62,237 bases of DNA from Candidatus Kryptoniota bacterium (GTDB lineage Bacteria > Bacteroidota > Ignavibacteria > Kryptoniales > JAKASW01), in NCBI GenBank assembly GCA_046706365.1, contig JBJKPN010000188.1:1-62237 (forward strand), read 5' to 3'. This document shows positions 1 to 62,237 of this stretch, piece after piece. The notes under the pieces were generated by a model. The model searched no databases. It was not told the origin of the DNA and saw nothing but the letters and a program-made list of their open reading frames with translations. Position 1 is the stretch's first letter; the number at the start of each line of letters is the position of its first letter. Made by a program: the position numbers and the translations under genes.

Positions 1-23
1 AAGCAGGACGAAAATAAGCCGAA

Positions 24-503
24 CTATTCATTTTGGACAAGCCTCTTTGATTTGAGTTCTCTGAAGAGTGAGATCCAGACCGGAACCACGAAAAATGCGA
101 GTGAGATGCCGAAAGCGCCTCCGGTTATTGACCGTGATAGAAAAGTATTGTGTCCGATTCCGGCATAATTCTCGGCGAAATCGACGACCATGGCCGCAAG
201 CGGAATTGCGGCAAAAAGGATATTGGGTATTTCCGCCTCCCGTAGCGACTTGAAAAGAGGGTAGACGATTATGCCAAGAGTAGCTCCGTAATAGATCGAT
301 GCGCATCTCGAACAGACGGCGAGCTTGTAACCGAAAATATGAAAACTTCTGGAATCCAACTGGTCGCATACTGGCCGGAAGAACCTGTAGAGTATATCTG
401 CGTTAATTCCAAAATGGAGTAGGATTGGCGGGAATGTAAACATCAAATCATAGACAAGGGCGAGCAAAACCAGGAAAATGTAGCTCTTGGTCTCAACTCT
501 CAA
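24..503 (-). CDS. DUF2085-family membrane protein
   Basis: Hydrophobic segments plus VCDQLDSRSF...VCSRCASIYYG motif; TTG at 503 overlaps the argB stop (TTGA), preferred over the ORF-track start at 599. Confidence 0.75.
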   Translation of the reverse strand: MRVETKSYIFLVLLALVYDLMFTFPPILLHFGINADILYRFFRPVCDQLDSRSFHIFGYKLAVCSRCASIYYGATLGIIVYPLFKSLREAEIPNILFAAIPLAAMVVDFAENYAGIGHNTFLSRSITGGAFGISLAFFVVPVWISLFRELKSKRLVQNE

Positions 504-1267
504 GCGATCACCTGTGTTCCTGCACTCTGTCCTGAGATCACCTTCATTGCGCCGTCTGCGTCTGTCACGAGAGCCGTGCGGACTCCGCTCTTCACGCATC
601 GAATCGCCGCCTCAATTTTTGGCACCATCCCTCCGGTCACGATACCGGTCCTTTTCATCTCCAAGAAGTCCTTCTCGTTCAATTGCGAAACCACCGCACC
701 GTTGTCGATGACACCCGGCACGTTCGATAAGAATATAGTCAATTCAGACGTAAGAGACGATGCGACTGCCGCAGCGGCATAATCCGCATTGACATTCAGT
801 GACATTTTGGAATCGGTGCTAACGCTTATCGGTGAAAGGACAACAGCGAAGCGACCCAGGAGTTCTTCGAGCATGTTCGTGTCCACTGCCACGACCTCGC
901 CGACGAGTCCGACATCTTCGCCCTCCCTCAGCATTCGGTTGGCAACAAGAAGTTTACCGTCGACTCCGCTCAGGCCGATCGCATTAACACCCTTCTGCTG
1001 GAGAGATCTAACGAGCCGTTTATTGATGAGGCCTGAAAGACTCATCTCAACTACATCGATCGTGGCGGCATCCGTATAGCGCATTCCTTTGACGAAATTC
1101 GTTTCAACGCCGAGTGTCGCCAGGAGACGAGTGATTTCCTTACCTCCTCCATGGACCAATACAACCTGATGACTTTCTCTCCTGAGTGTAGCGACGATTG
1201 AGGAGACATTTTCCAGGAAGCCGGCGTCATCGATCTCGTTGCCGCCGATTTTCAAGACGATTCTCAA
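500..1267 (-). CDS. argB: Acetylglutamate kinase
   Basis: VLKIGG, VHGGGKEI, GMRYTD, NVNADYAA, GGMVPKI motifs; adjacent to argC. Confidence 0.93.
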   Translation of the reverse strand: MRIVLKIGGNEIDDAGFLENVSSIVATLRRESHQVVLVHGGGKEITRLLATLGVETNFVKGMRYTDAATIDVVEMSLSGLINKRLVRSLQQKGVNAIGLSGVDGKLLVANRMLREGEDVGLVGEVVAVDTNMLEELLGRFAVVLSPISVSTDSKMSLNVNADYAAAAVASSLTSELTIFLSNVPGVIDNGAVVSQLNEKDFLEMKRTGIVTGGMVPKIEAAIRCVKSGVRTALVTDADGAMKVISGQSAGTQVIA

Positions 1268-2301
1268 ATGAGTCCCTCCGTCTCGGTTATGCCGAACATG
1301 ACGTTGAAGTTCTGTACTGCCTGGCCCGCTGCTCCCTTACCCAGATTGTCGATCGAAGAGACGACAATGGCAAAGGGAGAATTTTCGACTCTCTTGACTG
1401 AAATAACACACATGTTCGTGTTGATAGTATGATGGAAAGAGGCGATTTGATTTTCAGCCAACACCTTGACGAAAGTCTCATTCAGGTAGGTCTCACTGTA
1501 TTCTCTGGTCAGTTCTTCGGTGGACATCTCACGGTTCAGCTTCACATAAATAGTGTTCAGCATTCCTCTTGTAATCGGGACGAGGTGTGGTGAAAAGATA
1601 ATCTTGAGGTCGGATTTCGAGACCTTCTTCAGCTCCTGTTCGATTTCTCCGGTATGGCGGTGAACATATCCGATGTTGTACGGGTAAAGGTTTTCGTTTA
1701 ATTCGGCAAACAGGAGCCTCACCTCCGCCTTTCTGCCCGCGCCGGTGACTCCCGATTTGGCATCGATTATGACCGGCGACGTCAGGTCGGCAAGCCTCTC
1801 CTTCAGGAGCGGATAAACGCCAAGAATCGTTGCGGTAGGATAGCAACCCGGATTTGCAACGAATTGCGCCGTTTCGATCGGAACGCGGTTGATCTCGGTC
1901 AGACCGTAAACGAAATCATCCAGGAAGTCAGGACTCGTGTGCCTGGTACCGTACCATTTTTCATACTCATCGGCGTCGTCAAACCTGTAGTCGGCGCTCA
2001 AGTCGATGATCTTCACGCCGGTTGCGGCTTTGCGTATCTCCTCGACCACGCTTCGTGCTGCTCCGTGCGGCAGGGAAAGGAAGACGGCATCGACGTCCTT
2101 CAGGTCGACGTCGGAGTTTTTCACTATTCCGAAATCGTCGGTGGTCGGATAGATATCGCTAAGTTTTTTCCCGGCCGCAGACTCTGCCGTTATATATTTT
2201 ATTTCCGCTGTATTGTGCCTCCTGAGAATTCGGTAGAGCTCATAACCGGCATAACCTGAGACACCGAATATCGCAACTCGTATTTTATTTTCCGTCGCCA
2301 A
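1264..2301 (-). CDS. argC: N-acetyl-gamma-glutamyl-phosphate reductase
   Basis: [48 protein letters not shown]; TTG start at 2301 chosen for AAGGAG spacing (2307 is the alternative). Confidence 0.95.
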
Positions 2302-3517
2302 GCTCAAACTCCTTATGCAGAACTTCCACCGCCTTTTTCATATCGCCCTCGCTGACCACAACAGACACCTTGATCTCGCTCGTAGATATCATCTGTATGT
2401 TGACGTTTGCATCGGCCAGCGCCTTGAACATCCTTGCCGCCACTCCGGAATGTGTTCTCATTCCGACACCGACCACCGAGACTTTGGCAATCTTCTCGTC
2501 GCCCGTGACGTAAGTGGCTTTCTTCTGCCTGACCAATTCCTGAAGAATCTCCGTAGCCCGCCTGTAGTCGCCCTTGGGGACGGTGAAACTCATATCGGTA
2601 TATCCCTGTGAACTTGCACTCTGGATTATCATGTCTACTATAATCTCTGCTTCCGCAAGCGGTGCGAAAATGCTGTGTGCAATCCCCGGTTTGTCTGAAA
2701 CGTGGAGGACAGTGATTTTCGCTTCATTCTTATCCTGAGAAATTCCCGTCACCACGACACTTTCCATGTCGTTCGTTTCATTTACGACCATCGTTCCCTC
2801 GCTGTCATTGAAACTGCTTCTTACGTGGATAGGTATGTCGAACTTCATTCCGAAGAGCACGGACCGCGTCTGTAGTACCTTTGCTCCGCTGCTGGCCAGC
2901 TCGAACATCTCCTCGAAACTAATTCTCCTGAGCTTTCTGGCGTGCGGTACGAGATTGGGGTCGGCCGTGTATACGCCGTCTACGTCTGTGTAAATCTCGC
3001 AGACCAGCCCGCTTTTCACATACGGCTTCAATGCCGCGGCGATGGCCACCGCCGTCGTATCGGATCCACCCCGACCGAGCGTTGTAATATCTCCTTGTTC
3101 GTCGATCCCCTGGAACCCTGCAACAATCGCAATGGAGCCATCCTTCAAAACGCTCCTCAGTTTCTGTGCATCGATCCTTTTAATGTGCGCCCTCGTGAAG
3201 CTTGAGTCCGTCAGGAGTCTCACCTGGTGATTTTGAAGTGAGCGTGCTTTGTACCCCATGGAGATCAAAGCCATCGCGAGCAGTGCCGTCGACACCTGTT
3301 CACCTGTCGATACTAGAACGTCGAGCTCTCGCGGATCCGGATCGCTGACCGAAGACTTTGCCAGGTCGATCAACCGGTTCGTTTCGCCTGCCATCGCGCT
3401 TACTACGACGACAACGTCGTGTCCTCTGGCTTTCGCATCGGCGACGCGACGGGCGACTTTGCTGATCCTTTCGATGGTCCCCATCGATGTTCCGCCGAAT
3501 TTCTGTACTAATAACAT
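2285..3517 (-). CDS. lysC: Aspartate kinase with two C-terminal ACT domains
   Basis: [33 protein letters not shown]-terminal ISTSEIKVS. Confidence 0.93.
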
Positions 3518-3534
3518 CTGGTTTCCGAAGTCAA

Positions 3535-4590
3535 CTATTTAAGATTCATTAGATTCATCACTTCTGAGAGAGATGCAGGTGCGCTAAGCGGTGGCCTGAT
3601 TCCCTGCGACGCCGTGTCGGGATCTTTCAGGCCGTTTCCGGTTAGTGTGCAGACAATGACGTCCTTTTCGGTGAAGTATTTCTCCTTCAGAAGCTTCCTG
3701 AGACCCGCAACGGATGAGGCAGAGGCAGGCTCGCAGAAGATTCCCTCTGTTCCGGCAATCATACGCTGTGCTTCAAGTATTTCCGTATCCGCGACAGTGT
3801 TGATCTGCCCTTTCGACTCATCGAGCGCCTGGACGGCCTGTCTCCAACTCGCCGGATTGCCTATCCTGATTGCCGTGGCAACAGTCTCCGGATGTTCAAC
3901 CACTCTGCCGTGAACAATCGGTGCCGATCCCTCTGCCTGAAAGCCGAGCATCTTCGGTAGCGATGTGTGCCTGGCAGACGCCCACTCTTTATATCCTTTC
4001 CAGTAGGCGGTGATGTTTCCGGCGTTTCCCACAGGCAGCGAATGGTGAGTAGGCGAGGCGCCAAGAGTCTCTATTATTTCAAACGAGGCCGTCTTCTGTC
4101 CCTCGATCCTGAATGGGTTGATCGAGTTTACGATTACGACATTAGTCTTCTCGCCGATTTCACGAACGATTCTCAACGCGTCATCGAAATTGCCGTCAAT
4201 CTCTATCACCTTGGCGCCGTAAATCAGTGCCTGCGCCAGCTTACCGATGGCGATCTTACCCTTCGGCAGAATCACAAACGCCTGCAGGCCGGCCTTCGCG
4301 GCATACGCGGCGGCGGACGCCGACGTGTTTCCGGTCGAAGCGCAGATAACCGCCTTCGCTCCTTTCCTGACAGCCTCGGTAATTGCAACGGTCATGCCTC
4401 GGTCCTTGAATGAACCTGTCGGATTAGCGCCTTCAAATTTCAGGAAGAGCTTGCATGGAGCCTTGAGTTCTTTCCTCAAATTGTCGGCTTCGATCAACGG
4501 CGTGTTGCCTTCAAGAAGGGTAACCGGTTGGATGTCTTCCATGAATGGCAGATATTCCGGATATTTCTTTATTACGCCTGAATAGGACAT
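3535..4590 (-). CDS. thrC: Threonine synthase
   Basis: [13 protein letters not shown] lysine motif, [34 protein letters not shown]. Confidence 0.95.
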
Positions 4591-4611
4591 TTGGTTAGTT
4601 TCAAAATAAGT

Positions 4612-5640
4612 TTAGAATTTCAGTAAAATCTTCCCGAACTGTTGCCTGTCTTCGATTAACCTGTGGGCTTCCTGCACTTCGGTGAAGGGGAGGATCCTAT
4701 CGATAACGGCGGAAAATTTCTTCCTGCTGAGCAAATCGAGAAGTATCATGAGGCGGCTCTTGCTGGCCATCGTACTTCCGTAGATCGTTAACTGTTTTGC
4801 GAAAAGCTGCCTGAGGTCGGTCACGGCCTCATAGCCTGTCGTCGAGCCGCAAGTCACGATTCTCCCGCCGTATTTTGCGGAGAGGATGCTTTCCCGCCAC
4901 GTGGCCTGGCCGGTATGTTCAAAAACTATATCGACGCCTCGTCTGTCCGTCAGCTTCCTGACGCTCTGGGAAATTCCCTCCAGATTATAGTTGATGACGT
5001 CATCGGCTCCGATTGCCCTTGCCTTAGCGAGCTTCTCTTCCGAGCCGGCGACCGCTATGACGCGAGCACCGAATAATTTAGCTATCTGGATGGCCGCGGT
5101 CCCGACACCGCTTCCCGCACCAAGGACGAGGATATCTTCCATCGGCCGAACCGTCGCTTTGTCCACGAGCATCTGGTAGGCGGTCATGAAAACGAGTGCA
5201 GAGGCCGCCGCGTGTTCGAACGGTACGTTACCGGGAAGCTTGAAGACTTCCTCTCTTTTCACGGCTACGTACTCCGAATCAACTCCGTCGCAATGCTCTC
5301 CGCGGATCTTGTACTGCCGGCATAAGTTGTCCCTGCCGTTCAGACATTGCTCGCATGTCCCGCATGATGTTGCGGGAGATATGAGAACGTTGTCGCCGGC
5401 CTGCAGATCGGTGACTTCATCGCCGACAGCGGTAATTGTACCGGCACCGTCGGAACCCAGAATCATCGGTAGGTGAAATGTGACACTCGGAAGACCAGTT
5501 CGCACCCAGATATCGAGGTGATTGACTGAGGCAACCTTCACCTTCACTACTACTTCCCTTGCTCTGGGAGTAGGGGAGGGGAGATTATCGACTACGAGCT
5601 TTTCAATGCCCCCGTGCTCGTGGACACGAATGGCTTTCAC
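4612..5640 (-). CDS. Zinc-binding alcohol dehydrogenase / MDR-family oxidoreductase
   Basis: CGTCEQC...C structural zinc motif, GAGSGVG NAD(P) loop, GKILL C-terminus. Confidence 0.88.
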   Translation of the reverse strand: MKAIRVHEHGGIEKLVVDNLPSPTPRAREVVVKVKVASVNHLDIWVRTGLPSVTFHLPMILGSDGAGTITAVGDEVTDLQAGDNVLISPATSCGTCEQCLNGRDNLCRQYKIRGEHCDGVDSEYVAVKREEVFKLPGNVPFEHAAASALVFMTAYQMLVDKATVRPMEDILVLGAGSGVGTAAIQIAKLFGARVIAVAGSEEKLAKARAIGADDVINYNLEGISQSVRKLTDRRGVDIVFEHTGQATWRESILSAKYGGRIVTCGSTTGYEAVTDLRQLFAKQLTIYGSTMASKSRLMILLDLLSRKKFSAVIDRILPFTEVQEAHRLIEDRQQFGKILLKF

Positions 5641-5641
5641 T

Positions 5642-6400
5642 TCAACCGACCAACACCGAGCCGCCGTTTACATTGAGAATCTCGCCTGTGACGTGGCGGG
5701 CGAGATCGGATGCAAGGAAGAGAATCGGTCCGGCGATATCCTCCCCGACCGGTATTTTTCCAAGCGGAATCGAGCGGCGAACCTCTTCTTTGTAGTCTTT
5801 GTCGCTGAACACGTTTTCGCACATTTCAGTGTCGACCCAGCCGGGGGCTACACAATTGACCCTTATGTTAAATCGGCCTAGTTCCGTTGACAGGCTCTTC
5901 GTAAGCGAAATCACGCCACCTTTGCTCGCAGCGTAATGGGAGTGGCCTGCTTCGCCGCGCTGCCCCGCCGTAGACGAAATGTTTATGATGCTGCCGCCGC
6001 CTTGTTGTTTCATTATGGGGACAACATAATGGCAGAAGAGGAATGTTCCTTTCAAATTGAGGCCAATTGTGTCATCCCAGACATCTTCGCTCATAGAATC
6101 AATTTCACCAAAGGTCCACATCCCTGCATTATTAACGAGAATATCTATGTGCCCGAATTCTTTTTGAGTTTCCCCGACAATTCTCTTTGCGACTTCACTC
6201 TTGCTGTTGTCGCCCTTGAAGGCTTTTGCCTTCTTTCCGAGTTGTCGAATCCGGCCCACGACCTCATTCGCCCTCGATTCATTGCCCCGATATGTGATCG
6301 CTACATCCGCGCCCGCCTTCGCCAACAAAATTGCCGTGGCAGCACCTATGCCTCTCGATCCACCGGTTATCAGGGCAACCTGACCGGCTAAGCTTATCAT
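5642..6400 (-). CDS. SDR-family oxidoreductase (FabG-like)
   Basis: TGGSRGIG, NNAG, YAASK, VAPGWVDT; start set at ATG 6400 (MISLAGQ). Confidence 0.9.
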   Translation of the reverse strand: MISLAGQVALITGGSRGIGAATAILLAKAGADVAITYRGNESRANEVVGRIRQLGKKAKAFKGDNSKSEVAKRIVGETQKEFGHIDILVNNAGMWTFGEIDSMSEDVWDDTIGLNLKGTFLFCHYVVPIMKQQGGGSIINISSTAGQRGEAGHSHYAASKGGVISLTKSLSTELGRFNIRVNCVAPGWVDTEMCENVFSDKDYKEEVRRSIPLGKIPVGEDIAGPILFLASDLARHVTGEILNVNGGSVLVG

Positions 6401-6433
6401 CAATCTTCCTGAATTTGTCTGGACTACTAGTAG

Positions 6434-6462
6434 AAAATAAAGAAGCACGGCTATTGTTTCAA
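6434..6462 (-). promoter_or_regulatory. sigma70-like promoter for the SDR-thrC-lysC-arg operon
   Basis: TTGAAA-N17-TATTTT on the minus strand. Confidence 0.55.
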
Positions 6463-6568
6463 TAAATGCACGATTTTTATTCCAACTGCCGAATGATTCG
6501 TGCTGCATCGCAGCCACAAAGCGTCCGGTTCACGGCATCTTTATACCCGGGAGGTTCGGCAAATTACG

Positions 6569-6597
6569 TTGTATATCTGTCTCGACGGCCTTAAATT
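6569..6597 (+). promoter_or_regulatory. sigma70-like promoter upstream of the recombinase-like gene and leuS operon
   Basis: TTGTAT(6569-6574)-N17-TAAATT(6592-6597); ATG follows at 6607. Confidence 0.5.
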
Positions 6598-6606
6598 CAT
6601 TGAAAA

Positions 6607-7506
6607 ATGATTGAGACCAAGTTTCCCACTACCACGATTCCGCAAAGTCAGCTGGTGATCCTCGTCAAGCAGTTCGAAGAAGGGATGCAGTTTGCCCGGG
6701 GAACTACCAAGCACGTTTATGCCAGGGCACTTGACCAGTTGCTTCTTTATGCCAGGTCGAATGTATTCGGCTTCACGCCGGACGATTTTGTGCAGTTCAG
6801 AGTCTGGCTGTTCAATCAAAGACACCTTTCCACGAACACGGTGAATACTTACCTCACTGCTTCCAGGCGATTCTGCGAATTCCTTGTGGAGACGGGAGTA
6901 CTTCAGAAGAATCCCACTTGGAGCGTACACGGCACGGCACAGGAATTCAAGATACTCGGAATCGGGCTGACAGAAGTGACGAAAGCGGTTTCGCGAATCA
7001 ACCGGACGAGCGTTTTGGGAAAACGCGATTATGCATTTCTTGTGACAATTCTCGAGTGCGGCGCGGCAATTCACGAGCTGATAAACGCCGATGTCGGGGA
7101 TCTGAAAAAGAATGGGAACAAGGTAGAACTCCGGGTGAAGTCTAATGGCGTGAAGGAAAAGCAGGAGACGCTGACAGTGAGCCATACGGCAGCAGCAGCG
7201 CTTTACGACTACATCGGTGCGCGTGGGGTGGTTGCGGCCACCGCCCCTCTTTTCGGGACAGCCCGTGCCGGCAGGGCGCAGAATGCGAGGCTTTCCTTCC
7301 GAGGTGCGCGAGCTGCGATGCGCAAACGTTTGAAAGTGGATGAAAGACGGACTCTGCGACTCGATTCTCTCAGAACTTACTGCGCTGTGAGACTCATGAA
7401 ACAGGGCAAGACTTCCGATGAGATCCGTTTATTCATGCGATTCAAAAGCGGCATGCCATTCAGAAGAATAATGACAAATTCAAAAGCGATAATAGAATCA
7501 AGATGA
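6607..7506 (+). CDS. Tyrosine recombinase/integrase-fold protein, predicted catalytically inactive
   Basis: N-terminal core-binding pattern (TVNTYLTASRRFCEFL...KNP), KRDYA box I, PLF, SLR box II; catalytic R, K, H, H/W and Y positions substituted; ATGA overlap with leuS. Confidence 0.85.
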   Translation: MIETKFPTTTIPQSQLVILVKQFEEGMQFARGTTKHVYARALDQLLLYARSNVFGFTPDDFVQFRVWLFNQRHLSTNTVNTYLTASRRFCEFLVETGVLQKNPTWSVHGTAQEFKILGIGLTEVTKAVSRINRTSVLGKRDYAFLVTILECGAAIHELINADVGDLKKNGNKVELRVKSNGVKEKQETLTVSHTAAAALYDYIGARGVVAATAPLFGTARAGRAQNARLSFRGARAAMRKRLKVDERRTLRLDSLRTYCAVRLMKQGKTSDEIRLFMRFKSGMPFRRIMTNSKAIIESR

Positions 7507-9968
7507 AATACGATTTTACAGCGATCGAAGAGAGATGGCAGAAGTTCTGGGAAGAGAACAAGGTTTACAGTGCAAAGCTGTCCGATCCGGACAAGAAACT
7601 ATACTGCCTGGTCATGTTTCTATATCCGAGCGGCGACAGACTTCACATCGGCCACTGGTATAATTTTGCCCCAACCGACACCTGGGCCAGGTTCAATCGA
7701 CTGAAAGGCTACAACGTTTTCGAGCCTATGGGCTATGATGCTTTTGGCCTTCCGGCGGAGAACTATGCAATCAAAACAGGAGTCCATCCTCAGGACAGCA
7801 CGCAGAAGAACATACGAGACATAAGGACGCAGCTCAAGAAAATGGGCGCGATGTACGATTTCGACTACGAGGTAGACACATCCAATCCTGAATACTATAA
7901 ATGGACCCAATGGATATTCCTCGAGCTTTATAAGAAGGGCCTCGCATACCGTACAAACGCACCCGTAAATTGGTGTCCGAAGGATCAGACGGTCCTGGCA
8001 AACGAGCAGGTTGTGGATGGACTCTGCGAGCGTTGCAGCACTCCCGTAGTCCGGAAAGACATGACCCAGTGGTTCTTCAAGATAACCGATTATGCAGACA
8101 GGCTTCTGGAAGGACTCGACAGGATCGACTGGCCCGAGCGAACGAAGCTTATGCAGCGCAACTGGATAGGCAGAAGTGAGGGCGTCGAAATCGTTTTCAA
8201 GATCGAAGACAAAAACGATACTATCCGCGTCTTCACGACGAGACCCGATACTCTGTTTGGAGCTACTTACGTTGTCCTCGCCCCTGAGCATCCGCTTGTC
8301 CGGGATGTCACAAAGCCTGAATTCAAATCCAAGGTTGATGAATACGTCGATTTTGTTGCACACGAAAACGAAATCGAAAGGACTTCGACATCAAAAGAGA
8401 AGACCGGTGTTCCCACAGGGGCATTCGCGATCAACCCTATCAACGGAGAGAAAATTCCGATTTGGATTGCCGATTACGTTCTCTCTACCTACGGGACAGG
8501 CGCGGTGATGGCAGTGCCTGCTCATGACGGGCGTGATTTTGAATTTGCCAGGAAATATCAGCTGCCGATAAGGACGGTTGTACAGCCGATGGACGGTAAG
8601 CTGCCCGAGACGCTGGAGGCCGCGTATGTCGATGAAGGCGTCGCTGTTAACAGCGGCCACTTCGACGGGCTTGAGACCCCGAAAGTATGGGATGGCATAG
8701 CCGATGAACTTCAGAAGAACGGCAGCGCAACTCGCAAAGTGAACTACCGTATCCGTGATTGGCTCCTTTCCCGGCAGCGCTACTGGGGCGCTCCGATTCC
8801 GATTATTCATTGCGGCAAATGCGGGGAAGTTCCTGTACCCGATAAGGACCTACCGGTAGTTCTCCCTTACGACGTGGAATTCAAACCCACAGGAGAATCT
8901 CCGCTTGCGAGGAACGAAAAGTTCGTCAATGTAGCTTGCCCCAGGTGCGGAGGACCCGCAAAACGCGATGTCGATACAATGGACACCTTTGTAGATTCAT
9001 CCTGGTACTTCCTGCGATACCTGACGCCGCACCTTGATTCCGCTGCGTTCGACGACGGGCTTGTGTCTCATTGGCTGCCGGTCGATAAGTATGTCGGCGG
9101 TGCCGAGCATGCCGTGATGCATTTGCTTTATGCGCGGTTTGTGATCAAAGCGCTCCATGATGCCGGCCGGCTGAAATTCGACGAGCCCTTCACAAGTCTT
9201 GTTCACCAGGGCATTATTACAAATCAGGGCGCGAAGATGTCCAAGTCCCGCGGCAACGTCGTGAACCCGGACCAGTTCGTCAACTCCTACGGCGCCGACA
9301 CCTTCAGGATGTTTCTGATGTTTATGGGACCGTACAATGAGGGAGGGGACTGGAGCGACAGGGGAATCACGGGAATATTCAGATTTCTCAACAAGGTTTA
9401 CGACCTGTTCGAGTCGAGCAAGGGGATACCGCAAGCGGCTCATACGAAATTCAGGATGGACGACTTACGTGAAGACGAACGCAGCGTTTATCGCAAGGTC
9501 AATCAACTCATCAAAAAGGTAACGGAGGATCTCGAGCAATTCAGGTTCAACACGGCGATCGCCGGGTTGATGGAATTCCTGAATGATTACACTCAAGCCA
9601 TCTCTCAAAACACAGTCGGTAGTCCGTTGCAGGGATATGTGCTTCATCAGTTCATTGTCCTTTTGGCGCCGTTCTCCCCTCATCTTGCGGAAGAGTTGAA
9701 CGAGATGCGCGGGGGGAAGACCTCAGTCTTCGCTTCGCTGAAGTGGCCGGAATACGATCCCGAGGCCATAACGGAAGCGAACGTGACGCTCGTCGTCCAG
9801 GTCAACGGAAAAGTCAGAGCCAAGTTGGTCGTTCCCGTAGATTCGAGCGACGACGCCGTGAAGGCCTTGGCGACAGCGGAAGCAAATGTCCAGAGGCATC
9901 TCGAGGGAAAGACAATCCTGAAAACAGTAGTCGTTCAAAACAGGCTGCTCAACTTCGTAGTCAGATAA
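7503..9968 (+). CDS. leuS: Leucine--tRNA ligase
   Basis: HIGH (LHIGH) and KMSKS motifs, FTTRPDT editing domain, DTMDTFVDSSWY. Confidence 0.98.
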   Translation: MKYDFTAIEERWQKFWEENKVYSAKLSDPDKKLYCLVMFLYPSGDRLHIGHWYNFAPTDTWARFNRLKGYNVFEPMGYDAFGLPAENYAIKTGVHPQDSTQKNIRDIRTQLKKMGAMYDFDYEVDTSNPEYYKWTQWIFLELYKKGLAYRTNAPVNWCPKDQTVLANEQVVDGLCERCSTPVVRKDMTQWFFKITDYADRLLEGLDRIDWPERTKLMQRNWIGRSEGVEIVFKIEDKNDTIRVFTTRPDTLFGATYVVLAPEHPLVRDVTKPEFKSKVDEYVDFVAHENEIERTSTSKEKTGVPTGAFAINPINGEKIPIWIADYVLSTYGTGAVMAVPAHDGRDFEFARKYQLPIRTVVQPMDGKLPETLEAAYVDEGVAVNSGHFDGLETPKVWDGIADELQKNGSATRKVNYRIRDWLLSRQRYWGAPIPIIHCGKCGEVPVPDKDLPVVLPYDVEFKPTGESPLARNEKFVNVACPRCGGPAKRDVDTMDTFVDSSWYFLRYLTPHLDSAAFDDGLVSHWLPVDKYVGGAEHAVMHLLYARFVIKALHDAGRLKFDEPFTSLVHQGIITNQGAKMSKSRGNVVNPDQFVNSYGADTFRMFLMFMGPYNEGGDWSDRGITGIFRFLNKVYDLFESSKGIPQAAHTKFRMDDLREDERSVYRKVNQLIKKVTEDLEQFRFNTAIAGLMEFLNDYTQAISQNTVGSPLQGYVLHQFIVLLAPFSPHLAEELNEMRGGKTSVFASLKWPEYDPEAITEANVTLVVQVNGKVRAKLVVPVDSSDDAVKALATAEANVQRHLEGKTILKTVVVQNRLLNFVVR

Positions 9969-10717
9969 TGCAGCGAATATCTGCGGTCGTCATAGCTGGA
10001 AGCGAGGAGAAGAACATTGCCGGCTGTCTGGAAAGCCTGCGATGGACCGACGAAATCATCGTGGTAAATTCCGAGAGCAAAGACAGGACCGTTGACATTG
10101 CGCACGAATTCACCGACAAGGTCTTCATACGGAAATGGCAGGGTTACGCGTCTCAGAAGAAGTTCGCCGTTGAAAAAGCATCCAACGAGTGGGTTCTCAG
10201 CCTGGATGCCGACGAGAGAGTCTCTGAAGAGCTGCGTGATGAAATCGCCGGGCTCGACTTTGCGCGGGCCGACGGCTTCTATATTCCGCGCAGAAATTAT
10301 TTCCTCGATAAAGTGATACGAAGCTGCGGATGGTCTCCCGACTATCAAATGAGGCTATTCGACAAGTCCAGGTCGCATATGAACGAGCGAATTGTTCATG
10401 AAGGTTTCGTAGTAGACGGACGGACTGGACATCTCAAGGGAGAGATAATCCATTACACTCACATGACTATCAGCGATGCCATGAGGAAATCTAATGAATT
10501 TTCCGCACTGAGCGCGGTGGAGAAATCCGGACGCAGGAAGGTAAGAGGGCGGCATATTTTCTTTTTCCCGGCTTACGCTTTCTTTCATCACTACATTATG
10601 CGGAGGGGATTCACCGACGGAGTGCACGGATTGATGGTGTCGCTAGTACACGCAGTCACGAACTTGCAGACGCAGCTCAGGATTTGGGAAATGCAGAATG
10701 TCAGGGAAAAGAAATAA
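9968..10717 (+). CDS. Glycosyltransferase family 2 (WaaE/KdtX-like)
   Basis: EWVLSLDADERV motif, VHE, IHYT; TAATG overlap with the leuS stop. Confidence 0.88.
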   Translation: MQRISAVVIAGSEEKNIAGCLESLRWTDEIIVVNSESKDRTVDIAHEFTDKVFIRKWQGYASQKKFAVEKASNEWVLSLDADERVSEELRDEIAGLDFARADGFYIPRRNYFLDKVIRSCGWSPDYQMRLFDKSRSHMNERIVHEGFVVDGRTGHLKGEIIHYTHMTISDAMRKSNEFSALSAVEKSGRRKVRGRHIFFFPAYAFFHHYIMRRGFTDGVHGLMVSLVHAVTNLQTQLRIWEMQNVREKK

Positions 10718-12578
10718 AGCGCTGAGGACTTACGGCAGGATCCTCAGCTACCTCAAGCCGTACAAGAAATATCTGGCCGCTTCCATCTCCTCGGCCGTTT
10801 TTTATTCGCTCTTCGCGGGGGCGTCCGTCTATCTGACAATCCCGCTTCTGGACACTCTCTTCAACCAGGGATCTCCTCACGCCTTGTCTGTACCCACAAC
10901 CGCCTCATTTCTCGACAAGATAAAAGCCGATGTTTCGAACTGGTTCAACCATCTCATGTTTTCAGGAACCAAGTCAGATGCGTTGCTCAGAATCTGCCTG
11001 ATAATTATCGCTTCCTTCTTCTTGAAAAATCTTTTCGGATATGCAAGAGCGTATTTCCTCGCGTACAGCGAACAGGGAGTCATGAGAGATATTCGAAACC
11101 AGCTCTACCGTAAGCTGCAGGAACTGTCGCTCGGTTATTTTACCAACGAGAGGACTGGCACACTGATATCCAGGGTTACCAACGATGTGAACGTTGTCAA
11201 CACCGGTATCACGGCGACCTTTGACACCATGATAAGAGAGCCGCTCACGATCATTGTCTTTTTGGGAATTGCCGTCTCGCTCAGCTGGAAACTCACCCTG
11301 ATTTCCTTTGTTGTCTTTCCGTTCGTGCTGTATATAATAAGCCGGATCGGGATGCGGCTTTATAAGGAAAGCGGCGTGTCGCAGGAACAAATGGCACATA
11401 TAACTTCCGTGCTTCAGGAGACGATAACCGGGATGAAGGTCGTGCGGGCTTTCGGCATGGAGGATTTCGAGACGAAGAAGTTCGGGAGACACACTGAGAG
11501 TTATTTCAAATCACTCCTCAGGATAATGCGGATCCGTAACCTCGCAGGACCGATAACGGAGTTCTTCTCGGTGCTGGCGGGAGCGGCGATTATTTATTAC
11601 GGCGGAATGCAGGTGATTCAGTCCGGTTCGCTGAGCCCAAGTGAATTCATGGGATTTCTCTTCGCCATATTCCAGCTCATGCCTCCGGTTAAGGAGCTCA
11701 CAACAGTCTCCAATAGAATGCAGGAGTCGGCCGCGGCGGGAAAAAGAATATTCGACGTGCTTGATGAAGCCGGGAAGCTCCCCGAGCCGCCGGATGCCGC
11801 CGACGTTACGGAATTCTCCGAGGAGATCGAGTTTGCGGGAGTGTGGTTCAAATATCCGGTGCCGACCATCGGAAGAACTCACGCAATTTCGGAGGACTTT
11901 GTTCTGAAGGATATCAATGTGAAGATTTTCAAAGGCGAAGTCCTCGCGGTAGTCGGCCCGTCAGGCGGGGGAAAGTCGACGCTCATCGATCTTATCCCCC
12001 GATTCTACGACCCGACAAAGGGAAGAATATCCATTGACGGCCGCGACCTGAGAGACGTCACCGTTACCACTCTTCGCTCAAAGATCGGCATCGTTTCCCA
12101 GGAAACCATTCTTTTCAACGATTCCGTAAGGAACAATATTGCTTACGGTCTGGAAACCTGCCCGATTGAAAAAGTCATCGAGGCCGCAAAAGCTGCGAAC
12201 GCTCACAGCTTCATTTCGCAACTGCCGAATGGCTATGACACCATAATAGGTGAAAGAGGAACGAAACTCTCAGGGGGACAGCGGCAACGAATTTCAATCG
12301 CAAGGGCCCTCCTCAAGAATCCCCCCATAATGATTTTCGATGAGGCTACTTCGGCTCTCGACTCAGAATCCGAAATGCTGGTCCAGGAAGCGATTGAGAG
12401 ATTGATGGAAAACCGGACTTCGATTGTCATTGCTCACAGACTGTCTACTATAAAAAACGCAAACAGGATAATTGTCATAGACGGCGGAGAAATAGTTCAG
12501 AAGGGAAAACACCAGGAACTTTTGAGGCAGAAAGGCGGAATCTATAAGAAGCTTTACGAGATGCAATTCAGTGACTGA
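10698..12578 (+). CDS. MsbA-like ABC exporter (permease + ATPase)
   Basis: Transmembrane N-half, Walker A GPSGGGKS, LSGGQRQR, DEATSALD. Confidence 0.92.
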   Translation: MSGKRNKALRTYGRILSYLKPYKKYLAASISSAVFYSLFAGASVYLTIPLLDTLFNQGSPHALSVPTTASFLDKIKADVSNWFNHLMFSGTKSDALLRICLIIIASFFLKNLFGYARAYFLAYSEQGVMRDIRNQLYRKLQELSLGYFTNERTGTLISRVTNDVNVVNTGITATFDTMIREPLTIIVFLGIAVSLSWKLTLISFVVFPFVLYIISRIGMRLYKESGVSQEQMAHITSVLQETITGMKVVRAFGMEDFETKKFGRHTESYFKSLLRIMRIRNLAGPITEFFSVLAGAAIIYYGGMQVIQSGSLSPSEFMGFLFAIFQLMPPVKELTTVSNRMQESAAAGKRIFDVLDEAGKLPEPPDAADVTEFSEEIEFAGVWFKYPVPTIGRTHAISEDFVLKDINVKIFKGEVLAVVGPSGGGKSTLIDLIPRFYDPTKGRISIDGRDLRDVTVTTLRSKIGIVSQETILFNDSVRNNIAYGLETCPIEKVIEAAKAANAHSFISQLPNGYDTIIGERGTKLSGGQRQRISIARALLKNPPIMIFDEATSALDSESEMLVQEAIERLMENRTSIVIAHRLSTIKNANRIIVIDGGEIVQKGKHQELLRQKGGIYKKLYEMQFSD

Positions 12579-12647
12579 AAGACCGCTCGGGCAGGGCGCG
12601 CACTTTACGGTCTATGCTCATATGAATAAAACGCGGCAGGTCCCACC

Positions 12648-14030
12648 ATGGCAGAACTAATTCGCGGATTAAAAGTCCGGGATATTGTCCTCTTCAACGT
12701 GGTGGCCATCGTCGGCATAAGGTGGATTTCACTTGCGGCAGCAACCGGTCCGAGTTCCATTTCTCTGTGGATTCTCGCACTCGTTCTCTTCTTCATTCCG
12801 CAGGCCGTTGCCGTGATCTACCTGAGCAAAAAGTATCCTATCGAAGGCGGAGTATACGAGTGGGCCAAAGTCGAGTTCGGTGATTTCCACGGGTTTGTGG
12901 CCGGCTGGTGTTACTGGGCAAACAACCTTGTCTATTATCCTTCTCTCCTGATTTCAGTTGCTGCAATCGCATCCTTCACCATCCCCGGCGGATCCGGTCT
13001 TGCGAGCAACAAGCTGTTCATAGCCTCGGTCAGTCTTGTTATTCTGTGGACTGCTATCGGATTCAACGTCGTCGGCGTAAAGATAGGGAAGTGGGTACAG
13101 AACGTCGGCGCAATCGGCACCTTCGGTCCCATTCTTGTGATTGCCGTACTCGCAGGGATTATTATATACGCTGGAAAATCACAGACCCATTTCTCAATTA
13201 CCAACATTCTTCCAACGAAACTGGATTACGGCACGCTCTCCTTCTGGTCATCCATGTGTTTTGCACTTGCAGGACTGGAACTCGCCTCGGTTATGTCCGG
13301 AGAGATAGTCGATGCGGCCAAGACGATCAGAAAGGCGACGTATATTTCGGGCGTGGCTATCGTGTTCGTGTACCTCGTAGGGACGATAGCGTTGCTGGTG
13401 GGAATTTCCGCGAAGAATGTAAACCTTGTCACGGGATTGGTGCAATCGATCCATGTACTTGAAGTCGAAACGGGATTCAGATACCTGACAAACATCAGCG
13501 CTCTTCTCATAACCATTGCGGGAGTCGGCGGGGCCGGCGCATGGCTGGCAGGAAGCGCGAGAATTCTGTTTGTCACCGGCATAGATAACTACCTTCCCTC
13601 GGCTTTCGGCAAAATTCACCCGAAATGGAAAACACCTCATGTTGCGATAATTTTCCAGGGAATAATTGCCACGGCATTCCTTCTCATGAGTTTCATAGGC
13701 GCCAGCGCCGAACAGGCCTATCTAGTTCTCGTCGACGCCACTATCATCGTGTATTTCATTCCGTACATATACATATTCCTGGCGGCCATAAAGATATTCC
13801 GTCGTGAAGCCCGGGAAACGCATACACGTGGGACATTGTTTAGAATCATAGCAAGTGCCGTCGGAGGATTGACGACGGCCGGAGCCATCCTGTTGACGTT
13901 GTTTCCTCCGGAAGCCGGGGGAAATCCCTTACTCTTCCTCGCCAAGACTCTTGGGAGCTCTTTTGCGTTCGTGGCAGTCGGGATAACAATATTTTGGATG
14001 GCCAAAAGAAGAAAGATTGCATTGCCTTGA
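12648..14030 (+). CDS. APC-family amino acid permease
   Basis: About 12 hydrophobic helices, YPIEGGVYEW, FALAGLE, KIHPKWKTP. Confidence 0.88.
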   Translation: MAELIRGLKVRDIVLFNVVAIVGIRWISLAAATGPSSISLWILALVLFFIPQAVAVIYLSKKYPIEGGVYEWAKVEFGDFHGFVAGWCYWANNLVYYPSLLISVAAIASFTIPGGSGLASNKLFIASVSLVILWTAIGFNVVGVKIGKWVQNVGAIGTFGPILVIAVLAGIIIYAGKSQTHFSITNILPTKLDYGTLSFWSSMCFALAGLELASVMSGEIVDAAKTIRKATYISGVAIVFVYLVGTIALLVGISAKNVNLVTGLVQSIHVLEVETGFRYLTNISALLITIAGVGGAGAWLAGSARILFVTGIDNYLPSAFGKIHPKWKTPHVAIIFQGIIATAFLLMSFIGASAEQAYLVLVDATIIVYFIPYIYIFLAAIKIFRREARETHTRGTLFRIIASAVGGLTTAGAILLTLFPPEAGGNPLLFLAKTLGSSFAFVAVGITIFWMAKRRKIALP

Positions 14031-14076
14031 GCATTTTTCGAAATCTCATTCCTTCGCAGTCAATAGCAGGTAGAGG

Positions 14077-15927
14077 ATGAAGTTGATGGAATTAAGTAAC
14101 AACCTGGGAACAAGTAAAAGTCAATATCTGCGGGAAGCCTGGAGCCAACCCGTCCATTGGCAATCGTATTCCGACGACGTATTCCGTATCGCCGTTGAAC
14201 TGGATCGCCCGATCCTTCTCGACATCGGAGCTGTCTGGTGTCACTGGTGCCATGTCATGGATGATGAGTCATATTCTGATAGTGAAGTCGCCGGATTGAT
14301 TAACGACAATTTTGTGCCTGTTAAAGTCGATAGGGACCAGATGCCCGACGTCGACTCGCGGTACCAGGCTGCGGTTGGCGCAATGACGGGAGCCGGAGGG
14401 TGGCCGCTGACAGTTTTCCTGACGCCAGACGGCAAGCCCTTTTACGGCGGGACTTATTTCCCGAAGAAGGATCTGCAGGGAAGACCGGGTCTGATTACGA
14501 TGCTGCCCCGGATCGCCGACACATATCGGGAACAAAAAGAGGAAGTGCGGAAGAGTGCTGACCACCTTCTCCAGCAGCTGACAGATTACGAAAGAGATCA
14601 CTCGCAGCGCAGTCCGTTGGGACCCGAAATAGTAAAGACAATTATAGAAGATGCCAGGTCGAAAATGGACCGGCAATTCGGAGGATTCGGCAGAGCACCG
14701 AAATTTTTCAACGCCACCGCACTAATGCTCTTGCTCGAAACCACTCCGAAAGCGGCAGATGCCGACACCGAAGATTTCATAAAAATAACGTTGAAGAACA
14801 TTGCCTGCGGCGGCGTTTACGATCACATCGGCGGAGGCTTCCATAGATATTCGGTGGATCGCTACTGGCACGTTCCGCATTTCGAGAAAATGCTGTACGA
14901 CAATGCAATGATGATGAGAGTTTACCTGAAAGCCTTCGGTGTGTACGGCGATTCCCAGTATCTGAAATCAGCGAGGGAAACAGCGGATTGGATTGTTGGT
15001 CCAATGAGATCGCCGGACGGTCCCTTCTATGCTCATCAGGATGCGGATATCGGACCTAATGATGACGGGACCTACTGGACATGGACAAATGAGGAAATAA
15101 AGGATGCACTCACGAGCGACGAAATAAGTGCTTTTGTCCCGCGCTATGATATTCGACAGGAGCCGAGCGATATCTACGAAACGCCGGGAAGAAATGTTCT
15201 CAGGATTGCTTTGCCTGTCGATGAAATCGCTATTGTGACGAAATCGACCGCGGAAGAGACTGAGAAACTATTGTCCTCTGCCAGGAACAAGCTCCTCAAT
15301 ATCCGAAATGGGAAGAAGTTGCCCTACATCGACAAGACAATTTTCGCCGATAGAAACGGATTGGCAATAAGCGCCCTGGTGGAGGCTTCGCTCGAACTGA
15401 ACGAACGAGAATATTACCGTGCGGCCGAGAATGCTGCCGACTTCATACTCGAGAAGATGACGGACGGGAACGGAAGGGTTGTACATGCATTTCTGGATTC
15501 CTCTGCCGTCTACCAGGGCCTGTTGGACGACCAGGTATTCTTCGGTACCTCGCTGCTGGACTTATTCGAAGTCATGAGGAACGACAGGCACCTCGCGGGT
15601 GCCGAGAAGATTGCGTCCGGATTGCTTCGCTATTTTGAAGACGGGGAAAACGGCGGATTCTTCGATCGCGCTTCAGACAGTATGGGTGAAGGCTTTCTTT
15701 CTTCGAAGAGAAAACCTATCGATGATACTCCCACGCCCGCCGGGAATCCGGCGGCAGCGATATTCTTCGACAGGTTGTACTCGATTACTGAAAACAGGGA
15801 TTACTCGGAAGTCTCTCGTCGGACACTGGAATCATTTGCCGGATCTGCGGGGAATATCGGGATTTACGCCGCAACGTACGGACAGGCACTCAACCTGCAT
15901 CTCGCGCTGCGCAAAAAACTTAGATAA
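14077..15927 (+). CDS. YyaL/SSP411-like thioredoxin-domain protein (DUF255)
   Basis: WCHWCHVM, GGWPLTVFLTP, GGFGRAPKF, PHFEKMLYDNA. Confidence 0.9.
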   Translation: MKLMELSNNLGTSKSQYLREAWSQPVHWQSYSDDVFRIAVELDRPILLDIGAVWCHWCHVMDDESYSDSEVAGLINDNFVPVKVDRDQMPDVDSRYQAAVGAMTGAGGWPLTVFLTPDGKPFYGGTYFPKKDLQGRPGLITMLPRIADTYREQKEEVRKSADHLLQQLTDYERDHSQRSPLGPEIVKTIIEDARSKMDRQFGGFGRAPKFFNATALMLLLETTPKAADADTEDFIKITLKNIACGGVYDHIGGGFHRYSVDRYWHVPHFEKMLYDNAMMMRVYLKAFGVYGDSQYLKSARETADWIVGPMRSPDGPFYAHQDADIGPNDDGTYWTWTNEEIKDALTSDEISAFVPRYDIRQEPSDIYETPGRNVLRIALPVDEIAIVTKSTAEETEKLLSSARNKLLNIRNGKKLPYIDKTIFADRNGLAISALVEASLELNEREYYRAAENAADFILEKMTDGNGRVVHAFLDSSAVYQGLLDDQVFFGTSLLDLFEVMRNDRHLAGAEKIASGLLRYFEDGENGGFFDRASDSMGEGFLSSKRKPIDDTPTPAGNPAAAIFFDRLYSITENRDYSEVSRRTLESFAGSAGNIGIYAATYGQALNLHLALRKKLR

Positions 15928-15945
15928 CCGGATTCCGGAGCCCGG

Positions 15946-16182
15946 CTACTTGCTTCCGCGAATCAGGGATGAGAGTGCCTTCCTGGCCTTCTGGGCGTCA
16001 ACTTCGTCAACGAAGAAATCGACATTGCCGACACCCGGAGAAGGGTAGAGAGATGCAAAATTTTCATTCTGCGTAAAGTAACCGATCTCTTCGTTCTCGA
16101 GCGCCATCTTGGCGCCTATGATATCCGACTGGATGTAAGAGCTGAAGACCTTCACAGACTTTCCGCTTTTCTTTTCGCTCAT
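15946..16182 (-). CDS. DUF2007-like small protein (putative signal transduction)
   Basis: 78 aa with AKMALENEEI...ENFASLYP...FVDEVDAQKARKAL pattern. Confidence 0.6.
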   Translation of the reverse strand: MSEKKSGKSVKVFSSYIQSDIIGAKMALENEEIGYFTQNENFASLYPSPGVGNVDFFVDEVDAQKARKALSSLIRGSK

Positions 16183-16184
16183 GA

Positions 16185-17345
16185 CTAAATTTTAGCAAGA
16201 GCCTTCTTAAAATCAAGCAGAAGGTCCTCGACGTCCTCAATTCCGACTGAAATTCTCACCATTCCCTCAGTCACGCGGGCAGCCTTTAACTCCTCCTGGC
16301 TCATTTTGATGTGGCTGGTCAACACGGGAATACTGACGAGCGTCTCCGTGCCGCCGAGGCTGGTCGCATTCAAGGCGACTTCCAGGCTGTCGCAAAACTT
16401 CTTAGCCGCCGAAAGATTCTCAAGCTCGATGCAAAGCATACCGCCGAATCCGCTCATCTGGCGCTTTGCAATCTTGTAACTTCTTGATGTCGGTAAGCCC
16501 GGATAAAGCACGCGGCTTACCTTTTTTTGCCTCATGAAGAACTCTGCAAGCCGCTGGGCGTTTATATTCTGCTGCTCGACTCTCACTTTCAAAGTCTTGA
16601 GGCTCCTATCGAGCATGTAAGCATCGATAGGGTTTATGCATCCGCCAAACGCCTTCATCGTTTCGCGAATATTTTTAATCAGCTGTTTCGAGGCAACCGC
16701 CGCACCAGCCATGATGTCGCTGTGGCCGCCGATGTACTTCGTCGCGCTGTGAATTACGACGTCGATTCCGAGGTCAATTGGGTTTTGATTGACAGGTGAA
16801 GCGAAGGTGTTATCCATCATCGTGATCGCACCGGCACGTGTGGCCGCCCTGACAACCTTCCTTATCGCGACACAGTCGGTGGTTGGATTGATCGGAGTTT
16901 CGAAGTAGACGAGCCTTGCCTCCGGAAACTTCTCATCGAGCGAGTACAGCTCGGCTTCGTCGACAAACCGAGTCTCAATTCCGAATCTCGGTGCGATATC
17001 GCGAAGGAACCTGTATGTCATCCCGTAAAGGCGGCGGAGGGCAACTATGGTATCGCCGTTTTTGGCAAAAGTCAGGATGCCCGTTGTTATGGCAGCCATG
17101 CCGCTCGAGAACAGGATCGCATCTTCCGCGTTCTCCAGAGAGGCGAGTTTCTCTTCGACGTTCCTGACCGTCGGGTTTGAATAGCGTGAGTATATGTAGA
17201 ACTCTTCCTCGTCCCCAATAAATTTCTCATAGTCATCGCTTTTGTCGACGGCGAATGTAGTACTTGCGAAGACAGGGAAGTTGGCTCCCCGGTACAGTTT
17301 ATCTTTTCTGCCGTGGACAGCAAGAGTGGATTTGTTGTTGGCCAA
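16185..17345 (-). CDS. Cys/Met metabolism PLP enzyme (cystathionine gamma-synthase/lyase or methionine gamma-lyase family)
   Basis: YSRYSNPT, FSSGMAAI, ETPINP, DNTFASP, HSATKYIGGHSD. Confidence 0.9.
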   Translation of the reverse strand: MANNKSTLAVHGRKDKLYRGANFPVFASTTFAVDKSDDYEKFIGDEEEFYIYSRYSNPTVRNVEEKLASLENAEDAILFSSGMAAITTGILTFAKNGDTIVALRRLYGMTYRFLRDIAPRFGIETRFVDEAELYSLDEKFPEARLVYFETPINPTTDCVAIRKVVRAATRAGAITMMDNTFASPVNQNPIDLGIDVVIHSATKYIGGHSDIMAGAAVASKQLIKNIRETMKAFGGCINPIDAYMLDRSLKTLKVRVEQQNINAQRLAEFFMRQKKVSRVLYPGLPTSRSYKIAKRQMSGFGGMLCIELENLSAAKKFCDSLEVALNATSLGGTETLVSIPVLTSHIKMSQEELKAARVTEGMVRISVGIEDVEDLLLDFKKALAKI

Positions 17346-17358
17346 GCTTTCCCTCCCT

Positions 17359-18081
17359 TCAGTGAGACGCTTCGTGGAGTATGCCGAGCATTTCTTTCAC
17401 GGCAGTCCCCAGCCCGACAAAAAGCGAGTGTGAGATCAGGGCATGACCGATGCTGAATTCCTCGATCTCTTCGATCATAGCCACCGGTCCGAGATTCCTG
17501 TAGTCAAGACCGTGGCCTGCGTTGACCCGGAGCCCGAGCTTATCGGCGTATCCTGCTGCCTTTCTCAGTCGTGACAGTTGTTTGGCGGCTTCGAGACCTT
17601 TCACATTTGCGTACTCCCCGGTATGGAGCTCCACATAGTCTGCGCCGACGCTCTTCGCCGCCTTTATCTGGGCCTCGACCGGGTCGACGAAGAGACTTAC
17701 CTCGATATTTTTGCCATGAAATCTGTTGGTTACTTCCTTTAGATGCGGCACCTGCGAAGCAACATCCAGGCCCCCCTCCGTGGTAAGCTCCTGTCTCTTC
17801 TCCGGGACAAGAGTGACCAGCTCGGGAACAACATCGAGCGCGATATTGATTATCTCTTCAGTCGCCGCCATCTCAAGGTCCAACCTGGTCTTCAGGAGTT
17901 TTCTGAGCAAATATACATCGGCGTCCTGAATATGCCGCCTGTCTTCCCGAAGATGGCTGACTATACCTGTAGCTCCCGCAAGTTCAGCGATGAGAGCCGC
18001 AGTTACGGGGTCGGGGTCGTTTCCCCCGCGCGCCCGGCGGAGCGTTGCTACGTGATCGATGTTTACGGAAAGTCTTTTCAC
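17359..18081 (-). CDS. pdxJ: Pyridoxine 5'-phosphate synthase
   Basis: [36 protein letters not shown]. Confidence 0.96.
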
Positions 18082-18848
18082 TTTGAGAATCCTCTTTGAC
18101 GTGTAATTTCATAACATATTACACCGGTTGCAACCGAAACATTGAGGGAATCTATTTTGCCGACCTGTGGGATGGAAAAAATCATGTCTGAATTATCACG
18201 CAGAATCCTCTTGACCCCGCTGCCTTCGTTTCCGATTACGACCGCGACCGGTGTCCTGAAATCCATCTCCGAGATCGCGAGCGGAGCGTTGACGGACGTC
18301 GACGCAATCCAATAGCCTTCTTTTTTCAGATATGTGATCGCATGATGCAGGTTTGTTTCGCGGGCAATTTTGAGGTGAAAGGCTCCGCCTGCCGAAGCCT
18401 TAATCACGGTCTCATTCAGAGGAGCCTGTTCCTCCTTCGCAATCAGGACGCCGTCGACGCGGAAGAACGCCGCCGTTCTCAGGATCGCACCGAAATTGTG
18501 CGGGTCCTGAATACGGTCCAGTATTAGTAGAAAGGGATTGCTCTTCCCACGGGCGCTTTCAACTATCTCTTCGATGGATACAAGCCTGATCTTGCTCAGA
18601 GTCGCTACCACACCCTGCGCCGATTCGTCCCTCTTCAAACCGGAGGTCAGTTCGGCGAACTGTTTTGAATCTACCCGTGATACGGGAACTCCCGATCGCC
18701 TCGATAGCGAAAGTATCTCACTGAGACTTCCACCGTGTGCGGAAAAGAGGATATACACTTTCGAAATGCTTGCACCGGTTTTCAATGCCTCAATTACAGC
18801 ATTTCTCCCGACCACTATGTCTTCTCTCAGCTCAAATACTTTAGACAT
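18078..18848 (-). CDS. rlmB: 23S rRNA (Gm2251) 2'-O-methyltransferase, SPOUT family
   Basis: [35 protein letters not shown]. Confidence 0.88.
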
Positions 18849-18906
18849 TCAATCTCGTACGGGTAATTAAATCAGACGGTTGAAAGGTAACAGCACTCGC
18901 AGCAAT

Positions 18907-19149
18907 CTACTCGGACTCTGCAAGTTTTTTTAGAAAGGATTCCTCTTCGAGCTTGAACTCGGAGATCAACTTGTCATTGATAAAGACGACCGGGACCTTG
19001 TTCCCGTAACGATCGAATAGGTCGGTATTTTCCTCAACCAGGATCCTTTCGAGAAAGAACTTCTTCTCTTTCTTCAATTTCTCAAGAATCTCTTCAGCCT
19101 CTTCGCAAAGGTGGCAGTTTTCCTTCTTGTACAGAAGAACTCGAATCAT
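18907..19149 (-). CDS. Glutaredoxin-like protein (DUF836)
   Basis: CHLC and VPVV motifs, 80 aa. Confidence 0.8.
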   Translation of the reverse strand: MIRVLLYKKENCHLCEEAEEILEKLKKEKKFFLERILVEENTDLFDRYGNKVPVVFINDKLISEFKLEEESFLKKLAESE

Positions 19150-19994
19150 GTTCGCACCGTTTCTGGTTTCTTACGAAAGTACAACAGGCCGGCTATGCCG
19201 GCGACAATAAGCACGACCGAAATCAGCTGTGCCTCGCTGAGGCCGAGCAACAGTCGTGGATTAAGCCGAATAAATTCAACGAGAAGTCTTTCCGTCCCGG
19301 CCATTATCAGATAGTACATAAACAATCGACCTTCAGGCTGCACTGATTTTCTCATACGCCAAAGGATGTAAAATATCAACATGCACGCCAGGAATTCATA
19401 TATCGGAGTGGGATGGAGAAGCGTGCCGTTCGGGACAATTCCGCCGGGGTACCTGGCTTCAATCTGGGGGAAGCCCTGGAATGCAGCCGAGGGCGGAACG
19501 ATCCCCTTCGCATAATCGACTCCCCAGGGAAGGGAGGTCGGCATGCCATAGTCCCCGTCGCCCGAAAAATGGCAGCCCAGTCTTGCCACGCCGTAGCCAA
19601 GTATCAAAGCCGGCGATATCGCATCGGCCACCCTCGCGAACTTGAATCCCTTCCTTTTCGCTGCCCAGAGAATCATGACGGCCGCAAGAATAAATCCACC
19701 GTACCACGTCAGGCCGCCCGGGGAGAAAGCCATGCCTAACGGGTCTCTCACGAAGTCGTTCCAGTTCTCGATCAGTGAGAGGATTTTGGAGCCGGCTATC
19801 CCGAAGATTACCGCAAGTATTGTTACCTGGTTGGCAAAATCAGCTCCCAGCCCCTTTCTCTTGAATTCCTTGATTGCCGCGTAGTTTGCCGCCAGAAATC
19901 CGATACCCATCATCAGACCGTAACTGTAGACATCCAGAGGTCCAATTTTGAAAAGGATGGGCCTGACGGTGTCCGAGAGGAGCCTGCTCAGCAT
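19146..19994 (-). CDS. lgt: Prolipoprotein diacylglyceryl transferase
   Basis: YSYGLMM, GGLTWYGG, RLGC, HPTPIYE, RLLVEFIR. Confidence 0.92.
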   Translation of the reverse strand: MLSRLLSDTVRPILFKIGPLDVYSYGLMMGIGFLAANYAAIKEFKRKGLGADFANQVTILAVIFGIAGSKILSLIENWNDFVRDPLGMAFSPGGLTWYGGFILAAVMILWAAKRKGFKFARVADAISPALILGYGVARLGCHFSGDGDYGMPTSLPWGVDYAKGIVPPSAAFQGFPQIEARYPGGIVPNGTLLHPTPIYEFLACMLIFYILWRMRKSVQPEGRLFMYYLIMAGTERLLVEFIRLNPRLLLGLSEAQLISVVLIVAGIAGLLYFRKKPETVRT

Positions 19995-19999
19995 GTCAA

Positions 20000-20437
20000 T
20001 TATTCAACCCGCCTCAACCACTTCGCCCGATCGGTAAGCACATCGATAAATTTCCCGTCTTTGGTGGATCTAAGTACCTTTATGGGGTCACCGATATTGA
20101 TCTTGAACTGGTTAGCCTTTTTGCCGCGGCGGTCGACAACGATGGTGTATTCTCCCGGCTGCAGGTTTTCCAGCTCGTATCTTCCCATTGCCGGACCCGG
20201 GCGGGGGAAATCCGACATCGGCGTTTTGAGTCCCACTATATTGAACAGGATCCTTCGGTCGTCCAGCTTCGTTTCAAGCACAAGCTCGTAAACGAAATTC
20301 TGAAATTCCTCTGTGGTTCTGAAATGGAATGCGATTCCGGATCGTTTGGCTACGGGGTCACTGAAGGGCTCGATGAGCAGCTTGTACTCAATGGCCGATT
20401 CGGTCCGGTGCACTTTCGGGGGTTTCTTCTTAGCCAT
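20000..20437 (-). CDS. Hypothetical protein
   Basis: 145-aa ORF tightly packed between PTS IIA and lgt; no family recognised. Confidence 0.7.
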   Translation of the reverse strand: MAKKKPPKVHRTESAIEYKLLIEPFSDPVAKRSGIAFHFRTTEEFQNFVYELVLETKLDDRRILFNIVGLKTPMSDFPRPGPAMGRYELENLQPGEYTIVVDRRGKKANQFKINIGDPIKVLRSTKDGKFIDVLTDRAKWLRRVE

Positions 20438-20443
20438 TCAGTA

Positions 20444-20914
20444 TTAAATGTCGAAGTAACTTACCTCTTCATCCTTGAAGAACTGAACGATCTCCGCCGG
20501 GCTCTTTGCGGTGAGAAGCTTCTTTCTGAACTCATCCTTGTTCATCAACCGGGAAATCCTGCTAAGGAGTTTTATGTGGGGACCGACCATGTTATCCCTG
20601 CCGACCAGGAGGAAAAGAAGCCTGACCGGTTCCCCGTCCAGCGATTGAAAATCTACAGGCTCCCCGGTCACCGCAAAAGCGGCAACGATGTCGTTCACGG
20701 CGTCTGTCTTGCCGTGAGGTATTGCAAAACCTTTACCTACGCCCGTCGACATTATCTTCTCGCGTTCAAAAATCGCCTCGCGCACCTTTTCCAAATCCTT
20801 TATTTTCTTCGAATTCTTCAGTAAATCTATGATCGAGTTCAGGACATCATCCTTAGTCTTTCCGGTCAGTTTTGTCGACACAAACTCATCTTGAAGTATG
20901 TCGCTAATTTTCAT
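20444..20914 (-). CDS. PTS EIIA component (fructose/mannitol/Ntr type)
   Basis: EREKIMSTGVGKGFAIPHGK phospho-His motif. Confidence 0.9.
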   Translation of the reverse strand: MKISDILQDEFVSTKLTGKTKDDVLNSIIDLLKNSKKIKDLEKVREAIFEREKIMSTGVGKGFAIPHGKTDAVNDIVAAFAVTGEPVDFQSLDGEPVRLLFLLVGRDNMVGPHIKLLSRISRLMNKDEFRKKLLTAKSPAEIVQFFKDEEVSYFDI

Positions 20915-21019
20915 ATTGTAATATTCTCCATTTCATTAAAGAGGAACTCAGTTGGAATGCGTTAGAAAGTCAAGTATACAGGAGACAAGCGAACACGGAC
21001 ACGGGACTGAATCGCGAGA

Positions 21020-23563
21020 TCACTTCGACTCTCTCCTGTTACCATCCGCCCAGTCTGAAAGCCACGACGCAATCTTCGACTCGAATTTGTCGACAACAGA
21101 CTGAGCCTGGTCTGCGCTTAAAGACTCCGCATTAATGTGGAACAACGGTCGTTCCTTATCGGGAAGGAGATGTACCCATGTTCCATCATCATAGAGGACC
21201 TTTATGCCGTCTATAGTCTCACGTTTTTCATCTTTTGTCTGATCGATGAGCTTGCGCATAATGCTCCCCTTTTCGCTCCACGGGCAGTCCAGGTTCTTCT
21301 TTACCATGTGGAGCCTCGGGATCATCTTGTCCAGCTCCGACAATGTCAATCGGGACTTTGCGGTCATCTCCAGAATTTTTGCAACGGAGAACATCGCATC
21401 GCTCGCGAACATGAATTTCGGAAAGATGAAACCGCCCTTTGTACCCCCGACGAAGTCAAAATCCCCCTCGAATGCGGCGTTCATTAGAGCCTGGTGCGTC
21501 GCCTTCGTGCGCACGACCTCAAGGCCATGCTCCTCGGCTATGAGATCAACCTCACGCGAAGCCGAGAAGGGAACCGCGATTCGCTTCGCCTTCGGCTCTG
21601 AAACTGCAAACAACTTTGTAATCAGCGAGAGAAGCCTGTCCTCGTTAACAAATTCACCCCGCTGATTTACCGCGAAAACCTTCTCGGCCCCCGCGTCGAA
21701 CATGAAGCCGAAATCGTAACCCAGCGATTTTACGATATCCTCGAGTTGGTTCAGGTCCTTCTCAATCTGACGGGCCGTTCTTGTCAATCTCTTGGGATCC
21801 AGGTACGCGTTAAGTGCTACAACACGCACGCCCAGCGAACCGACGATCGTGGGGAACAATGTAGATGCAACGCCGTGTGAATAATCGATGACAATATTGA
21901 ATCTCTTGTCCCTTATTGCCTGGATATCAAGCGATCGAATGAAATCTTCCCGATAGCTTTCGTTAGTTCGCTGCGGGAAAAATATGTCTCCCGCCTGATC
22001 CTGGGGAGCGCGGGCGAATTCTTCTCCGAAAAACAGCCTCTCGATTGCGCGCACCTTACTCGAGGGCAAGTCGCGGCCGTCCGGACCGAGGAATATGATA
22101 TCCGTCAGGTCGGGATCGAGCGGATTCTTACGGACGTGTATGCCCCCCGCAGAGCGGCCGCTTCTAAGCTCGTGCCTGACTATCGGAATAGGTTCGGTTC
22201 TTAAATCGTAAATGTTGGCACCGGCAGACATAAATCCGACGATCAGAGAACGATTGATCATCCTGCTCACGGTATCCGAGTCGCGGCTGCAGACGACATA
22301 CTTTCCGATTCCGAGAAGGGAACCGAAAGCGGCTCCGAGCTTCGCGGCAAATTCCGGATTCATTTCTATATTTGACGTCCCGGTTACCCTCGCGTCGGTG
22401 AAAATAGCGGAGAGCCATTTGTCCTCCCACACGAGGCTGCGGGAAAGTGTCGCCCCTGCGTCAACAACCTTCTTCGGCCAGAGTTTGACGTTCGGTCTGA
22501 TGTGGGCCCGCTTGCCGATTATGCAGTCGTCGCTTATGAATACGTTTTCCTCGATGTCGACATTCTCGCCCACAATCGTATTGCTGCCGATTACGTCGCC
22601 GGTCAATCTGGCGTGCGCCCCGATCAGGATGCTGTCCCAAAGCGTTGTTCTGTTGATGTTCGAATACGATGAGATTGAGCAATTATCTCCGATGATAACA
22701 TCGGAAAGCTGAACATTTTCTCCGATCGTCACGTTGCTGCCCAGCACCACGGTCCCTTTTACAGAAAGAGTCGATGGAAATTCAAAATCCAAAGGCGCTA
22801 TGACCTTAGCGCCGTTTATCTCGCGGGTCTTTCCATCTGTATTTACGAGGACTCTGCGTTCGAGACAATCGAGTTGGGCTTCAATATACTCATTCAGATT
22901 TCCCACATCCCGCCAGTACCCTTCCGCAGCATAGCCGTAAAGAGGCATCTTCTGCTTCAGCATAAGGGGAAAGAGCTGTTTGCTGAAATCGTACTCTTCG
23001 CGGTAGGGAACCATCTCAAGGACTTCAGGCTCAAGTACGTAAATGCCGGTGTTGACTGTATCGCTGAAGACTTCACCCCAGGTTGGCTTCTCGAGAAATC
23101 TTACGATCCTGCCGTCGCCTTCGGTAATGACAAGTCCGAATTGGAGCGGATCATTTACCCGGGTCAGAACGAGGGTTGCCTTCGAGCCTTTTGTCTCGTG
23201 ATACTTTATGGCTTTCCCGAGATCGAAATCAGTTAAGACGTCTCCGCTTATCACCAAAACGCTGGACCCCTTGAGAAGGTCATAAGCATTCCTAACGCTG
23301 CCGGCGGTTCCGTAATCGGCATCAGCCATGACGTACTGTATCGACGCGCCGAACTGGTGCCCATCCTTGAGAAAGTTCTTGATGACGTTCGGGTGGTAGA
23401 AAACGAGTACGACTATTTCTTTTATGCCGTGCGCAACGAGGAGCCTGACGATATGCTCGACCATCGGTTTATTCATGATCGGTACCATAGGCTTCGGAAT
23501 CTTGCTCGTCAGCGGGCGCAACCGCGTGCCGAATCCGCCCGCCATTATCACGGCTTTTAACAT
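21020..23563 (-). CDS. Nucleotidyltransferase (mannose-1-phosphate guanylyltransferase-like) + LbH + phosphohexomutase-like fusion
   Basis: MAGGFGTRLRPLT...PKP, EKP, YWRDVG, hexapeptide repeats, C-terminal PGM/PMM-like domains; start at ATG 23563 (MLKAVIM). Confidence 0.88.
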   Translation of the reverse strand: MLKAVIMAGGFGTRLRPLTSKIPKPMVPIMNKPMVEHIVRLLVAHGIKEIVVLVFYHPNVIKNFLKDGHQFGASIQYVMADADYGTAGSVRNAYDLLKGSSVLVISGDVLTDFDLGKAIKYHETKGSKATLVLTRVNDPLQFGLVITEGDGRIVRFLEKPTWGEVFSDTVNTGIYVLEPEVLEMVPYREEYDFSKQLFPLMLKQKMPLYGYAAEGYWRDVGNLNEYIEAQLDCLERRVLVNTDGKTREINGAKVIAPLDFEFPSTLSVKGTVVLGSNVTIGENVQLSDVIIGDNCSISSYSNINRTTLWDSILIGAHARLTGDVIGSNTIVGENVDIEENVFISDDCIIGKRAHIRPNVKLWPKKVVDAGATLSRSLVWEDKWLSAIFTDARVTGTSNIEMNPEFAAKLGAAFGSLLGIGKYVVCSRDSDTVSRMINRSLIVGFMSAGANIYDLRTEPIPIVRHELRSGRSAGGIHVRKNPLDPDLTDIIFLGPDGRDLPSSKVRAIERLFFGEEFARAPQDQAGDIFFPQRTNESYREDFIRSLDIQAIRDKRFNIVIDYSHGVASTLFPTIVGSLGVRVVALNAYLDPKRLTRTARQIEKDLNQLEDIVKSLGYDFGFMFDAGAEKVFAVNQRGEFVNEDRLLSLITKLFAVSEPKAKRIAVPFSASREVDLIAEEHGLEVVRTKATHQALMNAAFEGDFDFVGGTKGGFIFPKFMFASDAMFSVAKILEMTAKSRLTLSELDKMIPRLHMVKKNLDCPWSEKGSIMRKLIDQTKDEKRETIDGIKVLYDDGTWVHLLPDKERPLFHINAESLSADQAQSVVDKFESKIASWLSDWADGNRRESK

Positions 23564-23600
23564 CTGCTGCTTGATGCTCCTTGATGAAAAAATTCGGTGA

Positions 23601-23629
23601 AATATAAACCCCATGCTTAGCAAAATCAA
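23601..23629 (-). promoter_or_regulatory. sigma70-like promoter for the nucleotidyltransferase gene
   Basis: TTGATT-N17-TATATT on the minus strand; supports the 23563 start over 23806. Confidence 0.6.
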
Positions 23630-23687
23630 GGAAATGGGGGTTATGGCGTGAGCTAAGTCAACGTGCCTCCGAGGCTTGCGTTGAGAC

Positions 23688-23716
23688 TTGCATAATTCGC
23701 CTGTCGAATTTATCTT
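23688..23716 (+). promoter_or_regulatory. sigma70-like promoter of the pyrR operon
   Basis: TTGCAT-N17-TATCTT immediately before the PyrR-binding hairpin. Confidence 0.6.
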
Positions 23717-23723
23717 TTCACCG

Positions 23724-23754
23724 CCTTTAAGTTCATCCAGTGAGGTGGACAAGG
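23724..23754 (+). promoter_or_regulatory. PyrR-binding RNA hairpin (pyr leader)
   Basis: CCTT TAA GTTCATC CAGTGA GGTGGAC AAGG matches the CUUUAA...UCCNGNGAGG...AAGG architecture; directly upstream of pyrR. Confidence 0.82.
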
Positions 23755-23817
23755 TCCAGCCAAGCATTCTCCACCTCATTCCATTAAGGCCTTTTTCATC
23801 ACTCATTCGGAGGAAAG

Positions 23818-24369
23818 ATGAGAGTCAGGTCCAAAATCGCGGATGCAGCCCAGATGGAGCGCTCAATTACGCGCCTCGCCCATGAAATTATCGAACGGAA
23901 CAAAGGGGCGGCCAACCTCTGCGTGATCGGCATCAAAACAAGGGGAGACTTCCTCGCAAAAAGGATTGCGGACAGGATTTCCAACATAGAAAAGCTCGCA
24001 ATCCCTCTCGGGACGCTCGACATTACGCTTTATCGTGACGATGTCAGACAGAAGCTGAAACTCCCCGAACTTAAGAGGACGGAAGTACCATTCGATATTA
24101 CGGACAAAAACATCATCCTTGTCGACGATGTCCTCTTTACGGGTCGGACTATCCGGTCGGCGCTTGACGCGCTGATCGATATCGGCCGACCGACTACCAT
24201 TCAACTCGCAGTTATGGTCGACCGCGGGCACAGGGAGCTTCCGATCAGTGCCGACTATGTCGGCAAGAATCAACCAACTGCAATCAAAGAATCAGTCGTA
24301 GTCCATCTCTCGGAAATCGATGGGACCGACGAAATACTACTGGTGGAGGAAGATGGCACAAGGAATTAG
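23818..24369 (+). CDS. pyrR: Pyrimidine operon regulator / uracil phosphoribosyltransferase
   Basis: [38 protein letters not shown]; GGAGG SD. Confidence 0.96.
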
Positions 24370-25276
24370 GAATCTACTCGGCCTCAGGGAGCTTTCGCCC
24401 GACGAGATAATGGAAATTCTCGACACGGCGCGAAGCTTCCGGGAGGTACTGGAACGACCGATCAAGAAGGTCCCCACGCTTCAGGGGACGACGGTTGTGA
24501 ATCTTTTCTTTGAGAGCTCCACGCGCACCAGGATATCCTTCGAGCTTGCCGAAAGAAGGCTGAGTGCAGATGTCGTGAACTTTGCGGCAAGCGGAAGCAG
24601 CGTATCCAAGGGCGAAACGCTCAAGGATACCGCACGGAATATCGAGGCCATGAAAACCGACGTGACGGTAATCAGGCATTCGTCCACCGGCGCACCTCAC
24701 TTCCTTTCACGCTTCCTCAAGTCTCCGGTGATAAACGCAGGCGACGGGATAAATGAACATCCCACTCAGGGGCTTCTCGATATGTTCACGATCAGAGAAA
24801 AATTCGGGGACCTGAAGGGACTAAACGTCTGTATCGTCGGGGACATCAATCACAGCCGGGTCGCGCGATCCAACATTTTCGGCCTTACGAAATCCGGAGC
24901 CAATGTTGCCGTATGCGGTCCGCGGACTCTTATTCCTGATTATCTGCAGCTTCTCGGCGTCAAGGTGTTCTACGATATCGATGCGGCGATCCAATGGGCC
25001 GACGTTCTTAATGTTCTCAGGATTCAGCTCGAGAGAGAAGCCGGCGGAGACTTTCCCTCGATAAGGGAGTACAGACTCTATTGGGGAATCAACCGCCTCC
25101 GGCTTGAACGTCTGAAGAAGCCAATTGTCATCATGCATCCGGGCCCCATCAATCGCGGCGTCGAACTCGATGCCGATATAGCAGACGGCGAAACATCCCT
25201 GATTCTCGATCAGGTCACTAACGGAGTCGCCGTCAGGATGGCCGTCCTATTCTTAACAGGAGTAAAACCGTCATGA
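24353..25276 (+). CDS. pyrB: Aspartate carbamoyltransferase catalytic subunit
   Basis: [24 protein letters not shown]; start ATG 24353. Confidence 0.96.
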
Positions 25277-26559
25277 AGATCTTTTTGAAAAATGCCAGGC
25301 TCGTCGACCTAACGGGCAAGCTGGATGGATTGTTCAACGTCATGATTGTCGACGGCAGGATCCAGGAAATAGGGACTGCGCTCGGCGGGAATCCCGTGAA
25401 CTACGAGATAAACCTGCAGGGGAAATTCGTTGCTCCCGGCCTGTTCGACATGCATACACATCTGAGGGAGCCGGGACAGGAATACAAAGAGGATATTGCC
25501 TCCGGGATTGCCGCTGCCGCGAACGGGGGCTTCACGGCCATAGCTGCCATGCCGAACTCCGACCCTGTTGTCGATTCTGCCGAAGTCGTGAAATATGTGA
25601 TTGACCGTGCAAAGCAGGCAGGGTTGGTTCGGTTGTATCAGATCGCCGCGATAACCGAAGGCAGGAAGGGAGAACGCCTTTCAGAAATGAAAGACCTGGC
25701 CGAGGCCGGCGCAGTGGCGTTCAGCGACGACGGATCCGCAGTTACCAACTCGCAGGTGATGCGACGGGCACTCGAGTATTCCTCGATGCTCGGCAAGGTT
25801 CTGATTCAACACTGCGAGGATTCGGACCTGACCAAATCGGGATCTGCGAATGAAAGCGCCGACACGATCAGATACGGACTGAAGACCCAACACCGTCTTG
25901 CAGAGGAACTGATACTTGCACGTGATTTGAAACTGGTCGAAGCATTCGGCGGCAAGTACCATGCAACGCATCTTTCTACTTCCGGGTCCGTCGCTGTCAT
26001 TGCAGATGCAAAGTCACGCGGCCTCAAGATTACATGCGATGTGACGCCTCATCATCTTTTCCTTAACGATACCATTCTCTCCGGCTACGATTCCGACTAC
26101 AAGGTGAATCCGCCGCTGCGAACGAAGGACGACAATGAAGCGCTTATTGAAGGGCTGAAATCCGGCGTTATCGATGCAATTGCCAGCGATCATGCACCTC
26201 ATGCCATACATGAGAAGGAAGTCGAGTTTGATGCGGCCCCGTTCGGCATGATCGGACTGGAGACTACCGTTGGAGCCGTGATGACGAAGCTCTATCACGA
26301 GCGGGAAATGGATATCCACAAGATTGTCAGGCTGCTCTGCATGAACCCGAGAAAGATTCTGGGGTTGCCGGTGCCGACATTCGAGTTGGGAGCCGCTGCC
26401 GAACTTACGATTATCGACCCTGACTATGAGTGGATTGTGAAGCCGGAGGAATTCAAATCGAAAAGCAGAAACACCGGGTTCAAGGGATGGAAATTCAAGG
26501 GAAGTGCCGTCGGCATCATAAACGAAGAAAAGTTTTATTTCTCCGACAGATTGAGATAG
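25273..26559 (+). CDS. pyrC: Dihydroorotase
   Basis: [24 protein letters not shown]. Confidence 0.94.
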
Positions 26560-27129
26560 TCAGACAAATTCCCGGTCTTTCTCCAGCGCCGCCCGAAGGA
26601 GCGCCATGTATTTTTTCCTCGGGATTTCCAGGGCACCGAACATCTGCAGGTGAGGCGTGATGTACTGTGTGTCGAGGAGGGTGAAGTCTCGTTCGATCAG
26701 CCGTTCGATCAGGAATGCGAGGGCAACTTTCGATGCCCCGCTCCTGCGGCTGAACATGGATTCTCCAAAGAATGCAGAACCAAGGGCCACGCCATAAAGC
26801 CCGCCCGCTAGTCCCCCGGAATCGAATGCCTCTACGCTGTGTGCGTAGCCCAGCCTGTGAAGGTTCGCGTAGCTCTCTTTGATCTCCGAACTGATCCACG
26901 TTTCCTCCCTCCCGGCACACCCCTCGAGGACCATTTCGAAGCTGGCGTCGACTTCAATTCTGAACAGCCTCTTCCTGACAAGCTGACGGGTGGACCGCGG
27001 AACAGTGGGAGGATCGAGAGGGATGATGGTGCGGGGTTCGGGGGAATGCCAGGAAATCACACCTTTGTCATCCGCCATCGGGAAATAGCCGACTGAGTAT
27101 GCTCCCAGCAGTATTTCCGCGGGAATCAT
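26560..27129 (-). CDS. aat: Leucyl/phenylalanyl-tRNA--protein transferase
   Basis: AYSVGYFPM, TWIS, AHSVEA, GGLYG, FFGESMFS, ASKVA; start ATG 27129. Confidence 0.93.
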   Translation of the reverse strand: MIPAEILLGAYSVGYFPMADDKGVISWHSPEPRTIIPLDPPTVPRSTRQLVRKRLFRIEVDASFEMVLEGCAGREETWISSEIKESYANLHRLGYAHSVEAFDSGGLAGGLYGVALGSAFFGESMFSRRSGASKVALAFLIERLIERDFTLLDTQYITPHLQMFGALEIPRKKYMALLRAALEKDREFV

Positions 27130-27497
27130 CTGAGGTCTGCCCGTTTCTTCAGGGAAAAGGAGACGAGTCCGGAGTGAATTTCGTCCTCCTTCTGCTTCGG
27201 TTTGCCCAACGTTGGGTGAATGGGGCCGCAAAAAGGTGTCATAATGAGTCGGGTCCTTTCATCGGCTATTTTATGATGTAGGGCCGGAAAATGCAAAGAG
27301 ATCGGATTAGCGGTGTGGGGATGCATCCTGCTTCAAGCCTCCGCCGATTCCGGATTCCTACCCGAGCCGCCAAGCCTGCCAGGAAGTAGTGCGGTAGGGC
27401 AGGACGAGACCAGGCTCACTCATTAGATCTTCGCGGTCCATTCCTCGCGCACTTGAGCGATAATCGATGCGAGGACACTACCAAATGCGGCTGGATG

Positions 27498-27526
27498 TTG
27501 CATTTGTTACGCGGCTTGGATATATT
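27498..27526 (+). promoter_or_regulatory. sigma70-like promoter
   Basis: TTGCAT-N17-TATATT. Confidence 0.6.
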
Positions 27527-27546
27527 TTTGAGCAAGTTTCGTAAAC

Positions 27547-27621
27547 ATGTCAACCAAACGAGAAGAGATTCTGGCCAGGAAATTTTTAGAGAGTAATCCT
27601 AAGGCAAGTAAGAATATATGA
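27547..27621 (+). CDS. Candidate 24-aa small ORF / leader peptide (MSTKREEILARKFLESNPKASKNI)
   Basis: ATG...TGA bracketed by a promoter and an intrinsic terminator; no SD; below the ORF-track cutoff. Confidence 0.3.
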   Translation: MSTKREEILARKFLESNPKASKNI

Positions 27622-27655
27622 AGTGTTCTGAGGTTAATCGGAACACTTTTTTTTT
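27621..27655 (+). terminator. Rho-independent terminator
   Basis: AAGTGTTCTGA-GGTTAA-TCGGAACACTT 11-bp stem (one G-U) running into T9 (27647-27655). Confidence 0.8.
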
Positions 27656-27669
27656 GCAAATTTTGTTAG

Positions 27670-28770
27670 ATGAAGATTAGAGAAGTAGTAAGCAGAATAA
27701 GCAAGATATTCCCCATCGAGATCGTTTCAGGACAGGACAACGTTGGACTCATTGCCGGGAATTACGATGATGAATGTAAGAAGATGACAGTGGCTTACGA
27801 ACTCAACGCCGAAGCGCTCAAGGAGGCTGCCGAAGCGCGGTCGAACCTGATAGTATCTTACCACACTCCTCTCTACAAATCTGCAAAGTCGTTCACATCC
27901 TCGCTTAGTCGTCCGAATTTTCTCTTCGAGGCATCCCGGCTCGGGGTTAACGTCTTCTCGGTTCACACGGCACTTGACGTTGTACGGGACGGCCTGAATT
28001 TCGACCTTGCCCGAAAGATGGGTCTGAAAAACATCCGGTTTCTCTCACCCCTTGCCGACACGCTTTTCAAGATCGTTGTGTTCGCACCTTCCACGCACGC
28101 CGAGCAAGTTGAAATTGCAATGTCCCGTGCAGGCGGAGGGAGAATCGGCAATTACTCCGAATGCTCGTTCTCTGTTGCAGGGAAAGGGGCCTTCCTGCCC
28201 GGGGACGATGCGAATCCGTTCATCGGATCGGCCGGTAAAAAGGAAGTAGTTGACGAGCTGCGGCTCGAGATGGTGGCAGATAAGCACCTCGTAGGGAATG
28301 TAATCAAGAACATGCTCGATGCACACCCGTACGAGGAGCCGGCATTCGACGTATACCCTCTTGCCGGGAATTCACCGAATTACGGATTCGGGGCAATGGG
28401 TGACCTGGAAGTTCCCGTTTCCACCGAAGAGTTTTTCAAGAAAGTGAAGGAACTCCTGGAGATTGAGACGCTGAAAATATCCCACATGCCCGATATCAAA
28501 ATTCGCAAAGTTGCGCTGTGTGCCGGAGCGGGCGTGCCTTTCTACGGGGATGCGGTACGAAGCGGGGCCGACGTCTTCATTACGGGAGATGTCAAGCATC
28601 ACGATTTCAGAGACGCAAAGTCGAACGCTGCGATACTTGCTGATGCAACACACAACGGCACAGAGAAATTCGCCGCCGGGCTGATTTACGACATGCTCGG
28701 CGAGACATTCAAGAACGAACTCGTTGTTGAAGTCTGCAAGCACCAAGAACACAATGCAATCATTGTTTAA
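27670..28770 (+). CDS. Nif3-like dinuclear metal-centre protein (YqfO type with PII-like insert)
   Basis: DNVGL, HTALD, GRIGNYSECSF, AHPYEEPAFD, ITGDVKHH, HNGTE. Confidence 0.92.
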   Translation: MKIREVVSRISKIFPIEIVSGQDNVGLIAGNYDDECKKMTVAYELNAEALKEAAEARSNLIVSYHTPLYKSAKSFTSSLSRPNFLFEASRLGVNVFSVHTALDVVRDGLNFDLARKMGLKNIRFLSPLADTLFKIVVFAPSTHAEQVEIAMSRAGGGRIGNYSECSFSVAGKGAFLPGDDANPFIGSAGKKEVVDELRLEMVADKHLVGNVIKNMLDAHPYEEPAFDVYPLAGNSPNYGFGAMGDLEVPVSTEEFFKKVKELLEIETLKISHMPDIKIRKVALCAGAGVPFYGDAVRSGADVFITGDVKHHDFRDAKSNAAILADATHNGTEKFAAGLIYDMLGETFKNELVVEVCKHQEHNAIIV

Positions 28771-28788
28771 CATACCCAGGAGATAGAA

Positions 28789-29529
28789 GTGATTGTTAAG
28801 GATAAACTTAAGACACTTTACCAACTCCAGCAGGTCGACCTGAAGCTTGACGGGTTACTTGAAGAGCGAGGTGACTTACCGGCGGAAGTCGAAGAACTAG
28901 AGAAGAAAATAAGCGCTTTGAAAGTGCAAATTAAAGAGAATGAAGACTATCTGAAGAAATCGGTTGTCAGGAAAAAGGAAATTGACAAAGAGCTAGAGGA
29001 CGCGAGAAAGCGGATCGACAAGTATACCGACATGCGGGTAAAGGTGAAGACCAACCGGGAATATGACGCCTTGAGCAAGCAGATCGACAATTCCAAGGAG
29101 AAGGTTCAGGACCTGCATAAGGAACTGGAGGGCATACAGGCCAAGGAAAGCATTTCTTCGAGAGACGTTGAGAAGCTCAAGAAAGAATTCGAGGAAGAAA
29201 ACGAGCTCTACTCTGCGAAGAAAGTCGAACTTGACGAGCTCGTTTCCCTGACGCACGATGAAGAAAAGAAATACGTGAAGGAACGTGACAAGCATGCACA
29301 GAAGATCGACAAGCAGACCATTTCGCGTTACGAGATGATCAGAAGGGCGACAAAAGGAAAGGCGATTGTCCCCGTCGTCCGTCGGAATGCGTGCGGAGGA
29401 TGCTATAACGTTTTGCCGCCTCAAAGGTTGCTCGACCTGCGACAGATGGAGAAGATTTTCGCGTGCGACCACTGCGGAAGGATTTTGGTACCGAACGAAA
29501 TCGTTGAGGAAGCCGACCGAGATTCGTGA
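28789..29529 (+). CDS. Coiled-coil C4-type zinc ribbon protein (DUF164/CdsZ-like)
   Basis: Long coiled coil, NREYDAL, ACGGC...CDHCGRIL. Confidence 0.9.
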   Translation: MIVKDKLKTLYQLQQVDLKLDGLLEERGDLPAEVEELEKKISALKVQIKENEDYLKKSVVRKKEIDKELEDARKRIDKYTDMRVKVKTNREYDALSKQIDNSKEKVQDLHKELEGIQAKESISSRDVEKLKKEFEEENELYSAKKVELDELVSLTHDEEKKYVKERDKHAQKIDKQTISRYEMIRRATKGKAIVPVVRRNACGGCYNVLPPQRLLDLRQMEKIFACDHCGRILVPNEIVEEADRDS

Positions 29530-29915
29530 ACCGGTCTCTGAACAGCTGGACGGCGCTGCCCTGCGGGGACGGTTCCTCCATGACCCGGTTCATTAGTCCT
29601 GAAACACCGACCGACGGAAAAACGCAGGGTTTGTCGTGACTTGTCGCCGACTGCCCAAGTGACTGAATCGCTCAGGGGGTGATGAACTTGCAGAAGAGCC
29701 TCGCGGTTGCGAACTTGAAGTGAGCCTTCAGGCAAGCGGTGGTTTTGCCCTGAATTGGCACTTGCGGGGCTTGGGACATGGGTTCGCGCGAAAATGTCCC
29801 GGAAAATCACAGTATAGTCTGGCTGGCGAAGGAAGAATTTCGGTCTGATGTTGATATTTTGAGAGCGCGAGGGACAGCCGATGAATTTGATTGAAGGAGG
29901 AGTTGTTGTTGTATT

Positions 29916-30370
29916 GGAGTGAGCCAGGCAGCCGCCCGGTATCCGATGTTTCGGATCCGGGAGGAAAGTCCGAACTCCGAATGGCGGCGGGCTCCGATGG
30001 CCGGGTTGCCGGTTATCGGAGGCGGGGCGACCCGACGGAAAGTGCCACAGAAAACAGACCGCCCCGGAACACTTATGTGTTTCGGAGCAAGGGTGAAAAG
30101 GCGGGGCAAGAGCCCACCGGCCCGGCGCGCGAGTACCGGGTGCATGGTAAACCCCCCGCGGAGCAAGACCAAATAAGGGAGGATTCCCGATTGGACTCCG
30201 TCCGATCGGGAGCGAGCCGGCCAGTCTCGCCAGCGGACCCGATTACGGGAAACGACTCCCGGGTAGGTTGCTTGCGTCCAGCAGCAATGCTGGGCCCAGA
30301 TAAATGGCTGCCTCTTCCGGCTGCGTTGAGCTGTCCGGGAAAGACAGAATTCGGCTTATCGGCTCACTCC
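29916..30370 (+). ncRNA. rnpB: RNase P RNA, bacterial type A
   Basis: P1 GGAGTGAGCC/GGCTCACTCC; GAGGAAAGTCC, AGTGCCACAGAAAA, GGGTGAAAAGG, GGTAAACCCC, GAGCAAG, ACAGAATTCGGCTTA signature motifs. Confidence 0.97.
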
Positions 30371-30408
30371 ATTAACTTTGACAAGAACTAAGGAAGTCGT
30401 TATTTAGA

Positions 30409-32112
30409 ATGAACTATTACTGGAAACTATCGCAGCATATCGATGAAGATGTTGTTGGTAGGCTTGCCGGTGAATTGAAGGTGAAAAGGATAATCGCCCG
30501 GCTTCTCGTGCAGCGTGGTCTTGATTCGCTCGAGAAGGCCGAAGCTTTCTTTACGCCCGCTCTTTCCAGCCAGCATGATCCGTTCTTGATGGACGGGATG
30601 CGCGATGGAGTCAATCGGGTGCTCGCCGCTTTGGACAGGCACGAAAAGATTCTGATCTACGGCGACTACGATGTCGACGGTACCACGGGCGCAGCACTGC
30701 TCTACATGTTTTTCAGGGAATTGGGTGCGGAAGTGGAATACTATATTCCCGACAGGTTGAAAGAAGGTTACGGAATAAGCACTGCCGGCATCGAGTTTGC
30801 CGCAACTTCGGGTTTCTCGCTCCTGGTCAGTGTGGACTGCGGGGTAGCAGCCAGCAAAGAAGTCTCCTACGCTACGGAAAAGGGAATCGATACAATTATC
30901 TGCGATCATCATGAGGTGGAGAATTGTCCGGTAGCCGTGGCTGTTCTGGATCCTATCAAGCCGGGATGCAACTATCCCTTCAAATATCTTTCAGGCTGCG
31001 GTGTCGCTTACAAGTTTGCCAAGGCCGTCTCAACCGAACTCGGGAAAAGCGAGCTTCCGGATCAATACCTGGACCTCGTGGCAATCGCGGCGGCGGCGGA
31101 TGTCGTCCCGCTTGCGGGAGAAAACAGGATTTTCGTCCAGGCAGGGTTCAACGCCATATCCAGGAAGCCTCGCGCCGGAATTAAGGCACTGCTCGACAGC
31201 GCGCGTACGGATCACAGGAGACTGACGACAGGACAGGTATCGTTCAACATCGCGCCGAGAATCAATGCCGTCGGGCGGCTTGGAGATGCGAAGCGCGCAG
31301 TCGAACTCCTGATAACCGACAACGAGGATGTTGCATCCGAATTCGCACAAGTCCTGGAATCAGAAAACTCGCATCGCAAGATCCTGGACGAGAGGACGTT
31401 CAACGAGGCGAAAGAACAAGCGATTCAAATGCTGGCGGAGGTGGACCGCGATTCACTGGTCCTGCACAGCGAGGCCTGGCATCCTGGGGTCGTGGGTATC
31501 GTAGCCTCGAGGATAGTGGAGACCTTTTACAAGCCGACGATCATGCTTGCTACGGTTGACGGAGTTGTCCGGGGAAGCGCCCGAAGTGTAGTAGGATTCG
31601 ATATCTTCGACGCAATCAGGGAGTGTTCGGATCTTCTGCTGCAGTTCGGAGGACACAAATACGCAGCGGGTCTGGCGCTTGCGCCTGAAAACCTGGAGCG
31701 ATTCTCGGACAGGTTCGAAGAAATCGTCAGGAATACCATAACGGAAGAGATGAAGACACCCGTTATTTCGATCGATGCGGACCTGGACCTCGACGATCTC
31801 GATGGGGATTTTATCGGAACACTCAAGAAGTTCGAACCGTTCGGGCCGCAGAACTCGAAGCCGATTTTCCGAACTTCAAACGTACGTTTAACGGATTCAC
31901 GCATTGTCGGCAGTTCACATCTCAGGATGAAACTTAAGGCTAACGGGGTCACCTTCGACGCGATTAAGTTCAGGAACGGCGACAGCACCATAAAGCCCGG
32001 TACGATGCTCGATGTCGTTTACTCAGTCGATGAAAATCGCTATGCGGGAAATGTATATTACCAGTTGCAGTTGAAAGATTTCAGAAACTCAGAAGAAAGC
32101 TTGGGAGGTTGA
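30409..32112 (+). CDS. recJ: Single-stranded-DNA-specific exonuclease
   Basis: GDYDVDG, DHH, PRINAVGR, GSARS, FGGHKYAAG. Confidence 0.96.
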   Translation: MNYYWKLSQHIDEDVVGRLAGELKVKRIIARLLVQRGLDSLEKAEAFFTPALSSQHDPFLMDGMRDGVNRVLAALDRHEKILIYGDYDVDGTTGAALLYMFFRELGAEVEYYIPDRLKEGYGISTAGIEFAATSGFSLLVSVDCGVAASKEVSYATEKGIDTIICDHHEVENCPVAVAVLDPIKPGCNYPFKYLSGCGVAYKFAKAVSTELGKSELPDQYLDLVAIAAAADVVPLAGENRIFVQAGFNAISRKPRAGIKALLDSARTDHRRLTTGQVSFNIAPRINAVGRLGDAKRAVELLITDNEDVASEFAQVLESENSHRKILDERTFNEAKEQAIQMLAEVDRDSLVLHSEAWHPGVVGIVASRIVETFYKPTIMLATVDGVVRGSARSVVGFDIFDAIRECSDLLLQFGGHKYAAGLALAPENLERFSDRFEEIVRNTITEEMKTPVISIDADLDLDDLDGDFIGTLKKFEPFGPQNSKPIFRTSNVRLTDSRIVGSSHLRMKLKANGVTFDAIKFRNGDSTIKPGTMLDVVYSVDENRYAGNVYYQLQLKDFRNSEESLGG

Positions 32113-32115
32113 ACC

Positions 32116-32865
32116 ATGTCCGGACATAATAAATGGGCAAAGATCAAACACAAGAAGGCGGGCACTGATGCGCAGCGCGGAAAGCTCTTCAGCCGCATTA
32201 TCAAGGAGATAACGATAGCTGCAAGAAACGGCGGGGGAGACCCGAACGGAAATCCGCGACTCCGCCTGGCAATTCAGAACGCTAAAGATTCAAACATGCC
32301 GGCCGACAATATCAAACGTGCCGTCCAGCGTGGAACCGGAGAGCTGCCCGGAACAGTCTACGAGGAGTTGACTTACGAAGGATACGGGCCCGCGGGCGTC
32401 GCGCTCATGGTGGAACTCGTTACCGATAACAAGAACCGGACTGTAGCCGAAATCAGGCATATACTCGACCGGAACAACGGGAAACTGGCCGAGGCCGGCT
32501 CGGTCGCGTGGATGTTCCAGAAGAAAGGCATCATCGAGGTGCCCAGGAATGCCATCGGCGAAGACGATCTCCTCTCCATCATTCTTGAGGCCGGCGCTGA
32601 CGACATGAAAGCTGAGGACGACTACTACGAAGTTACGACATCTGCCGAGACATTCGAGGCAGTCAAGAAAGCGATTGAAGACAAAGGCGTAACTGTTAAC
32701 AACGCCTCTCTGCAGCTGTTGCCGCAGAACACCGTCCATGTAGAAGGCAAGGAGGCCGAACAGGTCCTGAAGCTGATGGAAGCGCTCGAAGAGCATGACG
32801 ACGTCCAAAATGTCAATGCGAACTTCGACATAGACGACAGCGTCCTCGCTCAGCTCAATCAATGA
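32116..32865 (+). CDS. yebC: YebC/PmpR-family protein
   Basis: MSGHNKWAKIKHKK, YEGYGP, DNKNRT. Confidence 0.95.
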   Translation: MSGHNKWAKIKHKKAGTDAQRGKLFSRIIKEITIAARNGGGDPNGNPRLRLAIQNAKDSNMPADNIKRAVQRGTGELPGTVYEELTYEGYGPAGVALMVELVTDNKNRTVAEIRHILDRNNGKLAEAGSVAWMFQKKGIIEVPRNAIGEDDLLSIILEAGADDMKAEDDYYEVTTSAETFEAVKKAIEDKGVTVNNASLQLLPQNTVHVEGKEAEQVLKLMEALEEHDDVQNVNANFDIDDSVLAQLNQ

Positions 32866-33425
32866 TCGTGCTCGGTATCGATCCCGGCTCGCGTAAGACC
32901 GGCTACGCCGTGGTTGAAGTCAAAGGGACCGATAAGTGCATTCTGAATTACGGAACCATCAAGCTGACAGACCTGACAAATATTCCCGACAAGCTCGTCA
33001 GGATATTCGAGAAGGTCCGGGCGCTTCTGGAAGAGTTCGACGTCTCGTCGGTCGCCGTGGAAGCAGGATTTTATGGAAAGAACGCGCAGAGCGCATACAA
33101 ACTCGGGTACGCTCGAAGCGCAGCTGTGCTCGCGGCGGCACTGAAGCGAGTTGAAGTGGTCGAATACTCCCCCAGGAAGGTGAAGCAGGCCGTAACTGGT
33201 AACGGCAACGCCTCCAAGCCTCAAGTCAATTACATGGTGAAGAATCTATTTCGGCTCGACGGAAAAGTCCTCCTGACAGAGGATGAAGCTGACGCCTGCG
33301 CCATCGCCTTGTGCCATCTCCAGAACTCCCGTCTGAGCGGGTCTTCATATAAGAGCTGGAAGGATTTCGTGGAAAAGAACAAGAGGCGCGTTGTGAACCG
33401 AAAGGGAGCCGACCGCGCGCGATGA
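32862..33425 (+). CDS. ruvC: Holliday junction resolvase
   Basis: GIDPGS, VKQAVTGNGNASK, DEADA. Confidence 0.95.
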   Translation: MIVLGIDPGSRKTGYAVVEVKGTDKCILNYGTIKLTDLTNIPDKLVRIFEKVRALLEEFDVSSVAVEAGFYGKNAQSAYKLGYARSAAVLAAALKRVEVVEYSPRKVKQAVTGNGNASKPQVNYMVKNLFRLDGKVLLTEDEADACAIALCHLQNSRLSGSSYKSWKDFVEKNKRRVVNRKGADRAR

Positions 33426-34018
33426 TTTACAAATTGACTGGCCGCCTCCTTGAGAAGAACCCGACCTCGGTAGTAGTCGATGTGGGCGGAGTGGCATACG
33501 AGGTAAATGTTCCTTTGAGCGTGTTCGACAGCATCGGGAAAGCAGGAGACGAGGTCAGTCTATTCACAGTGCTTATTGTGCATGAAGACGACATGGTCCT
33601 CTACGGCTTCGTCACGCAGGACGAAAGACGGCTATTCAGGATGTTAATTGCCGTGACAGGGATCGGTCCCAGAACGGCTCTGAGCCTGCTCTCTTCCGCC
33701 AGCGTTACCGACATTTACGGGTTTATCGCTGCATCAAATGCACAAGCGTTAACTTCAATACCGGGGATCGGCAAGAAAACGGCCGAGAGGCTTGTCTTGG
33801 AACTTCGGGACAAGATTCACCGGGCCGGAATAGAACTGGGAGGGGATAAACTCGGAGCCCGGGAGGAAGTCAGGGGAGAAGCCGTCGAAGCCCTGGTAGC
33901 ACTGGGGTACTCCCGCCTTCAATGTGAGCGTGCAGTGAGAGAAGCACTCAAGAGGGATTCTTCTTCCGGCGACAGCGTGGAACAGCTGGTTCGATCGGCT
34001 TTGAAAGATGTAAAGTAA
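33422..34018 (+). CDS. ruvA: Holliday junction branch migration protein
   Basis: VDVGGVAYEV, LYGF, GIGPRTA, IPGIGKKTAERL. Confidence 0.95.
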   Translation: MIYKLTGRLLEKNPTSVVVDVGGVAYEVNVPLSVFDSIGKAGDEVSLFTVLIVHEDDMVLYGFVTQDERRLFRMLIAVTGIGPRTALSLLSSASVTDIYGFIAASNAQALTSIPGIGKKTAERLVLELRDKIHRAGIELGGDKLGAREEVRGEAVEALVALGYSRLQCERAVREALKRDSSSGDSVEQLVRSALKDVK

Positions 34019-34152
34019 ACAAGAACATTGGTGGTTCGGGTAGATCGCACAAGTCACATCAGACTTGTGCCCGCAGGTAGGTTGCAAACAAGACAACAGA
34101 AGTGTTCAGGGAACACCCGCCGATTCTTCGTTATCAATTACGAACCCCTTTT

Positions 34153-34180
34153 TTGAAAAGTATGCACCCGGGAGTATATT
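34153..34180 (+). promoter_or_regulatory. sigma70-like promoter; alr possibly leaderless
   Basis: TTGAAA-N16-TATATT with ATG 6 nt downstream (34187). Confidence 0.5.
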
Positions 34181-34186
34181 ACACAA

Positions 34187-35317
34187 ATGAGAGTAACAAA
34201 AGCTGAAGTCGACCTGTCGGCAATCAGATACAATATAAGTCAGGTGGCCCGCAGAGTCGGAAGCCGCGTGCGTATCATGGGTGTCGTAAAGGCAAACGCA
34301 TACGGGCACGGACTGGTCCCGGTGATGCAGGCGGTAGTAGAGGCCGGTGCCTCTTACCTCGGTGTCGCTATTGTAGAGGAAGGGATTGAGCTCAGGCGGC
34401 ATACTAACGTACCAATTCTTGTGTTTTCTGCACCGGTCGATGATTCACTCGAGGCCATGGTGAGGTTCGACCTGGAAGCCTCGATCTCGTCGATCGAGTC
34501 GGCCCACGCCCTGAATTCCGTTGCAAAGTCGGCAGGCAAAAAGGCGAAAGTCCAGATCAAAATCGACACCGGGATGGGGAGGCTCGGCTTCTTTCCGAAC
34601 GTCGCTCTCGACGCCATAAGAGCGATATCGAATCTCGAATATTTGTCGATAGCCGGCGTTTACTCCCACTTTGCCACTTCCGACGAGGCTAACAAAGAGT
34701 TTGCCTATCGGCAGCTGTATGATTTCCGGGACATAGTGTCGGCAATACGAGATGCAGGAATCCCGGTTCCCCTCTTCCACATGGCAAACAGCGGCGCCAT
34801 TCTGGATCTGACTGAGAGCTACTTCGACATGGTTCGCCCCGGCATAATGACCTACGGCTACTACCCTTCAACTGAGACAAGTGAATCCGTCGATATCAGG
34901 CCGGCTCTTTCGTTGAAGTCCAGCCTGGTTCATATCAAGACATTCCAGCCGGGAAAGAGCGTAAGTTACGGAAGGAAGTATTTCACGAAGGGAAACAGCA
35001 GAATCGGAATCATTCCCATCGGATATGGCGACGGCTACACGAGACTGTTGACCGGCAAGACCTCCGTCCTTATCAAAGGAAGGAAGTACCCGGTGGTCGG
35101 GACTATAACGATGGATCACATCATGGTGGATCTGGGTAGTGAATTCGAGATTCAGCCGGGCGACGAAGTCACCCTCATCGGAATAAGCGGTGACAGCGCA
35201 ATTACTGCATGGGACCTTGCGGCGAACCTGGGAACGATACCCTACGAGATCCTGTGCATGATAAACAACCGTGTCCCGCGAATATATATAGGTTCAAATT
35301 CATTCACAGCAGACTAG
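34187..35317 (+). CDS. alr: Alanine racemase
   Basis: VVKANAYGHG, KIDTGMGRLG, SHFA, VRPGI, SYG, GTIPYE. Confidence 0.96.
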   Translation: MRVTKAEVDLSAIRYNISQVARRVGSRVRIMGVVKANAYGHGLVPVMQAVVEAGASYLGVAIVEEGIELRRHTNVPILVFSAPVDDSLEAMVRFDLEASISSIESAHALNSVAKSAGKKAKVQIKIDTGMGRLGFFPNVALDAIRAISNLEYLSIAGVYSHFATSDEANKEFAYRQLYDFRDIVSAIRDAGIPVPLFHMANSGAILDLTESYFDMVRPGIMTYGYYPSTETSESVDIRPALSLKSSLVHIKTFQPGKSVSYGRKYFTKGNSRIGIIPIGYGDGYTRLLTGKTSVLIKGRKYPVVGTITMDHIMVDLGSEFEIQPGDEVTLIGISGDSAITAWDLAANLGTIPYEILCMINNRVPRIYIGSNSFTAD

Positions 35318-35325
35318 AGAGAACC

Positions 35326-36408
35326 ATGAGAGTTTTTGCAGTCATAATGGCAGGCGGTGTCGGGTCGAGGTTCTGGCCGAAAAGCCGTGAGGCGATGCCA
35401 AAACAGTTTCAGAACGTCTTCGGTGACCGGTCGTTGTACCAGCGAACTTATGACAGGATCTCGGAAATTGTGACGCCGGAAAACACATTCGTCGTAACTA
35501 ATAGGGTCCAGAAGGCAGCAGCAACTTCCCAATTGCCCGACCTTCCCGAGAAGAACATTATTGTCGAACCGTTCGGAAGGAACACTGCCCCCTGTATAGC
35601 GGCGGCAGCATCTGCGATTTCGTCGGTTTCAGAAGACGGCGTCATGGTTGTTCTCCCGTCGGACCATCTGATATCCCAGGAAGATAAATTCGTAACCCAG
35701 ATGAAGGATGCCGTACGGCTTGCGGACAAAGAACGCGCCCTGGTCACCCTCGGAATAAAACCGACGCATCCGGAGACAGGTTTTGGCTATATACATTTCG
35801 ACCCGCATACGGACAAACAAGACCTCCTTGATCACGGCGGGCGGAGCGTCATTGAATTCAGGGAGAAGCCCGACGTCAAGACCGCAATCGGATTCCTTGA
35901 AAGCGGTGAATATCTCTGGAACAGCGGCATGTTCATATGGCGGGTGGACGTGATACTGGAAGAGCTCAGGAAGAATCTGACACATTTTGGTGATTTTCAT
36001 TCGTCACTAAAGGATTCATTCGGAAATCCGGATTTCGCAAAACTACTTGAAGAATTCTACCTCCGCGTCCCGTCGATTTCCGTCGACTACGCAGTGATGG
36101 AGAAGGCCAAAAATGTACTTACGATTCCCAGCAATTTCATCTGGAGCGATGTAGGTTCATGGGATGAAGTCTATAAACTTGGTGACAGAGACTCCGATGG
36201 AAATTCTATCAAGGGGGACGTAGTATCTGTGAGGAGTGCCAACAATCTCATATGGACCGAAGAGAAGACGTTTGCACTTGTAGGAATTGAGAATCTCATC
36301 GTAGTTGAAACACAGGACGCCGTCCTCATCTGCAAAAGAGGGGAGTCTCAGGGCGTGAAAGAGATCGTGGAGATACTCAGGAAGCATGATCGACAGGATC
36401 TGGTTTGA
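35326..36408 (+). CDS. manC: Mannose-1-phosphate guanylyltransferase
   Basis: MAGGVGSRFWP...PKQF, RNTAPC, PSDH, WNSGMF, WSDVGSW; start ATG 35326. Confidence 0.9.
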   Translation: MRVFAVIMAGGVGSRFWPKSREAMPKQFQNVFGDRSLYQRTYDRISEIVTPENTFVVTNRVQKAAATSQLPDLPEKNIIVEPFGRNTAPCIAAAASAISSVSEDGVMVVLPSDHLISQEDKFVTQMKDAVRLADKERALVTLGIKPTHPETGFGYIHFDPHTDKQDLLDHGGRSVIEFREKPDVKTAIGFLESGEYLWNSGMFIWRVDVILEELRKNLTHFGDFHSSLKDSFGNPDFAKLLEEFYLRVPSISVDYAVMEKAKNVLTIPSNFIWSDVGSWDEVYKLGDRDSDGNSIKGDVVSVRSANNLIWTEEKTFALVGIENLIVVETQDAVLICKRGESQGVKEIVEILRKHDRQDLV

Positions 36409-36848
36409 GGACGCTTCTGTCGGCCGCCATCTGCGTCTCTGCAATTTATTTTGCCGGATGTTCCGCGGCCGCTCGTTTCACCGGCGCAGGCCCGGCGCCT
36501 TCACCAGCACCTGTTTCTACATTCCGCGGCAAAGTCCTTCTCACCGTCGAGGGCGTTGCGTCGTACTATTCGACCGGCTTCAACGGGAAAAGGACTGCGA
36601 GCGGTGAAATGTTCAACAAGGATGCACTCACAGCGGCCCATCGGGAGTTTCCGTTCGGTACACTTCTACGTGTAACAAATTTGGACAATAACGAGAGTGT
36701 CGAAGTGGTCGTAAACGATCGAGGCCCTTTCAAGAAATCAAGGATTATCGACCTTTCGGAGGCTGCGGCCCGCGATATAGGAATGATCAGGAACGGCACC
36801 GCAATGGTCAGGATCCAGGTTCTGAAATGGGGCACCGAGAATAAGTAA
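36405..36848 (+). CDS. rlpA: RlpA-family lytic transglycosylase lipoprotein
   Basis: Lipobox FAGC, GVASYY, TAAHRE, NDRGPF, IIDLS. Confidence 0.9.
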   Translation: MRTLLSAAICVSAIYFAGCSAAARFTGAGPAPSPAPVSTFRGKVLLTVEGVASYYSTGFNGKRTASGEMFNKDALTAAHREFPFGTLLRVTNLDNNESVEVVVNDRGPFKKSRIIDLSEAAARDIGMIRNGTAMVRIQVLKWGTENK

Positions 36849-36879
36849 GAGGCGTCGAGAAAATCGTGGCGAGCAGGGT

Positions 36880-37407
36880 ATGCAGGACTTTTCGTCAGAT
36901 GATTTGAAAAGACTCTTCAGGAACGGGGAAGATTTCAACGACCTGTTCGAAGTATTCCGTGAGGCAATCGACCGACAGGTATCCGACGTCGACACCTACA
37001 GGGAATTGTTCTGGAACACCCGCCTGAAACCCGAGGAGCTCCTCTTTTTCGCAAAGAAGCTGGAGAGAGTCTTCCCGCAGCTAGGCTTCGACGTTTACAT
37101 CTGGCTCTCGAGAGTAATGGAAACAAAAGGCCCGAGCATCGATACTATCGAGTTGTCCTTTCTCTGCCTGAAGAAGGCTTCGGAGTTTAACCGCAAGGCC
37201 AGCGAACCGTTCATTTCGGCCTGCAACTTATTCGACCCCGATCTGAAGATCCCATCTCTTGAGAGCATTGCCTCGTTCCTGAAGGAGGGCATACCGGAAG
37301 TGGAAGATCCAATCGTTCTGTATACGCGGCTTTCGCAACTATACTCCGCCATGGGGAACGATGAGATGTCTGAATTCTTCGGCAGAAAGGCACACCCCAC
37401 TTCTTGA
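36880..37407 (+). CDS. Hypothetical helical protein
   Basis: 175-aa ORF in operon context overlapping the next gene; no family recognised. Confidence 0.7.
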   Translation: MQDFSSDDLKRLFRNGEDFNDLFEVFREAIDRQVSDVDTYRELFWNTRLKPEELLFFAKKLERVFPQLGFDVYIWLSRVMETKGPSIDTIELSFLCLKKASEFNRKASEPFISACNLFDPDLKIPSLESIASFLKEGIPEVEDPIVLYTRLSQLYSAMGNDEMSEFFGRKAHPTS

Positions 37408-38279
37408 CCAAGAAGCTCAAAGGCTATTTAAGTATTTTCGGTGCGGCGTTATTCTGGGGGACGTCAGCAACGGCTGCGAAGTCGCTGTTTGAACGCAACA
37501 TCTCTCCGTTGCTTCTGGTCGAGTCCCGGGTGATACTCGCAGCCGTTTTTCTCGTTACTGTCTTCCTCATCGTGAACCGCAAGCTTCTAAGCGTAAGACC
37601 CGCGGATCTGTGGGACTTTGCGCTCCTCGGCATTCTCGGAGTAGCCGGCTCGAATTACACGTATTACATGGCGATCCAGGAGACCACTGTAGGGATCGCA
37701 ATTCTGATGCAGTATACGGCGCCTGCACTCGTCGCCGCCTTCATGGTGATAACCCGGCAGGAAAGCATAAGCAGGGTCAAGCTCATCGCGCTCCTTTCAT
37801 CTCTCGCCGGATGCACCGTAATGTTGGGGGCATTCGATCCTGCCATTCACCTGACTCCTCTCGGGATCACGTTCGGAATGCTTTCGGCATTGTGCTTTGC
37901 ATTTTTCAACGTGTACTACAAAGCCGCCAGCAAGCACTACCCGATTTGGACGGCCCTGACATACACTTTGCTAAGCGCCGGCGTATTCTGGATCATACTC
38001 GACGTGTTCTTCCGGACCGGAATCGCAGTCAGCACCACGGGTGAAGTATGGGCATTGGTCTTGTTCTCCATCTCTTCCGCATTGATACCATATTTCTTCT
38101 ATTTCAACGGATTGAAGTATCTTGTCCCTTCCACCGCCATTATTGTCTCGACACTCGAACCGGTGATTGCGATTTTCAGCGCTTTTGTTATTTTAGGAGA
38201 AACACTGTACCTCGAGCAAATAGCCGGCGGCGCACTTGTAATACTGGCTGTCATACTCCTGGAGACGCGCAAGGAATGA
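37404..38279 (+). CDS. EamA/DMT-family transporter
   Basis: About 10 TM segments, LQYTAP-like motif (MQYTAP), TLEPVIA, LGE. Confidence 0.9.
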   Translation: MTKKLKGYLSIFGAALFWGTSATAAKSLFERNISPLLLVESRVILAAVFLVTVFLIVNRKLLSVRPADLWDFALLGILGVAGSNYTYYMAIQETTVGIAILMQYTAPALVAAFMVITRQESISRVKLIALLSSLAGCTVMLGAFDPAIHLTPLGITFGMLSALCFAFFNVYYKAASKHYPIWTALTYTLLSAGVFWIILDVFFRTGIAVSTTGEVWALVLFSISSALIPYFFYFNGLKYLVPSTAIIVSTLEPVIAIFSAFVILGETLYLEQIAGGALVILAVILLETRKE

Positions 38280-38857
38280 AATCAGAACGAAGGATCGAAA
38301 AGCTGTCAAGGGCATTGAGGAAGACGCAGCCCGACCTTACAATAGTTCTTGAGAATATTCACGATCCGCACAATGTAAGCGCAATATTGAGGACATGCGA
38401 CGCAGTGGGAGTCAGGAATCTAAAACTGCTCTACACCAACGAATCATTTCCCAAAATCGGCAGAAAGAGTTCTGCAAGCGCATATAAGTGGGTCGAGAGA
38501 GAAAAGTACAGTTCCGTCGAAACGTGCTACCAAGTTTTGAGGTCTCAGGGATTCACGATAGCAGCCAGCGTACTGAGTGTGAATGCAGTATCGTTATACG
38601 AGCTCGACCTCAATCAAAAGATCGCGCTCGTGTTCGGAAATGAGCACAGGGGAGTGTCGGAAGAGGCAAGCCGATCAGCAGATATCCGTTTTCAAATCCC
38701 CATGTACGGCATGATACAGAGCCTGAATGTGTCCGTTGCTTCAGCTGTAACACTCTACGAAGCGCTGCGGCAAAGGACGTGTCGAGGTGAGCTTCCCGAC
38801 CAACGAATCAGTGACGAAGAATTGCAGCAGCTGCTGTCGGAGTGGATGAAGAAGTGA
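38276..38857 (+). CDS. trmH: TrmH-family tRNA 2'-O-methyltransferase (SPOUT)
   Basis: HDPHNVSAILRTCDAVG, FGNEHRG, IPMYGMIQSLNVSVA; start ATG 38276. Confidence 0.85.
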   Translation: MKSERRIEKLSRALRKTQPDLTIVLENIHDPHNVSAILRTCDAVGVRNLKLLYTNESFPKIGRKSSASAYKWVEREKYSSVETCYQVLRSQGFTIAASVLSVNAVSLYELDLNQKIALVFGNEHRGVSEEASRSADIRFQIPMYGMIQSLNVSVASAVTLYEALRQRTCRGELPDQRISDEELQQLLSEWMKK

Positions 38858-38864
38858 CCGGAGG

Positions 38865-38893
38865 TTGACTTTGTCCGCATCAAGGTTTAAAAT
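38865..38893 (+). promoter_or_regulatory. Near-consensus sigma70 promoter of the AmmeMemoRadiSam operon
   Basis: TTGACT-N17-TAAAAT followed by GGAGGAGG SD. Confidence 0.7.
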
Positions 38894-38913
38894 TCAACTA
38901 GTCGGAGGAGGTC

Positions 38914-39969
38914 ATGGCTGAGACATTAACTCTCAAAAGCATACTTCAGGATCACACAATCGATGGAGATTTGTGTGAGAAGTTGCAGAACGACTGGGTG
39001 CTCTGCTATGCCTGCGGTCACAGATGCAAGATAAAGCCGGGCCGCGAAGGCATTTGTCATGTCAGGTATAATCAGGACGGAAAACTCAAGGTCCCATATG
39101 GATATGCGGCTGGTATTCAGCTCGACCCGATAGAGAAGAAACCCTTCTTCCACGCCTTTCCGGGCGCAAACGCACTGAGTTTTGGAATGCTCGGCTGCGA
39201 CTACCATTGCGCCTATTGTCAAAACTGGATAACGAGCCAGGCGATTAGGGACCCATCGGCCATGTCGCATCCGGAGCTGGTCGGTCCCGAAAAGATCGTC
39301 GAGCTGGCGATGCTCTACCGATCGCCCGTTCTCGTTTCAACATATAACGAGCCGCTGATCACAAGCGAATGGGCAGTCGAGATATTGAAACTTGCAAGAC
39401 CCTACGGCATTCACGGGGCCTATGTATCGAACGGCAATGCGACACCGGAAGTCCTCGACTACATAAAGCCGTACGTGGATTTGTATAAAGTCGACCTCAA
39501 GAGTTTTGATGAAAGGAAATACAGACAGCTCGGCGGGCGGTTGAGCGTGGTTCTCGACACAATCCGGCTGTTGAAAGAAAAGGGATTCTGGGTGGAGATC
39601 GTCACGCTTGTCATTCCCGGTTTCAATGACAGCGAATCGGAGCTGAGGAGTATAGCGAGCTTCATCGCGTCAGTGTCGCCGGAGATTCCATGGCACGTGA
39701 CTGCCTTCCACCAGGATTATCATATGATGGACCGTCATAATACCGGCGCAAACGGGCTCATGAAGGCGGCGGCCCTGGGCAAGGAGGCCGGCCTCTCATT
39801 TGTATATGCCGGAAATCTTCCCGGTATGGTAGTCAATCTTGAAAATACCTACTGTCCTTCGTGCAATACCATTCTTGTGGAGAGGGAAGGCTATAGAGTC
39901 ATTAAGAACCGGATTGTCGATGGAAGCTGTCCGAAATGTCGAAGAATTATCCCCGGTGTATGGAAGTAA
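38914..39969 (+). CDS. amrS: AmmeMemoRadiSam system radical SAM enzyme
   Basis: N-terminal CxxC..C, DPIEKKP, CDYHCAYCQN radical SAM motif, YNEP, C-terminal CPSC/CPKC. Confidence 0.9.
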   Translation: MAETLTLKSILQDHTIDGDLCEKLQNDWVLCYACGHRCKIKPGREGICHVRYNQDGKLKVPYGYAAGIQLDPIEKKPFFHAFPGANALSFGMLGCDYHCAYCQNWITSQAIRDPSAMSHPELVGPEKIVELAMLYRSPVLVSTYNEPLITSEWAVEILKLARPYGIHGAYVSNGNATPEVLDYIKPYVDLYKVDLKSFDERKYRQLGGRLSVVLDTIRLLKEKGFWVEIVTLVIPGFNDSESELRSIASFIASVSPEIPWHVTAFHQDYHMMDRHNTGANGLMKAAALGKEAGLSFVYAGNLPGMVVNLENTYCPSCNTILVEREGYRVIKNRIVDGSCPKCRRIIPGVWK

Positions 39970-40559
39970 ATATTCAACTTTCCCTGGATGAGAAGAAAGA
40001 ACTGCTCGGGCTCGCGCGACAGGCCATCCTGCATGCTGCATCACGCCAGCCATATTCACCGGAACCTCCCCCCAACCCGGAGCTCAGGAAAAACGCGGGC
40101 GGTTTCGTCACCCTCCGCAAGAACGGGGAACTGAGAGGATGCATCGGATATGTCGAGGCCAGGCTACCTCTGTTCCGGACTATAGCGGAAACAGCCGCGA
40201 AGGCTGCTGTCGGCGATCCGAGATTCGAAGCCGTGTCGCCTGACGAAATCAAAGATTTGGACGTTGAGATATCAGTGTTGTCGCCATTGAAGGAGATAAA
40301 GAATCCGGATGACGTCATCGTCGGGAAACACGGCATTATGATCGAGAAAGGCTTCTACAGGGGATTGCTTCTTCCACAGGTAGCGACAGAGAATAACTGG
40401 GACAGAGACCAGTTTCTGAGCTACACCTGTGTTAAGGCCGGCCTTGAGCGGAGCTGCTACAGGGAGCCCGGAGTCAAGATTTTTGTTTTTACCGCAGAGA
40501 TATTTAGTGAGGAAGAATTGGGGGCAGCAAGAGAGGAGAGTTCAGTTGAAAGAACGTGA
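39960..40559 (+). CDS. amrA: AmmeMemoRadiSam system protein A (AMMECR1 family)
   Basis: FVTL...LRGCIG, DPRF, EISVLS, LLPQVA; start ATG 39960. Confidence 0.92.
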   Translation: MEVNIQLSLDEKKELLGLARQAILHAASRQPYSPEPPPNPELRKNAGGFVTLRKNGELRGCIGYVEARLPLFRTIAETAAKAAVGDPRFEAVSPDEIKDLDVEISVLSPLKEIKNPDDVIVGKHGIMIEKGFYRGLLLPQVATENNWDRDQFLSYTCVKAGLERSCYREPGVKIFVFTAEIFSEEELGAAREESSVERT

Positions 40560-41385
40560 CTTTGTCCGCCCGCCAAGCGTCGCCGGCTTTTTCTATCCTG
40601 AAACCAAAGCGGAACTGGAGAAGACGTGCCGGACCCTGCTCGAGAAAGCGCGGAACCATGCTTCCGTTAAACCGAGGGGAAAAGCAATCGGGCTGATTGC
40701 GCCTCATGCAGGCTACCAGTACAGCGGCTACACAGCGGCTTTTGCCTACTCACTTCTCAATGAAGATGAGTATGAGACCGTGGTGGTCGTTTCCCCCAGC
40801 CACAGAGAATACTTTGAGGGTGTGTCCGTTTTCTCCGGGAAGTCCTATTCCACGCCACTCGGCGAGGTGGAGGTTGACCGGGAACTGCGTGATTCCTTCC
40901 TCGAATTTGGCGGCGACGTGGTTATCGAATCACGCGCCGGACATAAGACCGAACATGCGCTTGAGGTGCAGCTTCCGTTCCTCCAGTTAACGCTCGGACA
41001 CTTCAACCTCCTGCCCATAGTGATGGGCGACCAAAGGGCTGATTATTGCAAAATACTTGGCAATGTTATTGGAGATTTGGCGGGGAAGAAACGCCTGCTT
41101 GTGGTTGCCAGCTCCGATCTGTCGCACTACCACACGTACGATGCGGCGAACCAGATGGACCAGATCTGTGCGGATAATATCGGGCACCTCGACCCGGACG
41201 GTCTTCTACGAGATCTTGAGCGGGGGACCTGTGAAGCATGCGGTGGTGGCCCAATCGCATCCTGCCTTTATGCTGCATTGAAGGCAGGGGCGAAAACAAG
41301 TAATATTTTATATCACTGTAATTCTGGTGATACTACTGGCGATAAGTCCGGAGTTGTAGGTTACTTATCAGCAGTAATTTTATGA
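40546..41385 (+). CDS. amrB: AmmeMemoRadiSam system protein B (MEMO1 family)
   Basis: RPPSVAGFFYP, PHAGYQYSG, EHALEVQLPF, SSDLSHY, ACGGGP, VVGY; TTG start at 40546 after GAGGAG. Confidence 0.92.
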   Translation: MKERDFVRPPSVAGFFYPETKAELEKTCRTLLEKARNHASVKPRGKAIGLIAPHAGYQYSGYTAAFAYSLLNEDEYETVVVVSPSHREYFEGVSVFSGKSYSTPLGEVEVDRELRDSFLEFGGDVVIESRAGHKTEHALEVQLPFLQLTLGHFNLLPIVMGDQRADYCKILGNVIGDLAGKKRLLVVASSDLSHYHTYDAANQMDQICADNIGHLDPDGLLRDLERGTCEACGGGPIASCLYAALKAGAKTSNILYHCNSGDTTGDKSGVVGYLSAVIL

Positions 41386-42275
41386 CGAAAGGGGCCATTA
41401 GCTTCTCTTTAGTCGGTCCTGGGAGAGTGGGGTCAAGCGTTGCACTAGCGCTTTCAAGGAGCGGCTGGACGTGCCGATCGATCATCACAAATCATCTCGG
41501 CCGCCAAGAGACGGCCTTGCTGACCCAGACCTTCCCCTCATCCGCGATAGGAAGATCATTCTCCGGGCTGAGTGACGATTTCAAGTTGCTTCTGGTGGCA
41601 GTGAAGGATGACCAGATTAAGGCCACGGCTCTCCGACTGGCATCTCTTGATCGTATCGACTGGACCAAGAAGGTGGTTCTGCACTTCAGTGGAGTAGTTG
41701 AACCTGACGCACTTTCAGCGCTCAAGGGCCTGGGGGCAGAGGCTGGAGCGCTTCACCCCATTGCTCCCTTCGCCAGAAGATTCTCACCCGACAGTGGCAG
41801 AGGGATTTACTACGACTTTCTGGGAACCAAGGGTGCACTTCGTTACGCTCGACGTATCGTCAGCAACCTCGATTCCAATTTCGTTTTACTGCATTCGAAC
41901 CGGGAAAGGACTCTGCTGCATGCCGCTAGTGTCATAGCGTCAAGCTCCTTGGTAATCGCCGTCAAAAGCGCCGAGGGCCTGATATCGAATTTTATTGAAA
42001 GAGAAAGTGCCAAGTCTATTCTGGGCAAATTGCTATTATCAACCGCTGAGAATGTTTCGAGTATTACCGGTATCAGCGCCCTGACCGGTCCACTCGTGCG
42101 GGGAGACTTCAGTGTAATTAAATCACACGTTGAAGTATTGGAAAGTGATAAATTACTGCTGGATTTCTATAAATCGTATTCTCTGCTCGGCATCGATGAA
42201 CTCATGAAAGAAAAACCGAGTGGTGCGCTCAAAAAGAACCTTAACAGAATAAAGAAATTCCTGGAGGAAAAATGA
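41382..42275 (+). CDS. Rossmann-like + DUF2520 oxidoreductase
   Basis: VGPGRVG, AVKDD, HFSG, LHP, HAA, LTGPLVRGD. Confidence 0.82.
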   Translation: MTKGAISFSLVGPGRVGSSVALALSRSGWTCRSIITNHLGRQETALLTQTFPSSAIGRSFSGLSDDFKLLLVAVKDDQIKATALRLASLDRIDWTKKVVLHFSGVVEPDALSALKGLGAEAGALHPIAPFARRFSPDSGRGIYYDFLGTKGALRYARRIVSNLDSNFVLLHSNRERTLLHAASVIASSSLVIAVKSAEGLISNFIERESAKSILGKLLLSTAENVSSITGISALTGPLVRGDFSVIKSHVEVLESDKLLLDFYKSYSLLGIDELMKEKPSGALKKNLNRIKKFLEEK

Positions 42276-43348
42276 GTCTCAAAGCATTGATCGCAAGCGG
42301 GGGAAGAGGAACCCGTCTGAGGCCGATCACTCACACTCAAAACAAACACCTGATACCGATTGCAAACAAACCAATCCTGCATTATGCGATCGAAGCTGCA
42401 GTCAATGCCGGAATTCGCGAAATCGGAATCGTAATAAATGCCGGAAGCGATGAAGTCCCCAATGCTATAGGAAATGGTGCAAAATGGGGGGTAGCCATAA
42501 CCTATATTCCGCAGGAAGCACCTCTCGGCCTGGCGCATGTCGTCAGAATAGCGGAGCCATTCATAGGAAGCGACAGCTTCATCTTCTATCTCGGCGACAA
42601 TATGGTGGTCGGCGGAGTAAAGAGATACCTGGACGAATTCTCGAGAAGCGGTGCCAATTGCCACCTGACTCTCGCCCGGGTGAGAGACCCGGAGCGTTTC
42701 GGCGTTCCCGAGATTAAGAACGGGGCGATCGTCAAAGTCGAGGAAAAACCAAAACAACCGAAGAGCAATTACGCCGTGGCCGGCATATACATCTACGACA
42801 GGCACATCTTCGAAGCGGTCAAGAGCATTAGTCCAAGCGGACGCGGGGAGCTTGAAATTTCGGACGCGCACCAGTATCTCATCGATCACGGCTATAAGGT
42901 TGGCTACTCCGAGATAACCGGGTGGTGGAAGGACACCGGTAAGCCTACTGATTTGCTCGAAGCGAACCGTTTGATACTTGAAAACATGGACCCTTCGAGC
43001 GAAGAGTCAGTGGAAGTCGATGCGGGGAGCGACGTCGCTGGAAGGGTCATTTTGCAGAAAGGGTGCAGGATCATTAATAGCAAAGTCAGAGGACCGGCAA
43101 TCATCGGAGAGAAGGCAGTAATCGAGAACAGTTACGTGGGACCGTTTTCCTCGATAGGAGCAGGTACACACATAGTCAACAGTGAAGTGGAGTACAGCAT
43201 TATTCTCAAGGACTGCAGGGTGATGGACGCAGGAATGAGAATCGAGGGAAGTCTTCTCGGAAATGATGTGGAAATAGTACGGGCGGAGGGCAAACCGCGC
43301 GTCCAGCGTTTCATGATCGGCGACCAGAGTCGAGTAGAAGTCGCGTAG
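42272..43348 (+). CDS. Glucose-1-phosphate thymidylyltransferase, long form
   Basis: GGRGTRLRPIT, PLGLAH, YLGDN, EEKP, RGELEI, WWKDTG, LbH tail. Confidence 0.9.
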   Translation: MSLKALIASGGRGTRLRPITHTQNKHLIPIANKPILHYAIEAAVNAGIREIGIVINAGSDEVPNAIGNGAKWGVAITYIPQEAPLGLAHVVRIAEPFIGSDSFIFYLGDNMVVGGVKRYLDEFSRSGANCHLTLARVRDPERFGVPEIKNGAIVKVEEKPKQPKSNYAVAGIYIYDRHIFEAVKSISPSGRGELEISDAHQYLIDHGYKVGYSEITGWWKDTGKPTDLLEANRLILENMDPSSEESVEVDAGSDVAGRVILQKGCRIINSKVRGPAIIGEKAVIENSYVGPFSSIGAGTHIVNSEVEYSIILKDCRVMDAGMRIEGSLLGNDVEIVRAEGKPRVQRFMIGDQSRVEVA

Positions 43349-43367
43349 AAGAAGGAGAAAGAAACAC

Positions 43368-44150
43368 ATGGATTTTCAAACCATTTTGTACCGGAAATCA
43401 GATCATGCGGCAATTATTACGTTGAACCGGCCTGAAAAGCTGAACGCTTTGAACCGTACGGTCGTGAGTGAATTGGGCAAAGCCCTGGACATCGCCGAGT
43501 CCGACCCGGAGGTCGCGGCTGTGATCATTACCGGAGCGGGCGAGAAGGCGTTTGTGGCGGGTGCAGACATTTCGGAACTCAAGCAGCTCGACGTCACGAA
43601 GGGGAAGGAATTTTCGGAAACAGGACAGGCGTTGTTCAACAAAATCGAACGGTTCAGCAAACCGGTGATTGCCGCAGTAAATGGGTATGCCCTTGGCGGC
43701 GGGAGCGAATTGGCGTGGGCCTGCCATATCCGAATCGCGTCGACAAATGCGAAGTTCGGACAACCCGAAGTGAGCCTTGGCTTGATCCCGGGTTACGGCG
43801 GCACCCAGAGACTCACCCGGCTGGCGGGAAGAGGTGTGGCAACCGAGCTGATTGTAACCGGCAGCCAGATAGATGCCGATACTGCATTCAGGCTGCGGCT
43901 CGTCAACTCAGTGGTTAAACAGCCGCAACTTCTTCCTTCCGCTCTCAAGCTCGCCGAGACTATTGCCACCCGGGCGCCTATGGCGGTCAGGCTTGCACTG
44001 CAGGCGATCGACGCCTCCGTGCAGTCGCATCAGGATCTCGGTATGATGACGGAGGCTCAGCTTTTCGCGTTGTCGTGTGGTACTGAAGACAAGGAGGAGG
44101 GAACATCGGCCTTCCTGGAAAAACGATCCCCATCATGGAAAGGGAAATGA
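43368..44150 (+). CDS. Enoyl-CoA hydratase (crotonase family)
   Basis: LNRPEKLNAL, AFVAGADI, NGYALGGG, FGQPEV, PGYGGTQRL. Confidence 0.92.
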   Translation: MDFQTILYRKSDHAAIITLNRPEKLNALNRTVVSELGKALDIAESDPEVAAVIITGAGEKAFVAGADISELKQLDVTKGKEFSETGQALFNKIERFSKPVIAAVNGYALGGGSELAWACHIRIASTNAKFGQPEVSLGLIPGYGGTQRLTRLAGRGVATELIVTGSQIDADTAFRLRLVNSVVKQPQLLPSALKLAETIATRAPMAVRLALQAIDASVQSHQDLGMMTEAQLFALSCGTEDKEEGTSAFLEKRSPSWKGK

Positions 44151-44212
44151 GCCCTTTTCGGGAAGCGGCGGTCATTTCATCCTCCGCCGCCTTTCACTAA
44201 ATTGTTTGCAAG

Positions 44213-45325
44213 ATGTCTCACAGTGTTGGCAAATCGAGGGTAGTTGTTGCAATGAGCGGCGGCGTTGATTCGTCGCTGGCCGCCGTCCTGATGTTAGAAC
44301 AGGGTTATGAAGTAATCGGGATTACCCTCAAGACCTATGACTACGAGGACGTCGGCGGCAACGACAATCGGGATTCGAGCTGCTGCTCGATCGACGGGAT
44401 CAATATGGCAAGGAGCGTCGCGGATAAGCATGGCTTTCCGCACTACGTGTTCGACTTCAGCGAACGTTTCAAAAAAGAAGTGATCGACGGCTTTGTCGCC
44501 GAGTACATGGCTGGACGAACGCCGAATCCGTGCGTCGTTTGCAACAGAAAAATCAAGTGGGAATACCTTCTTGAAAAAGCAGAGAGTCTCGGGGCGAAGT
44601 CGATATGCACCGGCCATTACGCAGGGATCAGGCACGACGATAAGTTGAACAGGTTCGTACTCTCCAAGGCAAAAGATCCTGCCAAAGACCAGTCTTACGC
44701 ACTATACGGGTTGACGCAAAATAGCCTGAGCAGGACTTTGTTTCCGCTGTCGGGTTTGTCCAAGAAGGAGGTCCGCGCAATGGCATTGGAACGAGGCTTG
44801 GCCAGTGCGACGAAGCCGGAAAGCTACGAGATCTGTTTCGTTGCCGACAACGATTACACAAGATTCCTCAGGGATGCGGTACCCGGGTTGGACGGTAAGC
44901 TTGACGGGGGCGAGATCCTCTACAACGGCCGGGTAATCGGCAATCACCGCGGATACGCATTCTATACGATAGGACAGAGGAAAGGATTAGGTGTCAGCAA
45001 CAGCGAAGCCCTCTACGTCAAGAGCATAGATCCTGTGCGGAACGCCATTATTGTCGACGTGGAATCTGGTTTGTTAGCCAGAACTCTGAAAGCTGAGAGC
45101 GTCAACTTCGTGAAATACGACCGGATTCCGGAGGATAGAATTTTCAAGGCGAAAATCAGGTACAAAGACCCCGGAGTCGACTGCCGCGTCGTACAGACGG
45201 GACCTGAAACGATCAATGTCGAATTCCTTAATCCCCGCAGGGCTATCACGCCCGGCCAGAGTGTTGTGGTCTATGAAGAAGACGATTTGGTGGCGGGTGG
45301 TGTCATCTCGGAAGCTGCGGCTTGA
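44213..45325 (+). CDS. mnmA: tRNA 2-thiouridine(34) synthase
   Basis: SGGVDS, GRTPNPCVVCN, TGHY, KDQSY, EICF, TIGQRKGLG, TPGQ. Confidence 0.96.
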   Translation: MSHSVGKSRVVVAMSGGVDSSLAAVLMLEQGYEVIGITLKTYDYEDVGGNDNRDSSCCSIDGINMARSVADKHGFPHYVFDFSERFKKEVIDGFVAEYMAGRTPNPCVVCNRKIKWEYLLEKAESLGAKSICTGHYAGIRHDDKLNRFVLSKAKDPAKDQSYALYGLTQNSLSRTLFPLSGLSKKEVRAMALERGLASATKPESYEICFVADNDYTRFLRDAVPGLDGKLDGGEILYNGRVIGNHRGYAFYTIGQRKGLGVSNSEALYVKSIDPVRNAIIVDVESGLLARTLKAESVNFVKYDRIPEDRIFKAKIRYKDPGVDCRVVQTGPETINVEFLNPRRAITPGQSVVVYEEDDLVAGGVISEAAA

Positions 45326-45326
45326 A

Positions 45327-45734
45327 ATGACGGTTTACTCCGTTCTCGTTGCCGACGATGACGATTCTCAGAGAAGCATACAAAGGCTCGTGCTGGCAGA
45401 GGTGGCAAAGATGATCGATGGGGAATTGAAGATTGACGAGACATCGGACAGCGTCAAAACCAGGAAGTGCCTCAACGAAAACCGTTACGACCTTATTATT
45501 CTGGACAACGAGTTCAGGGATGATCTCAGTCACGGTCGACTGCCGGGCATTGCCATCCTTCAACTTATGAGGAAATCCGGGCCAAATAAATCGTCACCCA
45601 CGGTCTTTTGCAGCGGCGATCCTTACGGTACACTGGGTCCAATGGCCGAAAGATACGGCGCCGTTTATTATCCGAAGGCGAAGGCGGATCTTGATGACAT
45701 GACAAGACTTTATCTGAAGCTGCTTCAGCAGTAA
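45327..45734 (+). CDS. Stand-alone response-regulator receiver domain
   Basis: VLVADDD acidic pocket, LIILD phospho-acceptor, CSG, PK; start ATG 45327. Confidence 0.82.
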   Translation: MTVYSVLVADDDDSQRSIQRLVLAEVAKMIDGELKIDETSDSVKTRKCLNENRYDLIILDNEFRDDLSHGRLPGIAILQLMRKSGPNKSSPTVFCSGDPYGTLGPMAERYGAVYYPKAKADLDDMTRLYLKLLQQ

Positions 45735-45735
45735 C

Positions 45736-46425
45736 TCATTTCTCTAATACCACCACGATGTGTTGTGCTCTGTCGATCAACTTCAACAACGGTAGGTCGA
45801 TTAATCTCCAAAGCACCAACGGGAGTCTTCCGAAAAGTTTCGCGACCCTGAGGTTAGCAAGCACTTTGCTGCCGAAAAGGTAAATCCTCCTGTTCGGATA
45901 AGGAAAGAATGACAAAAGAGTGTCCCTGTCGAAACTGTGAAGATGCGCATTAAGCGGTGTAACCTGGTTGCAGTGAATGCAGAGAGTGTACCGGAGTCTT
46001 TCCTTGTACGGAGTAGAAATAATCGCCTTCCCGCCGGGCTTGAGGACTCTCCATATTTCCCGCGACGCGGACTCCGGATTGTTGAGATGCTCTAAAATTT
46101 CGGACGCGATAATCAGGTCAAGAGACTCGTCCTTAAAAGGAAGGAAGTGGGCATCAGAAAGCGTTTGAGCAGAGGTTTCGGACTTGAGAGAAATGAGATT
46201 ACGCAAAGACAGGTCGATTTGGTACAAACATTCATGAGGAACCATCGCCGTCCAGCCACCCCCGCTTCCGAGATCCAGAACCCGCTCCTTCCTTCCTGTA
46301 AACCGCATAATGAACTCCCGGAAAAGTCGCTCGTAGGCCACGTCGGTGCTATCGGGATTGTTGAAATAATCGAAGTGTTCGGCATCAAGCCGGTAGTGGT
46401 TGATATAATCGTCGCAGCGATTCAC
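45736..46425 (-). CDS. Class I SAM-dependent methyltransferase
   Basis: VLDLGSGGG, LPFKDESLD, SEILEH, RVLKPGG. Confidence 0.88.
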   Translation of the reverse strand: MNRCDDYINHYRLDAEHFDYFNNPDSTDVAYERLFREFIMRFTGRKERVLDLGSGGGWTAMVPHECLYQIDLSLRNLISLKSETSAQTLSDAHFLPFKDESLDLIIASEILEHLNNPESASREIWRVLKPGGKAIISTPYKERLRYTLCIHCNQVTPLNAHLHSFDRDTLLSFFPYPNRRIYLFGSKVLANLRVAKLFGRLPLVLWRLIDLPLLKLIDRAQHIVVVLEK

Positions 46426-46961
46426 TCCTTTGCCCTTTCAAGTTCCTCCTGGAACGTTTGCCGGGCTTCTTCATCGTAAAGAACAAACGTCACTCTTCTC
46501 AGGTTTTGGGAGGATCGCAGAAACTTGCGGGCTTCTCCTATCATTATTTCAGCGGCCGACGACAGAGGAAATCCTCCGACACCGGTTCCAAGTGCGGGGA
46601 AGGCTATGGATTTTATGCCGGTCCTTTCCGCAACTGCCAGACTGGAGGCGGTTGCCTTGCGTATCTTCTCTGCATCGGTTTGAAGATCCTGACCCATCAC
46701 AGCTGCATGAATGACATATTTTGCTGACAAAGCTCCTCCGCCGGTGATGACCGCATCGCCGACAGGCCTCGGGCCGTCCTTCATGGCCTCCTCCTCGATG
46801 AGAGAACCGCCCTTCCGCTTTATCGCCCCCGCAACCCCACCGCCCATCCAGAAGTGGTTATTGGCCGCGTTCACTATCGCATCGCCGCCATAATCCGTGA
46901 TGTCTCCCTTAGTTACTTCGATTGATTTGTCACCGACTTTGTAAGTCAAAGGCTTCTTCAC
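46422..46961 (-). CDS. Macro-domain (ADP-ribose-binding, YmdB-like) protein
   Basis: GDIT, AIVNAAN, GGGVAGAI, VIHA, FPALGTGVGG; GTG start at 46961 after GGAG. Confidence 0.9.
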   Translation of the reverse strand: MKKPLTYKVGDKSIEVTKGDITDYGGDAIVNAANNHFWMGGGVAGAIKRKGGSLIEEEAMKDGPRPVGDAVITGGGALSAKYVIHAAVMGQDLQTDAEKIRKATASSLAVAERTGIKSIAFPALGTGVGGFPLSSAAEIMIGEARKFLRSSQNLRRVTFVLYDEEARQTFQEELERAKE

Positions 46962-47297
46962 TTTTGAACTCCGATGTAGATGAACTTTTTCGGGTCGAAT
47001 TCGCAATAACTAAGTATGATACGGCACCTCGTGAAATCCGGGCCTGGAAGAATTGCCGTGTTCACTGCCGGCATGGGCTCTTTTCCATTTAGGCGCGATT
47101 GGCTCGCGAAACAAGCGTTACATCAGACATTATCATGCGATTGGTAGGAAAAGTTAACCCAAGCGGCGTTTTTCTGCAAACCCGGCAGCACCGCACGATC
47201 CGATTCACAAAACCCGGCGCAAGGGCCTCTTTTTGAATAGAGAATAGGCAGCCTTGATTTTGAGTTGGGCATAGCACTATTTTGTTCGGTAATTGCA

Positions 47298-49559
47298 GTG
47301 CGAATAAGAGTCTACTTCATCCTAATCAGCCTGGTCTTCATGTCTGCAGTCTTCGACGGCTGCTTCGTGTGGAACTATGTCCAGCAGGGCTACATGAATT
47401 TCTCTGCTTATTTCAACACTTACTACAACGGCCAGACTGCATTCAACAAGGCGATGACGGATCTAAAGACTAATCTTAAAGAGTACCAGATAGACCAGAT
47501 CTCCGGGATAGAAGAGAGGTCGTTCCAGGTCAGTCCCACTATCCGCCAGAATTTCGATGTGGCAATCGCGAAAGCCTCCAAGGTACTCCAGCTTTATCCC
47601 AAGTCAGAGTTCACGGAAGACTGCTTGTTCATGATAGGAATCAGCTACTACTACGAAGGTGACAATCTGCAGGGTCGCAGGAAATTTGTCGAAGCGGAAG
47701 CGGCATTTCCCAAGAGCAAGAGGTTCGCCGAGGCCCAAATGTATTCAGGCAGTATGCTTCTCAGAACCATGAACTATGATGAAGGGTTCAAAACCGTCGA
47801 GTCGGCGAAGGCGATGGCGCGGAGAGAAAAGAATTAAGCAATCGTAATCCAATGCTTCGATATTCTCTCAGACTACTATCTGGGGAGAAGCGACACGATG
47901 AGAGCAGCCGCCTATCTGGACTCTGCCGCCACGATGGCAAATGACGATGAATCTGCCATCTACGCCTGCCGGGCGGGCAACCTGTACATGGATATGGATC
48001 ATTACAACAACGCGATTCGCGAATACCAGATTGCATGGGATCAGGCGCGCGATGTTCGGCTGAGATTCTATTCAAAATACTACCTTGCGAGAGCCGAGAA
48101 GCTCGAGAAACATTACAAATCGGCCCTCGAAGACGTAGCCCGGCTGAGAGGCGACGACAAGTTCTTTCAGTATCTGCCTCTGCTCGAGTATCAGAGGGCC
48201 GCTGTATTGTATGACTCCGGGGAAGTATCAACGGCAGTTCAGACCTTTCAGAGGATTGATACCGTATACGCCACGAACGAAGCTGCGACCAGAAGTGCTT
48301 TCCGGCTGGGGAACATATACCTGCACAGCGTCGGGGATTACCAGACCGCGCTCAAATATTACCAGAGGTGCTCGTCGCATCCGGCCGTAACGGGCGTGAG
48401 CGACAGGGGGAGGGAAATGGCTACCGCGATCCAGGACTTCTTCATCAGAGGTTACAGAGCGGCGCTTACCGACAGCCTCTATGATCATGAGGCCGAAGTT
48501 CTGGCAAAATCCGATTCGGTGACTGAAAACCAACGGGCAAACCTGGATTCGCTTTACGAGCACGCAGCCGAAGCCCGTCGGCAATTGGCAGGTTACTACA
48601 TGTTCAAACTTCAGATCCCGGACTCTGCGGTAGTTTCATATAAGATCATTGCAAACAAGTTTCCGAAATCGAGAGTCTACCCGTCAGCGCTATACACCCT
48701 CGGGGAGTACTACCTCGCTTCAGGCGACACTGCCGACGGGAGACAGTATTTGAGTGAACTGATTAAGGAGCACCCTGAGTCTGAGTTTGCCGCCTCCGCG
48801 AGCCAGCTGCTGGGGTTACCTACGCCTCCCGCGAAAATCGACTCGTCACAAACTGATTATATTGATGCCATGCAGCTTGTCAATCGGGGAAAGGACGATT
48901 CCGCGTTGGCGACGCTGCGCGTCCTGGTCTCTGACCGCTCTTCGAAGGTCAGACCGCAGGCACTATATACCATCGGGTGGATATACGAAAACAAGATGGG
49001 AGAATCTGATTCCGCTTTCGTGTATTACAAGAAACTCGAGATGGATTATCCGTCGACCGACTTTGCAGAGCACGTCAAACCGGCGTTGACCGGGTACGAG
49101 CAGGCGCAATTCGACAGCGCCGCGGCCAGGCAGCGGGAAGAACAGTTGGCCCGGCGAGACAGTCTGGCCAAATCGAGTGCCTCAGCAGCGGGGAAGGGAA
49201 ATCAGCCCAAGACGGTGGCGGCTAAACAAAAATCTCAAACCAATGTGTCCGGCAAGAAATCTCAACCGGAACCCGATTCGCTGACGATCATCGAGCGGCG
49301 ACGCGAACTGCTCGAAGAACAAGACTCAACCGAGAAGGCACTCGGCCGGAGGCTTCATCATCCGAATCAGGAGGATGCCGTGCAAAGACTGAAAGGGCTC
49401 CCGATCGATTCTCTTGAGCAGACAAACACGGAGAAAAACACGGTCAAGCGAACCGGCCAGACAGGCGACGAAATAAATGACGTTTTGAAACCGAAGAATC
49501 TTCCGAAAGACTCGACCGAGAATCATGGCAGCACAGCGGCAGACTCGACCATACACTAG
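47298..49559 (+). pseudogene. Large TPR lipoprotein interrupted by one in-frame TAA (47835-47837)
   Basis: ORFs 47265-47837 and 47898-49559 share a frame and the intervening 20 codons are open; lipoprotein-like signal (VFDGC), YFNTYYNG motif, repeated YPKS/YPS TPR caps. Confidence 0.7.
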
Positions 49560-49567
49560 GATAAGCC

Positions 49568-50350
49568 TTGCCGAATAGTAAATTTCTCGAGATAGCATCC
49601 GTCATTGGAACAAGAGAAGTGGCGAGCCGCACATACCTCACTGAATTCCATTCTCCCAAGATCGCATCGTCTGTAAAGGGAGGTCAGTTTGTGATGGTAT
49701 CGTTTCCCGGCTCGATGGATCCTCTCCTGCCGAGAGCCTTCTCCGTCTGTGAAGTGAAGGGAGAGAGCATTTCGCTCTTTTATGTCGCTGTCGGCAGGGG
49801 AACCACCCGCCTGTCGGAAATGAAGAACGGTGACACAGTCATCCTGAACGGTCCCCTCGGAAGAGGATTCCCGGACCTGTCGAAGGGGGAGAAGGTTTGG
49901 ATCGCCGTCGGAGGATCGGGCGCGGCCGTGCTCCCGGTCATAATTTCATCCGCAAGCAAGTGCGGCGCTTCAACGACATCCTTTTATGGCGCGAGGACGA
50001 GAAGCCAGCTGATGAATTTCGACAATATGGAAATCGACTTTGCTACAGATGACGGCTCATTGGGTTTTAGAGGTACCGTTGTCGAATTGCTCAAGGAAAG
50101 GATGCTTCTACTGAAGCCAGACAAATTGTTCGCCTGCGGACCGACACCAATGCTTGCCAATATCCAAAATGAATTCAAAAACATAGTACCCACGTATGTC
50201 TCCGTCGAGACGCCGATGGCATGCGGAATGGGACTTTGCCAGGGATGCCCGGTTAAGAAGAAGGATGGAACCGGCTACTTCCTTGCTTGCAAGGACGGGC
50301 CGGTGTTCGAAGCCCGGGAAATTGAACTCACCCCGGAGAGAATGATTTAG
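49568..50350 (+). CDS. pyrK: Dihydroorotate dehydrogenase electron transfer subunit
   Basis: GQFVM, RAFS, GPLGRGF, ACGP, MACGMGLCQGC...CKDGPVF. Confidence 0.92.
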   Translation: MPNSKFLEIASVIGTREVASRTYLTEFHSPKIASSVKGGQFVMVSFPGSMDPLLPRAFSVCEVKGESISLFYVAVGRGTTRLSEMKNGDTVILNGPLGRGFPDLSKGEKVWIAVGGSGAAVLPVIISSASKCGASTTSFYGARTRSQLMNFDNMEIDFATDDGSLGFRGTVVELLKERMLLLKPDKLFACGPTPMLANIQNEFKNIVPTYVSVETPMACGMGLCQGCPVKKKDGTGYFLACKDGPVFEAREIELTPERMI

Positions 50351-51288
50351 TGAAGACGGACCTCAGAATCCGAATTGGAAACCTGGAGCTCAAGAACCCG
50401 CTGATGACTGCTTCAGGCACATCGGGGTACGGCGACGAGCTGGGCGATTATTTCGATGTCTCCATGTTAGGAGCAATTGTTTCGAAATCGCTTACCCTTA
50501 AGCCGAAGATCGGGAACGAGCCACCGAGGGTCGCAGAAGTTTCATGCGGGATGCTGAATTCGATCGGCCTGGCGAATATCGGCATCGAGAAATTCATTTC
50601 AGAAAAACTCCCGAAGTTGAAGCAATCCGGCGCCACAATGGTGGCAAACATCGCTGCAAAGCGTGCCGAAGATTACGCCGCTCTAGCCGGGATGCTTGCT
50701 TCATTGGATGACATAAAAGGGTTGGAAGTGAACCTTTCCTGTCCGAACGTGAAAGAAGGGGGAATCGAATTCGGCAGCGATGCGAAGATGCTCGGAACGA
50801 TCACCAAACTCGTTAGAAATGCTTTTCCCAGGACCCTGCTTATCAAGCTGACCCCGAATGTTACTCGAATAAGCGAGCTGGCTACAGCAGCTGAAGCCGA
50901 AGGAGCAGATGGAGTGACCGTGGCCAATACTTATGTGGGGATGGCCGTCGATATTTACAAACGTACTCCCAAGATTCACACTATCACCGGCGGACTATCC
51001 GGGCCTGCCATTAAACCTCTTACAATGGCAAAGGTATTTCAGGTCAGAAAGGCCGTGAAGATACCCATCGTCGCCAGCGGCGGTGCCTTCACCTGGCAGG
51101 ATGTGGTCGAATATCTCATTGCCGGCGCCTCGGCCGTTGAATTGGGGACCGTGCTTTTCACTAAGCCCGATGTCCCGCAGGAAATTATCAGTGGAATTGA
51201 GACCTATCTCGGTGCGTCAGGCATGGGTTCCGTGGCAGAACTTGTAGGCACTCTCCGCGTGAATCCTGAAAAAACCCCGTCACGTTGA
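50350..51288 (+). CDS. pyrD: Dihydroorotate dehydrogenase family 1B
   Basis: NPLMTASGT, MLNSIGLAN, NLSCPNV, KLTPNV, GGLSGPAIKP. Confidence 0.95.
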   Translation: MKTDLRIRIGNLELKNPLMTASGTSGYGDELGDYFDVSMLGAIVSKSLTLKPKIGNEPPRVAEVSCGMLNSIGLANIGIEKFISEKLPKLKQSGATMVANIAAKRAEDYAALAGMLASLDDIKGLEVNLSCPNVKEGGIEFGSDAKMLGTITKLVRNAFPRTLLIKLTPNVTRISELATAAEAEGADGVTVANTYVGMAVDIYKRTPKIHTITGGLSGPAIKPLTMAKVFQVRKAVKIPIVASGGAFTWQDVVEYLIAGASAVELGTVLFTKPDVPQEIISGIETYLGASGMGSVAELVGTLRVNPEKTPSR

Positions 51289-51305
51289 CGTTTCGGACGA
51301 AGTTA

Positions 51306-51467
51306 AACTGAGTCCGTGAAACCATGGCCTACCCCACACTTTACATTCATGGATGTTTTATCGACTGAGGCAGTTCAAGAGCAGAATTTGACTCGAGAGA
51401 CCTGCGGCGATTTCGGCGTGCAGCCGTAACCACTGCCCGCGAACAGAACTTTCAGGCAGACTTAGTT
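51306..51467. ncRNA. Candidate structured intergenic RNA or element, family unknown
   Basis: Ends pair (AACTGAGTC/GACTTAGTT; TGAAA/TTTCA); internal CCATG/CATGG, GGCAGT/ACTGCC and CTGC/GCAG stems. Confidence 0.35.
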
Positions 51468-51488
51468 GTTCGAATTACAGGAAACAAT

Positions 51489-52793
51489 TTGAAGCAAGAA
51501 CAAGCCACCAGTTTTTTATACTCCCTTGAGCGATTCGGGATGAAAATGGACCTGGAGAATATCAGGGCGCTCATGGAGTATTCCGGCAACCCGCATGAAG
51601 GCTTGAGAATTATTCATGTCGCAGGTACGAACGGGAAAGGAAGCACCTGTGCCGCCATCGCCAGTGTCCTGACCGAAATGGGATACAAAACGGGACTCTA
51701 TACTTCGCCACACATTGTGCGTTTTACCGAACGAATCAAAATCGACGGCGGGGAAATTTCCGAGGGCGACCTTGCAGACCTGACCGAGTACTTCCACCCG
51801 CAAATCGTCGCCTTGAAAGCAACGTTCTTCGAAGCGACCACTGCAATAATGTTCAAGTACTTCGCAGACAACCATGTGGACTATGCTGTGGTGGAGACGG
51901 GGCTCGGCGGACGGTTGGATGCAACGAACATAGTGGATCCTCTGGTTTCCGTCATCACGAGTATCGGATTCGACCATATGGAGATTCTCGGAAGTACGCT
52001 CGAGAAGATAGCGTTCGAGAAGGCGGGCATAATTAAACGAAACCGTCCGGCAGTCGTCAATGTAAACGAGGAATCGGTGCGCAACGTATTCAGGCAGGCG
52101 GCCGAAGACCGGGCCGCACCACTTTACTTTGTCCCGGATGTGTGTCGCTGCGACTTGAGGAGGTCGGACCTTGAAAGCTGCGTATTTGACGCGCGAGTTT
52201 TCGATGTCGAATATCTCGACTTGAAGCTTGGATTCGGAGGATTTCACCAGGTCGAGAATGCGGCGACGGCACTCTCTGCTTTCCGTGTGCTAAGCGAATC
52301 CGGAACAAGAATCGAGAAAGAGGGAATTTACAGCGGATTTGATGAAATCAGGAAAAATACGAGGCTCCGGGGACGGCTTGAAATCATCTCACGGGAACCT
52401 CTAGTAGTGCTGGACGTCGGGCATAATCCGGAAGGGATTAAGGCAACCGTGGAAAGTCTGTCTCAATTGGATGGAAAGCGGGGAACGCTCCTCTTTGGCG
52501 CCATGAAGGATAAGGATGCCAAAACGATGCTCGGCACCTTGCGGGAAAGGTTTTCAGATATTATCTTGACCCAGCTTCAAGTAGGGCGATCCCTTGACGT
52601 TGCAGAGTTGAAGAAATTAGCCGATGATATTAAATTGAAGGCGCCGGTATTTGGCAATTCCACTGAAGCATTAAGAGTTGCACTGAACCAGACCAGCGGA
52701 GATAGTTTCCTTTTAATCGCGGGATCCCATTATTTGGCAGGCGAAACGTTGCCGGTAATGGAAAAGACCGTTTTTGACCTTGAGAGTCATTAA
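51489..52793 (+). CDS. folC: Folylpolyglutamate/dihydrofolate synthase
   Basis: HVAGTNGKGS, YTSPH, ETGLGGRLDATN, EKAGI, DVGHNP, GSHYL. Confidence 0.95.
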   Translation: MKQEQATSFLYSLERFGMKMDLENIRALMEYSGNPHEGLRIIHVAGTNGKGSTCAAIASVLTEMGYKTGLYTSPHIVRFTERIKIDGGEISEGDLADLTEYFHPQIVALKATFFEATTAIMFKYFADNHVDYAVVETGLGGRLDATNIVDPLVSVITSIGFDHMEILGSTLEKIAFEKAGIIKRNRPAVVNVNEESVRNVFRQAAEDRAAPLYFVPDVCRCDLRRSDLESCVFDARVFDVEYLDLKLGFGGFHQVENAATALSAFRVLSESGTRIEKEGIYSGFDEIRKNTRLRGRLEIISREPLVVLDVGHNPEGIKATVESLSQLDGKRGTLLFGAMKDKDAKTMLGTLRERFSDIILTQLQVGRSLDVAELKKLADDIKLKAPVFGNSTEALRVALNQTSGDSFLLIAGSHYLAGETLPVMEKTVFDLESH

Positions 52794-52968
52794 ATTATAT
52801 CAATTCCATTTTGGGAATTCCAATCCCCACGATCTTTCGGACCTGACCCGATGAAGGGTAAATAATAGATCGCAAGATAAGAATTTATCCCATGGTGCAT
52901 TTGCACCTCTATCAGGAAATCACACAACATTTCAAAAGTAATTCAAATTTCTTAGGAGGTAGTTTTCG

Positions 52969-54267
52969 ATGACTGTAGATCTTGCAGAGCTGCAGGGAAT
53001 GAAAGTGGCAGAATTGCATAAGTTGGCAAGAGAATTGGAGATTCCCGGCTATAGTGGGTTGAGAAAAGAGGAAGTAATCTTCAAAATCATGGAAAAGCAG
53101 AGCACGACTGTCAAGGAGGCTCCGCGGGCAGAAGCGCAGGTCCAACCGGAATCTCCCGGCATCTCGGTCAGCGCAGGTGTTCTGGACGTCCATGGCGACG
53201 GTTACGGATTCCTCCGCTCTCCAAAGTATAATTACCTGTCGTCGCCCGACGATATTTATGTTTCCCCATCGCAAATCAAAAAGTTCGGTTTAATGACCGG
53301 AGACACGGTGAGCGGCCAGATCAGGCCGCCGAAAGAGGGGGAAAAGTTCTTCGCACTGCTTCGGGTGGAGAGAGTGAACTTCAGGGATCCGGAGTTTACA
53401 CGGGAGAGGGTTATGTTCGACAACCTCACTCCTCTCTATCCCAACCAGAAGCTCCATCTCGAGACCGTGCCGGGTGAATATTCCATGAGGATCATAGACC
53501 TTCTCGCCCCCATTGGAATGGGGCAGCGCGGTATGATAGTTTCTCCTCCTAAGGCAGGAAAGACGATACTGCTGCAGAAGATCGCCAACAGCATCACTCG
53601 AAATCATCCCGATGTGCGACTCATAGTCCTCTTGATCGACGAACGACCGGAAGAGGTTACCGACATGGAGCGGTCCGTCAACGCTGAGGTCGTCAGCTCG
53701 ACATTCGACGAGGAGCCACAGCGGCATACCCAGGTAGCAGAGATGGTCCTCGAAAAGGCAAAACGGCTTGTCGAAGCAAAGAACGACGTCGTTATCCTGC
53801 TGGACAGCATCACCCGCCTGGCACGAGCATACAACGCCACTGTGCCGCACAGCGGTAAGATCCTCTCCGGCGGTATAGACTCCAATGCGCTCATCAAACC
53901 GAAGCGTTTCTTCGGCGCAGCCAGGAATATAGAGGAAGGCGGCAGCCTGACTATCATCGCTACGGCACTCATCGAAACCGGCAGCAGGATGGACGAAGTT
54001 ATTTTCGAAGAGTTCAAGGGAACAGGCAACATGGAAGTGGTGCTTACCCGCGAGCTGGCAGACAAGAGAATATTCCCTGCCATCGACGTCAACCGCAGCG
54101 GAACGAGGCACGAGGAACTGCTTCTCTCTCCGGATGAACTGAACAGGATTTGGGTATTACGAAAGATACTGAGTGATTATTCTCCAGTCGATGCGATGGA
54201 CTTTCTATTGGATAAGATGCGCGGTACCAAGAACAATAAGGAATTCCTCAAAGCAATGAACAGCTAA
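52969..54267 (+). CDS. rho: Transcription termination factor Rho
   Basis: [39 protein letters not shown]. Confidence 0.98.
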
Positions 54268-54281
54268 GAAAGGAGGTCCAT

Positions 54282-55457
54282 ATGAGACAGGTGGTTATTG
54301 CGAGCGCCTGTCGCACTCCAATCGGCTCTTTCCAGGGGGCATTAAGCAGTCTTTCCGCGACAAAGCTGGGGGCGATAGTCATCCAGGAGGCTGTGAAACG
54401 CGCGGGACTTTCTCCCGGGCAAGTTGAAGAAGTATTCATGGGATGTGTCCTGACCGCGGGGGTCGGCCAGGCACCCGCAAGACAAGCGTCCATTTTCGCA
54501 GACCTCCCTAACAGCACTACGTGTACAACCATCAACAAAGTGTGCGGCTCGGGACTTAAATCCGTGATGCTCGCGGCACTTACCATCATGACCGGCGAGG
54601 CGGACATAGTCGTTGCCGGCGGAATGGAAAGCATGTCGAACGCGCCGTACCTCCTCGACAAGGCACGATCGGGATACAGGATGGGTGACGCGAAGGTTAT
54701 CGACTCGATGGTGAAGGACGGGCTGTGGGACGTCTACAACGATTATCACATGGGAAGTGCTGCCGAGCTTTGCTCCCGCGAATGTCACATACCGCGCGCG
54801 GCACAGGATGAATTCGCCGCACTCAGCTACAAACGTGCGCTGGAAGCAATCGAAAAAGGATTCTTCAAGGACGAGATCGTCCCGGTGCCGATCAGGTCGA
54901 AAGACGGTTCTACAACTTATGTTGCCGAGGATGAGGAACCGCAGAAGGTGAAATTCGACAAGATCCCGCAGCTTCGGCCCGCCTTCGAAAAAGACGGCAC
55001 GGTAACGGCAGCGAACGCGAGCAAGCTGAACGACGGCGCATCGGCCCTGGTCCTGATGTCGGAGGAAAAGGCCAAAGAACTCGGCGTGAAGCCCCTTGCA
55101 AGGATAACCGCGCAGGCTTCTGCAGCGCAGGCCCCGGAATGGTTCACAACCGCGCCGGCAACCGTAATAGAAAAGCTATTCAAGAAAACGGGTTTGACTA
55201 AAGAAGACATAGACCTCTTTGAAATCAACGAAGCCTTCTCGGTGGTTTCTTTGGCTGTAAATCAGCTGCTGAGTCTCGACCCTGAAAAAGTTGATGTCCA
55301 CGGCGGCGCGGTCGCACTCGGACATCCGATAGGCGCAAGCGGCGCCAGGATTCTAACGACGCTTATCTACGCGATGCAGCGTCGCAATGCTCATCGTGGA
55401 ATTGCGGCACTCTGCATCGGCGGAGGAGAAGCGACGGGAGTAATAATTGAAAGGTGA
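54282..55457 (+). CDS. Acetyl-CoA C-acetyltransferase (thiolase)
   Basis: NKVCGSG, GGMESMS, NEAF, GHPIGASG, CIGGG. Confidence 0.95.
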   Translation: MRQVVIASACRTPIGSFQGALSSLSATKLGAIVIQEAVKRAGLSPGQVEEVFMGCVLTAGVGQAPARQASIFADLPNSTTCTTINKVCGSGLKSVMLAALTIMTGEADIVVAGGMESMSNAPYLLDKARSGYRMGDAKVIDSMVKDGLWDVYNDYHMGSAAELCSRECHIPRAAQDEFAALSYKRALEAIEKGFFKDEIVPVPIRSKDGSTTYVAEDEEPQKVKFDKIPQLRPAFEKDGTVTAANASKLNDGASALVLMSEEKAKELGVKPLARITAQASAAQAPEWFTTAPATVIEKLFKKTGLTKEDIDLFEINEAFSVVSLAVNQLLSLDPEKVDVHGGAVALGHPIGASGARILTTLIYAMQRRNAHRGIAALCIGGGEATGVIIER

Positions 55458-55460
55458 ATA

Positions 55461-56327
55461 ATGGAAATTAATAGTGTAGCTGTCATAGGAGCGGGAACGA
55501 TGGGTAATGGCATCGCCCACGTCCTTGCCCTGGCCAAGTTCAACGTCTGCCTGATCGACGTCAGGCGTGACGCGGTCGAAAGGGGTATGGGATATGTCAG
55601 ACATAACATGGACCGCCAGGTAAACAAGGGAATCATTACAGAGGACCAGAAGAATGAAGCCTTGAACCGGATATCCCAATCCACATCGGTTGAAACAGGC
55701 GTTCGTGATGTTGAATTTGTCATTGAGGCGGCGACTGAGAATGTAAAGGTGAAGAAGGATCTCTTTCACACTTTGAGCGATATTTGCAAACCCGACGCAG
55801 TCCTGGCGAGCAACACTTCATCCATCTCAATTACGGACCTCGCCGCTGCCACATCCAAACCGGACAGAGTGATCGGGATGCATTTCTTCAACCCGGTGCC
55901 CGTGATGAAACTGATCGAAATAGTCCGCGGCCTCGCCACCTCAAACGACACCTACGAGATAGTGCGGAATCTTGCGTATAAGATCGACAAAGTCCCGGTA
56001 GAGGTACAGGATTATCCGGGCTTCGTGTCAAACCGGATCCTGATGCCCATGATAAATGAGGCAGTGTTCTGCGTCATGGAAAACGTAGCCTCGGCCGAGG
56101 CGGTCGATACCGTTATGAAGCTCGGAATGAATCATCCGATGGGCCCGCTCGCCCTGGCGGATTTGATCGGACTCGATGTCTGTCTCGACATAATGAACGT
56201 CCTGTTTCACGGAACTGGAGATCCCAAGTACAGACCGTGCCCACTTCTCAAAAAGATGGTGGCCGGCGGTTTCTTAGGAAGAAAATCCGGCAAGGGATTC
56301 TACTCCTACGAATCAAAAGCATCCTAG
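55461..56327 (+). CDS. hbd: 3-hydroxybutyryl-CoA dehydrogenase
   Basis: [25 protein letters not shown]. Confidence 0.9.
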
Positions 56328-56368
56328 CAGCTTAAGCAACTTCACATACTCAAAACAGGAGCAGTGAG

Positions 56369-57517
56369 ATGGTCGATTTCGATCTAACCGAAGAACAATC
56401 GATGATTAAACAAGCCGCGCACGACTTCGCTGAGAAGGAACTGGTTGCCGGTGCGGCGGAGCGTGACGAGAAAGAACAATTTCCCCGGGAACAGATCAAA
56501 CAGATGGCCGAACTGGGCTTCATGGGGATGATGGTCCCGCCCGAACATGGAGGGGCCGGTCTGGACACGGTGAGCTATGTCCTAGCGCTCGAAGAGATAA
56601 GCAGGGCAGACGCCTCTGCGGGCGTAATAATGAGCGTCAACAATTCTCTGGTTTGCTGGGGACTTGAGAAATTCGGTACTTCCGCCCAGAAAGAAAAATA
56701 TTTGAAACCGCTTGCGTCCGGAAAGTTGCTCGGAGCGTTTTGCCTGTCCGAACCCGAAGCGGGAAGCGATGCGGTCAATCAAAGGACCACCGCGACCCGT
56801 GACGGAAAATTCTATGTAATTAACGGCACGAAGAATTTTATAACAAATGGCGCAAGCGCCGACGTGCTCCTGGTGATGGCCACGACTGATAAGTCGAAGG
56901 GTGCACGCGGTGTGAGTGCGTTCATAGTGGAAAAGTCGTTTCCCGGCGTGTCCGTATCGAAGAAGGAGCACAAACTGGGAATCAGGAGCTCCGACACCGC
57001 CCAGATTACATTCGATGGTTGCAGGGTACCCGAGGATAACAGGATCGGTGAAGAAGGTTTCGGATTCAAGTTCGCGATGATGACGCTGGACGGCGGCAGA
57101 ATCGGCATTGCATCCCAGGCTATCGGTATCGCGCGCGCCGCGCTCGATGCATCGCTCAAATATGTCAAGGAAAGAAAAGCGTTCGACAAGCTTCTCCTGG
57201 AGTTTCAGGCTATCCAGTTCAAGCTCGCCGAAATGCACACGAATATCGAAGCGGCACACCTGCTCACTCTTTATGCCGCATTGAAAAAGGACAACGGCGA
57301 GAGATTCACAAAAGAAGCGGCCATGGCAAAGCTTTTCGCATCGAAGGTAGCGGTGGACGCGGCTTTGGAAGCCATACAGATACACGGAGGCTACGGCTAT
57401 CTGAAAGATTTCCCCGTTGAGCGATATTTGAGAGATGCGAAAATCACGGAAATATATGAGGGAACTTCAGAAATACAGCGTATCGTGATCGCCAGGGAAG
57501 TGCTTGACGTGAAGTAG
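56369..57517 (+). CDS. Acyl-CoA dehydrogenase (short-chain/butyryl-CoA type)
   Basis: LSEPEAGSD, NGTKNFITN, LDGGRIGIA, GGYGY, IYEGTSEIQ. Confidence 0.93.
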   Translation: MVDFDLTEEQSMIKQAAHDFAEKELVAGAAERDEKEQFPREQIKQMAELGFMGMMVPPEHGGAGLDTVSYVLALEEISRADASAGVIMSVNNSLVCWGLEKFGTSAQKEKYLKPLASGKLLGAFCLSEPEAGSDAVNQRTTATRDGKFYVINGTKNFITNGASADVLLVMATTDKSKGARGVSAFIVEKSFPGVSVSKKEHKLGIRSSDTAQITFDGCRVPEDNRIGEEGFGFKFAMMTLDGGRIGIASQAIGIARAALDASLKYVKERKAFDKLLLEFQAIQFKLAEMHTNIEAAHLLTLYAALKKDNGERFTKEAAMAKLFASKVAVDAALEAIQIHGGYGYLKDFPVERYLRDAKITEIYEGTSEIQRIVIAREVLDVK

Positions 57518-57625
57518 CCGCACACTCTCCGTGCGGTTCACGACTCTCTTTCCAGCCGGTTGATTTCTGCGGTCCCGTTCATTCGAGGTTCTGAAAAACT
57601 GAAAACAGCAAATTAAGGATGAAAA

Positions 57626-60088
57626 ATGAAGAAGTCGTTACTTGTCGTATTATCTCTATTGTTAACGATTCCGGGATCGACGCTAATGGCTGAACTACGG
57701 GTTCTACCGACTCCGAAGTATGCCAGTGAAGAAAGAGGAAGCATAAGGTTCGGCAGGCTGGAAGCGGCCTTCTCGGAAGCGGCCGAAGATCCGGCTTCGA
57801 TCATCGAACTGGAACACTATTTCGGAAAGAATTTCACCCAGAAGAAAACGCGGTCAAGGGATGTAGTCCTCCTCGAGACCCGTCTATTAGGGAACACCCC
57901 CCCTGAAAACATGCCTGCAATCCCCCCGGCGATTCGGGACAGCGTTTTGTCTTCGCCCGACGGCTACTTCCTGTTCTGCCGAAACCGGCGCATCGAGATA
58001 TTGGCAAATACCAGAACGGGAATTTTCTATGGAGTAGCGACTCTGCTGCAGCTGGTGCAGAAAGACAAGAGAGGATACATGGTGCCCGTAGTCACGGTTG
58101 CCGACTACCCATCGTTGAGAATGAGAGGCATCAGCGACGATATAAGCCGGGGACAGATTTCGAAGCTCGACAACTTCAAGAAGATCATTCGCTTCATTGC
58201 CATGTACAAGATGAACGTCTATATGCCTTATATAGAAAACGAGTTCGACTTCAAGATGTATCCGGATTTCAGCGAGGGACGAGCGCCGCTCACCGTGAAG
58301 GAAGTTGCGGAGCTGGATAAGTACGGCAAGCTTTACCATGTCGATATAATTCCCGCCTTTGAAACGCTCGGACATATGGAAGATGTTCTGTACAAGAAGG
58401 AGTTCGAGAAGTACGCCGAGTTCCCCGGCGCCACGTGTATCGATATTTCTAGCGATTCGGCCTTCGGCTTCATGAAGAACCTGTTGTCGGAAATAGCCCC
58501 GGCCTTCTCGAGCAAGTATTTCAATATGTCTGCGGATGAAAGCTTCGACGTCGGACTCGGTGCGAGCAAGCATCTGGTGGATTCTCTAGGCATCGACGAA
58601 GCGCATGCGGAATATTACAAGAAAGTGTATAACGTGCTTAAGTCGCTCGGAAAGCAAGTGATGATGTACGGAGATATCATACTAAAGAATCCGAACATCC
58701 TTTCGGAAATTCCCAAAGACATCACCATTGTCGACTGGCATTACGGCGCGTCGTTCGATTATCCGAGCGTCCAGGTCTTCAAACAGGCCGGTTTTCCGTT
58801 CCTGTCTTCTCCCGCAGTTTGGAATTTCATCGGACCCTTCCCGAATTTCTACAACAGCTATGCAAACATTCAATACTTTGCACGGGAAGGCTACGAGGGC
58901 GGAGCAGAAGGACTGCTCGTTTCCACATGGAATGACAACGGGGGCGCCGATCTGCGTGAACTGAATTACCCGGGATACGCGTGGGGCGCGGAATGCGCCT
59001 GGAATCCGGCGACTTCGTCCGCGGCACATTTCGAGAACGTGTTCTTCCCGCAATATTTTCAGACGAAATCGCAGCTGCCTCGTATCGTCTATGAACTCCT
59101 AAGCTCGCCCGGCAACCAGATCAGCTGGTATGAATTCTGGCGCGCCCCATTCGTCAGCATGCGCGATTATAATGTGCCCTCGCGAACCGAGAGCATCGAA
59201 TCTTCCATTCCTGAAGTGCTGACGCTCATCAAGGAGGCTCGCAAAGTCGTGGGAGCCAACGAAGACATACTCGACCTCTATGAACTCGCTGCAAAGATGG
59301 ACAAGTATTGGGCGGACAAAGTCACGGACGTGATTAAAATGAGATACATATCGGCCGACAGCATGTTGTCGCCACCTGAAAAAGAAGAGCAGATTAAGCC
59401 GATAGAAGATCACCTTCTAAGTACCGTTGCATATTTGAAAGCTGAATACACTAGACTCTACCTGCGCACCAACCGCTACCCGATGCTGCAGCTCCTGGAA
59501 GGCAGATTCGAAGATCAGGAGAAGGACCTGAAGCAGGGGACGGCACAGATGCTGGCAGGCAATTCCGATTACAATCAGCTCATAGAATCGCAGTTCATTT
59601 ATTATCCGGACAGCCGGCCTTATTCCCGAGAAGGGAGCAAAGTCGACTCCGCCACTTTCCAGAAGAGTTTCAATCTGGCTGAGCTTCCAAAGCAAGCAGA
59701 GCTCCAGCTGATAGGCGATACCTATTGCAAGCTCTACGTCAACGGGACATATCTCGGCGATGTTAAAGCACGACGGACTCTGACGCTGAATGTCGAGCGC
59801 AAGCGGGTGCAGGTGTTCGATATCGGCAGTTTTCTCCAGAAAGGGAATAATACGATTACCGTTCAGGCGGTCAACTTCAACAAGCTCGGATCGGCAGGAT
59901 GCAATGTTACCGCCCTGCTTGGAAATGACACGTTGAGAACGGACAACACCTGGAAGGTTGCAGAAGGCATCGTAGCCCCTGACACTACCGCCAACGTGAG
60001 CTTTGTAGGCGCCATGGGCTATGATAACGGCTGGACTGTTACGGCTCCGGATTTCTCTTTGAAATTGAGGTCTTGGATCGAAAGATAG
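57626..60088 (+). CDS. Secreted GH20-family beta-N-acetylhexosaminidase-like hydrolase
   Basis: Signal peptide, DYP..RG..DISRG, ETLGH, ADE catalytic pair, DWHY, TW. Confidence 0.82.
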   Translation: MKKSLLVVLSLLLTIPGSTLMAELRVLPTPKYASEERGSIRFGRLEAAFSEAAEDPASIIELEHYFGKNFTQKKTRSRDVVLLETRLLGNTPPENMPAIPPAIRDSVLSSPDGYFLFCRNRRIEILANTRTGIFYGVATLLQLVQKDKRGYMVPVVTVADYPSLRMRGISDDISRGQISKLDNFKKIIRFIAMYKMNVYMPYIENEFDFKMYPDFSEGRAPLTVKEVAELDKYGKLYHVDIIPAFETLGHMEDVLYKKEFEKYAEFPGATCIDISSDSAFGFMKNLLSEIAPAFSSKYFNMSADESFDVGLGASKHLVDSLGIDEAHAEYYKKVYNVLKSLGKQVMMYGDIILKNPNILSEIPKDITIVDWHYGASFDYPSVQVFKQAGFPFLSSPAVWNFIGPFPNFYNSYANIQYFAREGYEGGAEGLLVSTWNDNGGADLRELNYPGYAWGAECAWNPATSSAAHFENVFFPQYFQTKSQLPRIVYELLSSPGNQISWYEFWRAPFVSMRDYNVPSRTESIESSIPEVLTLIKEARKVVGANEDILDLYELAAKMDKYWADKVTDVIKMRYISADSMLSPPEKEEQIKPIEDHLLSTVAYLKAEYTRLYLRTNRYPMLQLLEGRFEDQEKDLKQGTAQMLAGNSDYNQLIESQFIYYPDSRPYSREGSKVDSATFQKSFNLAELPKQAELQLIGDTYCKLYVNGTYLGDVKARRTLTLNVERKRVQVFDIGSFLQKGNNTITVQAVNFNKLGSAGCNVTALLGNDTLRTDNTWKVAEGIVAPDTTANVSFVGAMGYDNGWTVTAPDFSLKLRSWIER

Positions 60089-60273
60089 AACTCACCGACA
60101 ATTGAGTCCCACTTGAAGTTCTGACGGTCACCGATCCATCCAGGCAAGACTCGACTGAGGTGAGGTGACCGTTTTAATATCAGGTAGACGAATCGACGCC
60201 GGCATTTTCGGCGCGCAGGAATACTGTCTTGGACTAGTATGCATGTGTTCGCAAAACAAAAGGAGGACAAGCG

Positions 60274-61962
60274 ATGGTCGGGACAAAAATAATCCGCGGG
60301 GCGAGTGAAGCACATCAATTCCAGCTCCTTATCAAGAATATCCTTGAGGCGGGTCTGCGCTATGAGCCTCAAAGGGAGATCGTCTACAGAGATCTGGTGC
60401 GCTACGACTATTTTACACTCAAGGACAGAATCAGCCGGCTCGCCAATGTTCTCAGCGGCCTGGGCGTTGGGCCGGGCGACACCGTCGCGGTACTCGACTG
60501 GGACAGCCACAGGTATCTTGAAGCCTATTTCGCGGTGCCTATGATGGGTGCCGTGATGCACACAGTGAACGTAAGGCTGTCTCCCGCACAGCTTCTTTAC
60601 ACGATGAAACATGCTGAAGACAAAGTCGTGCTCGTCAATTCGGAATTTCTTCCCTTGATCGACCGCATCTCCCCGGACCTCACCTCAGTCGAGCACTACA
60701 TCCTTCTCACCGACGAGGAGAAGCGGCAGGAAGCAAAAGTTAAATTTTCCGGCGAATACGAACAGCTCCTTGCACGCAGTGACCCGAATTATGATTTCCA
60801 AGAGTTCGATGAAAACAGCGTTGCAACAGTCTTTTATACGACCGGGACGACGGGTGAGCCGAAAGGCGTGTATTTCACACACCGTCAGCTCGTGCTTCAT
60901 ACGCTGTCGATAACCGCATCCGTCGGAGCATATCAATCGCAGGGAAGGTTCCGTTCCGATGATGTCTACATGCCGCTGACTCCCATGTTTCATGTTCATG
61001 CATGGGGACTGCCGTACATGGCAACCATGCTCGGGGTGAAACAAGTCTATCCGGGAAAGTACGAGCCTGCTATGCTCATGAAGCTCTTGGTCACAGAAGG
61101 CGTAACGCTCTCGCACTGCGTACCGACAATCCTCCACCTGCTCGTCACGAGCCCCGCCGCGAAGTCCGTTGACCTTTCCAAATGGAAGGTTATCATTGGC
61201 GGCTCGGCACTGCCAAACGGATTGGCTGAGGCAGCGCTCAAACTTGGAATAGATGTTTACTCCGGGTATGGCATGTCCGAGACCTGTCCGGTGTTGACGA
61301 TAACGTATCTTACCAAGGAAATGCTTGACAGTGACACAAGCTCACAGGTGAAGTACCGGGTCAAGACAGGAATTCCCGTGCCCTTCGTCGACCTGAAGAT
61401 AGTCGACGAAGCCGGGAAGGAGGTGGCCCACGATGGAAAGTCGGTAGGAGAAATAGTGGTCCGGGCACCTTGGCTCACACCCGGCTATTTTAAGGACGAC
61501 GAAATGAGCAGTGCGCTCTGGCGCAGCGGATGGTTACATACCGGGGACATGGCCAATATCGATGGGGCGGGCTATGTCGAGATCGTCGACCGGCTGAAGG
61601 ACATGATCAAAACCGGAGGGGAATGGGTCTCCTCGATAGAGATCGAGAGCCTGCTCAGCCGGCATGAAGCAGTTTCCGAAGTGGCTGTTGTCGGCGTCCC
61701 GAGCGAGCGGTGGGGTGAACGTCCGTACGGAATTGTCGTATTGAAACCCGACTTTGCCGGAAAGATCGACGGCGAAACACTCCGGGGTTTCCTGAAGAAG
61801 TTTGTCGACGAAGGCATGATGAACTCATGGAGTCTTCCGGACAGGATCCTGTTCGTCGACGCGATTCCGAAAACCAGCGTCGGCAAGATCGACAAGAAAC
61901 AAATAAGGGCAAGTCTGGCCTCCCACCTATCCGGTGAAAAATACACTGATGAAACTAAATGA
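60274..61962 (+). CDS. Fatty acid--CoA ligase (AlkK/DmdB-like)
   Basis: YTTGTTGEPKG, PMFHVHAWG, GYGMSET, GWLHTGD, IKTGGEW, PKTSVGK; AGGAGG SD. Confidence 0.92.
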   Translation: MVGTKIIRGASEAHQFQLLIKNILEAGLRYEPQREIVYRDLVRYDYFTLKDRISRLANVLSGLGVGPGDTVAVLDWDSHRYLEAYFAVPMMGAVMHTVNVRLSPAQLLYTMKHAEDKVVLVNSEFLPLIDRISPDLTSVEHYILLTDEEKRQEAKVKFSGEYEQLLARSDPNYDFQEFDENSVATVFYTTGTTGEPKGVYFTHRQLVLHTLSITASVGAYQSQGRFRSDDVYMPLTPMFHVHAWGLPYMATMLGVKQVYPGKYEPAMLMKLLVTEGVTLSHCVPTILHLLVTSPAAKSVDLSKWKVIIGGSALPNGLAEAALKLGIDVYSGYGMSETCPVLTITYLTKEMLDSDTSSQVKYRVKTGIPVPFVDLKIVDEAGKEVAHDGKSVGEIVVRAPWLTPGYFKDDEMSSALWRSGWLHTGDMANIDGAGYVEIVDRLKDMIKTGGEWVSSIEIESLLSRHEAVSEVAVVGVPSERWGERPYGIVVLKPDFAGKIDGETLRGFLKKFVDEGMMNSWSLPDRILFVDAIPKTSVGKIDKKQIRASLASHLSGEKYTDETK

Positions 61963-61976
61963 CGCGTGATAACGAT

Positions 61977-62237
61977 ATGAACCTATTCAGAGATGCATCC
62001 CTCGAATTCGTGAATCAGCTCAGCAGGAACACGATGGGAGAGCAAATTGGGATTGAAATTACGGAAATAGGGGCGGACTACCTGAAGGGAAGGATGCCGG
62101 TGGATAGGAGGACGATTCAGCCTTTCGGTATTCTTCACGGAGGCGCTTCAGCAGCCCTGGCCGAAACGCTGGGAAGCATTGCCGGAACGCTGGTGCTGGA
62201 CGCCGAAAGAGTATTTTGCGTCGGCCTGGAAATAAAT
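61977..62237 (+). CDS. Hotdog-fold thioesterase (PaaI/MenI-like), truncated by the window end
   Basis: Manual translation MNLFRDASLEFVNQLSRNTMGEQIGIEITEIG...MPVDRRTIQPFGILHGGASAALAETLGS. Confidence 0.85.
   Translation, partial: MNLFRDASLEFVNQLSRNTMGEQIGIEITEIGADYLKGRMPVDRRTIQPFGILHGGASAALAETLGSIAGTLVLDAERVFCVGLEIN

Follow-up and report, generated by a model that had tools for sequence, protein, structure and literature searches.

The gene directly upstream of leuS in a 62,237-nt stretch of a Candidatus Kryptoniota genome (contig JBJKPN010000188.1; the whole stretch is called the window here) encodes a protein that keeps the fold of the XerC/XerD-type tyrosine recombinases and has lost most of their catalytic centre. 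Its fold, the loss of catalytic residues, its orthology, the purifying selection acting on it, its synteny and a conserved cis element linked to the gene are established by the analyses below. We consider it an even bet that the protein is a domesticated, non-cutting and candidate site-specific DNA-binding protein that would autoregulate its own operon with leuS, by analogy with MrpR and SroF.

Gene, fold and active site

The reading frame at 6607-7506 (+ strand) contains no stop codon (0 found) and specifies 299 aa, its TGA overlaps the leuS ATG (ATGA, 7503-7506), and neither an att-like repeat flanking the gene, nor tRNA genes (window 1-20000), nor phage genes were found nearby, all of which bears out an earlier sequence-only reading of the window. 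ATG 6607 is the only possible start because an in-frame TGA lies two codons upstream (6601-6603). In three genus members (L047-L049) the overlap with leuS is replaced by a spacer of about 40-60 nt, so that ATGA coupling is common in the genus and not universal. An antisense ORF of 214 aa (6541-7185, - strand) overlaps the gene and is probably spurious. Rfam (E-value mode) returned 0 matches in window 5500-10500. Coordinates of all features are given in Table 1.

Table 1. Features of the dead Xer-like gene and its surroundings, in window positions
Feature	Positions	Strand	Evidence or remark
Short inverted repeat TTACG-T-TGTAT containing -35-like TTGTAT (6569-6574)	6564..6574	+	TTG invariant 21/21, halves covary
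Conserved block TTAAATTCATTGAAAA with -10-like TAAATT (6592-6597)	6591..6606	+	TTAAATTC invariant 21/21
Gene for 299-aa catalytically dead Xer-like protein	6607..7506	+	ORF list, profile and fold matches
N-terminal core-binding (SAM-like) domain, residues 13-106	6643..6924	+	PF13495 26.4 bits over residues 21-91
C-terminal catalytic-type domain without catalytic centre, residues 121-299	6967..7503	+	A154, K185, D253, R256, T257, R278, F279, M289
Stop/start overlap ATGA with leuS	7503..7506	+	Also in 17/20 genus-level loci inspected
leuS (leucyl-tRNA synthetase, 821 aa), conserved downstream partner	7503..9968	+	

Structure prediction, one of the checks suggested in the sequence-only reading, found the fold kept: the model of the 299-aa protein, built on an 82-sequence alignment (pLDDT 86.1), contains the full two-domain tyrosine-recombinase fold (core-binding plus catalytic). 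VIA-align of residues 11-299 of the model matched XerA (Z 18.6), Cre (Z 17.4), XerH (Z 16.0) and many other recombinases; the best Foldseek matches were DNA-bound Cre (TM about 0.6, E 2e-9), and the profile of the dead Xer-like family matched XerA (5hxy) at E 2.9e-18. The core-binding domain has predicted helices at residues 13-26, 32-51, 58-70 and 76-95 and carries the family-invariant motif TYLTAxRRFC, with Y82, T84, R87, F89 and C90 invariant across 82 sequences. A genus-specific C-terminal helix (residues 282-297) is also predicted and is conserved within the genus. Against curated profiles the protein scored below the gathering threshold of PF00589 (Phage_integrase; 26.7 bits versus 27.1) and the threshold of PF13495 (26.4 bits versus 27), and far below the NCBIfam equivalog cut-offs for XerC (TIGR02224; 48.5 bits versus 335.15) and XerD (TIGR02225; 46.2 bits versus 329.6). 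The ESM Atlas yielded generic integrase clusters only, and the search for domain fusions yielded 8 longer relatives carrying integrase domains only. In the explanation that we favour, the C-shaped, two-domain DNA-clamping fold of XerC/XerD is kept and DNA cutting would be impossible.

Catalytic residues were called by MAFFT alignment to the XerD-like (L016) and XerC-like (L017) proteins of the same genome, and a profile-profile (hhalign) alignment was also made. Where these two proteins carry R-K-H-R-H-H-Y, the dead protein carries A154-K185-D253-R256-T257-F279-M289. Four of the six classical residues are gone, namely Arg-I (A154), His-I (D253), His-II (F279) and the Tyr nucleophile; Arg-II (R256) and the beta-hairpin Lys (K185) are retained, and the His that follows Arg-II is T257. 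The hhalign alignment ends at residue 283, and in residues 284-299, the last 16 of the protein, no likeness to the Tyr-bearing helix of the wider family can be detected. Among the 22 genus rows, Arg is found in 0/22 at the Arg-I column (A, T, S or K instead) and Tyr in 0/22 at the nucleophile column (M, L or I); the hairpin position is Lys in 17/22, Arg in 2/22 and Glu in 3/22, R256 is kept in 22/22, and the His-II column holds Phe in 21/22 and Tyr in 1/22. Five of the 22 orthologs have a Tyr one residue past the aligned nucleophile column (IMYN), at a variable position, and Y258 is nearly invariant within the genus.

The alignment agrees with the sequence-only reading on the replacement of Arg-I by A154, of His-I by D253 with R256 kept and of His-II by F279, as well as on the absence of any Tyr after residue 258, Y258 being the last in the protein. 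Its loss of the nucleophile also stands; the residue it named, I288, does not, since the MAFFT column holds M289. Its assignment of the Lys position to N180 was a misalignment, because both methods place the hairpin Lys at K185, and its count of five lost residues out of six has to be lowered to four. The basic character that it had singled out is no special feature of this protein (pI 10.4, versus 10.36 for the genome's canonical XerD-like protein).

Three proteins of the window genome exceed the PF00589 cut-off; among its Xer genes, a XerD-like protein (C70) reaches 354.7 bits, above the XerD equivalog cut-off of 329.6, and a XerC-like protein reaches 309 bits. Judged by these profile scores, the dead Xer-like protein is not the cell's canonical Xer, as canonical XerD- and XerC-like proteins coexist with it. 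No second member of the dead family was found in the window genome. In another genome of the genus (G023), an extra paralog (L029:3794-4756; 28% identical) carries the full R-K-H-R-H-H-Y set and lies away from leuS.

Orthologs in the genus and in other Bacteroidota

A word-indexed search returned 51 proteins at 53-100% identity, followed by a gap to four at 30-33%. Full-length, stop-free orthologs were found in 23 of 24 sampled same-genus genomes, the one without being 73% complete, and leuS lies directly downstream in 15/15 fetched loci and in 21/21 genus-level loci of named public genomes (titled Candidatus Kryptoniota or 'Bacteroidetes bacterium'). Nei-Gojobori dN/dS, taken from pairs whose dS was unsaturated or moderately saturated, was 0.03-0.18 for the dead gene and 0.04-0.07 for leuS in the same pairs. 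No integrative element was found at the locus in relatives. The comparisons which the sequence-only reading had put forward (orthologs upstream of leuS, a shared loss of catalytic residues, dN/dS) all favour exaptation over decay, the loss of Arg-I and of the aligned Tyr being shared and dN/dS being close to that of leuS. Of its proposal of exaptation rather than decay, the denial of decay is upheld by orthology, synteny and selection; the regulatory role that it listed among the outcomes is something we infer, favoured by the conserved cis element linked to the gene. On these sequence comparisons, the gene is a selected host gene and not a decaying integrase.

More distant relatives (about 30% identity) were found in Kryptonium-type, Ignavibacteria-type, Kapabacteria-type and Rhodothermales genomes. 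The family scan gave 186 hits, of which 80 were retained, and 49 of 301 sampled genomes of the phylum match the family profile at 146 bits or more, versus at most 109 bits for canonical Xer proteins. Arg-I is present in 0/59 non-genus rows and in 0/81 rows overall, with Ser at this column in nearly all non-genus rows. The commonest non-genus signature is S-K-Y/F-R-H-L/I-Y, and most family members retain the Tyr; Kryptonium-type rows additionally have Arg-II replaced by Lys, and Rhodothermales rows have it replaced by Thr, three of the latter also being without Tyr. Across 82 family sequences R278, beside the His-II position, is invariant and the R256 position is nearly so (at least 90%). In a search of 1.84 billion library representatives, 1494 matched at E ≤ 1e-30, and among the top 150 of these, 53 are without Arg-I (filling roughly the first 60 ranks) and 14 without Tyr. 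Several Arg-I-less representatives in the set P0056-P0205 are also without Tyr (signatures such as NKNTLED, SGHSHII and TGFKHIV), and these independent Tyr losses imply that complete active-site decay occurred more than once in the family.

An early loss of Arg-I by the whole family is the best explanation of these alignments. The family appears independent of catalysis, because 0/59 non-genus rows have Arg-I and the Kryptonium-type rows have also exchanged Arg-II for Lys. Maximum-likelihood analysis groups the genus sequences in a clade (g1; support 100/100) with short inner branches, whose stem measures 3.85 changes per site and matches the XerC/XerD branch in length. The genus protein is therefore the sole, fast-evolved ortholog that this genus has of an old Bacteroidota family; it changed rapidly at first and then came under constraint again.

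Of the 80 public loci, 54 carry leuS as the gene directly downstream of the family gene (21/21 of the genus and 33/59 non-genus loci, the latter all Kryptonium- or Ignavibacteria-type); in the other 26, one of which (L082) ends at a contig edge, leuS is not the next gene. Neighbours in other classes are varied housekeeping genes, with the family gene found beside CorA, beside an amidase, after the E2 of a 2-oxoacid dehydrogenase or after mnmA. In Ignavibacteria-type loci, GACGACATCACGATGATGGT recurs about 60-110 nt 5' of the family gene (up to 19 loci by 7-mer count); it may be the coding end of a conserved upstream gene, in which case the Ignavibacteria-type gene order would be one gene longer upstream. 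Public records name the family proteins 'tyrosine-type recombinase/integrase' or 'XerC', and no description of this Arg-I-less family was found in the literature searched, including the accessible portion of PMC8138268.

One structural record was considered as a family member and rejected: PDB 9i5v chain 14, a P. gingivalis 'RaiA' record, has all catalytic residues present. Residues 20-279 of this 401-aa chain can be aligned with the Xer-like profile, which suggests a Xer-like N-terminal part on the record of a ribosome-hibernation factor; only 34 residues of the chain are modelled in the paper (PMC12123416).

The promoter block and a cis element that travels with the gene

The promoter claimed in the sequence-only reading, TTGTAT and TAAATT separated by 17 nt just upstream of the gene, is present, and TAAATT ends 9 nt before the ATG. 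Within the 45 nt 5' of the ATG, the TTG, a fixed spacer and TTAAATTC are invariant in 21/21 genus-level sequences, and this block is conserved although synonymous sites are saturated. The pair agrees with the consensus at 8 of 12 positions, one short of the 9 required by our promoter scan, which did not list it. Because TAAATT lies only 9 nt from the ATG, the mRNA is probably leaderless or nearly so, with a predicted transcription start 1-4 nt upstream of the start codon. The half-sites of the inverted repeat at the -35 region covary (TTAC..GTAA versus ATCC..GGAT), with 12 cells changing on both sides, in 2 pairs; the covariation score was reached by 0/500 shuffles and slid controls scored far lower, in sequences that are related and record few events. 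The 16-mer block occurs as a single copy in the 3.99-Mb genome, and a regulon search of the window genome found no second copy of it, nor of the Ignavibacteria-type 11-mer in a like context. The lack of a second genomic copy of the genus block argues that there is no regulon.

By an unbiased count, the commonest 7-mer at -200 to +30 of the family gene is GTTATTG/CAATAAC. It is found in 33 of 57 non-genus loci, versus a background of 27 hits in 416,435 nt; the exact 7-mer is absent from the other 24, including all Kryptonium-type ones. The window's genus is likewise without the exact 7-mer and has a related block instead, TTAAATTC-ATTG, and the genus 16-mer TTAAATTCATTGAAAA resembles the Ignavibacteria-type block TTAAnTTCTGTTATTGC. 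We read the two blocks as homologous, on the basis of this resemblance. In Ignavibacteria-type loci the same place is occupied by TTGc.t-N-TAAnTTCTGTTATTGc (22 loci), the block itself also being written as TTCTGTTATTGCA or TTAAnTTCTGTTATTGCA; TTAAnTTCTGTTATTGC follows directly on a TTGCAT-type -35 in 22 loci (for example L058:3940-4000, L079, L059, L074 and L090) whose proteins are about 50-60% identical. In Rhodothermales, CCGTTATTGA stands upstream of the family gene, and in several Kapabacteria-type loci the reverse complement, TGCAATAACGG, is found at -33 to -128, so that the element occurs in both orientations across family loci. Three Kapabacteria-type loci (L076, L094 and L105) carry TGCAATAACGGTTACTTGCA at about -64 to -128, which resembles two abutting inverted half-sites of the core in an orientation opposite to that of the Ignavibacteria-type loci.

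The 11-mer has 1-2 copies per genome in 5 genomes, and the second copies in other genomes are within genes or chance-like. In 5/5 genomes whose family gene sits elsewhere, the element is absent upstream of leuS. A two-arm site or other clear operator architecture was sought by eye, and only one conserved arm of about 11 bp was evident. Three readings of the Ignavibacteria-type element were rejected by eye: a sigma-54 promoter and the Bacteroidetes -7 motif, each by comparison with its consensus sequence, and a TTG start codon, because the element stands in different frames and at different distances relative to the ATG and can point either way. Its independence of orientation, its restriction to the locus and its linkage to the gene are what a protein-binding site would show, and suit neither an RNA motif nor a general promoter box. 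The element also lies across the core promoter and the likely start site, and its conservation could instead reflect promoter function or the binding of another regulator. As a sequence feature, the gene-linked element favours a regulatory role without proving it.

Possible functions and relation to known systems

If the protein autoregulates its operon, as proposed at the outset, it would bind sequence-specifically to the conserved element overlapping its own promoter, and this binding would govern transcription both of the gene's near-leaderless mRNA and of leuS, which is coupled to it in translation, in an action comparable to that of MrpR and SroF, two integrase-fold repressors of phages. 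The family would have turned into a non-cutting, site-specific DNA binder long ago, and the window's genus would have gone furthest.

XerC, XerD and XerA are the best sequence and fold matches of the dead protein and share with it a common length, the two-domain layout, a chromosomal location and vertical inheritance; it differs from XerC and XerD in being without Arg-I, His-I, His-II and Tyr, in scoring about 285 bits under their equivalog cut-offs and in its very long branch. The fold search lists both MrpR and SroF (9rd5, Z 14.2; 8a0a, Z 12.9), and SroF of phage phi3T is reportedly an integrase-fold master repressor. In MrpR (YopR) of Bacillus phage SPbeta, a tyrosine-recombinase fold has the catalytic Arg and His replaced by Ser, Val or Asn and keeps Lys and Tyr; the protein is inactive in recombination and exerts repression through a repeated, conserved DNA element to which it binds (PMC10516654, excerpted text). 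The dead protein is MrpR-like in having a recombinase fold with catalytic Arg and His replaced, and its wider family keeps Lys and Tyr as MrpR does. Whereas MrpR and SroF are phage-borne lysogeny repressors, the dead protein is encoded by a host gene in a housekeeping operon, at a fixed place before leuS; it was derived from Xer independently of them (9-15% identity), the genus form is also without Tyr, and its DNA binding is only a candidate property.

A role that we hold to be clearly less probable than autoregulation, while giving it some weight, is that of a non-catalytic partner or modulator of XerC/XerD-dif, or of a chromosome-architecture protein, in which the fold and the C-terminal helix would join or block recombinase assemblies and the link to leuS would reflect gene order and nothing else. 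The coexistence of canonical XerD- and XerC-like genes fits such a role, as does the predicted, genus-conserved helix 282-297, and the varied housekeeping contexts in other classes argue against a family-wide, leuS-specific role. The family-linked cis element, however, adjoins the gene itself and is not a terminus-type site, and the last 16 residues are unlike the Tyr helix of the wider family. We think it improbable that the protein is instead a partner of LeuRS or of translation, binding protein or RNA and held in a fixed ratio to LeuRS by translational coupling. The gene pair is indeed conserved in Kryptonia- and Ignavibacteria-type genomes (54/80 loci, 21/21 in the genus) and the ATGA overlap is common to the window and 17/20 genus loci inspected; yet 26/80 loci have no leuS after the family gene, the conserved element tracks the family gene and not leuS, and the fold gives no hint of RNA binding.

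Very unlikely, in our estimate, is a protein that still acts as a recombinase or nicking enzyme through a rebuilt active site, for example with R278 and another nucleophile such as Y258. Such a site could draw on the invariance of R278 in 82 sequences, on R256 (at least 90%), on a mostly kept K185 and on a Y258 that is nearly invariant in the genus, and the wider family keeps Lys, Arg-II, His and Tyr. Against it, Arg-I, His-I, His-II and Tyr are all gone, with Asp at His-I; K185 is replaced by Glu in 3/22 and by Arg in 2/22 genus rows; no two-arm core site was seen; and MrpR, which keeps a comparable part of the set, does not recombine DNA (PMC10516654, excerpted text). Least credible of all, and close to negligible, is a decaying integrase remnant of a lost mobile element: the sub-threshold Pfam scores would suit it, but the frame is intact in 23/24 same-genus genomes with dN/dS of 0.03-0.18, the gene has a fixed chromosomal place without tRNA, att repeat or phage genes, and the fold is confidently predicted.

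Further systems resemble autoregulation by a non-cutting Xer-like protein in part. In streptococci and lactococci, the gene of the Xer-type recombinase XerS is genetically linked to its adjacent difSL site (PMC2731167, excerpted text). The family gene is similarly linked to its own DNA motif, with the difference that XerS is an active recombinase on a two-arm site, while the motif of the family gene shows a single evident conserved arm of about 11 bp and the dead protein has lost the nucleophile. Ndc10 of CBF3 (Z 7.5) and the ALOG domain (Z 5.4) are eukaryotic recombinase folds reused for DNA binding only; their structural likeness to the dead protein is distant, and lineage and context are unrelated. 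FliZ of Enterobacteria is said to be a chromosomal regulator with only a core-binding-like, integrase-type DNA-binding part, and the dead protein scores 13.8 bits against FliZ TIGR03823, below its cut-off of 159.3.

More tentatively, and with the odds against it, the reading may be extended to all Arg-I-less proteins of the family: these would be cellular, vertically inherited integrase-fold transcription factors, each with a site of about 11 bp, which in Kryptonia- and Ignavibacteria-type genomes would control the expression of an essential aminoacyl-tRNA synthetase. They would be the first host-genome counterpart of MrpR and SroF and would have lost Arg-I first, then Arg-II (Kryptonium-type) and then Tyr (the window's genus).

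Dead recombinase folds acting as DNA-binding regulators have been worked out for a few phage and eukaryotic proteins. To these the present case adds a host-encoded family, conserved in several classes, in which the order of active-site loss can be traced; a candidate cognate element in the DNA, which accompanies the gene; and a stable, translationally coupled link to leuS. The names 'integrase' and 'XerC' given to family proteins can mislead searches for mobile elements. T-box control is not known from Bacteroidota. If the binding is confirmed, the family would offer a simple system for the conversion of a recombinase into a transcription factor, and a new type of regulator for an aminoacyl-tRNA synthetase operon in this phylum.
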